In this document: one piece after another, positions 1 through 64,000 of the stretch
Position numbering within the stretch: position 1 is the first letter of the stretch
Layout: each line of letters opens with the position of its first letter
From: Turneriella sp.
GTDB taxonomy: Bacteria > Spirochaetota > Leptospiria > Turneriellales > Turneriellaceae
Length of the DNA: 64,000 nt
Assembly: GCA_965279515.1 (NCBI GenBank)
Contig: CBDIID010000003.1
Coordinates: 640,001-704,000 of the forward strand
Direction of reading: 5' to 3'
The notes under the pieces: model-generated
What the model was told of the DNA's origin: nothing
Seen by the model: the letters and a program-made list of their open reading frames with translations, nothing else
Databases searched by the model: none
Translations under genes and position numbers: made by a program

Positions 1-216
1 AAAAATGAACTACTGAGTCTCATGGATCGAAGCAAGTCAAGCCCGGCTATCGACACGACGTATTTTCCTGCGACAGTTGCATCCGCTTATTGGTCTTCGA
101 GTACCTATATTCCGTCTGGTGGTAATGGTGGTTGGTTCGTTGGCCTAAACAATGCATCGGGCAACGGCACTAAGACGGATAACAACTATGTGCGTTGCGT
201 GACGGACGGATCGTGA
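1..216 (+). CDS. DUF1566 (Lcl C-terminal/C-type lectin-like) domain protein, 3' end only
   Basis: Frame is open from base 1 (KNELLSLMD...). Motifs YWSSST, W.V.....G and YVRCV are typical of the DUF1566 C-terminus. Confidence 0.75.
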   Translation, partial: KNELLSLMDRSKSSPAIDTTYFPATVASAYWSSSTYIPSGGNGGWFVGLNNASGNGTKTDNNYVRCVTDGS

Positions 217-294
217 TGCATACACTGCGGGTCTAGCATCACCCAATTGGGGTATTGATGAACTACCTTAAATAGGTTATGTCGACACCATTGT

Positions 295-1326
295 ATGTTA
301 AAAAAGCACCTAACAAGCACCCCGGCTTTCATCTGCCTGATACTATTTTTTTCCTTATTACCTTTTGGCTCCATTGCCTCGGAGCCCGGTAATCAGAGGA
401 TAAAACGCAAGGTACTGCTACTGGATTTTCAGAATACGGCGAAGAATGCGAGCTATGATTATGTCAAAAAGCAAATCTCTGATAACATCAAAGCTGAGCT
501 GCAAAAAACAGATAAACTGATCCTCATCGATCAGAAAACTTTCGAAAAGCTACACCCCAATTTACTGATACCCAAGTTGACTCAGGCTGAAGCCGCCGAG
601 CTTGCCGAAGTTGCCGGCTGTGAAGCGGTGGTTATCGGCAAATTTCTCACGACGCCGAATCGTTTGCGGATACAAGCGCAACTTGTCGATGCGGTAACCG
701 GCGAGGTATTGCTTTCAGAAAAGGCCGAAGGTGAAATCGCCACGAAAGTTTCGGAAAGTATCGATCTGGTGGTGAAACCTCTCAGCACAGGCATGGACGA
801 AACAATACCGGCACTGGAATCCAGGCGCTCCCCCGCGGATGTTTCGGCGGCGTCAAAGTCGCGGGTTACCGCTTACGCGCATATTCTGGGCGGCTACTAC
901 TTCGCATCGGGTAATAGCGCAGCGTATTTCAATAATGGTTTTTCCGGAAAAGCGTCCGTCGCATTGCCCCTGGCAAAATACCTCGCACCGTATGCATCGG
1001 CGGGGGCTCTGCTTTATTCAGGCAAGACTGCATTCAACAATGGAGCCTTCTATTTCGCAGACGCCGGCCTTTCCGTACCTTTGCAATTATCAAACCGTTT
1101 CATCCTGATACCCTACATTGCCGCCGGCATTTTCGGCGGGAGTTTAACATCGGGCGCCACGTCGGCCAACCTACTCGCCCCGGCTTTCGACGCCGGACTC
1201 TATGCGACTTATTATTTCACGCAAAGATTAGGCCTAACAATTTCGGGGTCTGTTTTTTATGTTTTGGATAAGCCCAATGATTTAGTATTCACGGTCGTTT
1301 CGGCTGGATTGGGCTTAAGGTTTTGA
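295..1326 (+). CDS. Exported protein with CsgG/FlgO/TolB-N-like domain and C-terminal outer-membrane beta-barrel
   Basis: Signal peptide, LDFQN...GKF...RIQAQLVDAVTGEVL motif, alternating beta strands ending in terminal Phe (GLGLRF). Confidence 0.65.
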   Translation: MLKKHLTSTPAFICLILFFSLLPFGSIASEPGNQRIKRKVLLLDFQNTAKNASYDYVKKQISDNIKAELQKTDKLILIDQKTFEKLHPNLLIPKLTQAEAAELAEVAGCEAVVIGKFLTTPNRLRIQAQLVDAVTGEVLLSEKAEGEIATKVSESIDLVVKPLSTGMDETIPALESRRSPADVSAASKSRVTAYAHILGGYYFASGNSAAYFNNGFSGKASVALPLAKYLAPYASAGALLYSGKTAFNNGAFYFADAGLSVPLQLSNRFILIPYIAAGIFGGSLTSGATSANLLAPAFDAGLYATYYFTQRLGLTISGSVFYVLDKPNDLVFTVVSAGLGLRF

Positions 1327-1343
1327 TTAAGGAGATTCGCATC

Positions 1344-2303
1344 ATGAGAAATTTAACGAAAATAAACTTACTTGTCGTCGCCTTGGGTTTAGGGCCAGCG
1401 GCCTGTCAATACTCGGGCGATTTCCTAGCAAAATCAGCGGCAGGGGCGACGACATCAAGCACCTTTGGACAAGGCGGTCAAAATTGGACAACGCGAACTT
1501 TGCCGACCAGCAGCGGCTGGGTGTCGGTAACCTATGGTAATGGAACTTTTGTTGCCGTAGCAAGTGCCAGCACTGCGGCTGCGACCTCTCCTGACGGCAT
1601 AACATGGACTGCCCAAACATTACCCAGTAGCAGTAATTGGAATTCAGTAACCTACGGCAACGGTACCTTTGTCGCTGTAGCCGGAGGCCCCAGCACCACT
1701 GCTGCAACGTCGCCAGATGGTATTACGTGGACGCCACAAACGATGCCAAGCAGTCAAACTTGGGGCCATGTTGCATATGGCAATGGTACTTTCGTCGCGA
1801 TTGCTAATACGACCAGCGTTGCTGCGACTTCACCTGACGGGGCGACGTGGACCCCAAGAACTCTTTCTAGCAGTGCGCCGTGGGGCAACATGTTTTTTGG
1901 CAACGGTATTTTTGTTGCTATGGGTGGCACCGTTGCCGTAACTTCTGCCGATGGCATAAATTGGGCTTCGCAAACTCTGCCCGTCAACCTGTCAAAAGGT
2001 ACTTACGGAAACGGAATTTTCCTAATTGTAGCCAGTGGCTTTTTTTCATTTACTTCGCCAAGTAGCACTACTTGGACGGCGCGCAGCATGCCAAGCAATA
2101 GCAATTGGAATACCATTGCATACGGCAATAATACTTTCGTGGCTTTCGTCCCCAGTTCAAATATCGCGGCGACATCGGGTGATGGCATCACTTGGACCCT
2201 TAGAATGATGCCAAGCAGCAATAATTGGAATTCTGCGACCTATGGCAACGGAACTTTTGTTGTTCTTGGTGGCTCGGGTACCGTAGCGGCGACTTCACCA
2301 TGA
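1344..2303 (+). CDS. Lipoprotein with ~39-aa beta-propeller-type repeats
   Basis: RBS AAGGAG before ATG 1344, lipobox-like PAAC, about 7 repeats of WT..TLPSS..W.SVTYGNGTFVAV...A.SPDG. Confidence 0.75.
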   Translation: MRNLTKINLLVVALGLGPAACQYSGDFLAKSAAGATTSSTFGQGGQNWTTRTLPTSSGWVSVTYGNGTFVAVASASTAAATSPDGITWTAQTLPSSSNWNSVTYGNGTFVAVAGGPSTTAATSPDGITWTPQTMPSSQTWGHVAYGNGTFVAIANTTSVAATSPDGATWTPRTLSSSAPWGNMFFGNGIFVAMGGTVAVTSADGINWASQTLPVNLSKGTYGNGIFLIVASGFFSFTSPSSTTWTARSMPSNSNWNTIAYGNNTFVAFVPSSNIAATSGDGITWTLRMMPSSNNWNSATYGNGTFVVLGGSGTVAATSP

Positions 2304-2382
2304 GCGTGCCGGTACACTGGTTGCGCTGCGTCAATGGAAATTTCTCAATAAGTTAGAAAATTAAGAAAAGGAAGGTAAGTTT

Positions 2383-3177
2383 ATGAACATAATGAAGAAT
2401 ATTCTTTTAGTCGTGGGCGTTCTGGGCTTGGCGATAAGTCTTGGCGCAGCATCGGCTGCGAAAGGGAAAAACGTCGACAACAATAAAAAAAGCGAGAAGC
2501 CAGAGAGCGAAGTTCCGGTCGTTACACCTACAAGTGCTTCTTATCCGAAAAATATTCTGATTGCGATTCCTGAAGATGCTTCAGACAAACTATACGACAA
2601 CCAGACAAAAAAGATATCTTTAAATTTCAAAGTCATAGACCATGTTGAGGAACTGAGGATCCTACGCGAAGAAAAAGAATTAACCAAAGATCCTAAAAGC
2701 ACGGAAAAAAACATTTCGGACAAACGCCTGTATACTCTGAACAGGATAAATATCGAAAGAAATTATTTAGGCTGTTGGGGCTGGTCGGCCATCGCGCCCT
2801 GCATCGGCTCCCTAAATCTATCAGCGCATACATTTATGGACATACTTGGCTCGAAAGATAAGCAGGATATTTCAGCGCAACCTCAGATTTTTATTGATGG
2901 CAGCTTGCTAAACCTGGACCTTCTTTATACAACACAAAGCGTATGGCTCGGTTTTGGTGGTAGTGTTGGCACAAGTACTATTTCAAACGAAAAAGTGATC
3001 GTGTTCAAGGGAGGTATTGTGCTACAATCAGAAAACTTACGAGCTGAATTTGGCATTATGCATTTATCCGACGTATATTTCGAGAAAGATAACACGGGTG
3101 TATATTTCGGAATCGGTGTCCCGATAATCGGCTACGCAACCGCATTAAAAGAAAAATTGGCGAGTAAAGGACTTTGA
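2383..3177 (+). CDS. Hypothetical exported protein
   Basis: 264-aa ORF with RBS and N-terminal signal peptide. Confidence 0.6.
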   Translation: MNIMKNILLVVGVLGLAISLGAASAAKGKNVDNNKKSEKPESEVPVVTPTSASYPKNILIAIPEDASDKLYDNQTKKISLNFKVIDHVEELRILREEKELTKDPKSTEKNISDKRLYTLNRINIERNYLGCWGWSAIAPCIGSLNLSAHTFMDILGSKDKQDISAQPQIFIDGSLLNLDLLYTTQSVWLGFGGSVGTSTISNEKVIVFKGGIVLQSENLRAEFGIMHLSDVYFEKDNTGVYFGIGVPIIGYATALKEKLASKGL

Positions 3178-3273
3178 TTTGGTGAACCTCTGAAAAGCCC
3201 ATAAATAGACGCGGCGAGCCTCCCCCAATTGGGGTATGGACAGGTCACCAGAAATGGACTATCCAAACCCACC

Positions 3274-4746
3274 ATGAAGCCGAAAAAACTTGCCGCCTGC
3301 GCCCTGTTCATCGCTGCAGGCCACCTTCACGCCGCGCAAATCAACTTCACCTCGGGCACACCCGCCTTGGCTGCCGATGTGAACGCGAATTTTACGGAAC
3401 TTTATGGCTCAATGTGGATGAAGTCCGGTGCTGATTTAAGTTACAGTGCGGGGAATGTGGGGCTTGGGGTGGCGAGTCCGGGCTCTAAGTTGCATATCAC
3501 GCAGGCTGTGTCTGGCATAACCGGAGGTATGAGACTGACTGATGGGGTAGCGTCGTTAAATATGTATGGCTCTGGCGATGGGCATTTTCACCTTAATGCA
3601 GCAAGTGGCACAAGTCATATTATTCTTGCGGATACGGGCGGAAACATTGGCATCGGAACGGCGACACCGAGCAATAAACTCGAAATCGTCGGGGGTGGCA
3701 TCACTCTGCCCTATTCGACCATCCATACAGGTTCCATAAAGTTTACAAATTCAGGCGGGACTCCGGTTAATATTTTGGGCATCAAGAGCGCCGCTGATAT
3801 CTATTTGCGCAGCATTGACAATGGTGCTACCTCGGGCTTAGTCTTTCAGGATAGTGCAGGTGTAGATAGGGTTAAGTTCCAAAATGATGGTAATGTCGGT
3901 ATTGGTACGGCAACTCCAGGGGCGCAGTTGCACGTCAACGCATTAGCCGCCGGAGCGACCGGAATTACCAATGCCCGACAGAATGCGACAGCTTTCCTGC
4001 GCGGCTCGAATGGTGCATGGGGGCTTGCCATAGGGTCGATCGCCGCTACCAATGAAGCTTACTTGCAATCGATGGACGAAGTGCAAGGTAGTGGTCACGA
4101 TCTGCTTCTGAATCCATACAATGCCGGACGTGTGGGCATCCGCACAAACGCGATCACAACCACCTGCAACGCCAGCGCCACCCTATGCGTAAACGGTCAG
4201 GTTTGGTCGAATAGTACCCAACTCACCTCCGACGTCCGCTGGAAAAAAGACGTCTCGAAAATCCTTCTTAGCCCGGGATTTAAATCCGGGACTAAGGAGG
4301 GTTGGCACAAATTCCTCTCCCTCGCCCCATCGACCTATTACTGGCGCAAGAACGAGTTTCCTGATATGAACTTCGAAGACGGCAAGCAGTACGGTTTTAT
4401 TGCACAGAACGTGGAGCAAGCCTACCCGGAACTGATCAAAACGAATGGTGCTGGCTTCAAGAGCCTCAACTATTCAGGCTTGATTGCCATCAATACGTCC
4501 GCGATTCAGGAACTCAAGCGAGAGAAAGACGCGGAGATGGGGAAACTCACTTTCGCCCTTCGACAAGCTCAGGGCGACACTGCTGCTGCTCAGGCCGAAA
4601 ACAAAGCGCTGCGCGCCGAATTAGCCGAAACCAAGAAGAGCCTGTCCCGAGTAGCGCGGCGTATCGAGGTACAGGAAAAGGAAACCGCCCAACGCCTGTC
4701 TCGGCTGGAAAAGTTTTTGAGTGCTGGCATAGTGGCTCGGAGATGA
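3274..4746 (+). CDS. Secreted fibre-like protein with peptidase S74 intramolecular chaperone and coiled-coil C-terminus
   Basis: Signal peptide from ATG 3274, repeated GNVGIGT..P motifs, S74 signature SDVRWKK...YGFIAQNVE...PELI...LNYSGL. Confidence 0.8.
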   Translation: MKPKKLAACALFIAAGHLHAAQINFTSGTPALAADVNANFTELYGSMWMKSGADLSYSAGNVGLGVASPGSKLHITQAVSGITGGMRLTDGVASLNMYGSGDGHFHLNAASGTSHIILADTGGNIGIGTATPSNKLEIVGGGITLPYSTIHTGSIKFTNSGGTPVNILGIKSAADIYLRSIDNGATSGLVFQDSAGVDRVKFQNDGNVGIGTATPGAQLHVNALAAGATGITNARQNATAFLRGSNGAWGLAIGSIAATNEAYLQSMDEVQGSGHDLLLNPYNAGRVGIRTNAITTTCNASATLCVNGQVWSNSTQLTSDVRWKKDVSKILLSPGFKSGTKEGWHKFLSLAPSTYYWRKNEFPDMNFEDGKQYGFIAQNVEQAYPELIKTNGAGFKSLNYSGLIAINTSAIQELKREKDAEMGKLTFALRQAQGDTAAAQAENKALRAELAETKKSLSRVARRIEVQEKETAQRLSRLEKFLSAGIVARR

Positions 4747-4825
4747 GAGGTGAGCCTCTAGAAATCCCTAGTTTCCTGGTAGGCCAAAGGCCGTACCGAG
4801 AACTAAGGGAAAGTGGGGATAATAA

Positions 4826-5887
4826 ATGACTCGCTTTGCTGGCTATTCAATGCTAGCCGGTCTTTTCAACACCCCCGTCTTAGCCGGGCTGGTTCTTCAC
4901 TTCTCTCTTTTCCCCCTTGCCGCCGCACCCATGAAGGCGGGTATCATTACGCTCACGGGTGATGACGAGATCAAGACCGTTGGCGGTACCGAAAAGAAAC
5001 TCATTTTTCTGGACTTCTACAACGAATCTAACGATACAAATTTGCAATATCTATCGAATTCGATCGGCGATGCGGTCGATGCCGCAATTAAGGGGAAATA
5101 CCGCTACAAGGTAATTGCATCCGCCATCTGGAAAAAATACGCAGCCGGGCAAAAATGGAACGAACAGGACTTCTATCGTGTCAAAAAGATACGCGAGATG
5201 GGCAAGGCGCTGGGCGCCGACGGCGTCATCTATGGAAAGTACACTTCTAAAGAAGGTAATCTCGAAATTCAGGGCGCGATCTTTTCAGTGATCGACGGTG
5301 AAATCGTCGATGAACAAAAGGGAGCGACCCCCGTGAGCGCCGAGATGTTCGAGACGATCAATTTGGTTTCCGAAAACCTCGCCAAAAAGATCAAAGACTT
5401 GTTCGTGCCCTCTGACCGCGGCGCGCTCATGCGTTCACTGGTTTTTCCAGGTTGGGGGCACATGTACAAGCAGCGCCACAACTGGGGCTATGTCTGGGGC
5501 GGCGCGGCGGCGGCATCGCTTGCCTATACCGCGACGATGCTCACGCTGTTTATCATCTATAAGGCGAAGTACGCGCAGTCTTCGCCGCCTGTCTATACCA
5601 ACGCATCGGGGCAGACAGGTCTCTACGATCAGACCGCCGCGCAGGCGGAATTCGACCGTCTCGAAAACACCGGCAACCAGTTCGGGCAACTCACGCTGAT
5701 TGGTGTCGGTGTTTCGGCGGCGATCTACGTGGCGGCGTTTGTTCATGCTTGGCTCATCGCGCCCGATCTGGGCAACGTCACACAGCCGGGCACGGTGAGC
5801 GCGTTGCCGCTGCATTTCTCCATAGGCAGCGAGGCGTGGCAGACGGGCGGCACGCGAACCCGCTTTTCGTATGCGTTCAGATTCTAA
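4826..5887 (+). CDS. CsgG/FlgO-like domain plus DUF5683-like membrane domain protein
   Basis: LDFYN...GADGVIYGKY domain followed by RSLVFPGWGHMY and hydrophobic helices. Confidence 0.6.
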   Translation: MTRFAGYSMLAGLFNTPVLAGLVLHFSLFPLAAAPMKAGIITLTGDDEIKTVGGTEKKLIFLDFYNESNDTNLQYLSNSIGDAVDAAIKGKYRYKVIASAIWKKYAAGQKWNEQDFYRVKKIREMGKALGADGVIYGKYTSKEGNLEIQGAIFSVIDGEIVDEQKGATPVSAEMFETINLVSENLAKKIKDLFVPSDRGALMRSLVFPGWGHMYKQRHNWGYVWGGAAAASLAYTATMLTLFIIYKAKYAQSSPPVYTNASGQTGLYDQTAAQAEFDRLENTGNQFGQLTLIGVGVSAAIYVAAFVHAWLIAPDLGNVTQPGTVSALPLHFSIGSEAWQTGGTRTRFSYAFRF

Positions 5888-5896
5888 GGGAGATTT

Positions 5897-7009
5897 ATGG
5901 AAGCAAGACAAACATTTGCCGTAGCTGCCGCTATAACACTGGCGCTGCTCCCGGCGGCTTGCAAGATAAATAAAGACGCTAACTGCCTGAACCCGAAGGC
6001 GGGATGTTTCAAGAAGGATACGGAGCAGCCCACGATCGTTGACACAAATCCTATTTCTACAGCCACCATGGCTAATCCTACTCCGCAGAATTCTTTAAGC
6101 GTATTTACTTTAACTTTCTCCGAGCCTATGAAAAACGCAGACCAGAAGTCGAATTATCCGAGCCCAACCGGTTCAGGGTCAAACGGAATGACTATTGCGT
6201 CTGTCGAAAAAATTGACGAAAAGAACTCCCGTGTAAAGCTCTCGGGAAGCCCTGGTGCCGGCACGGTAGCATTGGATCTCAGCGCTTTAACCGATCTATC
6301 CGGTAATACTCTTACAAATCCAGTCATCAGTTTTCAGATCAATGGGATTACGTCTAACCATGATTTTGTGAGCGCCTCGGGATATACCACAGTCATACTC
6401 GATTGGAAAAACAATTCCATTTATCCGGTCAATTATCAGGTGAAATCCGGGGCGGATTGTTCCGGTGCCGTCCTCGCTGGTACGAATGTGGACAGTCTTG
6501 GGACACCGATTAATCCGCAAACCCAGGTCCTCACAACGTTGACTTTGGGAAATTTTACCAATGGTGTTATTTCGACAATTCGCGTATGTCAGACAACGGT
6601 CCCGGGTGGCACTTTGCTCGAATTGACGATCAATATCGGTCGCGATGACAGCGCACCAGCTACAACCCCGAGCCCGGCAACAACAACTGTCTTGGCTACG
6701 TCGACAGTTTTGCCATTTCCTGCAAATATTACTTTAGCTTGTACTAACAACTATGACCAAATTTCGTATACAATTAACAATACTGCTACGCCGGCTTTCC
6801 CGCCGCCAGTAGGTAACTTGTTCGTGGGCAGCGGGTTTACTTTACCCGTTCCAACGGCCTTAGGTGAAAGGGATCGAACAGTCCGGTACCGGTGCCTTGA
6901 CAAAGCCGGAAATGCCGAAATCGAAAAAACGTCATATTATCGGGCCGAACTGCAATGGGCTGATTCTGGCGGAAAGTCTGAAAACTGGGATTGGGCATAT
7001 TGGAAATAG
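5897..7009 (+). CDS. Lipoprotein with Ig-like domains
   Basis: Lipobox-like PAAC; TFSEPM...DLSGN (Ig-like) and YRCLDKAGNAE motifs. Confidence 0.7.
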   Translation: MEARQTFAVAAAITLALLPAACKINKDANCLNPKAGCFKKDTEQPTIVDTNPISTATMANPTPQNSLSVFTLTFSEPMKNADQKSNYPSPTGSGSNGMTIASVEKIDEKNSRVKLSGSPGAGTVALDLSALTDLSGNTLTNPVISFQINGITSNHDFVSASGYTTVILDWKNNSIYPVNYQVKSGADCSGAVLAGTNVDSLGTPINPQTQVLTTLTLGNFTNGVISTIRVCQTTVPGGTLLELTINIGRDDSAPATTPSPATTTVLATSTVLPFPANITLACTNNYDQISYTINNTATPAFPPPVGNLFVGSGFTLPVPTALGERDRTVRYRCLDKAGNAEIEKTSYYRAELQWADSGGKSENWDWAYWK

Positions 7010-7134
7010 GCCCACATTGCCCCAGAGGAAACGCTTAAATGGGCGTCTACCGATTATAGTTCCCGTTTTGCAATCCGGATGGCAATCATCTCCAGCCAGC
7101 AAATGTCGGTATCTTTTTTAAGAGTGCTGACGAA

Positions 7135-7407
7135 ATGGTTGTAGAAAAGCAGTCTCCGAAACCGAGAATCGTCTTTTCGGGTTTGATATTTCAAATCCAT
7201 CTAGCGCAAAACGAGGTCGTAATTTACCATCCGACGAATCTGCGGAAGCTGAGTGCGAGGCAAAAGCTAGAAATTAAAAGCCGCCGCTCGGGCGCACCAG
7301 TCGTAACGGTTAAGGTTGACCGGTTAAACTATACGAATGCGATTGCTTCTGTAGAATCGGGTTCTATTGAGCACATAGAAATAGCGGACTTGGTGTTGCT
7401 GTATTGA
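7135..7407 (+). CDS. Hypothetical protein
   Basis: 90-aa ORF in the same orientation as the upstream cluster; no recognised motif. Confidence 0.4.
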   Translation: MVVEKQSPKPRIVFSGLIFQIHLAQNEVVIYHPTNLRKLSARQKLEIKSRRSGAPVVTVKVDRLNYTNAIASVESGSIEHIEIADLVLLY

Positions 7408-7560
7408 TCAAAGCGATGCGGTGCTGTTGATACCCAAATTGCAAACTATTACTGAGGAGCTCAAAGCCTTGATGTAAAACAGCGTCAACTGCGATGATCT
7501 GCTGTCCCAAGCCTTCGGATCGATGACTTGGATGATTCGTTGGCGAATCTCATCTATGTG

Positions 7561-7585
7561 CGGGTTCGATTCCCCGACGGGGTCA
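7561..7585 (+). other. tRNA 3'-end-like fragment (T-arm plus acceptor strand), possible att scar
   Basis: CGGGTTCGATTCCCCGACGGGGTCA resembles the 3' end of the tRNA-Glu in this window (GGGGTTCGATTCCCCTAGGGGACG); no D or anticodon arm upstream. Confidence 0.45.
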
Positions 7586-7601
7586 GTGACTTATTGACCT
7601 A

Positions 7602-7655
7602 AAACAATAAAAAAGCCCAAAGATGAACCAATGAAATCAAGGGTTCACCTTTGGG
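7602..7655 (-). terminator. Rho-independent terminator, probably the one that served the tRNA operon before integration
   Basis: 14-bp stem CCCAAAGATGAACC / GGTTCACCTTTGGG (one mismatch), followed on the minus strand by CTTTTTTATTGTTT. Confidence 0.6.
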
Positions 7656-7666
7656 TCTCCTATGCG
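7641..7666 (+). repeat. Left att direct repeat (26 bp)
   Basis: GGGTTCACCTTTGGGTCTCCTATGCG is identical to 59404-59429. Confidence 0.9.
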
Positions 7667-7775
7667 CCCGTGAGGCACCCGCCGGTGAACCTGAGTGGCA
7701 GATTGAGGCTGCTTTGTAAGGTCGCCGCAGCGTAAAAGGGTGAACATTACGCTTTTTGGAAATGACAGCGATGGA

Positions 7776-8729
7776 TCAATCCGGCTCGTGTTCGATTGTC
7801 GCATATAATTTCAGATCGGTTAGTGCATTCTGCCGGTAGCTAAGCTTTAAATGGTTAAATCCGCGTGCAGGCTCTTTGCGTTGATTCGCGGAGATCGGCG
7901 CAAGCCAGTTATTGAATCGGTTATGTAACTGATCTGTGGGGTTTAAATCGTGATTCCTAAGGCAATCTAAAATTTGTTCCCATTTATTGTCGAGTGGATA
8001 AAATTCCAACCCAAATTCGGAACTCTCTGAATTTACTGGGATAATAATATTGAGAAATGTCTCACAATCAGGTTTGATATCGGCGATTAAATCTGAAAAG
8101 CTTTTGAACTGGCACTCCGGGAAGTATTCGCCGAGAGCCCGTTTTAAGTCGTCAAAATCAAGAGACAGGATACATCGAATTTCAGATTTTGTGCCGCGCG
8201 AAAGCATTAGACTGATATAATGCATATCGCACTCCAGCTTGAGAGCAGAATTGAAAATGGTGATCATTTTCTCTCTCTGTGAGTCTGTTATTTCGAAATG
8301 CGTTGATATTTGCCTGATAATCTGCTCAAACTCCTGAACATCCGTATCGTGAACCGCATAATGAAGCGAAGGAGCCTCAATCTGAATGTTTTCAGTGAAA
8401 TCAAACTCCCAACTGAGAGCATTGACTGCTTCAAAATTCTCATCTGTGTACCATTGATCGGTGAGAGCAAGTACTTGTTCCCATTTTTGAGTCGTAAATC
8501 GCTTTCTGTAGTCTGTTAAAAGATCACTGTTCCAGTTTTGTTCCGAACGCAGGTAGACAATGATCATATCAAGCGTCGTTTTGGCATTGTGCAGTTCGAA
8601 GTATGTAACGGGACTTTCTGGCAGCCATGGGGCTATTTTCGTAAAGAATGCTTTATTTTGATCGGTTTCGAAAAAACTTGCCAACCCAGCCAAATATGGT
8701 TGAGTTTGTGTGAATAGCGTATGTTTCAT
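7776..8729 (-). CDS. Hypothetical protein (weak resemblance to ABBA/PT-barrel-like families)
   Basis: 317-aa ORF, last gene of the operon; motifs WEFD, LMLSR, GLEF, HLKL...KLY. Confidence 0.55.
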   Translation of the reverse strand: MKHTLFTQTQPYLAGLASFFETDQNKAFFTKIAPWLPESPVTYFELHNAKTTLDMIIVYLRSEQNWNSDLLTDYRKRFTTQKWEQVLALTDQWYTDENFEAVNALSWEFDFTENIQIEAPSLHYAVHDTDVQEFEQIIRQISTHFEITDSQREKMITIFNSALKLECDMHYISLMLSRGTKSEIRCILSLDFDDLKRALGEYFPECQFKSFSDLIADIKPDCETFLNIIIPVNSESSEFGLEFYPLDNKWEQILDCLRNHDLNPTDQLHNRFNNWLAPISANQRKEPARGFNHLKLSYRQNALTDLKLYATIEHEPD

Positions 8730-8735
8730 TTTCGA

Positions 8736-11700
8736 TTAAAGCCACTTAGCCGGATTGAGTATTTTTTTCAACTTTTTCCAGGCTTTCTTGAAATTGTGTC
8801 CATTTAACCAGTTTTTGGCTGCTTTCTCTGTCCATCCAAATCCTTTTTCTATTAATTTTTTCGGATTCCCCAGCTCTGATAAGAGCTTCTTGCCGAAGGC
8901 TTCAAGAAAGTTTTCAGGATGCTCAAACAGCTCTTCAATTTGATTTTTTATCTTTTCAGCGATCAAGTCTACCAGAATCTTCATGAGCGTACTCAGATCG
9001 CGAACTTTGACATTTTGGCTCTCAAGGTGAAGGCTAAAATTAAGTCCCATAAATCCGAACTTGACGTTGGCTGCGATTGATTGTTCATGAGTCGTCTTCA
9101 CTTTAATCGCTATGTCACCCGTCATAGTTGCTTGAATGTGCACCTTGAAGCTATGAATCCCGAAGGGGTTGATTTTGAGTTTAAAATCCAGCCCTGCGGT
9201 AAAATCCGATTTTGTGCTGAAGTCACCGGCTGTACCGAGATTACAATCAAAAAAAAGTTTGGCAAATGGTCCCGTGTCTCCTTCGACATGGAACGATATT
9301 CCGTCTTTTGAAAGTGAGACTTCTTCATTCGCCCGCAGCCCAAATAAAAGGATTTCCCAGGTGCCGTTCATTTTGCCTTTAAGAAAATCAATTGCTAAAT
9401 TTGGCCCTCCGGGTTTAATAAACTCAACTGGCTTTGTTTTTTTTGGATCGGGTTGCGGATAGCAGGTATTTATAGACTCGCCCTGTTCGTTTTGTTTCCG
9501 CGCGTATCCCTTCCCCTTTCCCGAAATCTTAAGTATTTCCGAAAGGTTAATGGGACTTAAGCTAATCTGCGCGTGAATATCGGGATCGGAAAATTCTGCA
9601 CTCCCCTTTATATCGACGAGACCTTTCATTCCAAAAATATCCACGAGGCCGAAGACACATAAACCTGGATTAGCCGCTGTACCATCCGGAAGTGTCTGTA
9701 TCGTCGTAGACAAGTTAAAAAGTACATCTTTGATGCTCAGTGATGAAGGTAATTTTCCTTCTTTGCCTATCAAAATCTTAAAAATATCCTCAAAGCCAAT
9801 CTCTCGTATTGAGAATGCCAGATACTTTGGCACCTCACCGCTTTTGGGGTCCCAGACCACAGCAAAATTTCCGTCTTTTTCGCCGATCGACAAGATCCCC
9901 GAAGCACCCAATCCAAATCCCGTAGCATCTTTTGAAACCAGCAGAGTGGCTGATCTGATGTCAATTGCGCTTAGTCCGGGAATCGATAACGAAGTTTTAC
10001 CGATTGCCGCAGACCCGGTTAATGCTCCCGGGGCTACCGTTACCGTCATTTCGCTGATTGAAATCAAAGATGTAAAAATACTGATCGAGGTTTGCCCCTT
10101 GATTACCAGACTAATGGGAACTGTGGTTAAACCAATCTCAACTTTGACGGAGGCAATTTTTAGCAAAGACACTTCCTTTGACGGCAGATAAATATCAGGC
10201 AATGGTTCAATATTGAACCCCGATGGGGCAGAGAGACCGCCACCGCTCAGGCAAACGCGAAAAATATTCTTGTTGCCGAAAAGATCGGTCAAGGGCGAGA
10301 TCAAAAACTTTGCAATGCTAAAATCGACGACTATCTGTGCGCCCTGCACCGCCTCAACCTGAGGGTTGATGACGACGTCTGATCGCAAATCCAAGAGCGC
10401 GGCCACCGGTGCCGGCGTAGAACAATATAAAAAGGACATCGATTGAGGTTTGATTTTATCTAAGGCCCCCGCTAACAGCCTAAAGTCTGAGAAAACCTCG
10501 GTCAGCTTTGCCAAGGTGAAAAAACCAACGCCCAGCGACCATTCTGCTCCGACTTTTTTTGTGATTTTTCCGTGCAAATTTTCCCCGAAGTCAATTTCGA
10601 CGCTTAATGATTTTTTTTTCACATCGTTTTCAAGTTTGATTGATGAAAGCTCGAGCGCAAAATTTGAAAAAAAATCCGGTGTGGATCCAAGCAGGCCATT
10701 TAGCAGATTTACGAGCGTAAATTTAACGCCGGGTTCTGGCAGCCAGGCCCCTGAAAAATTTTCGATCTTTTCTCCCACATCAGCGCTCAATTCGAATAGC
10801 TGATCGGCCAGGTATAAATGAGAGACGAGACTAATTTTAGGCGTTGCTAAACCGTCCTTGACAACTTTCAATTGCACATTTGCCGTTTCAACCGGCAAGA
10901 GATCAGAATCGAACGGTATGTCCGCATCCGAGAAAAATGTAAAAATTTTGCCGGACGTATTGATGTTCATTTTCAAGCCGCCTAAGGTAATGGATGGTAT
11001 CGGCGGAAGTAAGTTGCCGAAAAATTCACGAAGAACAGCGATAGGTTCGATCTTACCTTCCTGTAAAAACAACTGAAGATCCCAGCTTTTTTTATCTTCC
11101 CCGGGAAATGCGCCCAGATAAAAGCGCAATTCCTTGTAATTAAAACTCCCTGAAAAGCTTGGCTGCAGGCCATTACCGAATGGGTAGGCCTGAATCGTTA
11201 GCGAATTGAGGGAAATTGAACCCTCTATAAACGGTATTCGAAAATCTGTAGCTATCGTTGTCGTAAATCCAAAACTTTTCGTTATGACTTGCCCCTTTAT
11301 CCTGATATCCGTCACCACGGCTTTAGGCAGGTTGTTTTTGGGCATGTCTGGCAATATTTTGGAAAAAATATCAATGACATCAAATTTGACGGATGGCGGC
11401 AGCTGGGCGAAAAACTCTGTTGAAGGTAGGTCAATTCCTATCGAAAACTTTTGATTGGAAAGTTTCGGGATCGTCGCTTCGCCGCGTAATTCAAGAAAAA
11501 AACCTGGCTTAGTAGAAATCGGGTTTGATACCCTTAAGACAAGGTAGCTCTTTTCTATTTTCAAAAACTCTTTGAAGTCAATACTTTTAATGATGTCAAT
11601 TTCCACATCGATGCTCTGCAACTCGAATGTAGCTGCGGTAAATACGAGATTCAAGCCAATCTGTTTCAGGTTAAGGCTGTCCAAAATCAGAAAATCATTG

Positions 11701-12692
11701 GGGATCATCGTTTTCAAGCCGTCATAAATTGTTGGGCCTGACGGCGCGTTGTCTGTAGCAATAGTTTCCAAAAGGCCGACGACATCCTCAATACTAATGC
11801 TTTCTTTCTTGCCAGCAATACACTCCAGTGTCAGAGCAAAGGGGCTGTTCTGGAAAAAATTGCCTGCAAAGATGAGTGTCTTTTTTTCTCCGCGAAAACT
11901 TACATCTTGCTGAAAACTTAATCTCGCTAAGCTTACCGGCCATATTGCTTTTGACTCGTCATTTCCTTCAGGCAAAAATGATAAGAAATGCAGACGAATA
12001 TCTTTACCAGGGAAATATTTAAGATGAAATTTTTCGGGCGACTCCAGAAAAATCTTCGGCATGCGTACGCCAGACTTCAGCGTGCAATCGAAAATCTTGC
12101 CCTCCAGACAGAGCGGCTCTTTACGCTGTGCCGGTAAAAGCAGCCGGAGCGGTTCGGGAGTATTCTCGTCGCTTCGCATGCTACAGCGCATTTTCAAGAT
12201 GGAGGCTGAAAAGTTAGCAGCCTTGCCATCGTCAGGATATCCAAAACCTGTTTGAAAATTGAAACCTTCTTCAGGGTCCGCCAAAGAGTCAAACTCGATC
12301 GTTTCCAAAGAAAAAGTGTTTTCATCGTAAATCGTCCCAATCAAAACCTTGAATGGGTCGCAAAATTTAAAAGGGACGGAATTAGCAGGTAGTGCGGATT
12401 TAAGGGTAAATTTAAATTCGACTTTTGTCTTGATAAGCTTGAACTCCACTTCACACGGGGTTTTTTCGAGCGCAAATAACCCGGATAAGTAAGAGCCAGA
12501 GAATCTTTCACGATTGATCAAATCGCGTTTTAACCGGAAGTGCAGTGAGTTATCGGTGCAGGATTTTTCAAGGAAGCGGCGAGCATTGGCAGAAAAATCG
12601 GGGTTTTTTGCAGAGAGCTCTGAATCAATATTCTCGAGACTTTTGAGAAATGCTTCATAGGCTTGCGGGATCATATTAATTATGCGTGCCAA
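8736..12692 (-). CDS. Very large beta-strand-rich protein (DUF6603-like, tentative)
   Basis: 1318 aa of alternating hydrophobic strands with short helices; cationic amphipathic C-terminus; no signal peptide. Confidence 0.6.
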   Translation of the reverse strand: MARIINMIPQAYEAFLKSLENIDSELSAKNPDFSANARRFLEKSCTDNSLHFRLKRDLINRERFSGSYLSGLFALEKTPCEVEFKLIKTKVEFKFTLKSALPANSVPFKFCDPFKVLIGTIYDENTFSLETIEFDSLADPEEGFNFQTGFGYPDDGKAANFSASILKMRCSMRSDENTPEPLRLLLPAQRKEPLCLEGKIFDCTLKSGVRMPKIFLESPEKFHLKYFPGKDIRLHFLSFLPEGNDESKAIWPVSLARLSFQQDVSFRGEKKTLIFAGNFFQNSPFALTLECIAGKKESISIEDVVGLLETIATDNAPSGPTIYDGLKTMIPNDFLILDSLNLKQIGLNLVFTAATFELQSIDVEIDIIKSIDFKEFLKIEKSYLVLRVSNPISTKPGFFLELRGEATIPKLSNQKFSIGIDLPSTEFFAQLPPSVKFDVIDIFSKILPDMPKNNLPKAVVTDIRIKGQVITKSFGFTTTIATDFRIPFIEGSISLNSLTIQAYPFGNGLQPSFSGSFNYKELRFYLGAFPGEDKKSWDLQLFLQEGKIEPIAVLREFFGNLLPPIPSITLGGLKMNINTSGKIFTFFSDADIPFDSDLLPVETANVQLKVVKDGLATPKISLVSHLYLADQLFELSADVGEKIENFSGAWLPEPGVKFTLVNLLNGLLGSTPDFFSNFALELSSIKLENDVKKKSLSVEIDFGENLHGKITKKVGAEWSLGVGFFTLAKLTEVFSDFRLLAGALDKIKPQSMSFLYCSTPAPVAALLDLRSDVVINPQVEAVQGAQIVVDFSIAKFLISPLTDLFGNKNIFRVCLSGGGLSAPSGFNIEPLPDIYLPSKEVSLLKIASVKVEIGLTTVPISLVIKGQTSISIFTSLISISEMTVTVAPGALTGSAAIGKTSLSIPGLSAIDIRSATLLVSKDATGFGLGASGILSIGEKDGNFAVVWDPKSGEVPKYLAFSIREIGFEDIFKILIGKEGKLPSSLSIKDVLFNLSTTIQTLPDGTAANPGLCVFGLVDIFGMKGLVDIKGSAEFSDPDIHAQISLSPINLSEILKISGKGKGYARKQNEQGESINTCYPQPDPKKTKPVEFIKPGGPNLAIDFLKGKMNGTWEILLFGLRANEEVSLSKDGISFHVEGDTGPFAKLFFDCNLGTAGDFSTKSDFTAGLDFKLKINPFGIHSFKVHIQATMTGDIAIKVKTTHEQSIAANVKFGFMGLNFSLHLESQNVKVRDLSTLMKILVDLIAEKIKNQIEELFEHPENFLEAFGKKLLSELGNPKKLIEKGFGWTEKAAKNWLNGHNFKKAWKKLKKILNPAKWL

Positions 12693-12715
12693 ATATCATA
12701 GATCAACCAGGTGTT

Positions 12716-13978
12716 TCAATTATCTGAATCGGAGATAGTAAACTGAACCGGCAGGTGATCGCTGATGACATACTCATAAGCTGCAGTTTCCAAGCGGTCA
12801 AACTGGCCTGTGCTTTTCACCCATAATTCAAATTCTGTAATCTTCTTTATCCCAAGATCTATTTCGTTTTCAAGACCAACCCATTCCCTAATTTTACCAA
12901 TAAGGCTCATCTCTTTTGACACATAGTATAAGATGCTTTTTAAGTTGGGAATTGTTAACTGACCAAAGTGGAGATGAAAGAGCTGATTTCTCGCTTCTGT
13001 TTCTATTATCCGTTTAATTTGCTCGCAAAGACTTTTGCCTTTTTCTCTTAAGCCAGGATATCGTGGAGGCTGAGCGCGCATTTTCCGCTGACCTTCATCA
13101 ATGTTAGCAAAATCATGAAGTATTTGACTGAGCCCTGCAACTAGCGCGCCACATGCAATTACAACTGCATTTGATATCAAGGCCAAGGATGACGAGACAG
13201 ATAACGATACCGGCCTATGCCATACCTGATCATAAGGTTGAGATTCCGATTCGCCATCGCGAAGTATCCCATCTATGCTTTTCAAAGATGTGCACGCATT
13301 CCCCCCCCCCCCGGCAAGTGGACCACATTGAATGAATTGTCCGGACGATGTCCGAAGGTTTTCCAGTTCACCTTTTTTCGTATTAAAATCACCGCATAAG
13401 ATGATATCTCCAGTTAGGTCAAATTTTGCATCCGATTCAAATATTTCGAGCGTGCGGCTTAAGAATATTTGCCTAAAGTATTTAATTCTCAACTGGGCTG
13501 CGCTCTCTGCGTCTGCTGCCTTTGAAAATGGTGCATGAACGACTAATATTGCAAATGTCTTCTTTCGAAAGCCGAACTCGCCTTTAATGGCCAAAATATT
13601 TCGGATAGAGGGGGCTTCAACGGAGGACCATAATACAAGTGTTTTAAAACCGGTGACTTGGACGTTGCAGTTTTGATACAGATTTCTTCTGATTAGCACA
13701 CCGATGACCTCCCCATTTATTTGTACTGGAGGAGCTGAGTTAAACTCCGGATTCTGGGCAATGATTGCATCAAGCACAGTTTTTGCGTCGGCAATACCCA
13801 GCTCAATGATTATGACCATGTCATAGGGTGACCTATGGCTGCCATGAATATTCAGAGCCCGGCGAATTTCTGAAATCCGATCTTCCAGCGTAATCCCTCT
13901 TCCGGCAGTAATTCCCGGTCGCCTTAAATACTCTGTCAAATTCCTGATGTTCCAAACCAAGACGTTGAGCTTCGCCAT
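12716..13978 (-). CDS. Endonuclease/exonuclease/phosphatase (EEP) family protein
   Basis: Motifs WNI, IIIE, VHAP, CGDFN, YDQVW, SDHLPV. Confidence 0.85.
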   Translation of the reverse strand: MAKLNVLVWNIRNLTEYLRRPGITAGRGITLEDRISEIRRALNIHGSHRSPYDMVIIIELGIADAKTVLDAIIAQNPEFNSAPPVQINGEVIGVLIRRNLYQNCNVQVTGFKTLVLWSSVEAPSIRNILAIKGEFGFRKKTFAILVVHAPFSKAADAESAAQLRIKYFRQIFLSRTLEIFESDAKFDLTGDIILCGDFNTKKGELENLRTSSGQFIQCGPLAGGGGNACTSLKSIDGILRDGESESQPYDQVWHRPVSLSVSSSLALISNAVVIACGALVAGLSQILHDFANIDEGQRKMRAQPPRYPGLREKGKSLCEQIKRIIETEARNQLFHLHFGQLTIPNLKSILYYVSKEMSLIGKIREWVGLENEIDLGIKKITEFELWVKSTGQFDRLETAAYEYVISDHLPVQFTISDSDN

Positions 13979-14021
13979 TGGGCATTCCCAAAGAAAACCC
14001 GCTATCGTCAGCTAAGAAAGT

Positions 14022-14906
14022 CTAAACCCCCTTCAGCCATCGTAAAAAAACATCCCGATGCGTTTTTCCGTCAGTCGCTTCCAAATGAGAATGAGGACCT
14101 GTTGAATTTCCTATAGCCCTGTCTGCAATACTGATAAAAGTTCCGGGCTCGAATATCTGCCCTTTGCCTGCGGCAATTGCGTCACTCACGCGCGTTTGGT
14201 GTGCAATGCGTAGTTGCCCAAGCACGTTACCGGTTTTGTTAAATATTGAAATCAAAAGATAAGAACCAAATCTGCTGCCCGGGGTTTCAATAACAAAATC
14301 ATCGACACGAAACTTAGCATTAGGGCCCCACACTTCGTGCCCGATGTCTGTGCGCCAGGTCTGGTCTGCTCCAGAACCCGGGCGCCCACCATGCGAGGGA
14401 AATTTCGTATAGGCGTCATATGCGGTAAGATTGAGTCTGAAATTGCCTCCGATAATATGCACGTCGGCACTGTTATTATAAACCTTCGTGCCATCGGCCA
14501 GCTCGAAGGCAACTTTGTCGGTCCCTTTAAAATGCAGAGTTCTGATGATTTCGGCCTCGTATGGATTAGTGAAACCTTTGTAAGTGCCAAAAAAATAGCG
14601 TTGCTGCATTCGCTTATTTTCTGCCTGCCCTGCCGAAGTTTTCGCGTTCTCATGCCATTTCTTGTATTCCGCGGCGATTATTTCCATCAGCGCATTTTTC
14701 TCCTCTGTAGAGCCCCCAAGGATTGCAATTGCTTTCTCTGCCGCAGCTCGGTCTTTCAGAAAATAGATAGCTTTAATCTCTTCAGTAAGTTGAGAGAAAT
14801 CTGGTACGCTTAAGCCTGTTCGTGCTTGCTTAGGACTATGATGCGTTTTCCCGGGTGAAGAAACAGATTTTTTCTCTTGGGGTGAACGATGATTTGAACC
14901 AACCAT
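14022..14906 (-). CDS. Putative M23-like metallopeptidase domain protein
   Basis: C-terminal GNSTGPHSHLE (HxH) motif and upstream H...D; low-complexity N-terminus. Confidence 0.55.
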   Translation of the reverse strand: MVGSNHRSPQEKKSVSSPGKTHHSPKQARTGLSVPDFSQLTEEIKAIYFLKDRAAAEKAIAILGGSTEEKNALMEIIAAEYKKWHENAKTSAGQAENKRMQQRYFFGTYKGFTNPYEAEIIRTLHFKGTDKVAFELADGTKVYNNSADVHIIGGNFRLNLTAYDAYTKFPSHGGRPGSGADQTWRTDIGHEVWGPNAKFRVDDFVIETPGSRFGSYLLISIFNKTGNVLGQLRIAHQTRVSDAIAAGKGQIFEPGTFISIADRAIGNSTGPHSHLEATDGKTHRDVFLRWLKGV

Positions 14907-15040
14907 GACAACAGGGTTTTATGGAGATTTTGGCAGGCAAGTATTTATTCGGGCGGTAAAGATTTTCGATTGCCCCGAACCGGAGATCACCTTTTATTCG
15001 CAGGACCACCGCATTTTACCTAAAAAAATCCATCGGAGCA

Positions 15041-15072
15041 ACCCGCCGGTGAACCTGAGTGGCAAATTGAGG
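15041..15072 (+). repeat. Internal copy of the element's left-arm sequence
   Basis: ACCCGCCGGTGAACCTGAGTGGCAAATTGAGG matches 7677-7708 at 31/32 bases. Confidence 0.85.
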
Positions 15073-15143
15073 TGAACCTTCCCTGAAATGCAACTTCGGA
15101 TCATAAATCAGCGCAATGGCCCGACCCTTTTGCCGACATGACT

Positions 15144-17240
15144 CTACCTTTTCGTTAAGACGACAATCGACGGAACGGGTCTGTTATCATTCCCGGTCGA
15201 GTTTGTTCGATTTAGGGGCAAAGGCCCCTTTCGCGGAATGACGATTTGCGAGGATCCGCCGCTGTCGAATAGGATCACGTTCTCTCCACCAACACCGGCA
15301 ATCTTGTCGCGAAACCGCTCTAGAGTCAGGCCGATATTTGTCTTCCAGCCATCACTGACCACGAGGAATATATAACTGCCCCCAAATGCGATTGCCGTTC
15401 GCGCGTCCCCGGAAATATCTTGCGACCAACCGGCATCGACTAGAGCGGCCGAAACATTCTTAAGTAAACCGTTTTCCACGAGTAATGCACCTCCACCAAC
15501 CGCATGGAAAGCCGATGGCAGCTCATCCTCTTTGAAATGCGTCGCAGTAGTTTTTGCCAGGAATACTTCATTGGTGGCTGTCAGAGCAAATACGGGCCGT
15601 TTCGGAATTGTTTTTATGCAGAAGCCCAAATTGTCATACAATTTGCAGGTATTGAACTTAACTGCCCCGTCGATCTTGTGGAAGCCGACTAAATTTGTTT
15701 CCTTCCCTTCTTCCTTCACTGGACCAAACAAGCCGGCATTAATAGCCGCCAGAACGGGAATTCCGTTCGCCTGCAGATTACCAACCCAACTTTTGAGCGA
15801 ATAGCCAATCGCGGCACCGCCACCTACAGTGGCTTGGACATGGGGTTTGAGGCTAATCTCACCATTTAGCAGAGAACTTTTCGCAATAAAGACCCAATGC
15901 ATGGCTAAGCCCACTTCGAATGTGCGGCGGCAGTAAAAAATACCGGAAGCGAGGTTCTCCCCGGTAACACCCAGCCGTTCTTTGCATGGATCGTTTCTCA
16001 GGCTAGGGAGATCGACTATTGCTTCGCCAGGCGATGGATATTTCTCCAGTTCTTGGCGCACTGCGACTACCTCGGGGCGATTGATCGAGGTTTCAGCCGG
16101 CAGATATTTTTTTATTTGGATCTGCGGCATTTTGAAATCAAAAGCAGGAAATTTCATACCGAAGGTGAAGCCTTCTGAATCAGGGTACTGATGCTCGATA
16201 CCCCAATCGACGCGTATATGATTTAGGTCGGAGATATCAATGTTCGACTGCATTCCCCACTGCTTCTGGATAAATCCCTCCACTGTAAGCTCCACCCATT
16301 CTCTTGCCAAGGTAGGTATTTGTCCGACGAGCCAGAACACGCGATCAGCCAGGAAACCGGCGACTGAGCCGATGACTCCAATGAGATCTGCAACGAAGCC
16401 GCCAAAGTTAGCATTGACCCGCAGGTTTGTTTCAGCCATTGGTCTAGTTGCCGCAGTTAAGAAGCCTGCATCAGGATAGCATCTGTAACCCAGGAATTTC
16501 ACACAGTATCGATCTGCGTAGTACTCGATCACTGCGCCGCCGTCGGCGTATTTCTCATACATGGCCTGCCCCGTATCTGTATTTATGCCGTAAGTAAGGC
16601 CAGCGAGGTATTTGCCCTTCGGAGCACCGGAGAAATAAACCTCCGCACCTTCTTGAAAGAGGAGTTGCTGTAAACTCACCGTAGAGTTTTGATCGCCCAG
16701 AGCATGCGCAATCATTGTGGCTCGCGCAACGTAGTATGCGAAGCCCGGACCGTTTTTTTCTATGACTTCGGCTGCCATGTTGTCTCTTTTGATTTCAATG
16801 TGGTTTCGTTGCGGCAAAATATGGAATGCTAGCGCACGCGTGCCGCTCTTACCAATAATCGTATCCGTGACGAGGAGTGAACCATCCGGCAGCGGCGAAG
16901 TAGTGGCATATACCGGAGTAACTGCCGCGGAATTGTATTCGGGTGTCACCTTCAGGAGAAACTCCTTATGGTTATTGCCACCGCAATCGACGTCGATCTT
17001 AACCACGCTGCTGATGCCCGGTGATAAATTGCCAATCGTCAGGTAATTGCCATACCTCTTCCCAGACCGCTCGCTCCGTACATCGCAGCCCTCGGCGCCC
17101 TCTAATCGGATGTTTGCCGAAGTTCCGCGCGCCCAAGCCAGATTGACCCCAACGCGATCAATAGGATTCTCGGTATGCGCACAATGCGGAAAGTAGACAA
17201 AAATCGGTATTAGCAGCAAAGTTTTTAATGAATATTTCAT
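15144..17240 (-). CDS. Exported or lipoprotein with C-terminal phosphodiester glycosidase (NAGPA/DUF2233) domain
   Basis: INAGLF, ARTAIA, LFDSGGSSQ and RPVP motifs; signal peptide ending in Cys. Confidence 0.75.
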   Translation of the reverse strand: MKYSLKTLLLIPIFVYFPHCAHTENPIDRVGVNLAWARGTSANIRLEGAEGCDVRSERSGKRYGNYLTIGNLSPGISSVVKIDVDCGGNNHKEFLLKVTPEYNSAAVTPVYATTSPLPDGSLLVTDTIIGKSGTRALAFHILPQRNHIEIKRDNMAAEVIEKNGPGFAYYVARATMIAHALGDQNSTVSLQQLLFQEGAEVYFSGAPKGKYLAGLTYGINTDTGQAMYEKYADGGAVIEYYADRYCVKFLGYRCYPDAGFLTAATRPMAETNLRVNANFGGFVADLIGVIGSVAGFLADRVFWLVGQIPTLAREWVELTVEGFIQKQWGMQSNIDISDLNHIRVDWGIEHQYPDSEGFTFGMKFPAFDFKMPQIQIKKYLPAETSINRPEVVAVRQELEKYPSPGEAIVDLPSLRNDPCKERLGVTGENLASGIFYCRRTFEVGLAMHWVFIAKSSLLNGEISLKPHVQATVGGGAAIGYSLKSWVGNLQANGIPVLAAINAGLFGPVKEEGKETNLVGFHKIDGAVKFNTCKLYDNLGFCIKTIPKRPVFALTATNEVFLAKTTATHFKEDELPSAFHAVGGGALLVENGLLKNVSAALVDAGWSQDISGDARTAIAFGGSYIFLVVSDGWKTNIGLTLERFRDKIAGVGGENVILFDSGGSSQIVIPRKGPLPLNRTNSTGNDNRPVPSIVVLTKR

Positions 17241-17252
17241 GGTTTTCTCCTT

Positions 17253-18686
17253 TTATTTCTCGGTTGTGCGCTGGGCCGTAACCGCAAATCGCACAACCGT
17301 CGTATAAGTGATATTTGCATAAACCCCTTCGTCAAAAGAACAATCGTATGGGACCGGCAAAGGCACAGGTGGCCACCAACCTGCCCATACCCACATAATA
17401 CAGGTAGCGCTCACGCGGCGATAGCCGACGAGTTCATTCTTCGTTTCGGTTTTTGAGCCCTCCGCCGCTATAAGCGTTACCTCGGAGATGGTATCATCCG
17501 CAACGAAAGTATCTCCCGCGGCTATGGTTAAACCGTTTGCTACCATCGACGCACCGGAATTATTCGGCGCGTATGAAATAACTTGGTTGTTTCTGAGCCG
17601 CCCCACAAAGCATGCCGGGGAGACGATAGACCCTGCCTCTATCGCCACAGCCAAATTCTTGTTGTTCTGGTTCACGGCTAAATCTGTACCATACGCTTGC
17701 TGGTTGAGCAGGTAGGTTTTGTCCAGATAGACACGAGATGCGTACCGCGTGTCCATAACGCGAAATCTCGTGGAAAAGATCTGTGCGTTTGCGTAGTCTT
17801 GATTTTCTACTTGCGAAATTCTGGCGGCGTCACTATATATTGTGCTCGGGTATGAAAACGTAGTCCCTGTCGGAGCATCGTCGATAAATACCTCGGCGCT
17901 TCGTTCGCCGGCAACTGTAATCGTATTCTGCACTCCGAATCCGTGTAGGCGAATAAAGCTTTCGAAAGGATCCATATTGTTGATGGCCACGGCTCCCAGC
18001 CTGAATACGCCGCTTTCGGAGAAAGGACCCTGATCGCCGTCGGCGAACACAGCGCGCACCCGAACAAAGTAGATATATTCGGGTGAACCAGAGAAGGTAA
18101 GCAACGGCGTTACCGTATGTTCGCTCACCTCGTTATTACCCGTGTTAAAGAGTGGATTATCACGGCGAACTTCAATGTAGTATTTAACCGCACCATAAAC
18201 AGCACGCCAGGTGATTTTTGCTGGAACATTTAAAGATTGGGCTTCTATCGCAGGGTCAGGAGCAATAAAGATTGGACGCTCCGCTTTGTCGATAATGGGG
18301 GTCGTTTCCAGAGGGATAAGATTGTAAGCGGAATCCAAATAGTTGGAAACGACGCTGCCTGACTCAAGCACTAAGCCTGAAACTGTTAAACTGGTTTGAA
18401 CGCCGGTACCGAAACCGAAGTTCAGTAGCGCACAACCTTCCGCATTCACGCTGATTTGAGCGGGGCGCCCCTGCAGAGAACTTTCCGCCAGCGCGGTCAC
18501 GGTTTTTATCCGCTGGTTCGCGCAGGCCTTGACAATGATCTCTTTGCTCAAATCGAACCTAGAGCCTGAGGGTGGTTCTATCTGAGTCAACCCATGCTTA
18601 CTAACAGTCAGATCAATCCCACCACGGCAAGCCGCGAAGGAAAATACGGCAAAAAAAGCAAAATATCGCCGAAGGGTAAAACGCAT
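17253..18686 (-). CDS. Lipoprotein with FN3-like domain
   Basis: Likely start ATG 18686 after a G-rich RBS; lipobox FAAC; ITW...Y.IEV...YFVRVRA...GPFS. Confidence 0.65.
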   Translation of the reverse strand: MRFTLRRYFAFFAVFSFAACRGGIDLTVSKHGLTQIEPPSGSRFDLSKEIIVKACANQRIKTVTALAESSLQGRPAQISVNAEGCALLNFGFGTGVQTSLTVSGLVLESGSVVSNYLDSAYNLIPLETTPIIDKAERPIFIAPDPAIEAQSLNVPAKITWRAVYGAVKYYIEVRRDNPLFNTGNNEVSEHTVTPLLTFSGSPEYIYFVRVRAVFADGDQGPFSESGVFRLGAVAINNMDPFESFIRLHGFGVQNTITVAGERSAEVFIDDAPTGTTFSYPSTIYSDAARISQVENQDYANAQIFSTRFRVMDTRYASRVYLDKTYLLNQQAYGTDLAVNQNNKNLAVAIEAGSIVSPACFVGRLRNNQVISYAPNNSGASMVANGLTIAAGDTFVADDTISEVTLIAAEGSKTETKNELVGYRRVSATCIMWVWAGWWPPVPLPVPYDCSFDEGVYANITYTTVVRFAVTAQRTTEK

Positions 18687-18934
18687 AGGGCCCCCCTTTA
18701 AGGTGATCAAGGGCCATTCGCTGGTTGCTTCGGCCACACCAGCCCCAACGATGCAAAAAACAATATTGTGACAAAAAAAGGGAAAATGTTTCCTAAGAAA
18801 TTGTATAAGAGACATAGCAATCCTCCCAAGACAATTCTAGATTACGTTGATTGAAGGGCCAATTCAGGGCCGTCAATATTTTTATCGCAGAAAGACTGTA
18901 GTTTGCCGGCATATTACTGCAATTTTGAATTTTC

Positions 18935-20206
18935 ATGCTTTGCAGCATGATTTCTGCATTTACTGATGCCTTTATGAAAACTGGCAAGCCAAGCTTTGAA
19001 TGGGGAGGCCTTAAGATTCCGGCAGCGAATCGCATCCTTAACTTTTTTCTGACATCTCTACAAAACCTTAACCTCAATCAGACTGAAAAAATAGACCTAT
19101 TTAAAGCTTTTGTAATCCTATTCTCAGACCTATTTTATGTCAAACCCTCGGCAGACGACGAAAAAGAGCAAACGAAGTTACAAAGAAAGCTGTCGCCAAT
19201 CGACAAAAGAAGAACCGCAATAATGAAAGCTCTTAACGGATTGAAAATCAACCTCAAGCCGACCGAATACGATGAGATATGCAATAAGGTGACACGCGAC
19301 AGCCAGCTGTGGAATTCTCTCAAATTGACATCGCTTGAGATCTTAGAAAAGCCTAGGTATCAGTTCAAACCACAATTCAGAACTATAACGACCACCGAAG
19401 CAGTGTTTAGGCATTTTTTCAAGGGATCCACCGTTCCAAATTGGTTTCCAAGGTTCATACTCAGTCATGCAGACGGATATCTTGGAGTTGCGAGAACAGC
19501 TATCGAAAGAGTAATAAAAAGATTTGAGTCTACTCCTCCATCCAGCATTAAACTCGCCGTAAGCGGGGGCAACAGCAGCTTCACCTACGTTTTTCGGCTT
19601 GTTGAAGATTTGCTCGAAGCAAAAATTAATCTCAATAACATTGATTTTGAAATATACACCGCTGGCGATCGGGCCTTTTTATCAGAGCTAGAAGAACGAA
19701 TAGACAACGCATGGATATTAAACTCAATTCTTAAACAACAGAGACTGAAAAGTCGATACGTATCATTCGAGAAAGCACGCGCACAACAGAAAAACGATCA
19801 AGATAATAAGCTCCACCTTGATGTCCTTTATTGCGGCATAGGCTCGTTTGAAACCCGCAACAACACATCTTTCAAAGAATACCTAGAAGACAGAAATATC
19901 TCTGGATGGGATTTCGAAATTTGCGATGAAATTTTTTTTATAACCGAGCCAAAGGATAAAGAAACTCAAAAAAAACTGCAAGAGTACTTTACCAATATTT
20001 TCAGACATAACGAAGTTGGCGCAAAAAGGAAAATCTTACTTTGCAACGGTGCAGAAAAGGCTAAGCCATTACGGAGCTTCTTGAGTTACCTATCTAGACG
20101 CCAGGACAGCTACACCTTGCAGAAACAAAACATAGTTACTCATGTCATCTTAGACACTGAGTTACTCCGCGCATTATTGCGAATGAGTCATCTCGCTGGA
20201 GGATAA
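18935..20206 (+). CDS. SorC/CggR-type sugar-binding domain regulator-like protein
   Basis: LAVSGG, YCGIGS, CNGAEKA and VILDTELLRALL follow the sugar-binding domain pattern; divergent from the lipoprotein pair. Confidence 0.55.
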   Translation: MLCSMISAFTDAFMKTGKPSFEWGGLKIPAANRILNFFLTSLQNLNLNQTEKIDLFKAFVILFSDLFYVKPSADDEKEQTKLQRKLSPIDKRRTAIMKALNGLKINLKPTEYDEICNKVTRDSQLWNSLKLTSLEILEKPRYQFKPQFRTITTTEAVFRHFFKGSTVPNWFPRFILSHADGYLGVARTAIERVIKRFESTPPSSIKLAVSGGNSSFTYVFRLVEDLLEAKINLNNIDFEIYTAGDRAFLSELEERIDNAWILNSILKQQRLKSRYVSFEKARAQQKNDQDNKLHLDVLYCGIGSFETRNNTSFKEYLEDRNISGWDFEICDEIFFITEPKDKETQKKLQEYFTNIFRHNEVGAKRKILLCNGAEKAKPLRSFLSYLSRRQDSYTLQKQNIVTHVILDTELLRALLRMSHLAGG

Positions 20207-20400
20207 TGTCATAAAGGAAATCGCAATGTCTTCTCCGATCTAGCTGGCGCCTTCACTTTTTTAGTCGACGGTTAGATTTACAGGTGCAGGGATTATGTAA
20301 CTTTAGAACTCACAATAGTACAGGCTTATGGGGAAAAATATTGTCATCTGCTGCGACGGTGCAGAAAACTAATTGTCTAAACACCATACAAATGTGGTCC

Positions 20401-20586
20401 GCGCCTTTTGCAGAATCCTTGGAATTTATGCCTAAAATGCAGTCGGAACAACCCGCAGGTGTGGTGCACCTTTGGGCCTCCCGTGCGTCCCCGGGTATTC
20501 CCAATTACGAACCTGAGTGGGCGGTGGAGGTAGAACTGCCCCCCTCCCTTAAAGGAAAAACAGAAGTAATAAGTCCTAAATACTGA
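20401..20586 (+). pseudogene. Relic 3' end of a related serine recombinase gene, containing an att-like junction
   Basis: APFAESLEFMPKMQSEQPAGVVHLWASRASP has 19/31 identity to the integrase C-terminus APFAEALTTMPKKSLELSKGGVHLWVSYASP; TGCGTCCCC is shared with the tRNA-Glu 3' end. Confidence 0.8.
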
Positions 20587-20660
20587 TTAAGGCCCCTCCA
20601 AACCCGCCTTGACGGCAGGGTACAGAAGCAATAGAATGTGTTTTGAAGTAATGTAAGCTT

Positions 20661-23600
20661 ATGAAAATTGAGAAAGGAACTGTGATTTTAGCCGCCACTG
20701 ATCTGGCGAACCATATCGGATGCCACTATCTGTCTGGTCTCAATCTAGCCGTTGCCACAGGTACCAGAAATAAGCCTGATTGGAAGAATCCCCAGAATGC
20801 TGCTCTTATTGAGCGTGGCATAGCTCATGAAAAAGCCTTTATCGAAAAATTAGGTCACGATGGCCTTAATATCCATGACCTTGAAGATCAAGGGAGCATA
20901 CAGGAGACCATTAAGGCAATGCAAGCAGGGTTTGACATCATCGTGCAGGCTCCCCTTGGCAACGCACGCTGGTATGGTATTGTAGATATCCTGAGAAAAG
21001 TTGACCGAAAAAGTAAATTGGGCTCCTGGTCTTACGAGGCTCTCGATACTAAACTTTCTCACGAAACTCGGGGAAGCACTATTCTGCAAATGTGTCTATA
21101 CACCAATCTGATCGAAGAAATACAAGGGATAACACCTGAGTATTTCAGAGTTGTGAAGCCGGGAAACGAATTTGTTGAAGAGGTTTTTCGTGTATCTGAT
21201 TACTACGCATATTTTGGGTTTCTTCGCGATGCTTTGGCTTCGGGCTTAAGTCAGCCTGAAGCACAAAGCACGATTTTGACCAATCTCTATCCAGAACCCG
21301 TCACAAAGTGCGAGTTTTGTAACTGGGAACGAGAATGTCGCGATCGGCGCGTACAAGACGATCACCTTTCATTGGTCGCGAATATTACACGAGTTCAGAG
21401 ACGTGAATTAGAATCTCAAGATGTGAGGACATTGACGAGTTTGGCGAAATGGGAACAGCCCAACGATTGGCGGCCAAGTAGAGGCGAAACCGTTAGTTAC
21501 AAGAAAGTTCGACATCAGGCAGAAGTACAGCTCAAGACTCGGGAAAACAATCGAATACATTACGATGATTTACCGATCGAACCAGACTTTGGTCTCTCTG
21601 CATTACCTGAACCGTCAGGTGGGGATATATTTTTTGACATTGAAAGCGATCCCTTTGTCGGAGAATCCGGCCTGGAATATCTACTGGGATATTGCTACTT
21701 CCCCACAGGTAGTGCCGCGGAAAATCCCATTTATGAAGGGATTTGGGGGCTGGACTATGCAAAGGAGAAAACCGCATTTGAGAAGTTTATTGATTTCATA
21801 ACCAACCGCCTTCAAGAGTTTCCCGATTTGCATATCTATCATTATGCTCCATATGAGCCTTCTGCGATTAAGCGGCTCATGGGGCGACATGGGACAAGGG
21901 AGAATCAAGTTGATTTTCTCTTACGCAGTAAGCGCTTTGTGGATTTACTACAAGTAGTCCGCCGATCCGTACGGGTCGGGATTGAACGGTATTCATTAAA
22001 GGATCTTGAACCTTTATATCAATTCAGCCGGCAGGTTGAGCTTAAAGATGCATCTCGAAGCTTAAACTTGCTAGCATACCAACTTGAAATGAATGATGCC
22101 GATGGCATTGACCCAAAAACCGCAGAGAGTGTTCTGCATTATAACGAAGATGATTGCCTTTCAACATGGCATCTGCGTAACTGGCTTGAAGAACGTAGAA
22201 ATACCTTAATTGCTGGCGGAGCATCAGTAAGTAGACCCGTAATTCCCCCAGGAGAACTACAAAGTCCTGAGAGGACAGAAGCGCAAAATGAAATAGACAG
22301 ACTTAAGCAAGAGCTTTCTGCAGGTTTAGAAGGTGATCCTGATACATTTTCGGAAGATGAGCGAGGTCGATGGCTCCTGGCTCAGCTACTCGAATTCCAT
22401 CAGCGCGAACAAAAATCCCAATGGTGGGAATATTTTCGTCTTACAGAACTTCCTCCCGATGAATACCTTCATGAAAAAAGTGCCATTTATGGTCTAAATT
22501 TTTTGAGATCGGTAGGTGGCACCGCGGCCTGCCCTGTGCATCAGTACCAGTTTCCCCCTCAAGAAGTAGATTTGCGATCGGGTGCAGAATGTCATTTTGC
22601 GAAAGAGAAGTACGGAGAGATTGAGAGTATTGACAAAGAAAACAGAACACTTGATATAAAGAAGAATAGAAAAAGCGCCGCACAGCATCCAATTGCTGTT
22701 TTTGGACATTCGATTGTTCCGGATGCTGTATTGAGAGCTGCCTTACAATGCATCGCCAAATCAGTCGTAGCTCACGGGTTTGATCGCAATAGTCCATACT
22801 CTGCCGCCTTCGATCTATTATTACGTCAACCACCTCGACTTAGCAATGGTTTAGTTCGTTCAACCCTGCGTCAGGACAATGAGAGTACGATAGAAGCTGC
22901 GAAGCGTATCGTCATTGATCTACAAGGGGGAGTGTTGTCTATTCAGGGGCCGCCAGGTACGGGCAAAACACATACGGCGGCAGAAATGATCATAGCCTGC
23001 ATACAAGCCGGCCTTAAAGTAGGTATAACGGCTCTAAGTCATAAAGTAATTCGCAATTTGATTGAGAAGGTATGCGAGCTATCCCTTAGGTCTCAAATTC
23101 CAGTCCGTTGCTGCGTTAAGGTAAAAGAAATAACAGCTGGTGCCAATGGAAATATACTTGAAACAACGGATAATGCCGGAGCTTTGAATTTTCTGCGAAA
23201 TGATACCCCTTCAGTGTTAGGCGGAACAGCCTGGCTCTGGGCACGCCCAGAGTTTGCAAACGCTGTGGATGTATTATTTGTCGATGAAGCTGGTCAGTAT
23301 TCCCTCGCGGACACTCTGGTGGTTTCTCAAGCAGGCCGAAATCTAGTTTTATTGGGCGATCCACAACAATTAGAGAGGCCCATTCAGGGGACGCACCCAC
23401 CAGGGTGTGATCTTTCGGCGCTTGAACACCTTTTTGGTCAAAACCAAACAACCGTGAGTGCCGATAAGGGTCTCTTCTTGGAAGAGACTTGGAGGATGAC
23501 CCCAGCCATTTGTGAATTTATCTCGGATCAATTTTATGAGAGTAAACTACATAGTAAAGATGGCTGCCAATTCCAGGAAATACAATCGTCATCTCAATTT

Positions 23601-24095
23601 AAGGGCTCGGGCTTGTTTTATGTTCCCGTAGAGCATACGGGAAATCAAAGTCACAGCCCGGAAGAAATTGCCGTAATTGGAAGAATTATCGATGATCTTT
23701 TGGATGAATCGAGCACCTACACTGATCGTCATGGGGCAACTCAACCACTAACCTTACAGAATATCTTGATTGTGGCACCTTACAACTCCCAAGTAAGTTA
23801 TTTGCAAGGCCATATTCCGGGTGCACGCGTCGGGACAGTAGATAAGTTTCAGGGACAGGAAGCTGCTATTGTGATATACTCTCTGACGACTTCAACCCCG
23901 GAGGATGCCCCAAGGGGTATGGAGTTTCTCTACAGTCGAAATCGGTTTAACGTCGCGATTTCGAGAGCAACCTGCATTGCCATAGTTGTTGGGAATCCGA
24001 TGCTTTTCCAACCAGAGTGTCACGCACCAAGACAGATGAAGTTAGCAAATGCGTTTTGTGCTTTTTCCCAGAAGGCAAAGCTCCTCGAGTTATGA
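20661..24095 (+). CDS. TM0106-family RecB-like nuclease / RNase H-like / SF1 (DNA2-NAM7) helicase fusion
   Basis: DIL...DTK nuclease, FFDIE...YNEDD RNase H-like domain, QGPPGTGKT, VDEAGQ, GDPQQL, TVDKFQGQE, NRFNVAISRA. Confidence 0.9.
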   Translation: MKIEKGTVILAATDLANHIGCHYLSGLNLAVATGTRNKPDWKNPQNAALIERGIAHEKAFIEKLGHDGLNIHDLEDQGSIQETIKAMQAGFDIIVQAPLGNARWYGIVDILRKVDRKSKLGSWSYEALDTKLSHETRGSTILQMCLYTNLIEEIQGITPEYFRVVKPGNEFVEEVFRVSDYYAYFGFLRDALASGLSQPEAQSTILTNLYPEPVTKCEFCNWERECRDRRVQDDHLSLVANITRVQRRELESQDVRTLTSLAKWEQPNDWRPSRGETVSYKKVRHQAEVQLKTRENNRIHYDDLPIEPDFGLSALPEPSGGDIFFDIESDPFVGESGLEYLLGYCYFPTGSAAENPIYEGIWGLDYAKEKTAFEKFIDFITNRLQEFPDLHIYHYAPYEPSAIKRLMGRHGTRENQVDFLLRSKRFVDLLQVVRRSVRVGIERYSLKDLEPLYQFSRQVELKDASRSLNLLAYQLEMNDADGIDPKTAESVLHYNEDDCLSTWHLRNWLEERRNTLIAGGASVSRPVIPPGELQSPERTEAQNEIDRLKQELSAGLEGDPDTFSEDERGRWLLAQLLEFHQREQKSQWWEYFRLTELPPDEYLHEKSAIYGLNFLRSVGGTAACPVHQYQFPPQEVDLRSGAECHFAKEKYGEIESIDKENRTLDIKKNRKSAAQHPIAVFGHSIVPDAVLRAALQCIAKSVVAHGFDRNSPYSAAFDLLLRQPPRLSNGLVRSTLRQDNESTIEAAKRIVIDLQGGVLSIQGPPGTGKTHTAAEMIIACIQAGLKVGITALSHKVIRNLIEKVCELSLRSQIPVRCCVKVKEITAGANGNILETTDNAGALNFLRNDTPSVLGGTAWLWARPEFANAVDVLFVDEAGQYSLADTLVVSQAGRNLVLLGDPQQLERPIQGTHPPGCDLSALEHLFGQNQTTVSADKGLFLEETWRMTPAICEFISDQFYESKLHSKDGCQFQEIQSSSQFKGSGLFYVPVEHTGNQSHSPEEIAVIGRIIDDLLDESSTYTDRHGATQPLTLQNILIVAPYNSQVSYLQGHIPGARVGTVDKFQGQEAAIVIYSLTTSTPEDAPRGMEFLYSRNRFNVAISRATCIAIVVGNPMLFQPECHAPRQMKLANAFCAFSQKAKLLEL

Positions 24096-24146
24096 GCTTC
24101 TAATGAAGATTGCCCTTGAGCACCAATACGTCATATGCTTCGTTTA

Positions 24147-25325
24147 TCAAGTAAAAATCAGCACGAAGACGGACCAACACTTAAGTTCATTTGCCTCAAC
24201 ATGACGTAGGCCATGATTCTTCAAATGCGCTAAAACCGTTGGATGCGGATGCTTTGGACTGTTGGATGGGGCAGAAGTCACCCAGAAACAATCCTTCGGC
24301 AGCTTCGGCAGAAGCATCGGATTCCATCCCTTAGAGGAACCGTGATGCGGTAACAAATAAGTACCAGTCTTCGGAAACAAGTTATGGTAATGCTTCTCAA
24401 AATCGGAAAAGATGTATTGTGTAGCCAGATCCAGATCTCCCGTTAGAAGACAGCCAAACAGTATGGGTTTCGAGAAAAAAAACTTATGGCTGAACAATGG
24501 AAATGGAATTATTTTTAACGATTTTGTCGGCCCATGAAATAAACAGAGACTAGTATTGTTTCGGCTAATTTTCAAGCCGGCATAGATTGACTTAAGTTTC
24601 TTCAATTTGGTCCGGTCTTGAATTGCTGTCAGAATATCAGCCACTGACTGCAAACCTTCTCTTTGTATCATAGAATGAAATTTTGCAAGGTTTGCGGCGG
24701 GGATTTTCACATTGAAAAACTTAAAGAACCACAATCCGGTCAAACCGAATACAGAGTTATGCTTTGCAAAATGAAATTTTCCGTTCTCGTATTCATCGTA
24801 GAAAGTATCTCCATCTTCTAAATCCCTTAATTCTGCCGGATCTTTAAATACTGGTCTGAAAATATGATCCGAATCTGGATCTAAGTCAGGAAAATCTGGT
24901 AATTGACTATCTAAGTTATCAGGTTCGCCCCCGCGAATTACAAAAATATTTCCAACGCCACCCTCTAACAAGTAGCCTACCGGATTTCGAAGAAACTGTA
25001 AATACCAAGGCGGCGCATCCGGATCAGCGATAGCTAGCATTAATCGTTCAGAAGCTGTTACATACGGAATTACAACGGTCTGCGGAATGATTCCGTTCTT
25101 TAACAGATGGTCGACTCCGTTCATGTGATCCTGATCAAAATGCGAAATAACCAATAAGTCCAGCGATACTAAGCGCTTTTGCTTAATCAATCGATCTAGG
25201 ATGTTTTTCAGGTGAGTCGGGTTCTGTGAACCGCAGTCATACATGAATTGAAAATTATGAATACGCCCAGTATAGCAGAGCCCTTTGCCGACTTCTCTAA
25301 ATGTAAACTCACCAGTTGTCAGCAT
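24147..25325 (-). CDS. MBL-fold (ComEC-like) metallohydrolase
   Basis: DCGS, SHFDQDH, TGD, PHHGS, HPH. Confidence 0.85.
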   Translation of the reverse strand: MLTTGEFTFREVGKGLCYTGRIHNFQFMYDCGSQNPTHLKNILDRLIKQKRLVSLDLLVISHFDQDHMNGVDHLLKNGIIPQTVVIPYVTASERLMLAIADPDAPPWYLQFLRNPVGYLLEGGVGNIFVIRGGEPDNLDSQLPDFPDLDPDSDHIFRPVFKDPAELRDLEDGDTFYDEYENGKFHFAKHNSVFGLTGLWFFKFFNVKIPAANLAKFHSMIQREGLQSVADILTAIQDRTKLKKLKSIYAGLKISRNNTSLCLFHGPTKSLKIIPFPLFSHKFFFSKPILFGCLLTGDLDLATQYIFSDFEKHYHNLFPKTGTYLLPHHGSSKGWNPMLLPKLPKDCFWVTSAPSNSPKHPHPTVLAHLKNHGLRHVEANELKCWSVFVLIFT

Positions 25326-25401
25326 TTATCCCACCCTTTTTATGCACACAGTTCCGCAAAACAGCAGGCGGGAAATAACTTTTGTAGAAAAACTAAAGTG
25401 A

Positions 25402-25938
25402 CTAAAAGGAGTATCCAAGCTCCTGCAATTTGATACTCATCGCATGCCGGCTGACTTCAAAATCAGCGGCCAGAGCTTGTAATATCTCGTCTTCCTTATC
25501 CATAAGACTCGGCATACGTTCAATTTTCAGCTGTTTTTCCAATTCTTGAAGAACCATAAAATCAGGCATCAACAATTCAGCAGCAAACCGGTTTGCTTCA
25601 ATTTCTTTTAAATGGAGTCCTTCAGAGGCCGCCGGATCCCTTAAGAAAACTTTATCAACGTGGATTCCTGGCTGATTGTGAAGGAAAAAATGTCCAAGTT
25701 CGTGGGCAATGGTGAATCGTTGTCTATTGATGTGATGGTCTTGATTGACAAGAATGCTTGCCCGGCCATTTTCATTGATTTTCAAAACACCAGATATGTC
25801 GTCGTCAATTTCTTTGCGGAACAAGTCGACCTTCTCCATTTTCGCTATCGCATCGACGTCTACCGCAGGGTGAGTGATGTTAGCCCGTTCCAATACTTGG
25901 TGGGCAAGGTTACGTATTTCGATCTGTCTTTTCGTCAT
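25402..25938 (-). CDS. ImmA/IrrE-family metallopeptidase (CapP-like)
   Basis: RQRFTIAHELGH and EIEANRFAAELLMP. Confidence 0.9.
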   Translation of the reverse strand: MTKRQIEIRNLAHQVLERANITHPAVDVDAIAKMEKVDLFRKEIDDDISGVLKINENGRASILVNQDHHINRQRFTIAHELGHFFLHNQPGIHVDKVFLRDPAASEGLHLKEIEANRFAAELLMPDFMVLQELEKQLKIERMPSLMDKEDEILQALAADFEVSRHAMSIKLQELGYSF

Positions 25939-26254
25939 GATTTACTCCTTCAAACAGCTTTTCTATTTTGCTGAATTGAGTCGCGTCGACTCGGTCTTTT
26001 GAAAGTAAATCCAACTGCGCACCCTTTGTTTTTATCGGCAGAATGTCCACAACTCCGACACCCAATGCCGCTGCAATCCTATACAGCCTGTCGATTGGCA
26101 TACGCTGCTTTCCCTTTTCTATGTGCACAACAGAGGTCCTTGTTAAGCCAGAATCCTCTGCCAATTTTTGCTGAGTGATTCCTTTTATCTCGCGATATCC
26201 ACGAATTAAATCACCTATCGATTCATAAAGCCCATTAATTCGCGTCCGTGGCAT
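25910..26254 (-). CDS. XRE-family HTH regulator (CapH-like)
   Basis: IRGYR...ITQQKLA...TRTSVVHIEKG; likely start ATG 26254; overlaps the peptidase gene. Confidence 0.85.
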   Translation of the reverse strand: MPRTRINGLYESIGDLIRGYREIKGITQQKLAEDSGLTRTSVVHIEKGKQRMPIDRLYRIAAALGVGVVDILPIKTKGAQLDLLSKDRVDATQFSKIEKLFEGVNHDEKTDRNT

Positions 26255-26464
26255 GTTGATAAGTATATAGGCATTATACTCAATCGACCATAAAAAGTGA
26301 ATACTGCACACATTAAAGGTGCTATGATGGCGACTTTTTTTGGCACTCCTCGCATTTCAGTGCTAATATAGCTATGGTAGATAAGCCGTTTCTCAAGAAT
26401 TGGGTCTTTTTGCTCGAAACATGGATCGGCCTTCCTACATAAATTTCAAAATAGGAGGCCAACC

Positions 26465-27649
26465 GTGGCTGCAAAGATTTCCTTTTTCCCCGTAGGTAAT
26501 GGGGATATGACTTTAATCAATCTGGAAGATAACTCTCGCATATTGATCGATTGCAATATACGTCAATGGAATGAAGAGAGTGAGTTTATGGATGTGGCAA
26601 AAGAACTTCGGAAGAAGCTGCCAAAAGATGGTAAAGGCAGACCTTTTGTAGATGTTTTCCTACTTTCACATCCCGATCACGACCATTGCCGCGGTTTTAA
26701 TCAGCACTTTTTTCTTGGGAGAATCGAAGACTATGCTAAAGAACCTGAAAATGACACCGCAAGAATTTTTGTTAAGGAAATCTGGTCATCTCCAGTGGTC
26801 TTTCGCCGTTTTTCGAGAAATGATCAGGGTGAAAAACTTTCGTCAGATGCAGAATCCTTTCAAAACGAGGTTCGGAGACGCGTTAAGTTTTTCCGCGATC
26901 AGCAAGGTGACTTTTCAAAAATTCAGGATGGCAACAAGGTCCTCGTTATCGGCCACGATGAAAGTGATAAGACTAAAGGCTTAGAAAAAATCGCCTACGA
27001 CCCTGGAGAATCTTTTAATAAGATACGGGGAATCGCAAACTCACACATTCGCTGTCAAGTTTTAGGGCCTTTACCTTTGGCTGAGATTGCAACGGAAGAA
27101 GAAATACTTTGCAAAAATGACTCCAGTGTGATACTCAATATTCATATTTCACCCGGCCAAAGTGGAAATGACGGGGTAAAATTTTTTACTGGCGGCGACT
27201 CGGAAGTTGCAATTTGGCAGCGACTCTGGGAAAAGCATAAAGCTACCAAGGTTTTAGAATATGACGTCTTACTCGTGCCACACCATTGTTCATGGCACTC
27301 TCTGAGTTCGGATAGCATAAGCAAATCAGCCAATCCCAAGGTAAACGCTGATTCGAAGAAGGCCTTATCTCAGGCGCGAAACGGTGCATTCCTCATCGCA
27401 TCAAGTAAACCGATAAAGGAAAAAGATGCCGACCCACCAGCTCTGAAGGCAAAAGAGGAATACGAACAGATTGCCAAGTCCGCAAACGGGAGATTCATCT
27501 GTGTTGGAGAAAATCCAAATGAAACCAAACCTGAGATATTGGAGGTCTTGGTAGAAAAAGAAGGGGCACGCACAGAAAACAAAACCTTCTCTGTCATGAC
27601 CAGCCAAGCTCAAAAAGGAAGTGCTAAAGAACCTTTGCCACATGGTTGA
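26465..27649 (+). CDS. MBL-fold metallohydrolase with C-terminal Gly tail
   Basis: VGNGD, IDC, SHPDHDH, NDSS, GGD, PHHCS; RBS AGGAGG before a GTG start. Confidence 0.85.
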   Translation: MAAKISFFPVGNGDMTLINLEDNSRILIDCNIRQWNEESEFMDVAKELRKKLPKDGKGRPFVDVFLLSHPDHDHCRGFNQHFFLGRIEDYAKEPENDTARIFVKEIWSSPVVFRRFSRNDQGEKLSSDAESFQNEVRRRVKFFRDQQGDFSKIQDGNKVLVIGHDESDKTKGLEKIAYDPGESFNKIRGIANSHIRCQVLGPLPLAEIATEEEILCKNDSSVILNIHISPGQSGNDGVKFFTGGDSEVAIWQRLWEKHKATKVLEYDVLLVPHHCSWHSLSSDSISKSANPKVNADSKKALSQARNGAFLIASSKPIKEKDADPPALKAKEEYEQIAKSANGRFICVGENPNETKPEILEVLVEKEGARTENKTFSVMTSQAQKGSAKEPLPHG

Positions 27650-29864
27650 TGTCCCAAATATCCCCAGAGCCATAGAGCAGGCGTACCAGGATTTGCGAAG
27701 GCATAAACTCGTTAGTAAGGTTTCTGCAGTCCAATCGACTGCGCCTGGAATATGGAAGATAGAAATTGAAATCCTGTTAGCACTACCCTCCCGTACAGCA
27801 ACTGCGGGAATTACCGCTACAGGCATAAAATCAACAGAAGTCCTGCAGATGGTATTTACTGCAAAATATCCTCAATGTGCGCCCGAACTCTTTCTACGAA
27901 TAGACTTCCCCGAGAATACAGCGCACATCAATCCTTGGAAGTCCAGTGATGGCCGCCTTTCACCCTGCATTTATGAGGGGCATTTGGAAAACCTTCTATT
28001 ATCTGGCCATGGAATTTCAGCAGTCGTTGACCAGGCTTATACATGGTTTACGAATGCAGCGAATGGGACTCTCATCGACCCCGGACAAGGATGGGAGCCT
28101 GTCCGTCGTGAAACTCAATATGGCCTAGTTACCTACGATGAGGAGGAATTGCGATCTTTCATAATAGACAATTCCGCTGGGGCCTTTTTTACATGTCATT
28201 ATTTACCAACAGTTGAAAGGTTTAAGTTCTCGGGGTACTTCTTGGAGAACGCCAGGTGGCGCAGTTTAGATGATGTTAACTTTGCGGAATTTGATCCCCG
28301 AATACAGGCTGGAAGCTCAGTAAAGAAATGCTTTGGACTTCTATTATGGGGTGGCAAGAAAGCAATATCGTCAAACTATAAACCTGATACGGCAAAGAAG
28401 CTAAGTGATTTGGAAGCCTTTGCAAAAGAATACGGATTTCAGGATAAGTTTACAGCCAAGATTTCGGACCTAATCAAAGCTTCACGGTCAAAACTCCAAG
28501 GTGTAGAGCTTATTACAGTCTTATTGGTTTTAGCGGTTCGCCGGCCATTCAACCTAAATAGTAGCTCGTCAAGCATTGAGCTGCTTAACTATTCCTGCGA
28601 GTTAAAGATCTCCGGGGATGTAGGGGCTCAAGAATCTGCTGTTTCCCCTCTATCGCATCGACATATGAACAGCGCAAATCTTTTTCGACAACTATCCGGC
28701 ACTAAGCTCATTGCTGAGAAAATCCATATCCTAGGATGTGGGAGCGTGGGCTCCAAAATTGCGATGCACTTGGCTCGATCGGGCATCGGTGAGATGACGT
28801 TAATCGATACGGCAGATTTCTCTCCGCACAATAATGCACGGCATGCGCTTTTTGATCCGAGCCTCATAGCGCGAAAGAAAGTGTTTCTATTGCAAGAAGC
28901 CTTGGAAAAAATGAAAGTTAGTTCCAGGCCCTTGGTTAAGGATATTATTTATGATGAAGCCATGTACTCGACAGCCCTGGACAAAGACGACCAGATCATC
29001 CTCATTGATTGCACGGCAAATCTTGCCGTCAGGAGCGCTCTTGCTCACAGAAGCATAGCGCAAAATGTCAGAATTCTTACTTGTGGCTTATACAACAATG
29101 GGACTCTGGGCTATTGCATGATCGAAGGACAAAAAAGGTCGAGCAGGATCGACGATCTTTACGTGAGCCTACTATCTAAAAGTTTAGAAGATGATTCTGT
29201 AGCTGAAGCACTTAGCGACACGACGATCACAAGGCAACCCGTAGGTCAAGGATGCAATTCCTTTACAATGCAAATGTCTGATTCCACGTTATCGATTCAT
29301 ACTGCGCTAATGACGGAATTTATCAGGAAGAAACTAGAGAATGGAATGCCTATGGAAGGGGTAATCTTCTTATCAAAGTTCGATCGCAACACCTTAGCTG
29401 TTCAGTCAGAGGAAATTAATGTTGCCCAGACTACGACCTTAAGTGCTGGGCAATGGTCCATACGCATTCTACCCTCGGTAGTGTTGTCAATGTCAGAAAT
29501 AGCGAAGCAGTATTCACCCAAGGAATTCGGCGGCGTAGTCTTAGGTCGATTGAATTTTGCCGAACGCGTAATCCATGTTACTAACCTACTCGATGCTCCG
29601 CCGGACAGTTCAAACTCAGAAACTGAGTTCATTTTGGGTACCGATGGATTAGAAAAACGTTTGGAGGACACATCGATGAGATCCAATAACCTTATTGCCT
29701 ACTTGGGAACTTGGCATTCTCATCCTGTGGGGGGCGAAGCCTCGGTGCGAGATCATAAAACCCTGAACCGAATTCAAACTCTTCGTGGCGGATTACCTAC
29801 TGTTTGTCTTGTCTGGACCCCTGAAGGAGTATTACCGTTAACAAACTTGGAGAATTGGCAATGA
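27642..29864 (+). CDS. E2-E1(ThiF)-JAB fusion (Cap2/Cap3-like ubiquitin-like conjugation enzyme)
   Basis: E2: HINP...PCIY. E1: GCGSVGS, FSPHNNARH, IDCTAN, GQGC. JAB: EFGG...YLGTWHSHP....S..D. Confidence 0.88.
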   Translation: MVDVPNIPRAIEQAYQDLRRHKLVSKVSAVQSTAPGIWKIEIEILLALPSRTATAGITATGIKSTEVLQMVFTAKYPQCAPELFLRIDFPENTAHINPWKSSDGRLSPCIYEGHLENLLLSGHGISAVVDQAYTWFTNAANGTLIDPGQGWEPVRRETQYGLVTYDEEELRSFIIDNSAGAFFTCHYLPTVERFKFSGYFLENARWRSLDDVNFAEFDPRIQAGSSVKKCFGLLLWGGKKAISSNYKPDTAKKLSDLEAFAKEYGFQDKFTAKISDLIKASRSKLQGVELITVLLVLAVRRPFNLNSSSSSIELLNYSCELKISGDVGAQESAVSPLSHRHMNSANLFRQLSGTKLIAEKIHILGCGSVGSKIAMHLARSGIGEMTLIDTADFSPHNNARHALFDPSLIARKKVFLLQEALEKMKVSSRPLVKDIIYDEAMYSTALDKDDQIILIDCTANLAVRSALAHRSIAQNVRILTCGLYNNGTLGYCMIEGQKRSSRIDDLYVSLLSKSLEDDSVAEALSDTTITRQPVGQGCNSFTMQMSDSTLSIHTALMTEFIRKKLENGMPMEGVIFLSKFDRNTLAVQSEEINVAQTTTLSAGQWSIRILPSVVLSMSEIAKQYSPKEFGGVVLGRLNFAERVIHVTNLLDAPPDSSNSETEFILGTDGLEKRLEDTSMRSNNLIAYLGTWHSHPVGGEASVRDHKTLNRIQTLRGGLPTVCLVWTPEGVLPLTNLENWQ

Positions 29865-30514
29865 AACCTTTTTCAAAGTATGACGTGATAGGCGTTATGA
29901 CGCCCGGCGCGCTTCTCTTGGTGTTGCTGGGTTTTCACACAATAAAGTCCTTTAAAGAAATTTCTGACCTTTCCATCGGAGGTCTCGGCCTGCTTTCAAT
30001 TTTGTGCTTTGTAATTGGGCACATTGTTCAATCAATAGGAAACTTGATAGAGTGGCTTTATTTCAGATTTTTAGGAAAACCTACTATTCAACTTTTAAAG
30101 AAAAGATCCGGGGGGCTCGCCTCCGATCAGATTATCGCTTTAGAAAAACAAATACGCATACGTTACGGATTTAGAAGTTTTAAGATTGAAAAACAAACAA
30201 AGAAAAGCTGGCCCCCCGTCATTCGCCAGATAATTTCAGACGTATCGATTCAATCCACTGCCGAGAGATTAGAATCATTCAATAGCAACTACGGTTTGTT
30301 CCGCGGCCTCTTGGCAGCAGTCCTCATCGCTATTCCCGTGCAGATTACTATGAATGGTTTAAATATTGCTCTTTTAATGACGGACTTCGCTATCGGCGCA
30401 CTGCTGTTCGCAAGAATGCACAGGTTCGCGAAGCATTACGCCTATGAACTTATAATCCAATTCTTACTCTTAAAGAAAACGAACACCAGAGAGGTAAAAC
30501 ATGGAACAAAATAA
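29861..30514 (+). CDS. Multi-pass membrane protein, candidate defence effector
   Basis: About 4 hydrophobic helices; ATGA overlap with the E2-E1-JAB stop codon. Confidence 0.65.
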   Translation: MKPFSKYDVIGVMTPGALLLVLLGFHTIKSFKEISDLSIGGLGLLSILCFVIGHIVQSIGNLIEWLYFRFLGKPTIQLLKKRSGGLASDQIIALEKQIRIRYGFRSFKIEKQTKKSWPPVIRQIISDVSIQSTAERLESFNSNYGLFRGLLAAVLIAIPVQITMNGLNIALLMTDFAIGALLFARMHRFAKHYAYELIIQFLLLKKTNTREVKHGTK

Positions 30515-31010
30515 CCATAACCCAATATTGCCAATATTGGCTGGAGCTGCTATCGGCGCTTTAGCCGCAGATTTTTGGCAAGATCACGTAGACGCAGAAA
30601 ATCGAAAAAGCCGCGCAGAGATTGAATATCCAGAAGCCGTGGAAGGCGTTTTCAGGATTTTAGAGAAAGTAGGTAACCGGATAAGATTGGATACGAGTAT
30701 TACGGATGAAAATACCTATCGAAGGTCGATGGCAATGCAGCTGCGCTTCATAACAAGGTTTGATATAGAAGAAGAACCCAGTCAATTTGGTATGAAGCCG
30801 GATATTCTTCTCGATGGCTTGGTCGCCATCGAATTGAAATTGAATCCATCCAAGACGGAATTAGACCGCCTCGTCGGTCAGTTGGTTGGCTACGCTCGTG
30901 AGTGGGCAACAATAATCTGCCTAATAAATACTCCCCAAAGCGCTGTCCGGAGATTAAGAGGTTTGTTGGAGGATGGTGGGTTGGACCACCTGGAGATCTG
31001 GGAGTACTGA
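30501..31010 (+). CDS. PD-(D/E)xK nuclease-like protein with hydrophobic N-terminal helix
   Basis: PDILLDGLVAIELK...GQL.GY. Confidence 0.6.
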   Translation: MEQNNHNPILPILAGAAIGALAADFWQDHVDAENRKSRAEIEYPEAVEGVFRILEKVGNRIRLDTSITDENTYRRSMAMQLRFITRFDIEEEPSQFGMKPDILLDGLVAIELKLNPSKTELDRLVGQLVGYAREWATIICLINTPQSAVRRLRGLLEDGGLDHLEIWEY

Positions 31011-31088
31011 GCTGGGGGGTCAGAATATCTGCGCAGGGATAGGCTACCTTAGGGTCAATGACCATAGTATCTGAATGAGATTACCTGT

Positions 31089-31667
31089 ATGAAGTCTAAA
31101 CTGAAGACGAATATTCTGGCGGAATGGAAAACTCTGAAGGATTTCATTGAGCATTGGCAAGGAAAGTATCAATACCGAAACGGAATCGAAAACCTCTACC
31201 TGAATAACATTCGGAAACCTTTGACGAAGAAATCTCGGGATGAATTATTTCAGTGGAAAAATGGTGTGAAACTCTCAAAGGACAAGAGGAATTCGGTCGA
31301 AAACAATTATCCGCTCTCTTTCACTGGCTCTATCGAAGACCGCTACTTCGACGAAAATCAAGACGGTGGCGCGATCTGGAATATCTTCTACGCCCACATC
31401 TTACAACCCGATAAGTATCCAATCTTTGATCAACATACCTACCGGGCGATGATTTATTTGCAAAATCTGATACCTTTGAATTTTGATGATTTTGAAGAGC
31501 TGGAAAAAAAGTCCAAACGGGAAATCTATAGAATTTATCAAAAAGATTACATACCATTCTATTCAGGTATTCAATACATAAATCCCGCAGACCAACACAA
31601 CCGGCATAAAGACCAGGCTCTCTTTGCTTTCGGGAAGTTCTTGAAAACGGCATTGAAATATTTATAA
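31089..31667 (+). CDS. Hypothetical protein, possible HhH/OGG-like DNA glycosylase fold
   Basis: QWK...H...P.KYPIFDQH..RA...DQALFAFG pattern. Confidence 0.45.
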   Translation: MKSKLKTNILAEWKTLKDFIEHWQGKYQYRNGIENLYLNNIRKPLTKKSRDELFQWKNGVKLSKDKRNSVENNYPLSFTGSIEDRYFDENQDGGAIWNIFYAHILQPDKYPIFDQHTYRAMIYLQNLIPLNFDDFEELEKKSKREIYRIYQKDYIPFYSGIQYINPADQHNRHKDQALFAFGKFLKTALKYL

Positions 31668-31674
31668 TATCCCA

Positions 31675-32244
31675 ATGGAACCAGTCATCTCATTGCCATT
31701 TACTGAATATTCGGTCGCGAACCACCTGAGCCAACACTTCAAAACTAAGGATGGTTATTCTGTATTTGCGCCGTTATCCCGTCAGGAGAAAGGTATTGAT
31801 TTGATACTCAGCAAGCGTACAGCTCGCAGGTCAAGCACGCTCACGATCCAGATCAAGGCATCCAGAACCTATTCGCCGAAACCAGCCAAACGAATCGATA
31901 CGAAGCGATTCTCGTTCCATACTTGGTTCAACCGATTTGAAGTCCCCAGCCAAGCGGATATTTTTGCATTGATCGGACTTTACCCTCCCGAGAACGACCG
32001 GACAAAGAAGTTGAATACTTGGTGGGATGCGGTAATACTTGTTTTCACTTACAAAGAGATGATGCGATTTATGGATTCCGTCAAAACTGTTGGCGGCCAC
32101 GCGGATAAGATGTTTGGGTTTGGATTTGATAACAAGAAAGCTATTTTTCAGACGCGTGGCGATCAGCGTCGCCGGACCAAAGATTATTCTGATTTTCTTT
32201 TAGAAAATCGTATCGATTTGATCGCACGTCATTTCAAGAAATAG
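31675..32244 (+). CDS. Restriction-endonuclease-like PD-(D/E)xK protein
   Basis: E...GIDLIL...IQIKASR. Confidence 0.6.
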   Translation: MEPVISLPFTEYSVANHLSQHFKTKDGYSVFAPLSRQEKGIDLILSKRTARRSSTLTIQIKASRTYSPKPAKRIDTKRFSFHTWFNRFEVPSQADIFALIGLYPPENDRTKKLNTWWDAVILVFTYKEMMRFMDSVKTVGGHADKMFGFGFDNKKAIFQTRGDQRRRTKDYSDFLLENRIDLIARHFKK

Positions 32245-32252
32245 CCTGATTT

Positions 32253-35024
32253 TCAAGCCCTCTCAATCTCCACATAGCCCACCAATTTGGCGGTGTAGCT
32301 ACCATTTTCTGATACAACTTTCTTGTGTTCAAGCTCTCTCTGCAATGCTGGCTCCACTTGCTTTTCAAGAATCACGGTTCGTGCGCTCATGGTTAGGGTA
32401 TTTGATGCAGGTAAGGCATTAAATAGCTCCTCTGAGTGTTTTTCGATCGAAGGAACTCTGGCCCCAGAACGGCTGAAAGCGATTGGCTGAAGTACCGTGC
32501 GTCTGCCGCCTCCGATTTCTGCAGCTTCGACAAGCCATAGCGTGAGGACGCTCGGTTGCTCCACCGGCGATGATACGATGATCCCCAGTTCTTCAGGAGG
32601 CAAATTGCGCCATCGTTCAAGCTCAGCGGCCACAAGCGGGTGATCCAACCCGAGCAAGGCCAATTCATCCTGAGCGGCAGCTTTGTCCCGATCGAGACTG
32701 ATACGCATTGATTTGGAACCGGTAGCCGATATTAGGTCATAAGTCGTATTATCTATTTTAACGAGACTCTGATTGCGATCTGCCAGAGAGGCCGAAAGAA
32801 ATTTCAGCAACCGATCGATGCTCGATGAAATATCTGAAAATGGTTTGTAATCATCGAGACTGAACCCTTCAAGATCTTGAAACAAATCAAATACTACCTG
32901 ACGAGCTTCGCGCGAATTCGATAAGGCCGCTTCGAGTTCAACTTGCGTGCGTTTGAGTTCGGGGTCAGATAGAGCTTCCTGATATAAGCGATCGTAGTTC
33001 AGGCGCTCAGAAAGCTGTCCGAGAATCTGGGCCCGAAGATCTTCTGCTACATTACCCTGGTCGTCAACCTTGCCGACTGTTCTGGCGATTTCTGTCAGCT
33101 TTTCATCTAATAACAGAAAGATGCGACCCTCAATGGTATCGCCCAAAACAAGGTTGTACACTTGCGCCGTGTGTTCCTGGCCATAGCGATGAATTCGGCC
33201 AATGCGCTGTTCGATATCCATCGGATTCCATGGCAAATCGAAGTTGAATAGGATGCGTGCGAATTGGAGGTTAATACCCTCTCGGCCAGCTGCCGTGCAG
33301 ACCATGACTCGAGGGCCTTCTTTCTGCCGAAATTTCCTCTCGGCAGCAAGCTTGGCACCATGATCGCCACCACGCAGAACAACGACACCCTGATTGGGAA
33401 ACGTCTGGTTGATTTCACGCGCAATCATATCAACTGTGCCCAGATAGGTGGCGAAGATCACGATCTTTTCTGATGAGTTTTGTTTCCAGAGTGTACCCAA
33501 GCCATCTAAAAGCTTTTGGGCCTTAGTCTCGCGCTCAGAGGGAAAAAGGTTGAGAAGTTCGGTAATGCGCGCCCTCTCTTCGGGCAGATGCAGAGCCACT
33601 ACTGCCGAGGCTGCATCTTCAGCATGAGCGGCACTGTATTCGCTTCCGTAAGGATCTGAAGCCATCTCCAGGGCTTCTTCATCAAGCCGGCGCATGAGCC
33701 GATAACGCAAGTCCGCAACAATGCGATCTACCTCGAGTCGCCCCATGCTGTCGCGCTCCAATGCAAATTGATCGTAGATAAGATTTCTGGCCTCTTCGGT
33801 CAAACGCTCACGACCTTCGATATCAAGATTCTCATCTCTCAGAAGCGCCTCGTGTAAGGTCAGCATCAACAGCCGTTTCTTAAGGGTGCGCTGTACCGCT
33901 GCAAAGCTGGATGCGGCAATCTTCTGGAATATGGCCATCAAGAACCCGAGGGCGCGACCCTGGTTTCCATTTCTGCGCGCAAGATCGAAACCGTCTTCGA
34001 GGTACTCACGTAATTTCTCGTAAAAATTTCGTTCTTCATCATTCATGGTAAATGATTCGGTATGCACCCAGCGACGTGCAAACAATGGACTGCCATCGGG
34101 TTGACACGAATCAGCTTTGGTGCGACGAAACATGACGGTATTCAGCCGGTGCCGGTTCTCGACCATATCTTCAGGATTATTAAATAGTGTTGGATTCAAT
34201 AATTGAATGAGCATCCAAAACTGAAAGTGGTTACCCTGATGCGGCGTTGCAGACAGAAGCAGCAAATCACGGGTATGATCTTTTAACGCTTCAGCGAGTT
34301 TGTAGTTCTCAGTTTTTCTGACCTTGCCTCCGAGGCGATAGGCATTCAAGTGATGTGCCTCATCAAAGACCACAAGATCCCATCGTGGTGCTTCGAGTAA
34401 ACGGCGAATCCGTGCCGGTCGCTTTAGCGTGTCAACGCTCGCGATAAGGCGATCGTGCTTGGCGAAGGCATTGGTCTTGCGGTCGGTAATATCTCCTTCA
34501 GAACCAAAGACTTCAAAGTCGAGATTAAATACTTCGTTGAGTTCGCGGTGCCAGTTATTGACGAGACCTGCGGGTACAACCATCAACGCCCGATTCAGCT
34601 CACCACGACTCGCGAGTTCGCGCAATATCAGGGCGGTCTCGATCGTTTTTCCCAGACCCACTTCATCGGCGATGAGATAGCGCCGGGGTGAGGCGGTGGC
34701 AATGCGATGGGTAAGTACCACCTGATGGGGTAGCAGGTCAATTTTGGCAGAGGTCAGGGCTGATGCGCTTTCCATAATTGGAAGCGCATGCGCTTCATAC
34801 GCCAACCATGCTTTACGGGCTCGCTCTGTGCCACCCGCCACAGAGCCCAGAATGCGCTCTGTGCGTGAGAGCTCACGGCGAATCGAACCAACCGGGACAC
34901 GATGTTCTCCGGTGCTAAAGAAAACGCGCGCATAACCATCGCGCGCAGCTTCAACAATTACGCCCTGGCCGTATTGGGCATGGGTAACCCGTTCGCCCGG
35001 AGAAAAAATCTGCATCTCAGGCAT
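32253..35024 (-). CDS. SNF2-family helicase of a BREX-related (DUF499) system
   Basis: LLPHQ, ADEVGLGKT, DEAH, SATPHQG, EGINLQ, EQRIGRIHRYGQ. Confidence 0.92.
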   Translation of the reverse strand: MPEMQIFSPGERVTHAQYGQGVIVEAARDGYARVFFSTGEHRVPVGSIRRELSRTERILGSVAGGTERARKAWLAYEAHALPIMESASALTSAKIDLLPHQVVLTHRIATASPRRYLIADEVGLGKTIETALILRELASRGELNRALMVVPAGLVNNWHRELNEVFNLDFEVFGSEGDITDRKTNAFAKHDRLIASVDTLKRPARIRRLLEAPRWDLVVFDEAHHLNAYRLGGKVRKTENYKLAEALKDHTRDLLLLSATPHQGNHFQFWMLIQLLNPTLFNNPEDMVENRHRLNTVMFRRTKADSCQPDGSPLFARRWVHTESFTMNDEERNFYEKLREYLEDGFDLARRNGNQGRALGFLMAIFQKIAASSFAAVQRTLKKRLLMLTLHEALLRDENLDIEGRERLTEEARNLIYDQFALERDSMGRLEVDRIVADLRYRLMRRLDEEALEMASDPYGSEYSAAHAEDAASAVVALHLPEERARITELLNLFPSERETKAQKLLDGLGTLWKQNSSEKIVIFATYLGTVDMIAREINQTFPNQGVVVLRGGDHGAKLAAERKFRQKEGPRVMVCTAAGREGINLQFARILFNFDLPWNPMDIEQRIGRIHRYGQEHTAQVYNLVLGDTIEGRIFLLLDEKLTEIARTVGKVDDQGNVAEDLRAQILGQLSERLNYDRLYQEALSDPELKRTQVELEAALSNSREARQVVFDLFQDLEGFSLDDYKPFSDISSSIDRLLKFLSASLADRNQSLVKIDNTTYDLISATGSKSMRISLDRDKAAAQDELALLGLDHPLVAAELERWRNLPPEELGIIVSSPVEQPSVLTLWLVEAAEIGGGRRTVLQPIAFSRSGARVPSIEKHSEELFNALPASNTLTMSARTVILEKQVEPALQRELEHKKVVSENGSYTAKLVGYVEIERA

Positions 35025-35545
35025 TAAGAAATCCTTGGATGGTGGAGACCGATCCAGGCCGGGCCATCTGGATCAGTATTGACAGCGGTTAGATCGATAA
35101 TACGCGCTGCGTCGGCAGCCGCGCCAGCCCAGAGAATACGTCCGATTTCAATGCGGCGACTCCCGTGCGGTGCTGCACAGATCCATGAATATGCATCTGA
35201 GGCGCTGTTCATTTTCACACGATTCTTGCCAGTAGGCAACCAGAAGATCAAGGCGGCCTCAAGTCCGAATTCATTTTGAAAAGCGAGCATCGCCGGCAAG
35301 AGATCGGCCTTCAGCCACTCTTCAGCAAACGAAGGATCAATCAGATCGAGACAGCCTTCAAGGCCTGCGACGACAAGTGCGTTGCCGGCGTTACCCGGCA
35401 GATTTTCAGGCCAGTGGCCGACCATGGCCAAAAACTGGCGGATTGACATTACATTTTGTGGCGCGGAAACATTGGCCAACGCTTCAGGCCCCCAAAGCAA
35501 GCTGATACCGCGCCGCTGCCAAATGCCGTCTTTGAGTAGTTTCAC
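35024..35545 (-). CDS. Hypothetical protein in the DUF499 operon
   Basis: Start and stop overlap both neighbouring genes. Confidence 0.65.
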   Translation of the reverse strand: MKLLKDGIWQRRGISLLWGPEALANVSAPQNVMSIRQFLAMVGHWPENLPGNAGNALVVAGLEGCLDLIDPSFAEEWLKADLLPAMLAFQNEFGLEAALIFWLPTGKNRVKMNSASDAYSWICAAPHGSRRIEIGRILWAGAAADAARIIDLTAVNTDPDGPAWIGLHHPRIS

Positions 35546-38500
35546 TGCGATGCCTCTTCAAAGAATAGTGCCATTTGCTGCACCTCTTTCTGGTGCTGCT
35601 GGGCCCAGCTGTTGTAAATTGCCAGCGCCCGATCAGCGGCATTGCGAATGCTTGCTTCGACGCCGTGCTTCACAAACCAGTCGAGCAGCGTTCTCAGCGC
35701 AGCATGTGGTTTAAAATTCTGGTTCTTAAGAGTGTCAGCCGCATTGATGCCACTGCCGTCATAACAGGCGCCAATCAACACCAGCGCCTGATCGAGATCA
35801 GAGGTTAATTTATGCTTGTGGCGCCCATGCCAGTCTTGCGCAAATGTCAGCGGGCTAACGAACGAAAAGATTTTATCGGCCTCGCTGCACCAACCCCTCT
35901 GTTCAAATTCGTCGGGAGCAATACCCGAACCACGCAAAAACTTCTGCATCTGGTCACGCGCGACTTCATGTTTGCCAGCAAAAATACGCAAGAACTGCCG
36001 CGTGATGGGTTCGGCATTGACGGGCGGCAAATTATCTGCTTTGCCTGAATCCTCGTCAATCAGTAGATTGATACCGACCAACGCTTCTTTGACGCTGATC
36101 GCGCGATCTTCGTCGACGAGTACCTTGCCGTAATGGCGTGAGAAGTATTCGAGCGCCTTACCGCGGCGAATCACCTGCAAATCGGCTGCGGGTAGACCTT
36201 CTTTTGCATGGTTTTCGAGCAACGACTGTAGCTGTCGTACGTCGGCCAAAACCTCGCGCCGCATGCGCGCCCAGCTGACTGGAGTTGGCTCTTCGGAGCG
36301 TTTACGACAGACGTGTATAATGTCGTATTCGATTGTCTTAGAACCGAATTCGCCTTCGCCCTTTGTCTCATCTGAGCGGATCGGATAAGTTGCTTCAAGA
36401 TAAAAGCCAGCATCAAATAAACTTTCCAGAACAGAAACCCACGGGTCGTCTTCGCTGTGATGGAAAGTAAAAGCCAGAATACCGCCCGGTTTGAGAATAC
36501 GGTGAGATTCTCGCCAGCATTGAGTTAATACTCTCTGATAGAAAACCGCAGCATTATCGGGTTCTCTTGCATGATTCTCGACTGCCTCAAGGGCTTTTGG
36601 AGAATATTCGGCTACAAAATAATCTGGGTACTTTTGTTTCAAAGCAAGCCGCAACCAGACATAAAAGAAATCCGAGAGCTCAGAGTAATGCAGCAAACCA
36701 CCAAATGGCGGGTCGGTAATCACCAAATCAAATTCGCCGACAGATATTTGATTTAGATCTGTCGAAGAAGCGGCGTAGAGTTTAGCATCCAATACCGGAT
36801 CTCCCGGCCTAACTTTCTCACTCTTGCCTGAAACCTCAGCAGCCAGCGAGGAATTATGTTTTTTCAGAGTCTCAACGCTTACGGCTTCCCACGGCGATTT
36901 TGTCCAATCGAAACCTTCAATTATACCTTCAGTCGACGAAACCCAATTTCCTCGGCCGAGATCCGGGAATAAGCAGTTCTCAATCACAGTTGATTTTGGG
37001 TGAAAATTATTCTGGGAAAAAAATGGTTCTGGCGTATCTCTTTGTGGATTCCAAATACTAAACATGCATTGATTACGCAAGTATTGCTGAAATGCGCCCA
37101 ACACATATTCGCGCACATCCCACGAATAACTACCAACAGAAACTGTAGCTTCCAACAATTGGGTATGAACCAACAGCTGGCGTGGATTGAACAATGTCCA
37201 CCAATGGGTATATCCCTGCTGATCCAGTCTGTTACGCTGGTGAGTCATGTGGCCGAAAGGAATTTCGCTCATAGGCCAGTATTTTTTCAGATCTGTATGC
37301 TTGCGTTGCTCCCATTCTACACATGCGGCATTATAAGAATCCGCGATCTTCTCGCTAAATGGTGCAAAAAACCGACCATCGTACGACGCGCCAGCAGCCT
37401 TTCTTTTGGGTGCGAAGCCCTGGATGGCGTACCCAGCCATAGGTCCGGTCTTTCCAGTGGCTTCGATTGTCAGTGGAATCGATTGCATCGTACCACATGC
37501 GCCGCAGGTATATGTCGATTTCTTTGGCACAGTTCCGACATTAGTCTTAAACTTAATTTTCGTTTCGGGACAAATAACCTCCTTTGGCAATTCACCGCGC
37601 ACCTCAAGCAATCGAACCTTACTCGCCCGCTCCAGATTCCAGCGTGCTGTCGATTCAGCGTCATCCTGTGCCGAGCCACCATACGGCTTGCCGTCTGCAT
37701 CATTTTTCGGACTGCCAGCCAGCCATTGTGGATGCACAAGAAGAGTTAACTCAACTTTTTTCGATTTCCCATCACGGACACTGACAAGCTCTTCATGCCT
37801 ACAATGCGGGCATTTGCTCACACCCGTAGTGTCCCGCACAGCAAATGGATCTTCGCTGTCAGCCACGACGAGCGGCACGTCAGGCGCCATGCGAGCGGCC
37901 TTATCTTCAACGTGAAATTTCTTTTTGCATTTCGGGCACTTGTGCTCACTGTATTTGATGCTCAGACTTTTTACAGCCATCACAGGACTCGGCATGATCG
38001 GTGTACGATGCCCACAGCCGGTTACCTGACAGGGGCCGTGTTTACCCCAAAATGTATAAATGATTTCGGGGCCCTGATAGTCGAAGAATTTGCGCTCATC
38101 CCAGGGAATTGTCAACGGATCAAAATCCGTCCCCTTGACTTTACCTGTACGCTTATCGGTCCATTTACCTTTTTCACCATTCGGGCCATCGCAGTAATAA
38201 TAAGGCATGATCTGCGGTTTGACTTCCGCTTCGATATCGGCGAGCAGCCCTTTGACTTCGTCGAGGTCAACCTTCGCAAATTCCTGTTTTACTACGAACC
38301 ATGCCACCGGGTTCAAATCGTTGCCCGTCATCTGCATGCCGAGGCGTGAGCCTTCAACCAGCGTAGTACCCCCGCCCATGAAGATATCGGCGACCTTTAG
38401 ATTTTTGAAAGCTCCCTTCTTTTGATGGTTGGCGTAATAATTATCCCAAACAAGCTTTGCCGCCTTCGCGGGGTCATCTGGGGCCTTAGTGGCGGCTGCA

Positions 38501-38745
38501 ATCAGCATCGACCGAAAAACACTGGAACGGCGACGCGCCCACCACTTCGACATCTGGTAAATCGGCTTGCCAGCATTACCTTCAATGATCGCTACCTGAT
38601 TAACCGGCAAGATTGGAAAATCTACTTCGAGGCAGGTTTTGGGGCGATTGGGATCGCTGAAATCAACAGTCTCAAGCTCAACCACTTTGCCGGCGCCTAC
38701 TGCTTTGGCGACTTCCTGCGCCAACAATTCTTTCTTCGAGGCCAT
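35542..38745 (-). CDS. DUF1156-type amino-DNA methyltransferase with Zn ribbons
   Basis: KWWARR, motif I DIFMGGGT, motif IV TDPPF, several CxxC pairs. Confidence 0.88.
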   Translation of the reverse strand: MASKKELLAQEVAKAVGAGKVVELETVDFSDPNRPKTCLEVDFPILPVNQVAIIEGNAGKPIYQMSKWWARRRSSVFRSMLIAAATKAPDDPAKAAKLVWDNYYANHQKKGAFKNLKVADIFMGGGTTLVEGSRLGMQMTGNDLNPVAWFVVKQEFAKVDLDEVKGLLADIEAEVKPQIMPYYYCDGPNGEKGKWTDKRTGKVKGTDFDPLTIPWDERKFFDYQGPEIIYTFWGKHGPCQVTGCGHRTPIMPSPVMAVKSLSIKYSEHKCPKCKKKFHVEDKAARMAPDVPLVVADSEDPFAVRDTTGVSKCPHCRHEELVSVRDGKSKKVELTLLVHPQWLAGSPKNDADGKPYGGSAQDDAESTARWNLERASKVRLLEVRGELPKEVICPETKIKFKTNVGTVPKKSTYTCGACGTMQSIPLTIEATGKTGPMAGYAIQGFAPKRKAAGASYDGRFFAPFSEKIADSYNAACVEWEQRKHTDLKKYWPMSEIPFGHMTHQRNRLDQQGYTHWWTLFNPRQLLVHTQLLEATVSVGSYSWDVREYVLGAFQQYLRNQCMFSIWNPQRDTPEPFFSQNNFHPKSTVIENCLFPDLGRGNWVSSTEGIIEGFDWTKSPWEAVSVETLKKHNSSLAAEVSGKSEKVRPGDPVLDAKLYAASSTDLNQISVGEFDLVITDPPFGGLLHYSELSDFFYVWLRLALKQKYPDYFVAEYSPKALEAVENHAREPDNAAVFYQRVLTQCWRESHRILKPGGILAFTFHHSEDDPWVSVLESLFDAGFYLEATYPIRSDETKGEGEFGSKTIEYDIIHVCRKRSEEPTPVSWARMRREVLADVRQLQSLLENHAKEGLPAADLQVIRRGKALEYFSRHYGKVLVDEDRAISVKEALVGINLLIDEDSGKADNLPPVNAEPITRQFLRIFAGKHEVARDQMQKFLRGSGIAPDEFEQRGWCSEADKIFSFVSPLTFAQDWHGRHKHKLTSDLDQALVLIGACYDGSGINAADTLKNQNFKPHAALRTLLDWFVKHGVEASIRNAADRALAIYNSWAQQHQKEVQQMALFFEEASQ

Positions 38746-39747
38746 TTAATGAGTTCCTGTTTTTGAAATTTCGACCATGGGTGAGAGCACTTCGAGTAAC
38801 GAAAGCCCACCATGAGCGAGCGTCGGGTAACCACCCTGACTTTTCCATTTCCACCGACCGAGCGCCAGCGTGTGGTCTCCATGTGAGCCGTGCAATTGCA
38901 TCGCCACCGGCGGCACGAAGGGGCCCGTATCTACTTTGCCCGCAACACTTCGGCCGCTTGAAAATGTCTGCTTCAGATAATTGCGCACCTCACCGTCTGC
39001 GTCTGGAAAATACCCCGTCGCCGCATAGCCATGATCCGACGTGATCATGAGTCGCCGACCGGTTGCGAGCCTTTCTACCAGAGTCCAAAATCCATCGCTC
39101 ATGAGCTGATCGGCAGCATCTTTTGTGAGCGCATCGAGGCCCTGACCGGCACCTGAGCCTTCGTGCACTTTGCTATCTGGCCAATGGTGCCATAGAATCC
39201 AGTTTGGATTTCCATTGATAAGTCCCGCGCAATCGAGCCAAGGTAAGTCCACGCATTCGGTATGTGCAGGCTGCAGGGAGTGCGACGTGCCACCGCCATT
39301 ATTCTGCAATTGGCTGCGGCTATTAAAACCCATTGCCTGCGCAAACTGATTCGTTTCGCCTGGTATTTCAGAAGCAGTCGCCGAAAATCCATGTATTGTC
39401 AAACCGCGCTGCTGGGCGCCTTGCACGAGCCAAGGTAGCTCACGTAACGAGAGGCCATCGAGAATTAAGATCGCTTTGGCATTGAAAGGCTGCGCCCACC
39501 ATTTAATTAAGGCCTCAGACGTGCGCTCAACTGAAGCCGCGAATTCGTGCCAAAGATCCCAGCCCGCAGTCGCCAGAAAATTATCCAACGCGCCGATCTC
39601 CCGGTCGCGTTTGCTGACTTCTCCAACGGCAGTGTCAGCAGCCAGTGGTTTGGCAGCAATGCTCGTGATGTGAGTGATGATTTCTGTCCAAGCAGCCTTG
39701 GCATCGGCCGTAGTAAGCCTGTGCAGCAGCTCGGGAGCAAGCGCCAT
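38746..39747 (-). CDS. PglZ-like alkaline-phosphatase-fold protein
   Basis: LILDGLS, ITSDHGY, HGGLSLLE; TAATG coupling to the upstream stop at 39747. Confidence 0.8.
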   Translation of the reverse strand: MALAPELLHRLTTADAKAAWTEIITHITSIAAKPLAADTAVGEVSKRDREIGALDNFLATAGWDLWHEFAASVERTSEALIKWWAQPFNAKAILILDGLSLRELPWLVQGAQQRGLTIHGFSATASEIPGETNQFAQAMGFNSRSQLQNNGGGTSHSLQPAHTECVDLPWLDCAGLINGNPNWILWHHWPDSKVHEGSGAGQGLDALTKDAADQLMSDGFWTLVERLATGRRLMITSDHGYAATGYFPDADGEVRNYLKQTFSSGRSVAGKVDTGPFVPPVAMQLHGSHGDHTLALGRWKWKSQGGYPTLAHGGLSLLEVLSPMVEISKTGTH

Positions 39748-42452
39748 TAGCCTTCTTCCTTTTCTAAATTCAGCTCGAAAGTCAGGCCATCTGGTAACTT
39801 TCGCAATATTTCCTTTAGCTGTGCCCCCGTCGCGGTTGATACCTTGATATTTACCTCGGCAACTTTGGTCGCAGGGCCAATGCCCCAATTTTCAATCCTG
39901 CCGATAAGATTCAGAGCAGAGGTAGCTGGGTTGCTGAGTGGTGTGCGCACTCGGTTCGCATCGCCAGCACCCTGCGGGTTGAAAATACTACCAGCTGAAC
40001 CATTGGCTGGGCTTACTGGCTGCGTATTGGATCCGTCACCAGCAATATTTCCCTCAGAATCAGGGCCAGCTATTCCTGTGTTGGGAGCAGTCCCGCCAGT
40101 GGTCGATGCAGCAGATGGTAGAATAATGTTGATTTCATCGAGCTGACGCCCAGTGTATGGCAGTTTCGGTCTAATTCTTTTCCAGGCCACATCTTCATCT
40201 TCGCCGGGCTGAGTCTGTACGTATTCCATGCCGCGCACATTGATTGCGATCTTTCCGCGCGCACAGATGCGCAGCAGTTTCTCTTTCATCACGGTTTCAC
40301 CGAGCCATGGTACGCAGTCCGTACCGCTGGGCCGTGGTTCTCTCAGGTCACGTAAGAGTTTCCCGAGTGTTGCCCCTTCACTCGCCGCCGCCATGACCAG
40401 CTTCTCAAAATCTTCCGGTACAAAAAGATCATTGAACATAGCTTCTTCAATCGCTGCCGGAATCTGCGCTCCTTGTTTCTGCAATTGCTCGATGCTGAAT
40501 ACGCTATGGCGTGGCTCGGCAAAATTGAATCGCTGCAAGATCGCGAATCGATCGAATCGTTTTTTGAGCAATTCGCGCAATTCGCTCTGGTATTTGGTGT
40601 GCAGTTTTCGGTATTCCGGATTCTGGCCACTCCAGTCATGAGCCTTCAGTGAAGCTCGAGCGAGAACCAACAGTTCACGGTCTTGAAGCGCATTCTTGCT
40701 TCCGGTGCGCGGCAACAAGAAGCGAACTGTATTTCGACGCTCCTGCAATTGTTCTTTAACCCACCTTCCTAAGCGCTCGTTGATGTTATCCGGGACTTCT
40801 GGTAATACAACTATCGGCAGGCGTTCATCCCATTTATCTGGCTTATCGTTTTCTTCGACTCCACTCCAGGGATCAGTAGACCATGCTTGAGGCAGCACGA
40901 TAATCCGAACAGTATTGGTTATATCTGCTACGCCGCCTATTGAGTATTTGATTTCACGTGCAAGATGCTTTGCATCATCACCGTTCACAAACATCTTGTC
41001 GTTTCGCGCATAGGCCATCAATTTTGCCTGCGGATTCTCTTCTTCGCGAAAGACAAGGCGATCGCCATCTTGATGAATATTGAAACTGTTCTCAATGATT
41101 GCTGACAATTCTACTTGAAATCCATTATCATCAATAGCATCAGTCCGGGTAACGTCAGCTTGTAACTGATGGGGATCGGCGCCAGCTTGATTCGCTACGG
41201 CTATTGAACGCAACCACAAGGCGCCAACAATGTCGTGCAGGTGTGCAAGATTGCGCTCCGCACTTTCAACTGCTTCTGTCACAGAAATAATATTCTGTTG
41301 CGCCTTTTTCCTGAGTGCACGGTGGTGCTCATTGGCAACTGAATCAAGTAAAGCTCCAATGCCAGAAGCATCATCATCAAGGCGAAAGTCCGCTGCGGTG
41401 AGCAATGGAACTTGTTCGCCGCGGCTCTTAAAAAGATTCGCGAGAATGCGAATTAAATCCCGGGTTTCCTGCGCATCAGTAGCAACAAGCACCTGTTCTT
41501 CCAGCAGGCGTAAAAGATGAGGGGCAAACGGCCAACATTCTACAAATTCATTCTTGCGCCGTTCGTGTTCGGTCGCTGGTATGTCACACAACCGAAAATA
41601 TTCTGAGACGTGTTTTGCAACAAGAGCCTCGATATCAGATGCAGAGATCTGCAGCCGATTCTCAAATAAACGGTGCAACAACATGCGCCGTCTGTCCTGC
41701 TGCATGCGCTCGGCGTTGCCACCCGCCTGAAAGTCTATGGCGATGGGATTCACTCGGTGTATCTGTTTGTACGCATCTGTAGCGCCATTACGCACCGATA
41801 CTACTAGGACCAATAGCTCAGGTCGGTTCTTTGCAATTTCGGACAGGATTTGAATAAAATTAAATGCCCATTGTTTGTTGGGATTCTGCTTACTATCCAG
41901 CAGACCATCGAACCATGTTTGAAATTCATCGAGCAATAACATGGTGGGCTTGTTTTCCAGTAGTTCTGTAATCAGTTTATCTGATGGTATATCGGTATTT
42001 AAGCCAGCCCATTTACCCTTAATATATTCGCCGTGAGGATGGCGTTCAAACAGAACATCCCACAAATATTTATACCGCTGGCGGTGAAGGCTCTCGCCAA
42101 TGACGTGCATTTCGGGTCTTAGCGGCAGTTTGCTCAATTCAGGTCTGCCAAGAATGCCAGCCCAGGCGTTGAGCCAGTTGCTTGTTGCTGATGGGCCAGT
42201 CACGGCGTGGTGAAGCGCCGCCATTAAGTGTGATTTACCCAGGCCCCTTTCGCCGATGACAACCACTGGTCGCCCTTGTTCCGGAGCAATTGCTTCGATA
42301 CCCTTCAGTAGGTCTAATGTTGGGTAAGTAATATTCAGAAAGCTTTCAGCACCGACCTGCGTCGCGCCTGTATTGTCATCGTTGGCGAGTTCAATAGCCG
42401 TGCCTTTGAGGCGCTTCCCACGAAACTCTTCGCGTAAGGTCAGGTCTAACAT
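39747..42452 (-). CDS. DUF499-family AAA+ ATPase (BrxC/PglY-related)
   Basis: ITYPT, Walker A GERGLGKSH, Walker B LLLDE, WPFAP. Confidence 0.85.
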   Translation of the reverse strand: MLDLTLREEFRGKRLKGTAIELANDDNTGATQVGAESFLNITYPTLDLLKGIEAIAPEQGRPVVVIGERGLGKSHLMAALHHAVTGPSATSNWLNAWAGILGRPELSKLPLRPEMHVIGESLHRQRYKYLWDVLFERHPHGEYIKGKWAGLNTDIPSDKLITELLENKPTMLLLDEFQTWFDGLLDSKQNPNKQWAFNFIQILSEIAKNRPELLVLVVSVRNGATDAYKQIHRVNPIAIDFQAGGNAERMQQDRRRMLLHRLFENRLQISASDIEALVAKHVSEYFRLCDIPATEHERRKNEFVECWPFAPHLLRLLEEQVLVATDAQETRDLIRILANLFKSRGEQVPLLTAADFRLDDDASGIGALLDSVANEHHRALRKKAQQNIISVTEAVESAERNLAHLHDIVGALWLRSIAVANQAGADPHQLQADVTRTDAIDDNGFQVELSAIIENSFNIHQDGDRLVFREEENPQAKLMAYARNDKMFVNGDDAKHLAREIKYSIGGVADITNTVRIIVLPQAWSTDPWSGVEENDKPDKWDERLPIVVLPEVPDNINERLGRWVKEQLQERRNTVRFLLPRTGSKNALQDRELLVLARASLKAHDWSGQNPEYRKLHTKYQSELRELLKKRFDRFAILQRFNFAEPRHSVFSIEQLQKQGAQIPAAIEEAMFNDLFVPEDFEKLVMAAASEGATLGKLLRDLREPRPSGTDCVPWLGETVMKEKLLRICARGKIAINVRGMEYVQTQPGEDEDVAWKRIRPKLPYTGRQLDEINIILPSAASTTGGTAPNTGIAGPDSEGNIAGDGSNTQPVSPANGSAGSIFNPQGAGDANRVRTPLSNPATSALNLIGRIENWGIGPATKVAEVNIKVSTATGAQLKEILRKLPDGLTFELNLEKEEG

Positions 42453-42638
42453 TTCGTTCCCGATGGCTTAAATAGACCCGAAGTTGCCTGATGGAATACC
42501 TTCAGGCCGACACGATTCCATTTCAAAAGAGGGGTTTGGTTTCTTAGATGCGAGCAAAACTTGCTTGATAAACTTGATCCGGACACGAATCCTAATCAAA
42601 CTGCGCGAGTGTTTGTCAATCTGGATAAGGCTATCCGG

Positions 42639-43736
42639 TTAACTTGCTTTAAATATTCTTCCAGTGAGTAAACGGCTCAAATAGTCCGGTTCTTTCTTGA
42701 AATCCTCTAGGATCTCAGCCAATTCTACAACGTTCACGCGCATTTCGGGCGAGAGTTGAGATTTTATGCCCTGTTTACCTATCACAAAAATACCCTGCGG
42801 TTTCAAGGCAGACTTCTTCGCCGTTTCATCAACTTCTGCAAAGAAATCTGTAATGGTCTTAATGGGACAATCAAACTTAACTTGAGCCAGCAACGGTTGG
42901 CCTGAATGATCGCATCCCACAATATCGTATGCTTTCATGGACTTGCCAACTTTGTAGTAGGTATGATTTAAGATTCCCCGACGCCGCAGAAATTCCTCAG
43001 CTAATACCTCAAGATGCCAAGCCGAGTACATCTCAGGATTATCAAATGCCATCTCTCCTTGGGATAAATATGAGAGTACCGCTTTTTCACCCATTCCCCA
43101 GCGAACTAAAGTACCATATGGAGGGGCGATAAGAAACGGTAACGAGAAATCATTGAATGTCACAACCTGACTTTCGTCCTTCTTAAATTTTAGCGTTTTC
43201 AAGCGTCCAAGGGGGTGTCTTGCAGAATCGTATTTCAAGTATTTGCTCCCGACCTCGATTTCGCCAATCAGCATTTCATCAACGCCGGCATAGGCTGCGA
43301 CCATGATTCCCGAATTATTATCCAATTCATTGAAATAGCGAATCGCCGTCTTTCCTTTACGCGTGTATTTATCCTCATCCCATACTTCCGATATCATTCC
43401 AGTTAGATCCCATTTTGGATCCCAAAAAAAATCGACCGCAATTTCTCGTTGGAGAAAAAGTTGTTGGGGATAATCTCTAGGGACATTTGGAAAGTCCCAC
43501 GTACTGTTATGCCTGATGAAATAAACAGGGAGGTTCGAATCCATGCAGAAATATCGCAAAACTGATGCTAAAGTGTACAGGTCATTTTTATGCGTGCGCC
43601 GCTTTAATTGACTCCGCATCATATCACCTTCGAGACACAGAGCATAACGCTTGCCATCGTGCCCGAAGCGATTACTGCCATCACGAAAATCTTCGAAATT
43701 GCCCTGTAAGCAATGTGTATACAGCGAATTTTTCAA
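42639..43736 (-). CDS. Putative restriction-endonuclease-like protein (true start possibly 43544)
   Basis: C-terminal LE...YDIVG...LAQVK nuclease-type motif. Confidence 0.5.
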   Translation of the reverse strand: MKNSLYTHCLQGNFEDFRDGSNRFGHDGKRYALCLEGDMMRSQLKRRTHKNDLYTLASVLRYFCMDSNLPVYFIRHNSTWDFPNVPRDYPQQLFLQREIAVDFFWDPKWDLTGMISEVWDEDKYTRKGKTAIRYFNELDNNSGIMVAAYAGVDEMLIGEIEVGSKYLKYDSARHPLGRLKTLKFKKDESQVVTFNDFSLPFLIAPPYGTLVRWGMGEKAVLSYLSQGEMAFDNPEMYSAWHLEVLAEEFLRRRGILNHTYYKVGKSMKAYDIVGCDHSGQPLLAQVKFDCPIKTITDFFAEVDETAKKSALKPQGIFVIGKQGIKSQLSPEMRVNVVELAEILEDFKKEPDYLSRLLTGRIFKAS

Positions 43737-43808
43737 AAATCCGCCGAACGCATATACGCTTCACCTTGAGTCACTGGAGCTCATAGGTGGGAATCTACAA
43801 CCCTTGAA

Positions 43809-43958
43809 TCAACGGCGATTTTTGTAATGGTTAGGCGGGAAAGCTTGGATGTGGTGCTCACGCTTAATATACGGATCCTTCTTTCGGGACCGAAGCGCCA
43901 TGATAATGGCGAGCAAACCAGCGGTTACCATGATCGTAATTATTACCGTCGCATCCAT
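43809..43958 (-). CDS. Small single-TM protein (49 aa), below the ORF-track cutoff
   Basis: MDATVIITIMVTAGLLAIIMALRSRKKDPYIKREHHIQAFPPNHYKNRR: hydrophobic helix then basic tail. Confidence 0.35.
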   Translation of the reverse strand: MDATVIITIMVTAGLLAIIMALRSRKKDPYIKREHHIQAFPPNHYKNRR

Positions 43959-44299
43959 TGGGGACAGAACATAGTCTTGCTTCAGTGGGAACAGCGCGGT
44001 CGGTTTTCAATCCTAGTATGTCCTTGAGGTAGTTGAAAAGCATGGTCGGAAAGCTGGTACGGGATTAAGAGGTCAGAGCCTTGCCGCAGGGTGCCTGTAC
44101 CCAGTGGATAGAATAACCCGGTAGTCAGCCCGGCCGTCGAGAGAGCCTGAGCCCGTGCCATAAGGACTATACCCCGAAGATTAGCAGCCTCGTATGAGGT
44201 AACCGTCCGGAAAACTGCGTCACTAAAATATCGAAGCGCTTATGTCGTCAATCGACAGGCAAATAGAATTATGAGCTTGCCGTCACATTATTCGGTTTC

Positions 44300-44776
44300 T
44301 TGCTTGATAACATGAGATTCTGGAGAATGCAATTACATCCGAATGAGCCTGAATACGCAACCCAATATACCGTTAACTGCTTGGCAAATAAGTATGTTGG
44401 TTTAGATTTTGAGGTTCCTAAGGGGGATCTAACAACGTATCCGCAAGGAAGCTTAGATACATCGCCAAATAATATTGCAGCCTTTGCCAACGAAGTGACT
44501 CAAGAAGATCAATTAATAATATTTCACCACAATCTGCCTTTTGCCCTAATTTCTAATATTGGTGAATACAATTACATCAAGGGCCCTGTAAAAGAAATGA
44601 ATATTTGGTTCAGACACTTTCGCCGGTTTGAAAATATTAGTTATTTTAACGATGTATTCAAACAAGGCAGGGATGAACATTTCAAAATCGTTATGGCAAA
44701 CACTTTCTCCGAAGCGACGCCCGATAGTGAAACGGGAAAATTAATCGCAGAATGGCTTCAAAAGTTGGGATCTTAA
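44300..44776 (+). CDS. Hypothetical protein (possible EVE/PUA-like domain)
   Basis: FWRMQLHP N-terminus and WFRHFRR motif; AT-rich ORF. Confidence 0.5.
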   Translation: MLDNMRFWRMQLHPNEPEYATQYTVNCLANKYVGLDFEVPKGDLTTYPQGSLDTSPNNIAAFANEVTQEDQLIIFHHNLPFALISNIGEYNYIKGPVKEMNIWFRHFRRFENISYFNDVFKQGRDEHFKIVMANTFSEATPDSETGKLIAEWLQKLGS

Positions 44777-45152
44777 GTTGGCGCACAGTGGCAGTTTGAA
44801 GTCGATTGATCATCCATTGTGATCTTAGGGTCAAGAAGGGCTTGATCAATCACATCCCTTCCGGCTGACGTCAATCGAATATTGGAGTCAGGAATTCTGC
44901 CGCGGCGCACGAGACACCGAGAAGCGGAGCTTAGCAGTAAACCCCCGTACCCCCGAAGACTTACATCTTTGTATGAGCTTCCTTTCAGGTAGAGGATTGT
45001 AACGAACTTATTACTTTCAGTTACAATCAAGAGGAAGATTAAGAAAGAAAGATCATACACCTGAAAACCGGTGCTCACAAACTGTTTTTTCCTTCGCAGT
45101 AACAATAGTGCCCATAAAGGAACCCACACTGCACGATGATCGTGTATCCTCT

Positions 45153-45223
45153 CAGGAAAGGTGTATAGAGAGGTGCGGATTTTTTTGCGGTTTTTGCATA
45201 ACCGACTCACCTTGGTCAAACAG
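45153..45223. repeat. 71-bp imperfect direct repeat, copy 1
   Basis: CAGGAAAGGTGTATAGAGAGG.GCGGATTTTTTT...CTCACCT.GGTCAAACAG recurs at 46583-46653. Confidence 0.85.
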
Positions 45224-45464
45224 AAGTCATTGGTGGGAAACTACGGCTTTGGGTCAACGGCGGTTTTTGTAGTGATCCGGAGGAAAAGCCTGAATGTGAT
45301 GCTCGCGCTTTATGTACATGTCCTTCTTTCTTGAGCGTCGCGCGATAAAAATGATCAGGAGACCAACACCTACAACAGCTGCTAGTACAAATGTGATATC
45401 CATTGAAAGCAGTGCGAATCATCGAGTCATGGTGAAGAGTCAAATAGACTCTATCGAAGAAATA

Positions 45465-45491
45465 GCCCGCAGCTAAAAATTGGCTGCGGGC
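45465..45491 (-). terminator. Hairpin terminator after the 45502 gene
   Basis: GCCCGCAGCT...GGCTGCGGGC stem followed by TATTTCTT on the minus strand. Confidence 0.5.
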
Positions 45492-45501
45492 ATCGGCGCA
45501 A

Positions 45502-46374
45502 TCAGTGGCAGACTTCTCGGTATCTAGCTAGGAGAGCTGCGCTCTTCCTCGCTCCTTCCAATACGCGTCTGAGTAATTCGTCTGAGTGAGCCTTTTTCGA
45601 GGCCCCATCACGGAAGCGGATAAGGCCTTCTAGGATAAAATCATCCATGCAAGCCTCAAACTCGGCTAAACCCGTTTGCCCATACGCTTCACTGTCGTAA
45701 ATGTCAGGAAACTCACCTGCTTTACTACCGGAAACGACCAGGACAGAAGCCGTAAATGGGAATGTTTTTTCTTCGATTTCTAAACCTGTCGCGATTTCGC
45801 TGGTAAACGGAAGTGCCAATATGGCATCAATGGCTCTCGCAGATGGTTTCCCGCTGATATTGACGATTATGAGGCGAGCCGCTGATAATCTCTGAGCCTG
45901 AGGTAGAGAAAGCCTACGAAAGTCGTGCAGCTCAGTTTCATTTACGACTACGGCTAACTTGCTAACTGCCTTGATCAAAGCATCCACGACGATATGTCGC
46001 GAGAGGTCACCACACAGGTGTACTATAGTTGCGGGTTTTTCTGGCGTGAAAATTGCGCCGCCGATAGCACGATAAAAAAGCTCGGCGCCGCGTTGTGCTT
46101 CCTCACAATCTAGATCTTCCTCCATGAAATCATCAATTCGATTGCACCTAAGGATACTTTCGAAATAACTAGGGAGCGGGGAATCGACTTCTGTTTTCGC
46201 AAGTTCATACGATCCGTTCAAGCATGGTTCGAACGACCCGGGTGTAAACTCTCCAGTAGCAAAGCGCAACCTGCCATTTCTGAACGCTATCGCATCCCTC
46301 GCTAAATCTTCTGAGTCAGAAAGACTTTCCATCTCCATCACTCTTTCACTTTGTCCTTGTGTTTCGTTTTTCAT
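45502..46374 (-). CDS. Degenerate D5/P4-primase-helicase-like protein
   Basis: IAFRNGRLRFATGEF resembles D5_N; IVHLCGD sits where Walker A is expected but there is no GKS. Confidence 0.5.
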   Translation of the reverse strand: MKNETQGQSERVMEMESLSDSEDLARDAIAFRNGRLRFATGEFTPGSFEPCLNGSYELAKTEVDSPLPSYFESILRCNRIDDFMEEDLDCEEAQRGAELFYRAIGGAIFTPEKPATIVHLCGDLSRHIVVDALIKAVSKLAVVVNETELHDFRRLSLPQAQRLSAARLIIVNISGKPSARAIDAILALPFTSEIATGLEIEEKTFPFTASVLVVSGSKAGEFPDIYDSEAYGQTGLAEFEACMDDFILEGLIRFRDGASKKAHSDELLRRVLEGARKSAALLARYREVCH

Positions 46375-46582
46375 AGTTATCCTACCTTTTGCCGCTGTAG
46401 CGGAGTTTATTTCCAAGACGTGAATTTCTTCACGACTCGGTTGAGCTCAGATACCAGCGCATGATGAAAAAAAGTGACCAGCTCCTAAAAAGGATCTTGC
46501 GATCAGAACCGAAGGTCTGGACAGGGAAACCGACCACGCCCGTGAAATAGAAACTATGTATGCCAGGTACGATTCTTGCCTC

Positions 46583-46653
46583 CAGGAAAGGTGTATAGAG
46601 AGGGGCGGATTTTTTTTCGGTTTCGGTATCAATACCTCACCTAGGTCAAACAG
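46583..46653. repeat. 71-bp imperfect direct repeat, copy 2
   Basis: Matches 45153-45223. Confidence 0.85.
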
Positions 46654-46990
46654 GAGGCTTTAGGGGCAATCTACGGGCACGGAGTCTATCTTTGAACCGG
46701 GTAAACTCTCGTTCCAGTAAGAGTACGGCTTCCGGCCTGTATCGCTTTGCATAAGAAAGGCTAATCTGAAATCCTCGTAGTAGCCCAACAGCATGAAGAA
46801 CTTGCTCAGCAGGAGCAAAGAGCCTGATCCGATTGAGCAGCCGGGATGTATCATCTGACCCACGGTCCAAGAAGATTGCCAGACCATCATGCCGTACCGC
46901 TTGAATCTGCTTCCCGTTTGAACTGATGATCCGGAGGTCCTTGGGTAACCGTGCAACGCCAGGAATCGTAAACTTCGATGCCCGTCGCAT
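46646..46990 (-). CDS. Hypothetical protein
   Basis: 114-aa ORF directly downstream of the DUF932 gene. Confidence 0.5.
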   Translation of the reverse strand: MRRASKFTIPGVARLPKDLRIISSNGKQIQAVRHDGLAIFLDRGSDDTSRLLNRIRLFAPAEQVLHAVGLLRGFQISLSYAKRYRPEAVLLLEREFTRFKDRLRARRLPLKPPV

Positions 46991-46992
46991 TC

Positions 46993-47751
46993 TCAGATCT
47001 TCCGGGCTCCGTATTGCATCGCCAGGTCAAACATGGCTTGGTTGAGGCGAATGTTTCGCTCCGCGTTTGTAACGCGACGCATTTTTTCACCGGTTACGGT
47101 GAAGACTCTGCCATTAATGATCTTCTCCTGCAGGACATTGAACACAGACCAAAGATCATCGCCTTTATCTGCAGTTCGCAAGGGAGTGAGAGCTTTTTGT
47201 AGATTGATTTCGCGTCGTTCTACAATTTCAGGCGTGAACCTGATCTTCATGAGATCGTTGGCGAATGCGAACTTCTCTGCTTCCAAGAGGTTGATCGATC
47301 GAAGGCGTTGGACACAGCCTGATATGCGAGGAACGTTATCAGCGTAGCTTGCTGCAGCTTCTCGAACTGCTTCGTATGTATATCGAATGTGCCTTATGGA
47401 GATAGAAGCAAACATGGCCTCGGAGATAACCAGACCGTTCGAGCAGACCAAGCGAAACAGGCCGGCAGATAATCTGAAAGATGATAAGCCGTCATGGCTG
47501 TTAAGCATCACGATCTCAGGGCATACTTCCTGCAATCCACCTGCCAGATGCTCAGGCTGTCGAAATCGTATGACGTGCTTGGCTGTTTCAGAACCTGATC
47601 TTCCCAAGACCTTCACGGGGTGCCACCCCAAAGAGATTAGGTCCGCTACGATTCTCGTGGTGGGAATAAACGTGTACTTTTCTGAAACTCCCTTGGGCTC
47701 TTTGGCACAGACCGCTGGAACGCCACAGCTCTGCAGATCGACTACTTCCAT
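46993..47751 (-). CDS. DUF932/DUF945 family protein
   Basis: SEKYTFIPT, NSHDGLSS, GLFRLVCSNGL, DLWSVFNVLQE. Confidence 0.88.
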   Translation of the reverse strand: MEVVDLQSCGVPAVCAKEPKGVSEKYTFIPTTRIVADLISLGWHPVKVLGRSGSETAKHVIRFRQPEHLAGGLQEVCPEIVMLNSHDGLSSFRLSAGLFRLVCSNGLVISEAMFASISIRHIRYTYEAVREAAASYADNVPRISGCVQRLRSINLLEAEKFAFANDLMKIRFTPEIVERREINLQKALTPLRTADKGDDLWSVFNVLQEKIINGRVFTVTGEKMRRVTNAERNIRLNQAMFDLAMQYGARKI

Positions 47752-47764
47752 ACTTCCTCCGTGA

Positions 47765-48472
47765 TCATCCTACGACCTCAGTAATATTTGCCGTCTCACA
47801 CTTGAGGCGTAGGATTCTCAATGCAGCCAACTCATGCTGACGTACTTTGTCCCGCCTCAGGCGTAGTTTACGACTCAGGAATTGAAGAGTTTTGATTTTT
47901 CGGTTACCGAGACCGTACCGGTGCTTGATGATAACTTGATAAAGTTTGGGAAGTTCGTGGACATACTGCCAAAGCCGTTCGATGAGATCCTTTTCCTCGA
48001 ACTGGTTCGCCGGATCATGGAGGCTGTCCTTCGCCATTAGCTTCTCGCCTTCGCTTGAGGAGACCAGCCGCTCCCACGAATCGGTGGAAATGAATGGATT
48101 TGTGTCCTCGACGCGGAGTTGGTTCAATCGATTTTTTGGGAAATGCACGCTGGAATATACCTCGCGTAAGTACCTGCTAATCGCCTCCCGTATGAAGAAG
48201 GATGCGTAGCTCACGAAGGTATAGCCACGATCTGGATTGAAACTCCCTGCCGCCTTCATCAGTCCGACGGTGCCTTCGCCGACAAGTTCCTCGATGCGCG
48301 CATGACTGAAATGAAAACTTGCAAGATGGACAACGAGACGCAGGTTGTGATAAATAAGTTTTTCTCGGGCGTTGGTATCTCCGGCTCTGGCGTCGCTTGC
48401 AAGCCGGAACTGTGTTTCCCGTGACAGAATCGGGATTTGACTGATCTTATTTATGGAGCCTGCGTGTTTCAT
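47765..48472 (-). CDS. Sigma-70 family RNA polymerase sigma factor (regions 1.2, 2 and 4)
   Basis: AREKLIYHNLRLVV, EGTVGLMKAAGSFNPDRGYTFVSYA, RYGL...TL...VRQHE..AL. Confidence 0.88.
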   Translation of the reverse strand: MKHAGSINKISQIPILSRETQFRLASDARAGDTNAREKLIYHNLRLVVHLASFHFSHARIEELVGEGTVGLMKAAGSFNPDRGYTFVSYASFFIREAISRYLREVYSSVHFPKNRLNQLRVEDTNPFISTDSWERLVSSSEGEKLMAKDSLHDPANQFEEKDLIERLWQYVHELPKLYQVIIKHRYGLGNRKIKTLQFLSRKLRLRRDKVRQHELAALRILRLKCETANITEVVG

Positions 48473-48535
48473 TCGCCATCTCTATATAACACCAAGCTAG
48501 CGCGACAGTCAGGCCAGTCCTGGCTGTGACTGAAT

Positions 48536-49201
48536 TTATTTGATCTGGATCGTGTACTTTTCAGAGAGTTGAGCGACACGACGGAACGTATGCCCACGGT
48601 CTTGCCGATCTTTCATGTGCCGCTTGAGCACATCTTTGCGCGGCTCGACTTGCAAGCCTCTTAGTTTGGATAGCATGCTGCCAAAAACAAGGAACTCATC
48701 CTCTGAGATTTCGTCGACGGAGTACTTCTTGAATTTCAAGGGTAAACGCTCGATAGCTCCGACCTGTATTGCGTCGGACTTACGCCAGCTAATGTTTGAT
48801 CTGACTCCCTTAACGGCAAGGCCAGGTTCTGAGGTGTCGTTTTGCAAGTACGCTGTCAGGTATCGCTTCAGCCAATCAGCTCTAGCTAGCGTGGCCTTTT
48901 CTCGTTTAGCAAGCCGGTCTTTCTCTTTTCCCAATAGCTCTGCTTCGCCGACGAGGCTCTTGATATAGACGGCTATGTTTGCGGCTTTTTCATCTTTGGC
49001 AAGAGTCAACTCCTTCAAGCGGTCACTGATTTTCTGTTCGAGCTCTTCGTCGACGATCTCGCCGGTTTCGCTGACGGTGAATTCGAGCATGTCGATGATT
49101 GAAGTGATTGCCTCGTCGATTTCATAAAGCCGGAACTTCGAGACATTAGAGGCGGAGACCCTTTCGGTCTCCGCTGATTGTGCTTTTTTGGCTGCGCCCA
49201 C
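48536..49201 (-). CDS. Siphovirus Gp157-like protein
   Basis: LYEI...KAANIAVYIK...EKDRL...LKRYL...ISWRKS pattern. Confidence 0.75.
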   Translation of the reverse strand: MGAAKKAQSAETERVSASNVSKFRLYEIDEAITSIIDMLEFTVSETGEIVDEELEQKISDRLKELTLAKDEKAANIAVYIKSLVGEAELLGKEKDRLAKREKATLARADWLKRYLTAYLQNDTSEPGLAVKGVRSNISWRKSDAIQVGAIERLPLKFKKYSVDEISEDEFLVFGSMLSKLRGLQVEPRKDVLKRHMKDRQDRGHTFRRVAQLSEKYTIQIK

Positions 49202-49202
49202 G

Positions 49203-50006
49203 TCAGGCCGCCACTTGCTTCTCGATGTCAGGCATCAGCTCGCGCAACAGTTTTTCCACGGCCGCGTAGTCAAAGTTCTTGCGCCTCACCATATCTAAGG
49301 ATTTGGCCTGAGAGAACCTCAGCTGTTGGAAAATCTGCTTCAGCGACATTGGCAACTCTTCATAGGTTGGCACCGAGGTCCTAGCCAAGGGTTGCGACGT
49401 AGTACGTGTAGTTGGCGTAGTCGGTGTAGTTCCGGATGCAACAGCAGTCTGCGCCTGTGTCGCGGCCTGAACTGCTGGTGTAGCTGGGTTGCTTTCGGTT
49501 TTGGACTCCGCTGAGCTTTCGACCTCAAGTTTTGGCGGGTTCCAGCGGAAGTTTATCCATGAGTTGTTGACTTTGTCTTTAGCTGATCCTTTGTACTGAC
49601 CGCGCTCATTGACAAAACCATACACGTTACCGACGTTGTAGAGGTATCTGCCTATCCCCCAGGCAACGGAGGCCCGACGGAACGCATTGGAAATTCCACC
49701 TTTGACCGGTTCGATCTCTGTGAGGGATGCGGCATCACATTTGTCAAGCCACTCGCCGTTGATTCGGATACTCAGGGTGCAGAGGATACCCGAGCCAGGA
49801 CCCTGACGGTATTTAGCCGTCCAATTTTCGGCACCCAAAATGTTGTCTAGACGATCTTGAATCGTTCGCGCATCAAGATACGGTGCTACCATGCACCAGG
49901 GTTCTCCTTTCTGATTAAGTCCCGACATAGTTGACCTCCATTTGACCTCTTCTGCTCGGAAGGGTACGGTGAGCCTTGACATTAGGCCTTGCTCTTTTTC
50001 ATTCAT
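49203..50006 (-). CDS. Rad52/Rad22 (Sak-like) single-strand annealing protein
   Basis: PF...VKWR, YLDAR.IQDRLD..G..NW, KGGISNAFRRA...WGIGRYLY. Confidence 0.88.
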   Translation of the reverse strand: MNEKEQGLMSRLTVPFRAEEVKWRSTMSGLNQKGEPWCMVAPYLDARTIQDRLDNILGAENWTAKYRQGPGSGILCTLSIRINGEWLDKCDAASLTEIEPVKGGISNAFRRASVAWGIGRYLYNVGNVYGFVNERGQYKGSAKDKVNNSWINFRWNPPKLEVESSAESKTESNPATPAVQAATQAQTAVASGTTPTTPTTRTTSQPLARTSVPTYEELPMSLKQIFQQLRFSQAKSLDMVRRKNFDYAAVEKLLRELMPDIEKQVAA

Positions 50007-50081
50007 TTAATCTCCTCGCCTCGCTGTAGTCGCGAGTGCTCAGTGAATGGAGTCCTCTGCACGGCAGAGTGTGCGGATAGT

Positions 50082-50846
50082 TTATGTGAAAAGTCGTGCC
50101 TGTTGCACCGAAGGTCTGTCTTGCAAATAAAGGAAGTAGATCGGTATGGACTTCGTAAAGGAAGCAAAGTATGGCCCTAAAACGCGGTTCTTCGTGGCGC
50201 CTGAAACATTGAGGGCGTCGAGGAAGTCAGAAAAATCAAAAAGATTTTCCACCGATGGAAAGAATGATTGGATCACTACTATAGCCGCTTTCGCACGGAG
50301 ATTTCTGGCCTCAAGAATGGCGGACGCTGTACGATGCATTAGCTGATAACGAAGTTCGCTATTCGCATAAACCTGAGTCCCGAGGACTTGATTCAGGAAA
50401 TCAAGCCGCCGTTGCTTGCGTTCGACGATGCCATTAGATATATCAAATAGTTTTTCCTGCTGGGCGCTGACCGATCGGTCAGCCGTGCGAATCCAGCGAA
50501 ATATTCGATCGGAAAAGGACTCTCGGCTTTTAGCCTCTACGGCAACAACGACACGATTGTTATCGCCATTTGAGCAGAAAGCCATAATGTCCGTTCTGCT
50601 CGGGGTGCTTAAGGTATCCAAAAACACTGCGTGTTCGGCCACGACACTTTCGGGTCGCAAACCCCGTAGCACCTCAATTCCAGAGTTACGGAGGACATAA
50701 TTAAGCGGCTCGGGTAAAACTGACTTCACGCCGCGCCATTTCATGGCGCATTCATAGGCAGAATAAGAGGGAACCCAGTTTTTGCGACCTACGGTTTCAA
50801 TCCAGTCATCGATAGTTTTGAGCGGACGTAGTGAATGTATCTCCAT
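50082..50846 (-). CDS. PD-(D/E)xK nuclease-fold protein (DUF6946-like)
   Basis: SAYE.A..W, EH, SRTD, VEAK..ESF, LRYQLMHRTASA. Confidence 0.65.
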   Translation of the reverse strand: MEIHSLRPLKTIDDWIETVGRKNWVPSYSAYECAMKWRGVKSVLPEPLNYVLRNSGIEVLRGLRPESVVAEHAVFLDTLSTPSRTDIMAFCSNGDNNRVVVAVEAKSRESFSDRIFRWIRTADRSVSAQQEKLFDISNGIVERKQRRLDFLNQVLGTQVYANSELRYQLMHRTASAILEARNLRAKAAIVVIQSFFPSVENLFDFSDFLDALNVSGATKNRVLGPYFASFTKSIPIYFLYLQDRPSVQQARLFT

Positions 50847-50922
50847 ATGGGATCACATATCTATAGTCCCGGCAGCATCCCAGTTGATGGCCGCCAGTTA
50901 TCTTATGAGCAAAGTGCCCTGT

Positions 50923-51516
50923 TTATTGAAAGGGAATGCGACGTAAAATTTTCAGGTCATCGATATAAAGAGTCACGCCATCCACTATGGTATGAACATG
51001 CCCTGTCTTGCCATTCGATGGAAAGCCTTTCTTGGCAGCTACACGGAAACTTAATGCGAATCTGTCATAACCCATCTCTTGCACTGCTTCCAGCACTCGG
51101 TCACGGTTCCGGTCATGCATAAGATCAAGCCCGAAAGTGATCGGGAGTTCCGATATCATGCCATCCTCGCCGGCTTCTTGAAGCTCGGGCAGCTTGCATT
51201 CTAATTCCACATCATAGGTCGGGCCTTTCCTACCAACACATCCTTCAGGCGGGGAATACCAGACTCCGGGTTTGAAGTGCCTGGCTCGAAATTGCTCGGC
51301 GGATTCCCAGAGCTTTTGCGACTTTATTGTCTTACCCTCATTTGAAAGTTGTGAATAAGTTTCTTTGTCTTCAAGCAGCCGTTTGAAGAAATCGACTCCA
51401 AAGACTTGCGCCGTTGGCTTTGCGTACAAAGCAATGACGGCGATGGAAATAAACGTGAGTGACAGGGAGTGCCGACTCACTTTGGGCTCGTCAACTGCTG
51501 CTGTAGATATTCGCAC
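50923..51516 (-). CDS. Hypothetical exported protein
   Basis: N-terminal hydrophobic segment; third gene of a small operon. Confidence 0.5.
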   Translation of the reverse strand: MRISTAAVDEPKVSRHSLSLTFISIAVIALYAKPTAQVFGVDFFKRLLEDKETYSQLSNEGKTIKSQKLWESAEQFRARHFKPGVWYSPPEGCVGRKGPTYDVELECKLPELQEAGEDGMISELPITFGLDLMHDRNRDRVLEAVQEMGYDRFALSFRVAAKKGFPSNGKTGHVHTIVDGVTLYIDDLKILRRIPFQ

Positions 51517-52061
51517 CCTGTAGTCGTTGTTGCGTAGTAGAGGTTCGTTCGCATCTCAGGGGCACCCTGGCAGTTTATCTCTAAAACATCGGTGTCTACT
51601 AAGCGTTCTTTGCATTCGGGAAATTGCAGGATAACATTCCAGGGACTCATGTTTGAACCACCTACATTCGCAGCATCAACACAGGTGTTACTCTTAGGGG
51701 AGAAAGCGAACCACCGATCTTTCAAAAGCCGGAATGTTCGGATGTTCTTCTGGCAGGTACCCTTGGAAGAAGCGAAGACGTAGATTCCGTTCCATTCTGC
51801 AGTAGCTTGATTCGGGCAGTCGATTGCTACGACACCGGTTTTGAGGTCATTCACAACAAAAGAACAGCCTGTTGTCCCGGCAGAGGTACCGATGACGAGG
51901 TGATTGACTTCACCTCGCTGGGCTTTCGTTGCCGCAACGCATTTGCCATCGGCAAAGAAATGCCAAGGAGCAGCCTGTGCCGAAATCTCGGAAACGCTTA
52001 GCGCGATCATGCCTAGGCCGAAGACAAAGGTCAAAGACGTTGTGCGCTTACTTCTTAACAT
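51477..52061 (-). CDS. Cys-rich exported protein
   Basis: Signal peptide from ATG 52061; 8 Cys in two similar halves. Confidence 0.55.
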   Translation of the reverse strand: MLRSKRTTSLTFVFGLGMIALSVSEISAQAAPWHFFADGKCVAATKAQRGEVNHLVIGTSAGTTGCSFVVNDLKTGVVAIDCPNQATAEWNGIYVFASSKGTCQKNIRTFRLLKDRWFAFSPKSNTCVDAANVGGSNMSPWNVILQFPECKERLVDTDVLEINCQGAPEMRTNLYYATTTTGCEYLQQQLTSPK

Positions 52062-52431
52062 ACGTACCCTCGAACCAGCCGAATCCCTTGATAGTTTTAT
52101 CGTCCGCCTTCTCAAAGCGGACTTCACCTTGTCTCGGGTCCTTAATGTAATAACTGTTTCCGCGTTTTGTGTACTCAAAACAGCCTGCTTCAGCATTTTT
52201 AGAGAGGCCCATGCCCGAGGCGGTGATGCAAGCTCGGCCGTCGCGAAAGTCGATTGCTGCGATAAGGCAGCGACCGCAAGTATACTTGCCGGAAAAATCT
52301 GCGCGGCTACATGCTACGCTGAGCAGCATGGACAGAAGTCCCAGGAGCCTGATCGATGCCCAAAAGACGCACTTCGTCTTCAAGCTGAGTTTACGTTGGG
52401 TAGGTGAATAATCTAGTAGGATGGTTTTCAT
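52048..52431 (-). CDS. Small lipoprotein
   Basis: Lipobox SVAC; divergent from the XRE gene. Confidence 0.55.
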   Translation of the reverse strand: MKTILLDYSPTQRKLSLKTKCVFWASIRLLGLLSMLLSVACSRADFSGKYTCGRCLIAAIDFRDGRACITASGMGLSKNAEAGCFEYTKRGNSYYIKDPRQGEVRFEKADDKTIKGFGWFEGTYVKK

Positions 52432-52501
52432 ATTGTACCTATCATAACGAGTACCTATTTCGTCAAGGTGGTTTTATTGTAGGTACTGTGTATAAACAGG
52501 G

Positions 52502-52756
52502 ATGAAAGAGAAGCCCAACCTTGAGCGTGAGTTTGAAGCCTTCCTAAAAACCTTTGGCAAGAAAGTAAAAGAAGTCAGAACACAGAAGCAACGTACTCAG
52601 GAATGGATGGACGATAAACAGGACTTTGGAATCGATATCAAGCACTTCCAGAGCATCGAACAGGGTAGATCGAATGTCACCTTGCGAACGATATTCAAGG
52701 TCTGTCGAAAGCTAGGTGTTCAACCCTCTGATTTGTTTAAGGGGGTTTCTGTCTAG
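52502..52756 (+). CDS. XRE-family HTH regulator
   Basis: FGKKVKEVR...TQE...IEQGRSNVTLRTI..C..LGV.PSDL. Confidence 0.85.
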   Translation: MKEKPNLEREFEAFLKTFGKKVKEVRTQKQRTQEWMDDKQDFGIDIKHFQSIEQGRSNVTLRTIFKVCRKLGVQPSDLFKGVSV

Positions 52757-53206
52757 CTATTGCGGTAGACAGGAGCCCGAAGGCTCCCTCGTCCTCATTG
52801 TTTGCCCTGTAGGCCGGTGCTGCCGCGGTATTTCACTGGCGAGTGAATATTGTGCATCGGATGGCGAACCCATCCGTAGCTGCCTGAGTATGGTTGGTGT
52901 ATAGGTGTGGGGGGGGGAAGAAGAAAGCTCTAACTATATTAGCTGCTTTATCTTGTTTTGTTTTTATGGTTAAGGGTGCGACCCTTCGAGTGCTGGGATT
53001 TCCCCAACACCGAATTAGACACTCCGCAGACATAACAAGGCGAGGATGCTTGTTAGGTCTACGGAGGATCGAGTTCATGTTCATTCTAATGAACAAATAC
53101 AAGTACGCCTACCCAGGCTTCGAGAAACAGGGCAGAGCAGACTGTTTTGTCAAAATCAAATAATAGGCGTGGTCAGTGAGGTCACTGTGGTCATTTCTTT
53201 TTCCAG

Positions 53207-53650
53207 TTATGGGTACTGCATCTCCCATAGAAAACGAATCTGCCTAGCCTGCAGTTCATCCTGCCATTCCCTCAGGGTCTTCAGCCGTCTCCGAGGTTTT
53301 GGTGGGCTTAAGACCACTCGTACGAACCGGCTATCCAACGCTGATAGTTCTTCCAGCGCATTTCCACATAAAATTATGAAAGTCGACCCCTGAAAAATCA
53401 ACCTGTCCACGATAGGTAGCAACAAACCACATTCCGCATTTGATAGCTCGCTCACGTGCCAAATGAGGATCCGTGGAGGCACGAAAAATGAGCTCCCATG
53501 TGACATCTCAAGTACAAAGTCTTGCGAATTCCAATTACAAAATACGGTTTCTTCACCAAAATAATTTGGCTCCATATGCCCAAGAGTCAACCGCTTCCTT
53601 CGAATAAAGCGCCGGAGTTCGGACCGAGTTCCAAACGCTAGATAATTCAT
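53207..53650 (-). CDS. Degenerate clamp-loader-like AAA+ protein
   Basis: ILIWHVSELS...LL...FIILCG...ALDSRF resembles the DnaX/HolB core with an SRC-type arginine finger but no Walker motifs. Confidence 0.45.
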   Translation of the reverse strand: MNYLAFGTRSELRRFIRRKRLTLGHMEPNYFGEETVFCNWNSQDFVLEMSHGSSFFVPPRILIWHVSELSNAECGLLLPIVDRLIFQGSTFIILCGNALEELSALDSRFVRVVLSPPKPRRRLKTLREWQDELQARQIRFLWEMQYP

Positions 53651-53792
53651 TGACGCAACCGACTTTGCCTCGATTTCCTTGACGGCAATCGATGGATATG
53701 GATATCAATCCGGGGAAATAGGTTGTGCTCGATTTCAGGATCACTTAACCGGTGAGATAGATTCATAAGTGCCATAAGGATCGAATCTCTAG

Positions 53793-55033
53793 CAGGGTGT
53801 TGAAAAACGCATAGAATCGGGTATCCGTTCAAACCATAAATACGATTGGACGGGCACGTATTTTGCGCCTTGCCACCTTCGCTTCTGGGCGCAACGGGCT
53901 CATAGCTTGCCAGCCAAAATAACCAGATTGGCTGCCGCCATCGTGAATATGAAATGAAAGCCAACCTTAGCTTTGCCGCAGTAGCGTGTTTTACGGATAC
54001 CACCGATGGTTTTGCCCCAGCCAAATAATTCTTCAATCCGTTTGCGAACGCGTTGGCTGATTGCATAGCCGGTACTTCGCGCCGTTCGGCGATCAAGGCC
54101 TGGTGTTTTTCGTGTTTCAATCATGGCGATGTGCGGTTTTATCTTCAATGACCTGAGCGATGCTACCATGTCTTTCGTATGGTAGCCTTTGTCTGCACCC
54201 AATGTTCGCGGCTTGATTTTGCGCTTGCGGAGATTCTTTAATAGAGCAAGCAAGCCACGGCGTTCTGCTTTGCCATCAGCAGCCTCCAGGTTTGCCGCAA
54301 CACAAAGACCGGTACGATTTTCCATGACGACATTACCGCAGTAAGACAGCTTTGCTTCTTTGCCGGGGCCCTTGCGTGCAAGCATGGATTCGGGATCAGT
54401 AGTACTGGCATGTGTTTCATTGCTGCGTTTTTCATCGTGAAAATTCACGATCGGATTGCGACTGGTGTCTATTGGCTTTTCGCGTTTTACGTCTGCATCT
54501 TTTTGTTTCGGCTTAAAGCTTTTAAGCGATGCCCATGCTTCGATCAATGTGCCGTCAGCGGTGAAGTGTTCATCAGAGACCAGATTCTTGCTTTGCGCAA
54601 AACGAACGACCTGCGCCAGAAAGCTATTTGCGATTTCCTGATTGAGGAGGCGTTCGCGGTTTTTGGCAAAAGTACTGTGATTCGGAACAGGATCATTCGG
54701 CATCAGATCAAGAAACCAGCGGAAGAGAAAATTGTAGCTGAGTTGTTCACAAAGCTGGCGCTCCGAACGAATCGAATAAAAAGCGATCAGAAGCGATGCC
54801 TTCAGCAAAAACTCCGGCGGTATCGAGGGTCTGCCAGCATCGGCGTACATCTTATCAAGTGCTCCATCCAGTTTGCCGAGCACGTCATCGGCCATAGTCT
54901 TGATTTTACGCAATGGATGCGACGGCGGAATCAGATCTTCCGCAGAGAAATTGTAGAGAAAATTCATCTGAGCTTTTTGGTCACCGCGCATTGGCTCAAT
55001 ATAATCAAAATTAAGGACTTCTTCAACACCCTG
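53793..55033 (-). mobile_element. IS5-family insertion sequence (1241 bp)
   Basis: Terminal inverted repeats CAGGGTGTTGAA; CTAG target duplication at 53789-53792 and 55034-55037. Confidence 0.92.
53900..54991 (-). CDS. IS5-family DDE transposase
   Basis: GRPSIPPE, RSERQLCE, DGT, ADKGY, RKRIEELFGWGK. Confidence 0.92.
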   Translation of the reverse strand: MRGDQKAQMNFLYNFSAEDLIPPSHPLRKIKTMADDVLGKLDGALDKMYADAGRPSIPPEFLLKASLLIAFYSIRSERQLCEQLSYNFLFRWFLDLMPNDPVPNHSTFAKNRERLLNQEIANSFLAQVVRFAQSKNLVSDEHFTADGTLIEAWASLKSFKPKQKDADVKREKPIDTSRNPIVNFHDEKRSNETHASTTDPESMLARKGPGKEAKLSYCGNVVMENRTGLCVAANLEAADGKAERRGLLALLKNLRKRKIKPRTLGADKGYHTKDMVASLRSLKIKPHIAMIETRKTPGLDRRTARSTGYAISQRVRKRIEELFGWGKTIGGIRKTRYCGKAKVGFHFIFTMAAANLVILAGKL

Positions 55034-56115
55034 CTAGTTACGGCTGCTTGGAAATCGGTAAGCTTGAGTACGGCAGCCATGTGAGCAACATGTTTAAGCG
55101 GAATGCGACTTCGCGTGTCGAGATAAGCATTCTTAGAATTAAGATTACCGTAAGAAACTTGTCTCTCAGTTAGATAACTTCGATACAGATTCAATAATGT
55201 GCGTGTCAGATTCTGCGCAAACTTTTGCGGCGGCGATTTAAGTAGCCACTTGCATGCACATTCATCTAGCCCTTCTGTGTCGTTGCCGATCATTGTTATC
55301 ATTTGCAAGTAGTCAGTATCTGTAGGGATCCCGAAGACTTCAGTAAGCAGCCGTCCATCTATCTCCCTATCTCCGCTCAGACTGACGGCATACTCTAGGT
55401 GGTTTAGAGCGGAGCGCATGTCGCCATCTCCGTGATTACACAAATACCATAAAGCATCATCAGTCGCTTGGATTTTTTCACTTTGGCAGATTTCTCGTAA
55501 GTGTTCGATTACTGTGGCATGAGAAATCGGATCAAACTCGATATTAATACATCGCTTTCGTAAAGACGGATCTACACCCCGGCGCTTGTCCGGCGTCGTA
55601 GCGAATACAACAGTAATGCGTTTTGTGCTAAAATGGTTTTCGATACCCAGTACCTGATTCCGGAATTTTGCTTCCTTTTCAGCATCAATAAAATCGTCAT
55701 AAAAGCGAAGAAAAGCGCCCTGTTGCCGAATCGGTAGATTTCCAATCTCATCAAATACAAGAACCTTATGATGGCCGGATTTCGGTAAGTTAACGAATTC
55801 TAAGGCGGACTCTATTTCTTCCACGCTTGTATTTGCGCAGTTTACATATGCATAATACTCCTTCGGGTAAGTGTCGAAATCCAAACACTTGGGACATACG
55901 CAGCAAGCATCCCTTTCATTTTCAAATTCGATGCAATTAACAGCCTTCGAAATAATTGAAGCTGCTGAAGATTTGCCAGTACCTGAAGGTCCAACGAATT
56001 GAAAAAATTCGATGCTACTTCTATGGAGATTGTTCTGAATAGCCAAAATCGCCCGGCCTTGACCTAATATTTCCCCAAGCTTTCGGGGGCTGTATTTTGT
56101 TACATATGACATGGC

Positions 56116-57279
56116 TTAACCCCAACGGAGTTGATCATGGATGCGATTTGCGCGTTCCTTTTCTGACAATAGAAACCGACTAAGCTGCTTTCGATACTCT
56201 GGTTTTAGGTCCATATGATTAAAGAAGCGTCGCTTCGGGCGAGCATCCCCCTTTTTCCATTCGGGCGGCCTCTCATTTTTGCGCAGCCCAATGGAAGTCG
56301 TGTGTCTGTTTTCACGGCCCATTTGCTCGCCGAAGTCTTCCACATCAAGAGGTATGCGGTGATGGTGTTTTTCACAAAACGCACAATAGAAAGCGTATAG
56401 ATCATTGTTCAATATTCGCAATTTAGGGCCATGCATACAGGCCTCATCGATAAAATGTGCTAACAGGTTATTTTTCAGCTCCCATTGCTGTAATTCGGCC
56501 TCGAACCAGTCAAAATCGATAGTATGGTCATAGCCCGGGTCGCGATCCCACTTTAGCCATGCGATGAATTTGCGGATCTCTGACGGGGACGTGACAAGAG
56601 TCTTCAGCAAACTTAGTTGCCCCGTGCTGATTTTCTCGGATCGAAATTGAAATGGTAAAATTACGTCACGCAATGAATCCGAGTACGGCAGATCCCGGTA
56701 GTCTGAATCAGCGTAGGTGATTAGCACGGACTTTCTTTTTGCACTGGCATAAGATTGGTTTAGGGATGTTGAAATGCGGTCACTAAGCGTCAGATTCATG
56801 AATAGTCGCAGGGTAGCCATTGATACAGGGTTGCGTAGAGGTACTTGGATAATCTTGTGCTTTCTTAGATTTTGAACTCCACGCCGATTTAGTTGATTTA
56901 TTGATAATTGACCGGGGTCAATAAAGTCCATCACGGCATTTTTTCCCGCGTGCGTAATAACTGCGCGAAGCAGCGAAGCTAATGGCTCGCCAAACACATA
57001 CAGTATTTTCTGAATCGGCACTCCATAGTGAAAGATGGCCCCTAGGGTTAAGCGCAAAGCTTCGCGAAATGCTTTCTTTTCACGAATACCCTGTCGAGGA
57101 CAGTACTTTATGCATTCTGATGCGATTAGGGGAAGATCCCGCGGCTTCAGTTGTCGGAACCGTTCTGAATCGAAACTGGCATTGGAATAAATTGAATGAT
57201 TCTGGATGTCGCTGTTGTCCATAAGTCTCCTTGAAATATTTTGTGTGTTAGAGGCTGGTTGATATTGCTGCTTGCACAC
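56116..57279 (-). CDS. Degenerate D5-like helicase with C-terminal winged-helix-like region
   Basis: N...FIDEAC...LY..YC.FC...PL....FG..M is typical of the D5 C-terminus; KILYVFGE lacks the Walker A lysine. Confidence 0.55.
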   Translation of the reverse strand: MCKQQYQPASNTQNISRRLMDNSDIQNHSIYSNASFDSERFRQLKPRDLPLIASECIKYCPRQGIREKKAFREALRLTLGAIFHYGVPIQKILYVFGEPLASLLRAVITHAGKNAVMDFIDPGQLSINQLNRRGVQNLRKHKIIQVPLRNPVSMATLRLFMNLTLSDRISTSLNQSYASAKRKSVLITYADSDYRDLPYSDSLRDVILPFQFRSEKISTGQLSLLKTLVTSPSEIRKFIAWLKWDRDPGYDHTIDFDWFEAELQQWELKNNLLAHFIDEACMHGPKLRILNNDLYAFYCAFCEKHHHRIPLDVEDFGEQMGRENRHTTSIGLRKNERPPEWKKGDARPKRRFFNHMDLKPEYRKQLSRFLLSEKERANRIHDQLRWG

Positions 57280-57573
57280 CTAATGGTCGCCATCGAATTT
57301 TGAAACACGCGCCCTCACTAAACCAATTTAATCAGGGTTTCTTTTTCCGGCAAGTGAGGCAAAACGCCAGAAACTTCCCCTGTAGCATCGACAGGTCGAT
57401 GAATTAAGAGGATTTTTTGCGTAGAAAAAAAGTTCAGATTTTCGAGACGAAATGCGAAAAAATGTCTGTTTGTGCGATCACTCGGTTCAGAGCTAGCTTG
57501 CATTCGCAAAAAAAAAGTTGATTTTGTCGCTTTTGAGTTACGAAAAATCGCCTCTCAGTTGTATTATATAGGC

Positions 57574-57801
57574 ATGAAACCATGCCTATATAATACAACA
57601 ACTCCCGATTCGGGCATCTCTCTCGAGAGCGACACGCTTAACCATTGGGCTGAAATGGTAGTTTCCTTGATAGAGTCGAGCCAACTCATGCCTAGTCCCC
57701 CCTTCGAGGAATCACCATTCTTCGGCATAGTGGAGGCGAAGCTTCGATTTGACATTACAGGGAATCCGTACATTCTATGGATCAAGCGAGGACGCGTATG
57801 A
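57574..57801 (+). CDS. Small hypothetical protein coupled to the integrase
   Basis: 75 aa; its TGA overlaps the integrase ATG (ATGA at 57798-57801). Confidence 0.45.
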   Translation: MKPCLYNTTTPDSGISLESDTLNHWAEMVVSLIESSQLMPSPPFEESPFFGIVEAKLRFDITGNPYILWIKRGRV

Positions 57802-59465
57802 TAAAGAAGACATTTGTTGCTGCCGTCTATCTTCGGGTTTCAACGAAAAAACAGGCTGATACCGGCACTGCGATATCTGGTCAAAGAAAGGCAATCGTCG
57901 ACTTTCTTGCTCGAGAGAAAATTCAGGCATACAAATTCTATGTCGACGAAGGTTTGAGTGGAACCAACACGAAGCGACCTGCATTGCAGAGGCTTTTAAG
58001 CGATGCAGAGCAACCGGATGCTCCGTTTAATATGGTAATATTTTGGGATGTCTCGAGACTCGATCGGTCACTGAGGAATTGGGTCAATCATATCTATAGT
58101 TTGCGCGACCTTGGGATATCGATACGAACGGTAGACGCTAATCTAAATCTGGATGACCCGACTCATGAGCTCGTGGCGCTTCTCAGCGGTTATCAGGCAG
58201 AACAATTTTCCATTACTCTGAGTAAGAATACGAGACGCGGCATGAATGAGACCATCAGACAAGGGTTCTATACTTACGGAAAACCTCCATTCGGATATGA
58301 TATCAAAAAAGTAGCTTATTCTGGGACAATGAAAAACAAGCTGATCTTAAATGAAGATGAGGCTAAATTGGTTGAGAAAATGTTTGCTTTAACGGTTACC
58401 AATGATCTTGGCGCGAAGAAGATTGCAGCCAGTCTGAATGGCCAAGGATATAGACATCGGAATGGGAAACAATTCAATTTCAAGACCATACTCAAGATCT
58501 TACGCAATGAGGTTTATACCGGTAGCCTCATCGGTGATAAAACGAGATTTTTGAATGGCCGGCGAGTAGAAAATGAACCGGAAAACAGGGTTGTGCACCC
58601 GAATGCTCACCACGCAATCATAGATAAAAGGACTTATAAGAAAGCTCAAGAACGGATTGATGGCCGGCATAATGGAAAGTACAATTCCAGAACCGCCAAC
58701 AGCCAATTTCTTTTTACAGGCATAGCCTTCTGCGGTATTTGCGGCTTACCCATGTTCAGTACACATGGCAGAGCAAAGAATAAATCAACCCATTTCTACT
58801 ATGCATGCAAAGGACGTATAACACAGAAATCATGTTCTCTACGGAATTTTCGGCAACCAATGCTCGATGCACTTCTTCTAACCGTTATTGAAACGGAAAT
58901 CCTGGCCAAAACCAACCTTGAATCGGTAGTAAAAAAAGTTAATATGGCCATGGGTAAACGCACTCAACTTATGACAGAACAGGTAACTGCGATGAGCAAA
59001 GAGATTGGTGTATTGAAGCAAAAAATGGAGCGCATTACTAACCTGTTAATCACCCATAACGACAGTGACGCTGATGTTCTTCTACCGAAGTTAAACGAAC
59101 TCGATAGGGAAAAGGTAGCTCTGGAAATTCAGCAGCGAAGCATAAATGATTCCCGTTTTCAACCGGTCGTGGTTAGAAACCTCGATCAGCTGTTGGGAAA
59201 TCTCAAACTCTTGCTTACATCAGTGGACCTTCCAAAACGAAAGGCCTTTGTTTCGGCGTTCATAAGCAAAGTAGAGATCTTTGAAGATAAGGCGGTCTTG
59301 CATTACAAGAATCCGTTGGATCCGGCACGAAACAGGTTCATCGCGCCGTTTGCTGAGGCATTGACAACAATGCCCAAAAAGTCATTGGAGCTCTCCAAGG
59401 GTGGGGTTCACCTTTGGGTCTCCTATGCGTCCCCTAGGGGAATCGAACCCCTGTTGCGGGAATGA
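57798..59465 (+). CDS. Large serine recombinase (resolvase, recombinase and Zn-ribbon domains)
   Basis: YLRVST..Q, DEGLSG...RP, SRLDRS, PPFGY, ILRNEVYTG, CGICG...YYAC...C, coiled coil. Confidence 0.95.
   Translation: MIKKTFVAAVYLRVSTKKQADTGTAISGQRKAIVDFLAREKIQAYKFYVDEGLSGTNTKRPALQRLLSDAEQPDAPFNMVIFWDVSRLDRSLRNWVNHIYSLRDLGISIRTVDANLNLDDPTHELVALLSGYQAEQFSITLSKNTRRGMNETIRQGFYTYGKPPFGYDIKKVAYSGTMKNKLILNEDEAKLVEKMFALTVTNDLGAKKIAASLNGQGYRHRNGKQFNFKTILKILRNEVYTGSLIGDKTRFLNGRRVENEPENRVVHPNAHHAIIDKRTYKKAQERIDGRHNGKYNSRTANSQFLFTGIAFCGICGLPMFSTHGRAKNKSTHFYYACKGRITQKSCSLRNFRQPMLDALLLTVIETEILAKTNLESVVKKVNMAMGKRTQLMTEQVTAMSKEIGVLKQKMERITNLLITHNDSDADVLLPKLNELDREKVALEIQQRSINDSRFQPVVVRNLDQLLGNLKLLLTSVDLPKRKAFVSAFISKVEIFEDKAVLHYKNPLDPARNRFIAPFAEALTTMPKKSLELSKGGVHLWVSYASPRGIEPLLRE
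59404..59429 (+). repeat. Right att direct repeat (26 bp)
   Basis: Identical to 7641-7666; lies inside the integrase CDS and overlaps the last bases of tRNA-Glu. Confidence 0.9.
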
Positions 59466-59499
59466 AAATCCCGAGTCCTAACCGCTAGACGAAGGGGAC
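59428..59499 (-). tRNA. tRNA-Glu(TTC)
   Basis: GTCCCCTTCGTCTAGCGGTTAGGACTCGGGATTTTCATTCCCGCAACAGGGGTTCGATTCCCCTAGGGGACG folds as a cloverleaf; CCA not encoded. Confidence 0.95.
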
Positions 59500-59536
59500 T
59501 AATCCTTCTAACCGACACCTTGCGGCACCGGCCCTG

Positions 59537-59609
59537 TGAGAAGCCCGGGAATCGAACCCGGGACCCACTCCTTAAAAGGGAGTTGCTCTACCGACTGAGC
59601 TAGCTTCTC
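59537..59609 (-). tRNA. tRNA-Lys(TTT)
   Basis: GAGAAGCTAGCTCAGTCGGTAGAGCAACTCCCTTTTAAGGAGTGGGTCCCGGGTTCGATTCCCGGGCTTCTCA folds as a cloverleaf. Confidence 0.95.
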
Positions 59610-59723
59610 GTAACACACAACGTGTTCGACATTTCCGCTGCGCGTCGCCCAGCTTCGCTGGCTGGAGGGCGTCTTTGCGGAAATGTATGCCCACAGGGCG
59701 TTTAGGCGAATCCGGCGTTTTAG

Positions 59724-60320
59724 TCAGAGCGTCAATTTTTTTGGTACATCATTGCTCGTTGTTTCGCCCACAAACCGCCAGAGCCGGGCCGTGTTCCTGG
59801 CGTCGCTGAGCGCCGAATGCGCCCTGCCCTCGAATTTGAAGCCAACCTGCGTCAGCGTGGCCTCAAGCCCCATGCGCGTCAGCAGCTTCTGCTTCTTAAA
59901 GAAGAGATTTTTAAAATCGAGAAATCCATCGGGCAGGTTATACTGGATGGTATGGCGGCGGCAATCCAGCACCAGTTGCTTTTTGTCAAAATGTCCCCAG
60001 CTAAAGATAAACACGTCCTCAAAACCGGCAATCCACGCGGTAAACCGCGCAAAGACATGCGGAAAAAAGGCTGCGGCATCGACCTGCGCCTGGGTGATGC
60101 CGGTCAGTTCAGTGCAAAAATCCGTAAGGCGGGTATACAGAACAGGGCGGATGTACTCCTGAAACTCGGCGATGCGCTCGTGCGTTCGGCCATCGATCAT
60201 GACCGCACCGATTTCAATCGTCTCGCGCTCGGCGCGCGCGATGCCGTTATCCAGCGCGCAGGTGGCTTCGAGGTCGAGAAACAGATAATGCCGGTGCGCT
60301 TTCCAGTTCTTATTTGCCAC
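59724..60320 (-). CDS. DEDDh 3'-5' exonuclease (ERI-1/KapD-like)
   Basis: LDLEATC, IEIGAV, SWGHFD, HSALSDA. Confidence 0.9.
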   Translation of the reverse strand: MANKNWKAHRHYLFLDLEATCALDNGIARAERETIEIGAVMIDGRTHERIAEFQEYIRPVLYTRLTDFCTELTGITQAQVDAAAFFPHVFARFTAWIAGFEDVFIFSWGHFDKKQLVLDCRRHTIQYNLPDGFLDFKNLFFKKQKLLTRMGLEATLTQVGFKFEGRAHSALSDARNTARLWRFVGETTSNDVPKKLTL

Positions 60321-60363
60321 AGTTTTGCCTTTTCAGGGCATAGCGTGGACCGCCTCTGCCGCC

Positions 60364-61170
60364 ATGATGTCCATCCAATTCAGGTTGATCTGCGTATGCA
60401 TTGCCCTGGCGAGCCTACCCCTGTACTCCCAGGAAAATGCAAAACCGGCGGAAACAAAGCCTGCGGCGACGACGGCACCCGCGGTTAAGCCCGCTGAAGC
60501 GAACACGGAGCCCGCCAAACCGTTGAGCCCCGAAGAGATCGAGGCCGAAGCAAAGCGCCGCGAGCAGGCACAGAGAGATGCAGAGGAAGCGGCACGCAAA
60601 AAGGCCGAGGCGGAGAAAACATTCTTCACCAAGCTGGTTGAAAATTCCAAGGTCTATACCGGGCTTGCGGCCGGCATCGGCGTCGGTGTCAATAAACTGC
60701 ACGGCACGGGATACACCGTCGGCATGGCCATCGATGTGATTGCGTACAAGACCTGGGGTTTCCATTTTGCCGCAGAAACCGGGCAGTACCCCGCGAAAAG
60801 CGCCACGCTGAGTACAGGCGGAGTTCCCGTGAACGTTTCGAGCGGCGGCACTTTCGGCTTCCTGGCGCTCGACTTCGCCGCAGTCTATGTTTTTCCGAAA
60901 GTGCTTAACCTCGACCCCGCTGTGGGCCTGGGTATTTCGGTTTACCAGTTGCGCGGCGGGGCGTATGATTTCAATCAAACTGTTGCGCCCCTTCTCTATG
61001 GCTCGGTCTATTATGATCTGCTCAGCCATCTCCAGGTCGGATTCATCACACAGCTAACGCTGCCGTCGTCATCGAAACTCGAAGCGGCGGGAACATCGAC
61101 CACACTCGACAATAGCGTGGCGCAGACCACGGTTGCCTTTAAGCTGGCGCTGCGCTACGCCTGGTTTTAA
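60364..61170 (+). CDS. Outer-membrane beta-barrel protein with Pro/Ala-rich linker
   Basis: Signal peptide, beta strands, terminal YAWF. Confidence 0.65.
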   Translation: MMSIQFRLICVCIALASLPLYSQENAKPAETKPAATTAPAVKPAEANTEPAKPLSPEEIEAEAKRREQAQRDAEEAARKKAEAEKTFFTKLVENSKVYTGLAAGIGVGVNKLHGTGYTVGMAIDVIAYKTWGFHFAAETGQYPAKSATLSTGGVPVNVSSGGTFGFLALDFAAVYVFPKVLNLDPAVGLGISVYQLRGGAYDFNQTVAPLLYGSVYYDLLSHLQVGFITQLTLPSSSKLEAAGTSTTLDNSVAQTTVAFKLALRYAWF

Positions 61171-61176
61171 AGCACA

Positions 61177-61638
61177 ATGACCGGCAAGCCAGTTCAAAGT
61201 TATAATGAGATAGAGATCGCGGCGCCGCCCGAAAAAGTTTTTGACTACGTCACCCGTCCCGACCTCTGGCATGAGTGGCACCCGGCATCGACCTCGGCCC
61301 AGCTGCCGCGTGTGCCGTTGCAGGTCGGCGATGTATTTCGGGAAATCATCACGGTGTCTTACCCGCTGGTGCGCATACGCCGTGCAACCGAGTACACGGT
61401 GACCCTCAGCGAACCCGCAAAAGTCTGGGAAGTTCGGGGGAAATCCTCGTTGTTTGACCTGACCATTCATTATGAATTCAAGGCGCAGGGGAAGGGAACC
61501 CCCTTTCAAAGAAATCTAACCTATGCGGTGAAAGGGGTATTAGCGTATTTTGAACCAATTCTCGTCAGGCCGAAAATCAGACGGCAATCGGCTGCAGCTT
61601 TGAAAAATCTGAAATCTCTACTGGAATCCCTTCGGTAG
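61177..61638 (+). CDS. SRPBCC family protein
   Basis: IEIAAPPEKVFDYV....W.EW.P...LKNLKSLLE. Confidence 0.85.
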   Translation: MTGKPVQSYNEIEIAAPPEKVFDYVTRPDLWHEWHPASTSAQLPRVPLQVGDVFREIITVSYPLVRIRRATEYTVTLSEPAKVWEVRGKSSLFDLTIHYEFKAQGKGTPFQRNLTYAVKGVLAYFEPILVRPKIRRQSAAALKNLKSLLESLR

Positions 61639-61646
61639 GGATGATG

Positions 61647-62345
61647 CTACAACTTCTCGGCGAGAAAATCGTCGAAATAGAGGTAAGGCGTACTATTTCC
61701 TCCTCCTGTGATGCCGGTATAACCGTCACCAAAACTGGAATCAACAAGGGAGATAGAGATTGTGCTATTTCCTTCAATCGCACAGGTTATTTTTGTACCG
61801 TCGAAAGTCAGCGTAATCTTGTCCGAAATGCCTGACGTTAACTGGTGCATTGCCACATCACCAAAACTCGCAACTACCCCGCTGGCTTCTTTTCTAAGCG
61901 CGAAATTATATTTATAAGGATTGCTGCTACCCTGCACAAAATAATAGCCACAGAGATAGCTATCTATGGGAGCGTCGCTTGCCGCCGATCGGCCGATGAG
62001 ATATCCGGAGCTGAAGTAGTTGGAGGCTCCGGAAATACTAAACTTTGCACTGACTTTAAAACTACCCTTAATCTTATCCGTGTAAAGCGCGGATGGTAAT
62101 GACTCATCAGCTATTATTCCACTACCAAGCGGTTGAGCCTTATTATTACTGATCTGAAAACCCACGGCGGGAGAGATAATCCTGGTCGTCCACTTTGATC
62201 CAAGACTGCTGCTGCCCGAACGGTTAAAGTCATCCTTAAAAATTTCATTACTTGTGGTTTTCTTGATACACTGGCTAAATGCCAAGAGAACCATTAAAAT
62301 GACTGCGGCAGACCGCAAAACGACGTTGACTCTTCCCAATTTCAT
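61647..62345 (-). CDS. Lipoprotein, hypothetical
   Basis: Lipobox-like FSQC; DDFNR...FDDF lectin-like ends. Confidence 0.6.
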   Translation of the reverse strand: MKLGRVNVVLRSAAVILMVLLAFSQCIKKTTSNEIFKDDFNRSGSSSLGSKWTTRIISPAVGFQISNNKAQPLGSGIIADESLPSALYTDKIKGSFKVSAKFSISGASNYFSSGYLIGRSAASDAPIDSYLCGYYFVQGSSNPYKYNFALRKEASGVVASFGDVAMHQLTSGISDKITLTFDGTKITCAIEGNSTISISLVDSSFGDGYTGITGGGNSTPYLYFDDFLAEKL

Positions 62346-62446
62346 ATACCCTATTTTCGACGACTCACAGTGCCACCCATAGCTTGTAAACCCTTATCGT
62401 TGCCTGATTTTCATCGACGTCATGTCTTTTTAAGCAAAACCAACCA

Positions 62447-64000
62447 ATGCTCCAGTTTGTCCTGAAGGCGATTTTCGGCTCGAAGTACGAGCGCGATTTG
62501 AAGCGCATCCGCCCCTATGTCGAGCGCATCAACAGCCTCGAACCCGGCATGCAAAAGCTGTCGGATGCAGAGCTCGCGGCGAAAACTCCGGCCTTTAAGG
62601 AACGTCTCGCCAACGGCGAAAAACTGATTTCACTCCTCCCGGAAGCTTTTGCTGTACTGCGCGAAACCTCAGTGCGCACGCTGAAAATGCGCCATTTCGA
62701 CGTGCAGCTCATGGGCGCGATGGCGCTCAACGAAGGCAAAATCTCTGAAATGAAGACCGGTGAGGGAAAAACACTCACAGCGACGCTGGCAGTTTACCTC
62801 AATGCCCTGACTGGCAAGGGCGTTCACCTCGTGACCGTCAACGACTACCTCGCCAGCCGCGACGCCGACTGGATGCGCCCGCTCTATGACTTCCATGGCC
62901 TGACCACGGGCGTCATCAAAAGCAACATGCCGCACACCAAGCGGCGTGAAGCCTATGCGGCCGACATCACCTACGGTACAAACAACGAGTACGGCTTCGA
63001 TTACCTGCGCGATAACATGGTCGACCACCGTAACTACCGTGTGCAGCGCTCGCACTACTTCGCGATTGTCGACGAGGTCGACTCGATTCTGATCGACGAA
63101 GCACGCACACCGCTCATTATCTCAGGCCCCGCCGACCAGGATGCCGGCGAATACGTGCGCGTGAACAAGGTTATTCCCGCACTTTCAGACAAAGTCGACT
63201 ACGATGTGGACGAAAAGGCGCGCAGCGTATTACTCACGGAAATCGGTGTGCATAAGGTTGAAAAACTGTTGAACGTCGATAACCTCTACGCACCGCAGAA
63301 CGTCGAACTCGTGCACCATGTGCACCAGTGCCTCAAAGCGCACAAACTGTTCGCCAAAGACGTCGACTACGTCGTGCAGTCGGGCGAGATTATTATCGTC
63401 GATGAATTCACCGGCCGTCTGATGGAGGGCCGCCGCTACAGCGATGGCCTGCACCAGGCGATCGAAGCAAAAGAAAAAGTCGATGTAAAACAAGAAAACC
63501 AGACACTCGCGACGATCACCTTCCAGAATTTTTTCCGCATGTATGAAAAACTGGCGGGTATGACCGGAACCGCCGACACCGAAGCTGAAGAATTCCGGAA
63601 GATTTACAAACTCGACGTGATGGTGATTCCACCGAACCGCAAGATGATCCGTAAAGATGCGGCGGACAAGGTTTACCGTACGGGTCGTGAGAAGTTCGAC
63701 GCCATCGCCGAAGAGGTAAAAACTTTGCACCTCAAAGGCCAGCCGGTGCTTTTGGGTACGATCTCGATCGAAAACTCCGAGAAGCTGTCGAAGCTTTTGA
63801 CGACGAAGGGCATCCCCCACAGCGTGCTCAACGCGAAATTCCACGACCAGGAAGCGCAGATTATTAAAGAAGCCGGCCACAGAGGCCGTGTGACAATCGC
63901 CACCAACATGGCGGGCCGCGGTACCGACATCATTCTCGGCGAAGGCGTCAAAGACCTGGGTGGATTACACATCGTGGGTTCAGAACGCCACGAATCGCGC
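62447..64000 (+). CDS. secA: Preprotein translocase subunit SecA (5' part; runs off the window)
   Basis: [19 protein letters not shown] start; [46 protein letters not shown]. Confidence 0.97.

Follow-up and report, generated by a model that had tools for sequence, protein, structure and literature searches.

A tRNA-Glu island whose attachment site lies inside its own serine recombinase gene, with a conserved gene tail displaced to the far end

The window analyzed here is a stretch of 64,000 nucleotides from Turneriella sp. (GenBank assembly GCA_965279515.1, contig CBDIID010000003.1, positions 640,001 to 704,000 of the forward strand). Toward its right end a recombinase gene runs into a tRNA-Glu gene, and pieces of related recombinase genes lie farther left. 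The features discussed below are as follows, in window coordinates.

57777..59465, plus strand: large serine recombinase gene in its integrated form, an ORF of 562 aa
59427..59499, minus strand: intact tRNA-Glu(UUC) gene, the integration target, B' arm (ARAGORN; Rfam 59428..59499, 60.2 bits)
59404..59429, plus strand: P arm of the att site, codons G-V-H-L-W-V-S-Y-A, a 26-bp direct repeat (family D4)
59426..59433, no strand assigned: common core TGCGTCCC, common to every junction compared
20488..59429, no strand assigned: youngest element, 38,942 bp (Pfam on 51 window ORFs; PADLOC on 14 ORFs)
20488..20586, plus strand: displaced 3' gene fragment with P' arm and tail, 32 codons SPGIPNYEPEWAVEVELPPSLKGKTEVISPKY and a stop (frame arithmetic)
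20395..20487, plus strand: older recombinase relic, its last ~31 codons WSAPFAESLEFMPKMQSEQPAGVVHLWASRA (tblastn, 58% identity, E 8.7e-6)
15036..15086, plus strand: degenerate junction of an older element, tail EQPAGEPEWQIEVNLP and a stop, core largely lost (repeats D5 and D8; translation)
7667..7719, plus strand: decayed tail of an older element, REAPAGEPEWQIEAAL and a stop (sequence; codon table)
7585..7666, minus strand: the "H-module", a recombinase 3'-end relic with the left copy of the 26-mer at 7641-7666 (fold; tblastn weak, E 0.32)

The product of the gene at 57777..59465 is a large serine recombinase by its catalytic, Recombinase and zinc-ribbon regions. Pfam analysis of the 562-aa protein revealed Resolvase (PF00239, E 1.8e-26, residues 15-163), Recombinase (PF07508, E 8.9e-22) and Zn_ribbon_recom (PF13408, E 8.3e-11) domains. 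In an alignment of 83 sequences, the column of S22, the candidate serine nucleophile, is at least 90% conserved, and C319, C322, C344 and C353 are nearly invariant. The AF2 model of this form (mean pLDDT 88.6) has a folded core up to about residue 518, with long helices at 378-426 and 429-458 as in a coiled-coil insertion and a last hairpin at 496-510, and residues 519-562, at pLDDT below 50, are predicted to be disordered. The best solved relative is SprA/YokA (9dxh, E 1.1e-12). Among the 51 ORFs scanned with Pfam there is no second Resolvase-domain ORF, and none of those scanned in the 38.9-kb element codes for a tyrosine integrase.

Because tRNA-Glu overlaps the end of the ORF, its last 38-39 nt are tRNA antisense. 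Codons 1-551 come from the element, whereas tRNA-Glu antisense supplies codons 553-562 together with the stop; the ORF ends in ...VHLWVSYAS-PRGIEPLLRE, with its TGA stop in the anticodon loop of the tRNA. The coordinates thus bear out the initial annotation, made from the letters alone, which had put the att site inside the last codons of the gene and had read the integrated tail from tRNA antisense. Three homologues, namely, the window protein, P0002 (55% identity) and P0003 of the congener G007 (52%), all finish in WVSYASPRGIEPLLRE, and the DNA of G007 carries the same recombinase/tRNA junction as the window. In the window, P0002, P0003 and G007, the ORF reads through the att core and stops within host sequence. 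The P-arm stretch is also conserved in the G007 recombinase, although the proteins are only 52% identical. Homologues of the recombinase number 43,090. Beyond the close relatives above, motifs antisense to the T-loop occur in the last 40 aa of 44 of 216 homologues, compared with 47 of 2534 body windows, and overlap with tRNA-Asn and with tRNA-Asp was confirmed on the DNA in two relatives.

Within tRNA-Glu, the common core takes in the discriminator and the end of the acceptor stem. The crossover must, as far as the letters can place it, fall within these 8 bp (codons 551-552), which do not fix the dinucleotide. Copies of the 26-mer GGGTTCACCTTTGGGTCTCCTATGCG lie at 7641-7666 and 59404-59429, a third, degenerate one lies at 20462-20490, and the opposite arm, which codes for EPEW, is also present at 7687, 15051 and 20509. 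GGTTC lies inside the P arm at 59405-59409. In the element site, as read from the sequence, GGTTC and GAACC each lie about 25 nt from the core, on opposite sides, and the T-loop GAACC of the tRNA lies about 20 nt from it. The codons GAA CCT GAG TGG are almost invariant, wobble positions included, and mirror the GGTTC of the other arm, so that they probably double as an attP half-site; the GAACC within the E-P codons, mirrored by the left-arm GGTTC, is probably a distal protein-binding motif of attP. Work on A118 is said to have defined a motif-distance rule for attP and attB, and the difference of about 5 bp between the element and host half-sites here would fit it. We rejected a tyrosine-integrase reading of the 26-bp repeat, as no such domain was found among the 51 ORFs scanned; it is also disfavored because a displaced tRNA fragment is absent, the 46-nt 3' part of the tRNA occurring once at up to three mismatches.

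Positions 20488-59429 are an island that its own large serine recombinase has inserted at the tRNA-Glu 3' end. Its cargo comprises replication/recombination genes and defense genes (Pfam, PADLOC). With attP lying within the recombinase gene, integration separates the tail from the gene and places it at the opposite island end, and a 3' piece of the gene is indeed found 38.9 kb from the gene end, in frame: GCG at 20485-20487 is in frame with GAA at 20509 and TGA at 20584-20586. The in-frame join to this inner site that had been proposed thus holds and yields SPGIPNYEPEWAVEVELPPSLKGKTEVISPKY and a stop. The tail of the 38.9-kb element is atypical in having 16 extra codons. To its left, the relic at 20395..20487 (E 8.7e-4 against the recombinase in a whole-genome search) continues into the tail in a single frame over 20395-20586, forming a natural uninterrupted P-core-P' junction. 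The locus is a tandem array in which older elements of this family, at least five and all decayed, have each left a tail, and because of this the inner site is the cognate partner of the gene end. The tandem elements begin 7.7 kb outside the window on its left and reach 59429; a tRNA locus is seen here to accumulate a 67-kb stack of defense-carrying elements. The initial annotation had missed the array, as well as the printed serine-recombinase precedent, DsiB. Two candidate sites in other genomes were set aside. G008 was first taken as an empty site and rejected because a relic module, the same H-module as in the window, adjoins its tRNA-Glu, with a tail 3.9 kb off. The flank of tRNA-Glu in G012 was dropped as another recombinase C terminus at a BLASTP E value of 0.99.

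At the outer site, an in-frame reading with a stop at 7733-7735 had been proposed, together with one missing T. Since GAA at 7687 is 23 nt past GCG at 7664, not 24, the in-frame reading is indeed PVRHPP...AAA with that stop. GCGCCC replaces GCGTCCC, a 1-nt deletion in the core, so that REAPAGEPEWQIEAAL and its stop fall outside the GCG frame. A T is indeed missing: it is present in a paralogous, nearly identical junction that lies 13 kb upstream in this genome and reads GCGTCCCGTGAGG, and in all other tails.

A survey of far island ends for the EPEW tail, as had been suggested, yielded 11 distinct homologous tails, spread over this genome, three congeners and a single metagenome contig (seven in this genome, two in G007, and one in G005, G008 [identical to that of the metagenome stretch L039, counted once] and the contig L054). 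Searched as a pattern in 190 genomes of the class, core-N17-GARCCNGARTGG is present in four, every one of them from this genus, and the reversed control gave no matches, so that chance does not account for it. The right arm and the next ~30 nt encode the conserved tail. Ten of the 11 tails are in frame with GCG-TCC, the exception being the copy with the 1-nt deletion, and their C-terminal ends are L, LA, LP, IP or Y, with KYP in L054. After EPEW the codons vary synonymously with the frame kept; codon 16 is represented by seven different codons that encode L, I or F only. The stop lies zero to one codons past codon 16 in nine of the 11, and similarity finishes there. The two tails of G007 differ at 11 of 48 nt, 10 of these being third positions, with one non-synonymous codon; when 11 changes were placed at random 100,000 times, non-synonymous codons were never so few. 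Over all tail pairs, synonymous and non-synonymous codon differences number 174 and 306 in the recombinase frame versus 103 and 399, and 29 and 431, in the shifted frames. Most of the variation falls on third positions, and homology ends close to the stop codon or at it, so the tail is coding. The claim that the C terminus depends on the state of integration is therefore upheld: attP lies within the last codons of the gene, three homologues share the integrated end, and the displaced tails are in frame with a coding pattern.

In a predicted fold of P0131, a relative with an uninterrupted tail (classed by eye), a disordered linker (508-527) leads to a tail strand (E531-536), and the block 531-540 has a mean pLDDT of 94; as P0131 is about 25% identical to the window recombinase, this prediction concerns the relative. 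Docking of the 63-aa junction peptide to the core (residues 1-518) gave a weak score of 0.38, the best of three controls reaching 0.00, with half of the peptide being the natural continuation of the core chain. At least 63% of contacts are shared between runs, with a partner pLDDT of at least 35. Of 157 solved complexes 116 passed the docking mark, as did 2 of 215 mismatched pairs; at scores of 0.60 or less it was passed by only 18 of the 157, together with both of those mismatches.

These data bear on the possibility that the overlap is passive, i.e., that the gene runs through attP because the element is compact, that the residues beyond the folded core are functionless, tolerated read-through, and that the arm is kept only as a DNA-binding site. 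We regard this as rather unlikely. The disorder predicted for residues 519-562 of the integrated form would be expected, the EPEW codons show no variation as DNA and, together with the left arm, make up an inverted repeat, and a similar "trivial" reading was offered for dsiB in the passages of McMurdie et al. 2011 (PMC3146451) drawn on here. However, codons 11-16, some 30-50 nt away from the core, are past the usual ~25-nt half-site and change mostly at third positions with the type of residue kept, while the position of the stop is preserved among the tails. An [IV]-x-V-x-L-P-like pattern was also found by eye in the tails of a subfamily about 25% identical, one member of which has the confidently predicted strand. 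The initial annotation had named conservation of the arm as DNA alone as a finding that would speak against a role of the tail; this stands for the EPEW codons, near invariant at the wobble position and mirrored by GGTTC, but not for the arm as a whole, in which the frame is kept and later codons vary synonymously.

A second possibility is that the 3' end of the recombinase gene is shaped as a new trailer and terminator for tRNA-Glu, replacing the displaced native one, the protein tail being a by-product. The strand opposite the last codons of the G007 recombinase folds into a hairpin of 12 bp, with U6 after it (-29.7 kcal/mol, z -4.1). Relic modules adjoining tRNA-Glu give still stronger folds (z -5.2 to -7.1) and outlast the rest of the recombinase gene, as in G008; the H-module of the window has on the tRNA strand a strong hairpin and then a U-run (-30.4 kcal/mol, z -5.6). 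Against this, the hairpin of the window recombinase itself is weaker (z -2.3) and lacks a U-run, and the terminator scan found no terminator-like site for it. Moreover, the proposal concerns the left arm and leaves the conservation of the displaced tails unexplained. We consider it quite improbable.

Likewise quite improbable is that the circle-encoded tail is an ssrA-like tag, such that the integrase would be short-lived until integration removes it: although 14 of 216 homologues end in -AA or -VA, among them five of about nine uninterrupted "WLP" subfamily tails (RRAA three times, RLAA and RLVA; classed by eye), and although integration-dependent immunity of mycobacteriophages offers a precedent, none of the 11 tails of the window subfamily ends in AA, and the ssrA-like end read earlier at 7733-7735 exists only through the 1-nt deletion in the decayed outer copy.

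Searches for the free, rejoined form covered contigs of the organism, proteins, viral contigs and metagenomes. No circle or empty-site junction was found among the contigs of runs X1-X4, which as contigs cannot show absence. Placed on 59100-59700, these contigs have no joints and one loose end, at 59433, which was rejected as a free form because it equals the paralogous junction of the same genome at C3:634544. No longer protein carrying the tail was found in a search of 5.8 billion proteins with an alignment of three junction peptides, "longer" lengths and E values up to 10 (213 candidates scored, none passing). Scanning viral contigs for the core-N17-tail pattern gave no matches. The metagenome scan gave 31 stretches, only two of which (L039 and L054) are related, the other 29 being unrelated matches; these two are attL-type junctions, not free attP.

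The explanation that we consider best overall, and moderately probable, is that attP lies inside the recombinase gene and that the conserved tail, encoded only by the circle, is a working part that makes integration a built-in latch. The chromosomal gene ends in 10-11 residues read from tRNA antisense, in place of the conserved tail; excision would restore a 583-aa enzyme ending in the EPEW tail. Beyond a flexible linker of about 33 residues, within which the att site lies, the tail would probably fold as a short beta-strand (W-x-[IV]-E-V) and pack against the body of the protein. If the tail is a working part that only the circle encodes, the integrating enzyme would differ from that of the resident island. 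The full enzyme would be made only from the incoming circle, and the tail-less chromosomal form would be weakened or altered, which we propose steadies the integrated state. That the tail controls activity, stability or directionality, as first put forward from the letters, is at most suggested by its conservation and by the structure prediction for one relative. Against the latch count the empty searches for a free form, the weak docking score, the atypical tail of this element and the use of a relative for the structure prediction. In addition, the nearly invariant GAA CCT GAG TGG part could be conserved as DNA alone, and the internal junctions carry an element-type left arm, whereas canonical serine-integrase site selectivity would not predict integration into a site with such an arm.

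Serine integrases are prized as tools because they are simple and one-directional, direction being credited to site geometry and a separate factor. Integration that rewrites the enzyme's own tail would represent a testable extra layer of control. It is doubtful, yet worth stating, that throughout a broad, scarcely described clade of tRNA-targeting serine integrases the attP-spanning C-terminal strand is a directionality device, an enzyme competent for integration being encoded by the circle alone and integration editing the gene into a form that cannot re-run the reaction or runs it differently. If so, direction would be partly written in the position of the gene and not only in a separate directionality factor, and an integrase taken for genome engineering from an integrated copy would be of the wrong isoform. 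Pipelines that take ORFs from integrated islands may then test a truncated or altered enzyme.

The integrases of SPbeta (SprA), TP901-1, A118/LI, phiC31 and Bxb1 have a domain set identical to that of the window enzyme, and canonical phage serine integrases likewise use a short att site with inverted outer motifs. These phages, however, have their attP next to the integrase gene and outside it, and rely on a further factor for direction; their integrases target protein-coding genes or intergenic sites, whereas the window enzyme targets tRNA-Glu. The best NCBIfam similarities are to the SCC recombinases CcrC (E 5.7e-46) and CcrB (E 1.6e-39), but as the scores are 157.1 and 136 bits against cut-offs of 900, the protein is not a member of this group, whose target and cargo also differ from those of the window element. 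SCC cassettes do accrete in tandem at one site, as in the window array. In integration-dependent immunity of mycobacteriophages, attP lies in the repressor gene, integration removes a C-terminal tag, and the integrases are of the tyrosine type; here the split gene is that of the recombinase, without a degron-like end.

According to the passages of Hudson et al. 2015 (PMC4383910) drawn on here, attP lies within the integrase genes of Mx8, where integration alters the C terminus, and of SSV, where it splits the gene. Mx8 IntP/IntX and the fusellovirus SSV integrases thus share the attP-in-gene layout with the window enzyme, but they are tyrosine recombinases, with other chemistry and site architecture. 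Serine integrases were not known to target tRNA genes in those passages of the 2015 survey, and the word tRNA is absent from the text of Durrant et al. 2022 (PMC10083194); such targeting is documented here.

Closest in design is DsiB, the serine recombinase of ssrA genomic islands of Dehalococcoides, as described in the passages of McMurdie et al. 2011 (PMC3146451) cited above. Set side by side by description, both are large serine recombinases of Ccr-like type whose islands form tandem arrays at a tRNA-like target, and those authors suggested that DsiB is perhaps fully functional only when encoded by the circle, or beside an island that supplies the 3' fragment. The DsiB target is the tmRNA gene (T-loop) and not the 3' end of tRNA-Glu, and DsiB belongs to a six-gene module with the small serine recombinase DsiA, whereas one Resolvase-domain ORF was found among the 51 scanned here. 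A selection analysis of the displaced fragment is given here and is not reported in those passages. The attP-spanning integrase design is thus already in print for DsiB (2011), Mx8 and SSV; new here are the use of a tRNA gene as target, the evidence that the tail is under selection and, in a relative, a tail with a confidently predicted beta-strand.

The 3′ end of the recombinase gene is read from the antisense strand of a tRNA gene. The features concerned are as follows:

57777..59465, + strand, large serine recombinase ORF (562 aa, complete)
59427..59499, − strand, tRNA-Glu(UUC), tRNA prediction
59536..59609, − strand, tRNA-Lys, tRNA prediction

Given the position of tRNA-Glu, the final 38-39 nt of the ORF are the antisense of its acceptor and T arms, and the TGA stop falls within its anticodon loop. 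The overlap gives the integrated C-terminus proposed in the initial annotation, ...GGVHLWVSYAS-PRGIEPLLRE*. The protein carries the Pfam domains Resolvase (E 1.8e-26), Recombinase (8.9e-22) and Zn_ribbon_recom (8.3e-11). A confident AlphaFold2 model (alignment of 83 sequences, mean pLDDT 88.6) has long coiled-coil helices at residues 378-458 and closes with a beta-hairpin at 496-510; pLDDT is below 50 for residues 519-562. The crossover codons lie 33 residues past the folded core, in a predicted disordered stretch.

A repeat search of the window returned the following:

7641-7666 and 59404-59429, the 26-mer GGGTTCACCTTTGGGTCTCCTATGCG
20462-20490, a 79% copy of the 26-mer
7687, 15051 and 20509, a second repeat family, around GAACCTGAGTGG

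The 3′ part of tRNA-Glu is not repeated in the window (single match to a 46-nt pattern with ≤3 mismatches), so the repeats do not show the tRNA-fragment pattern typical of tyrosine integrases; none of the 51 ORFs scanned has a tyrosine integrase domain. In a tblastn search of the window, a relic of the last ~33 residues of the recombinase, reading WSAPFAESLEFMPKMQSEQPAGVVHLWASRAS, was found at 20395-20493 (58% identity, E 8.7e-6). It continues in the same frame, without a stop, into PGIPNYEPEWAVEVELPPSLKGKTEVISPKY and ends at 20584-20586, bearing out the earlier proposal of in-frame joining to the inner site. The stretch 20395-20586 reads as a natural uninterrupted junction composed of left arm, core and right arm. 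Its left arm derives from an older, since-deleted recombinase gene, and its right arm and tail are part of the 38,942-bp element ending at 59429. The core TGCGTCCC is shared between 20484-20491 and 59426-59433, and recombination in it would link the intact gene to the tail in frame again, yielding a protein of 583 aa.

The same construction had been proposed for the outer site, with an ssrA-like end as its outcome. The core at 7664-7719 has GCGCCC, not GCGTCCC, so that EPEW is out of frame and the reading is PVRHPP...KVAAA, with the stop at 7733-7735. This stop and the missing T are real, but the AA end arises only through the decayed core. The T is present in every other tail and in a near-identical module of this genome located 13 kb upstream. 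The AA end is therefore a product of the decay of an old, frameshifted junction and no feature of the system, which argues against a degron. Separately, -AA or -VA ends (RRAA, SLAA, TLAA, QLAA, RLAA and similar) occur in 14 of the 216 homologues, including P0081, P0083, P0089, P0098, P0119, P0129, P0131, P0194 and P0211. The uninterrupted form of some subfamilies may hence bear a degron-like end, unlike the subfamily studied here.

Alignment of 11 distinct tails, which match codon for codon, pointed to two superimposed constraints. The codons GAA CCT GAG TGG are near-invariant, wobble positions included. Their GAACC has its mirror in GGTTC of the left arm; both motifs stand ~25 nt from the core, as against ~20 nt for the GAACC in the T-loop on the tRNA side, a difference in spacing that matches the one between the attP and attB half-sites of serine integrases. 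Besides encoding residues, the stretch thus probably serves as a protein-binding motif. The next six codons lie beyond the usual half-site and keep the residue type while varying in codon: codon 12 is I/V by four codons, codon 14 V/A by three and codon 16 L/I/F by seven. The stop follows 0-1 codons past codon 16 in nine of the 11 tails, and similarity ends there. Minimum changes at the first, second and third codon positions number 13, 15 and 23. Synonymous/non-synonymous counts over non-independent pairs are 174/306 in frame, and the two shifted frames give 103/399 and 29/431. Of 48 nt, 11 differ between the two tails of congener G007; ten of these fall at third positions and one codon is non-synonymous, a pattern equalled by 0 of 100,000 random placements. 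On these alignments, the tail is best read as both coding sequence and DNA site.

Close relatives are few: a word-indexed protein search found only P0002 (55%) and P0003 (52%), both terminating in ...WVSYASPRGIEPLLRE. The C-terminus of P0003 matches the G007 recombinase gene, as judged from the same ending and 52% identity. At the DNA level the right junction of that gene is the same as the window's; the G007 island spans 34.7 kb, its far end reads ASRGTPNSEPEWQIEVPL before the stop, and farther out, on the native terminator arm, a second junction gives ASRGTPNCEPEWQIEVPL and a stop. Fragment P0069 (59%) ends in ...VVHLWVSYASPRGRG, an ending that a junction at a different tRNA with the same acceptor stem could supply. 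The core-N17-tail pattern matched four of the 190 genomes of the class, all of this genus (G000, the genome under study, and congeners G005, G007 and G008), with no match for a reversed control pattern in those genomes. In metagenomes, two of 31 pattern matches were related contigs, and no viral contig matched. Motifs of tRNA antisense, defined by a regular expression devised for this analysis, occur in the last 40 aa of 44/216 homologues versus 47/2534 body windows. The overlap was confirmed in the DNA of two genomes from other families of the order (L004 from G033, L005 from G030), where recombinases ~28% identical to the window's run 36-39 nt antisense into tRNA-Asn and tRNA-Asp. The gene-across-tRNA design is not tied to a single tRNA.

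Junctions of the same type are stacked in the genome at C3:632291, 633812, 634546, 647666, 655023 and 660487 (the last three at window 7666, 15023 and 20487), followed by the tRNA at 699429 (window 59429). The outermost carries a terminator hairpin (GGCCGGC...GCCGGCC plus A-run) that directly adjoins tRNA-Glu in congeners G011, G005 and G002. This arm is the original host arm, so that ~67 kb has accreted. Several inner junctions share a ~100-bp module, the H-module, which closes with the 26-nt repeat and, on weak tblastn matches (E 0.04-0.4), looks like what is left of a recombinase 3′ end. In G008 the H-module adjoins tRNA-Glu without a recombinase gene and a tail is 3.9 kb away, and that genome was rejected as an empty site. 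Canonically, serine integrases are expected to enter at attB, not at attR/attL-type sites. The internal junctions have a left arm of element type, and the site entered by later elements would by those rules resemble attR or attL. Since the left arms in use comprise at least three unrelated native terminators plus the relic module, the tRNA arm and core may hold most of the site specificity.

Other observations were made along the stack. At C3:632284-633844, left of the window, the outermost junction, with its native terminator arm and tail, occurs twice, 1.5 kb apart; one copy has EPVW in place of EPEW, and between the two lies a relic module fused to what resembles part of a different tRNA. 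Just upstream of each relic module (window 7560-7597, C3:632918-632960, C3:634443-634485 and G008 stretch L034) is a plus-strand stretch, GGTTCGATTCCCCGACGGGGTCA, resembling the tRNA-Glu T arm and acceptor end, inverted; neither ARAGORN nor Rfam called a tRNA gene there. An older element of the stack, at 295-7009 between junctions at window −5454 and 7666, encodes tail-fibre-like proteins that are rich in repeats (Peptidase_S74 chaperone domain at 3229-4746; 50-nt repeats at 1503-2260), which suggests a decayed prophage.

Folding of recombinase ends and relics located hairpins with a U-run:

window 7585-7666; L011:17819-17900; L013:12480-12570; L039:1085-1170, opposite strand, strong hairpin plus U-run directly after tRNA-Glu

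Taken on the tRNA strand, the final recombinase codons of G007 fold into a 12-bp hairpin with U6 behind it (−29.7 kcal/mol, z −4.1); relic modules fold better (z −5.2 to −7.1) and precede U-runs. The element thus looks like it brings a new terminator for tRNA-Glu, a role to which relics may owe their survival. The window's own recombinase gene has a weaker hairpin (z −2.3) and no U-run, and a terminator scan found no terminator-like site; tRNA read-through could therefore run antisense across it.

The young element carries defence cargo at 20661-43736, besides replication genes:

20661-24095, RNaseH-helicase, MkoA-like
25402-26311, M78 peptidase/HTH pair
27621-29864, E2-E1-JAB fusion
32253-35024, SNF2 helicase (HmaA, E 1.3e-94; BrxH, 1.8e-100)
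35542-38745, large adenine methylase (HmaB, 2.6e-35)
39747-42452, DUF499 ATPase, next to the methylase
within 20661-43736, two LmuA-like ORFs
53900-54991, DDE transposase (DUF772 + DDE_Tnp_1) inside the island, amid its replication genes, overlapping neighbouring ORFs
54964-56112, AAA clamp-loader-like replication gene
56116-57279, D5-like replication gene

The methylase, ATPase and SNF2 helicase look like an Hma-like helicase-methylase-ATPase set; the transposase probably marks an inserted IS. Also inside the island, a 94-nt sequence is directly repeated at 45153-45246 and 46583-46676 (81% identity), 1.4 kb apart, ahead of small minus-strand ORFs.

Both states of a further subfamily, with W-L-P near the junction, appear to be present in the database: classified by eye, five proteins have tRNA-type ends and about nine uninterrupted tails. 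The latter share ...[LI][LR]T...[VI]x[VI]x[LM]P, resembling W-x-[IV]-E-V-x-L-P of the window's subfamily. In the model of one, P0131, a strand (531-536) follows a disordered linker (508-527), and mean pLDDT is 94 over 531-540. Docking of the window's 63-aa junction peptide on residues 1-518 gave a weak score of 0.38 (best of three controls, 0.00); the docking mark is reached by 116/157 solved complexes and 2/215 mismatched pairs, and at scores ≤0.60 by just 18 of those 157 and both passing mismatches. At least 63% of contacts agreed between runs, with partner pLDDT at least 35. We infer a terminal strand that docks back on the enzyme and would exist only in the circle-encoded form; its loss might weaken, stabilise or redirect the enzyme. 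The state-dependent tail first proposed is real and under coding constraint over the 11 sequences; its degron reading is not supported, and any role in control is putative.

The observation of a recombinase gene spanning its attachment site is thus confirmed and extended, and its interpretation is partly supported. We found no paper in the open-access literature that describes a tail exchange at a tRNA gene for a serine integrase, and a term search of Durrant et al. 2022 (PMC10083194) returned no mention of tRNA or C-terminal changes. Passages of Hudson et al. 2015 (PMC4383910) describe the Mx8 and SSV integrases as reaching across attP and state that tRNA genes were not known, as of 2015, as serine-integrase targets. 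The serine recombinase DsiB is described, in sections of McMurdie et al. 2011 (PMC3146451), from Dehalococcoides ssrA islands that form tandem arrays, and its authors suggest there that DsiB is perhaps fully functional only on the circle. Like the DsiB islands as portrayed in those sections, the elements at the window's tRNA-Glu site lie in tandem arrays.
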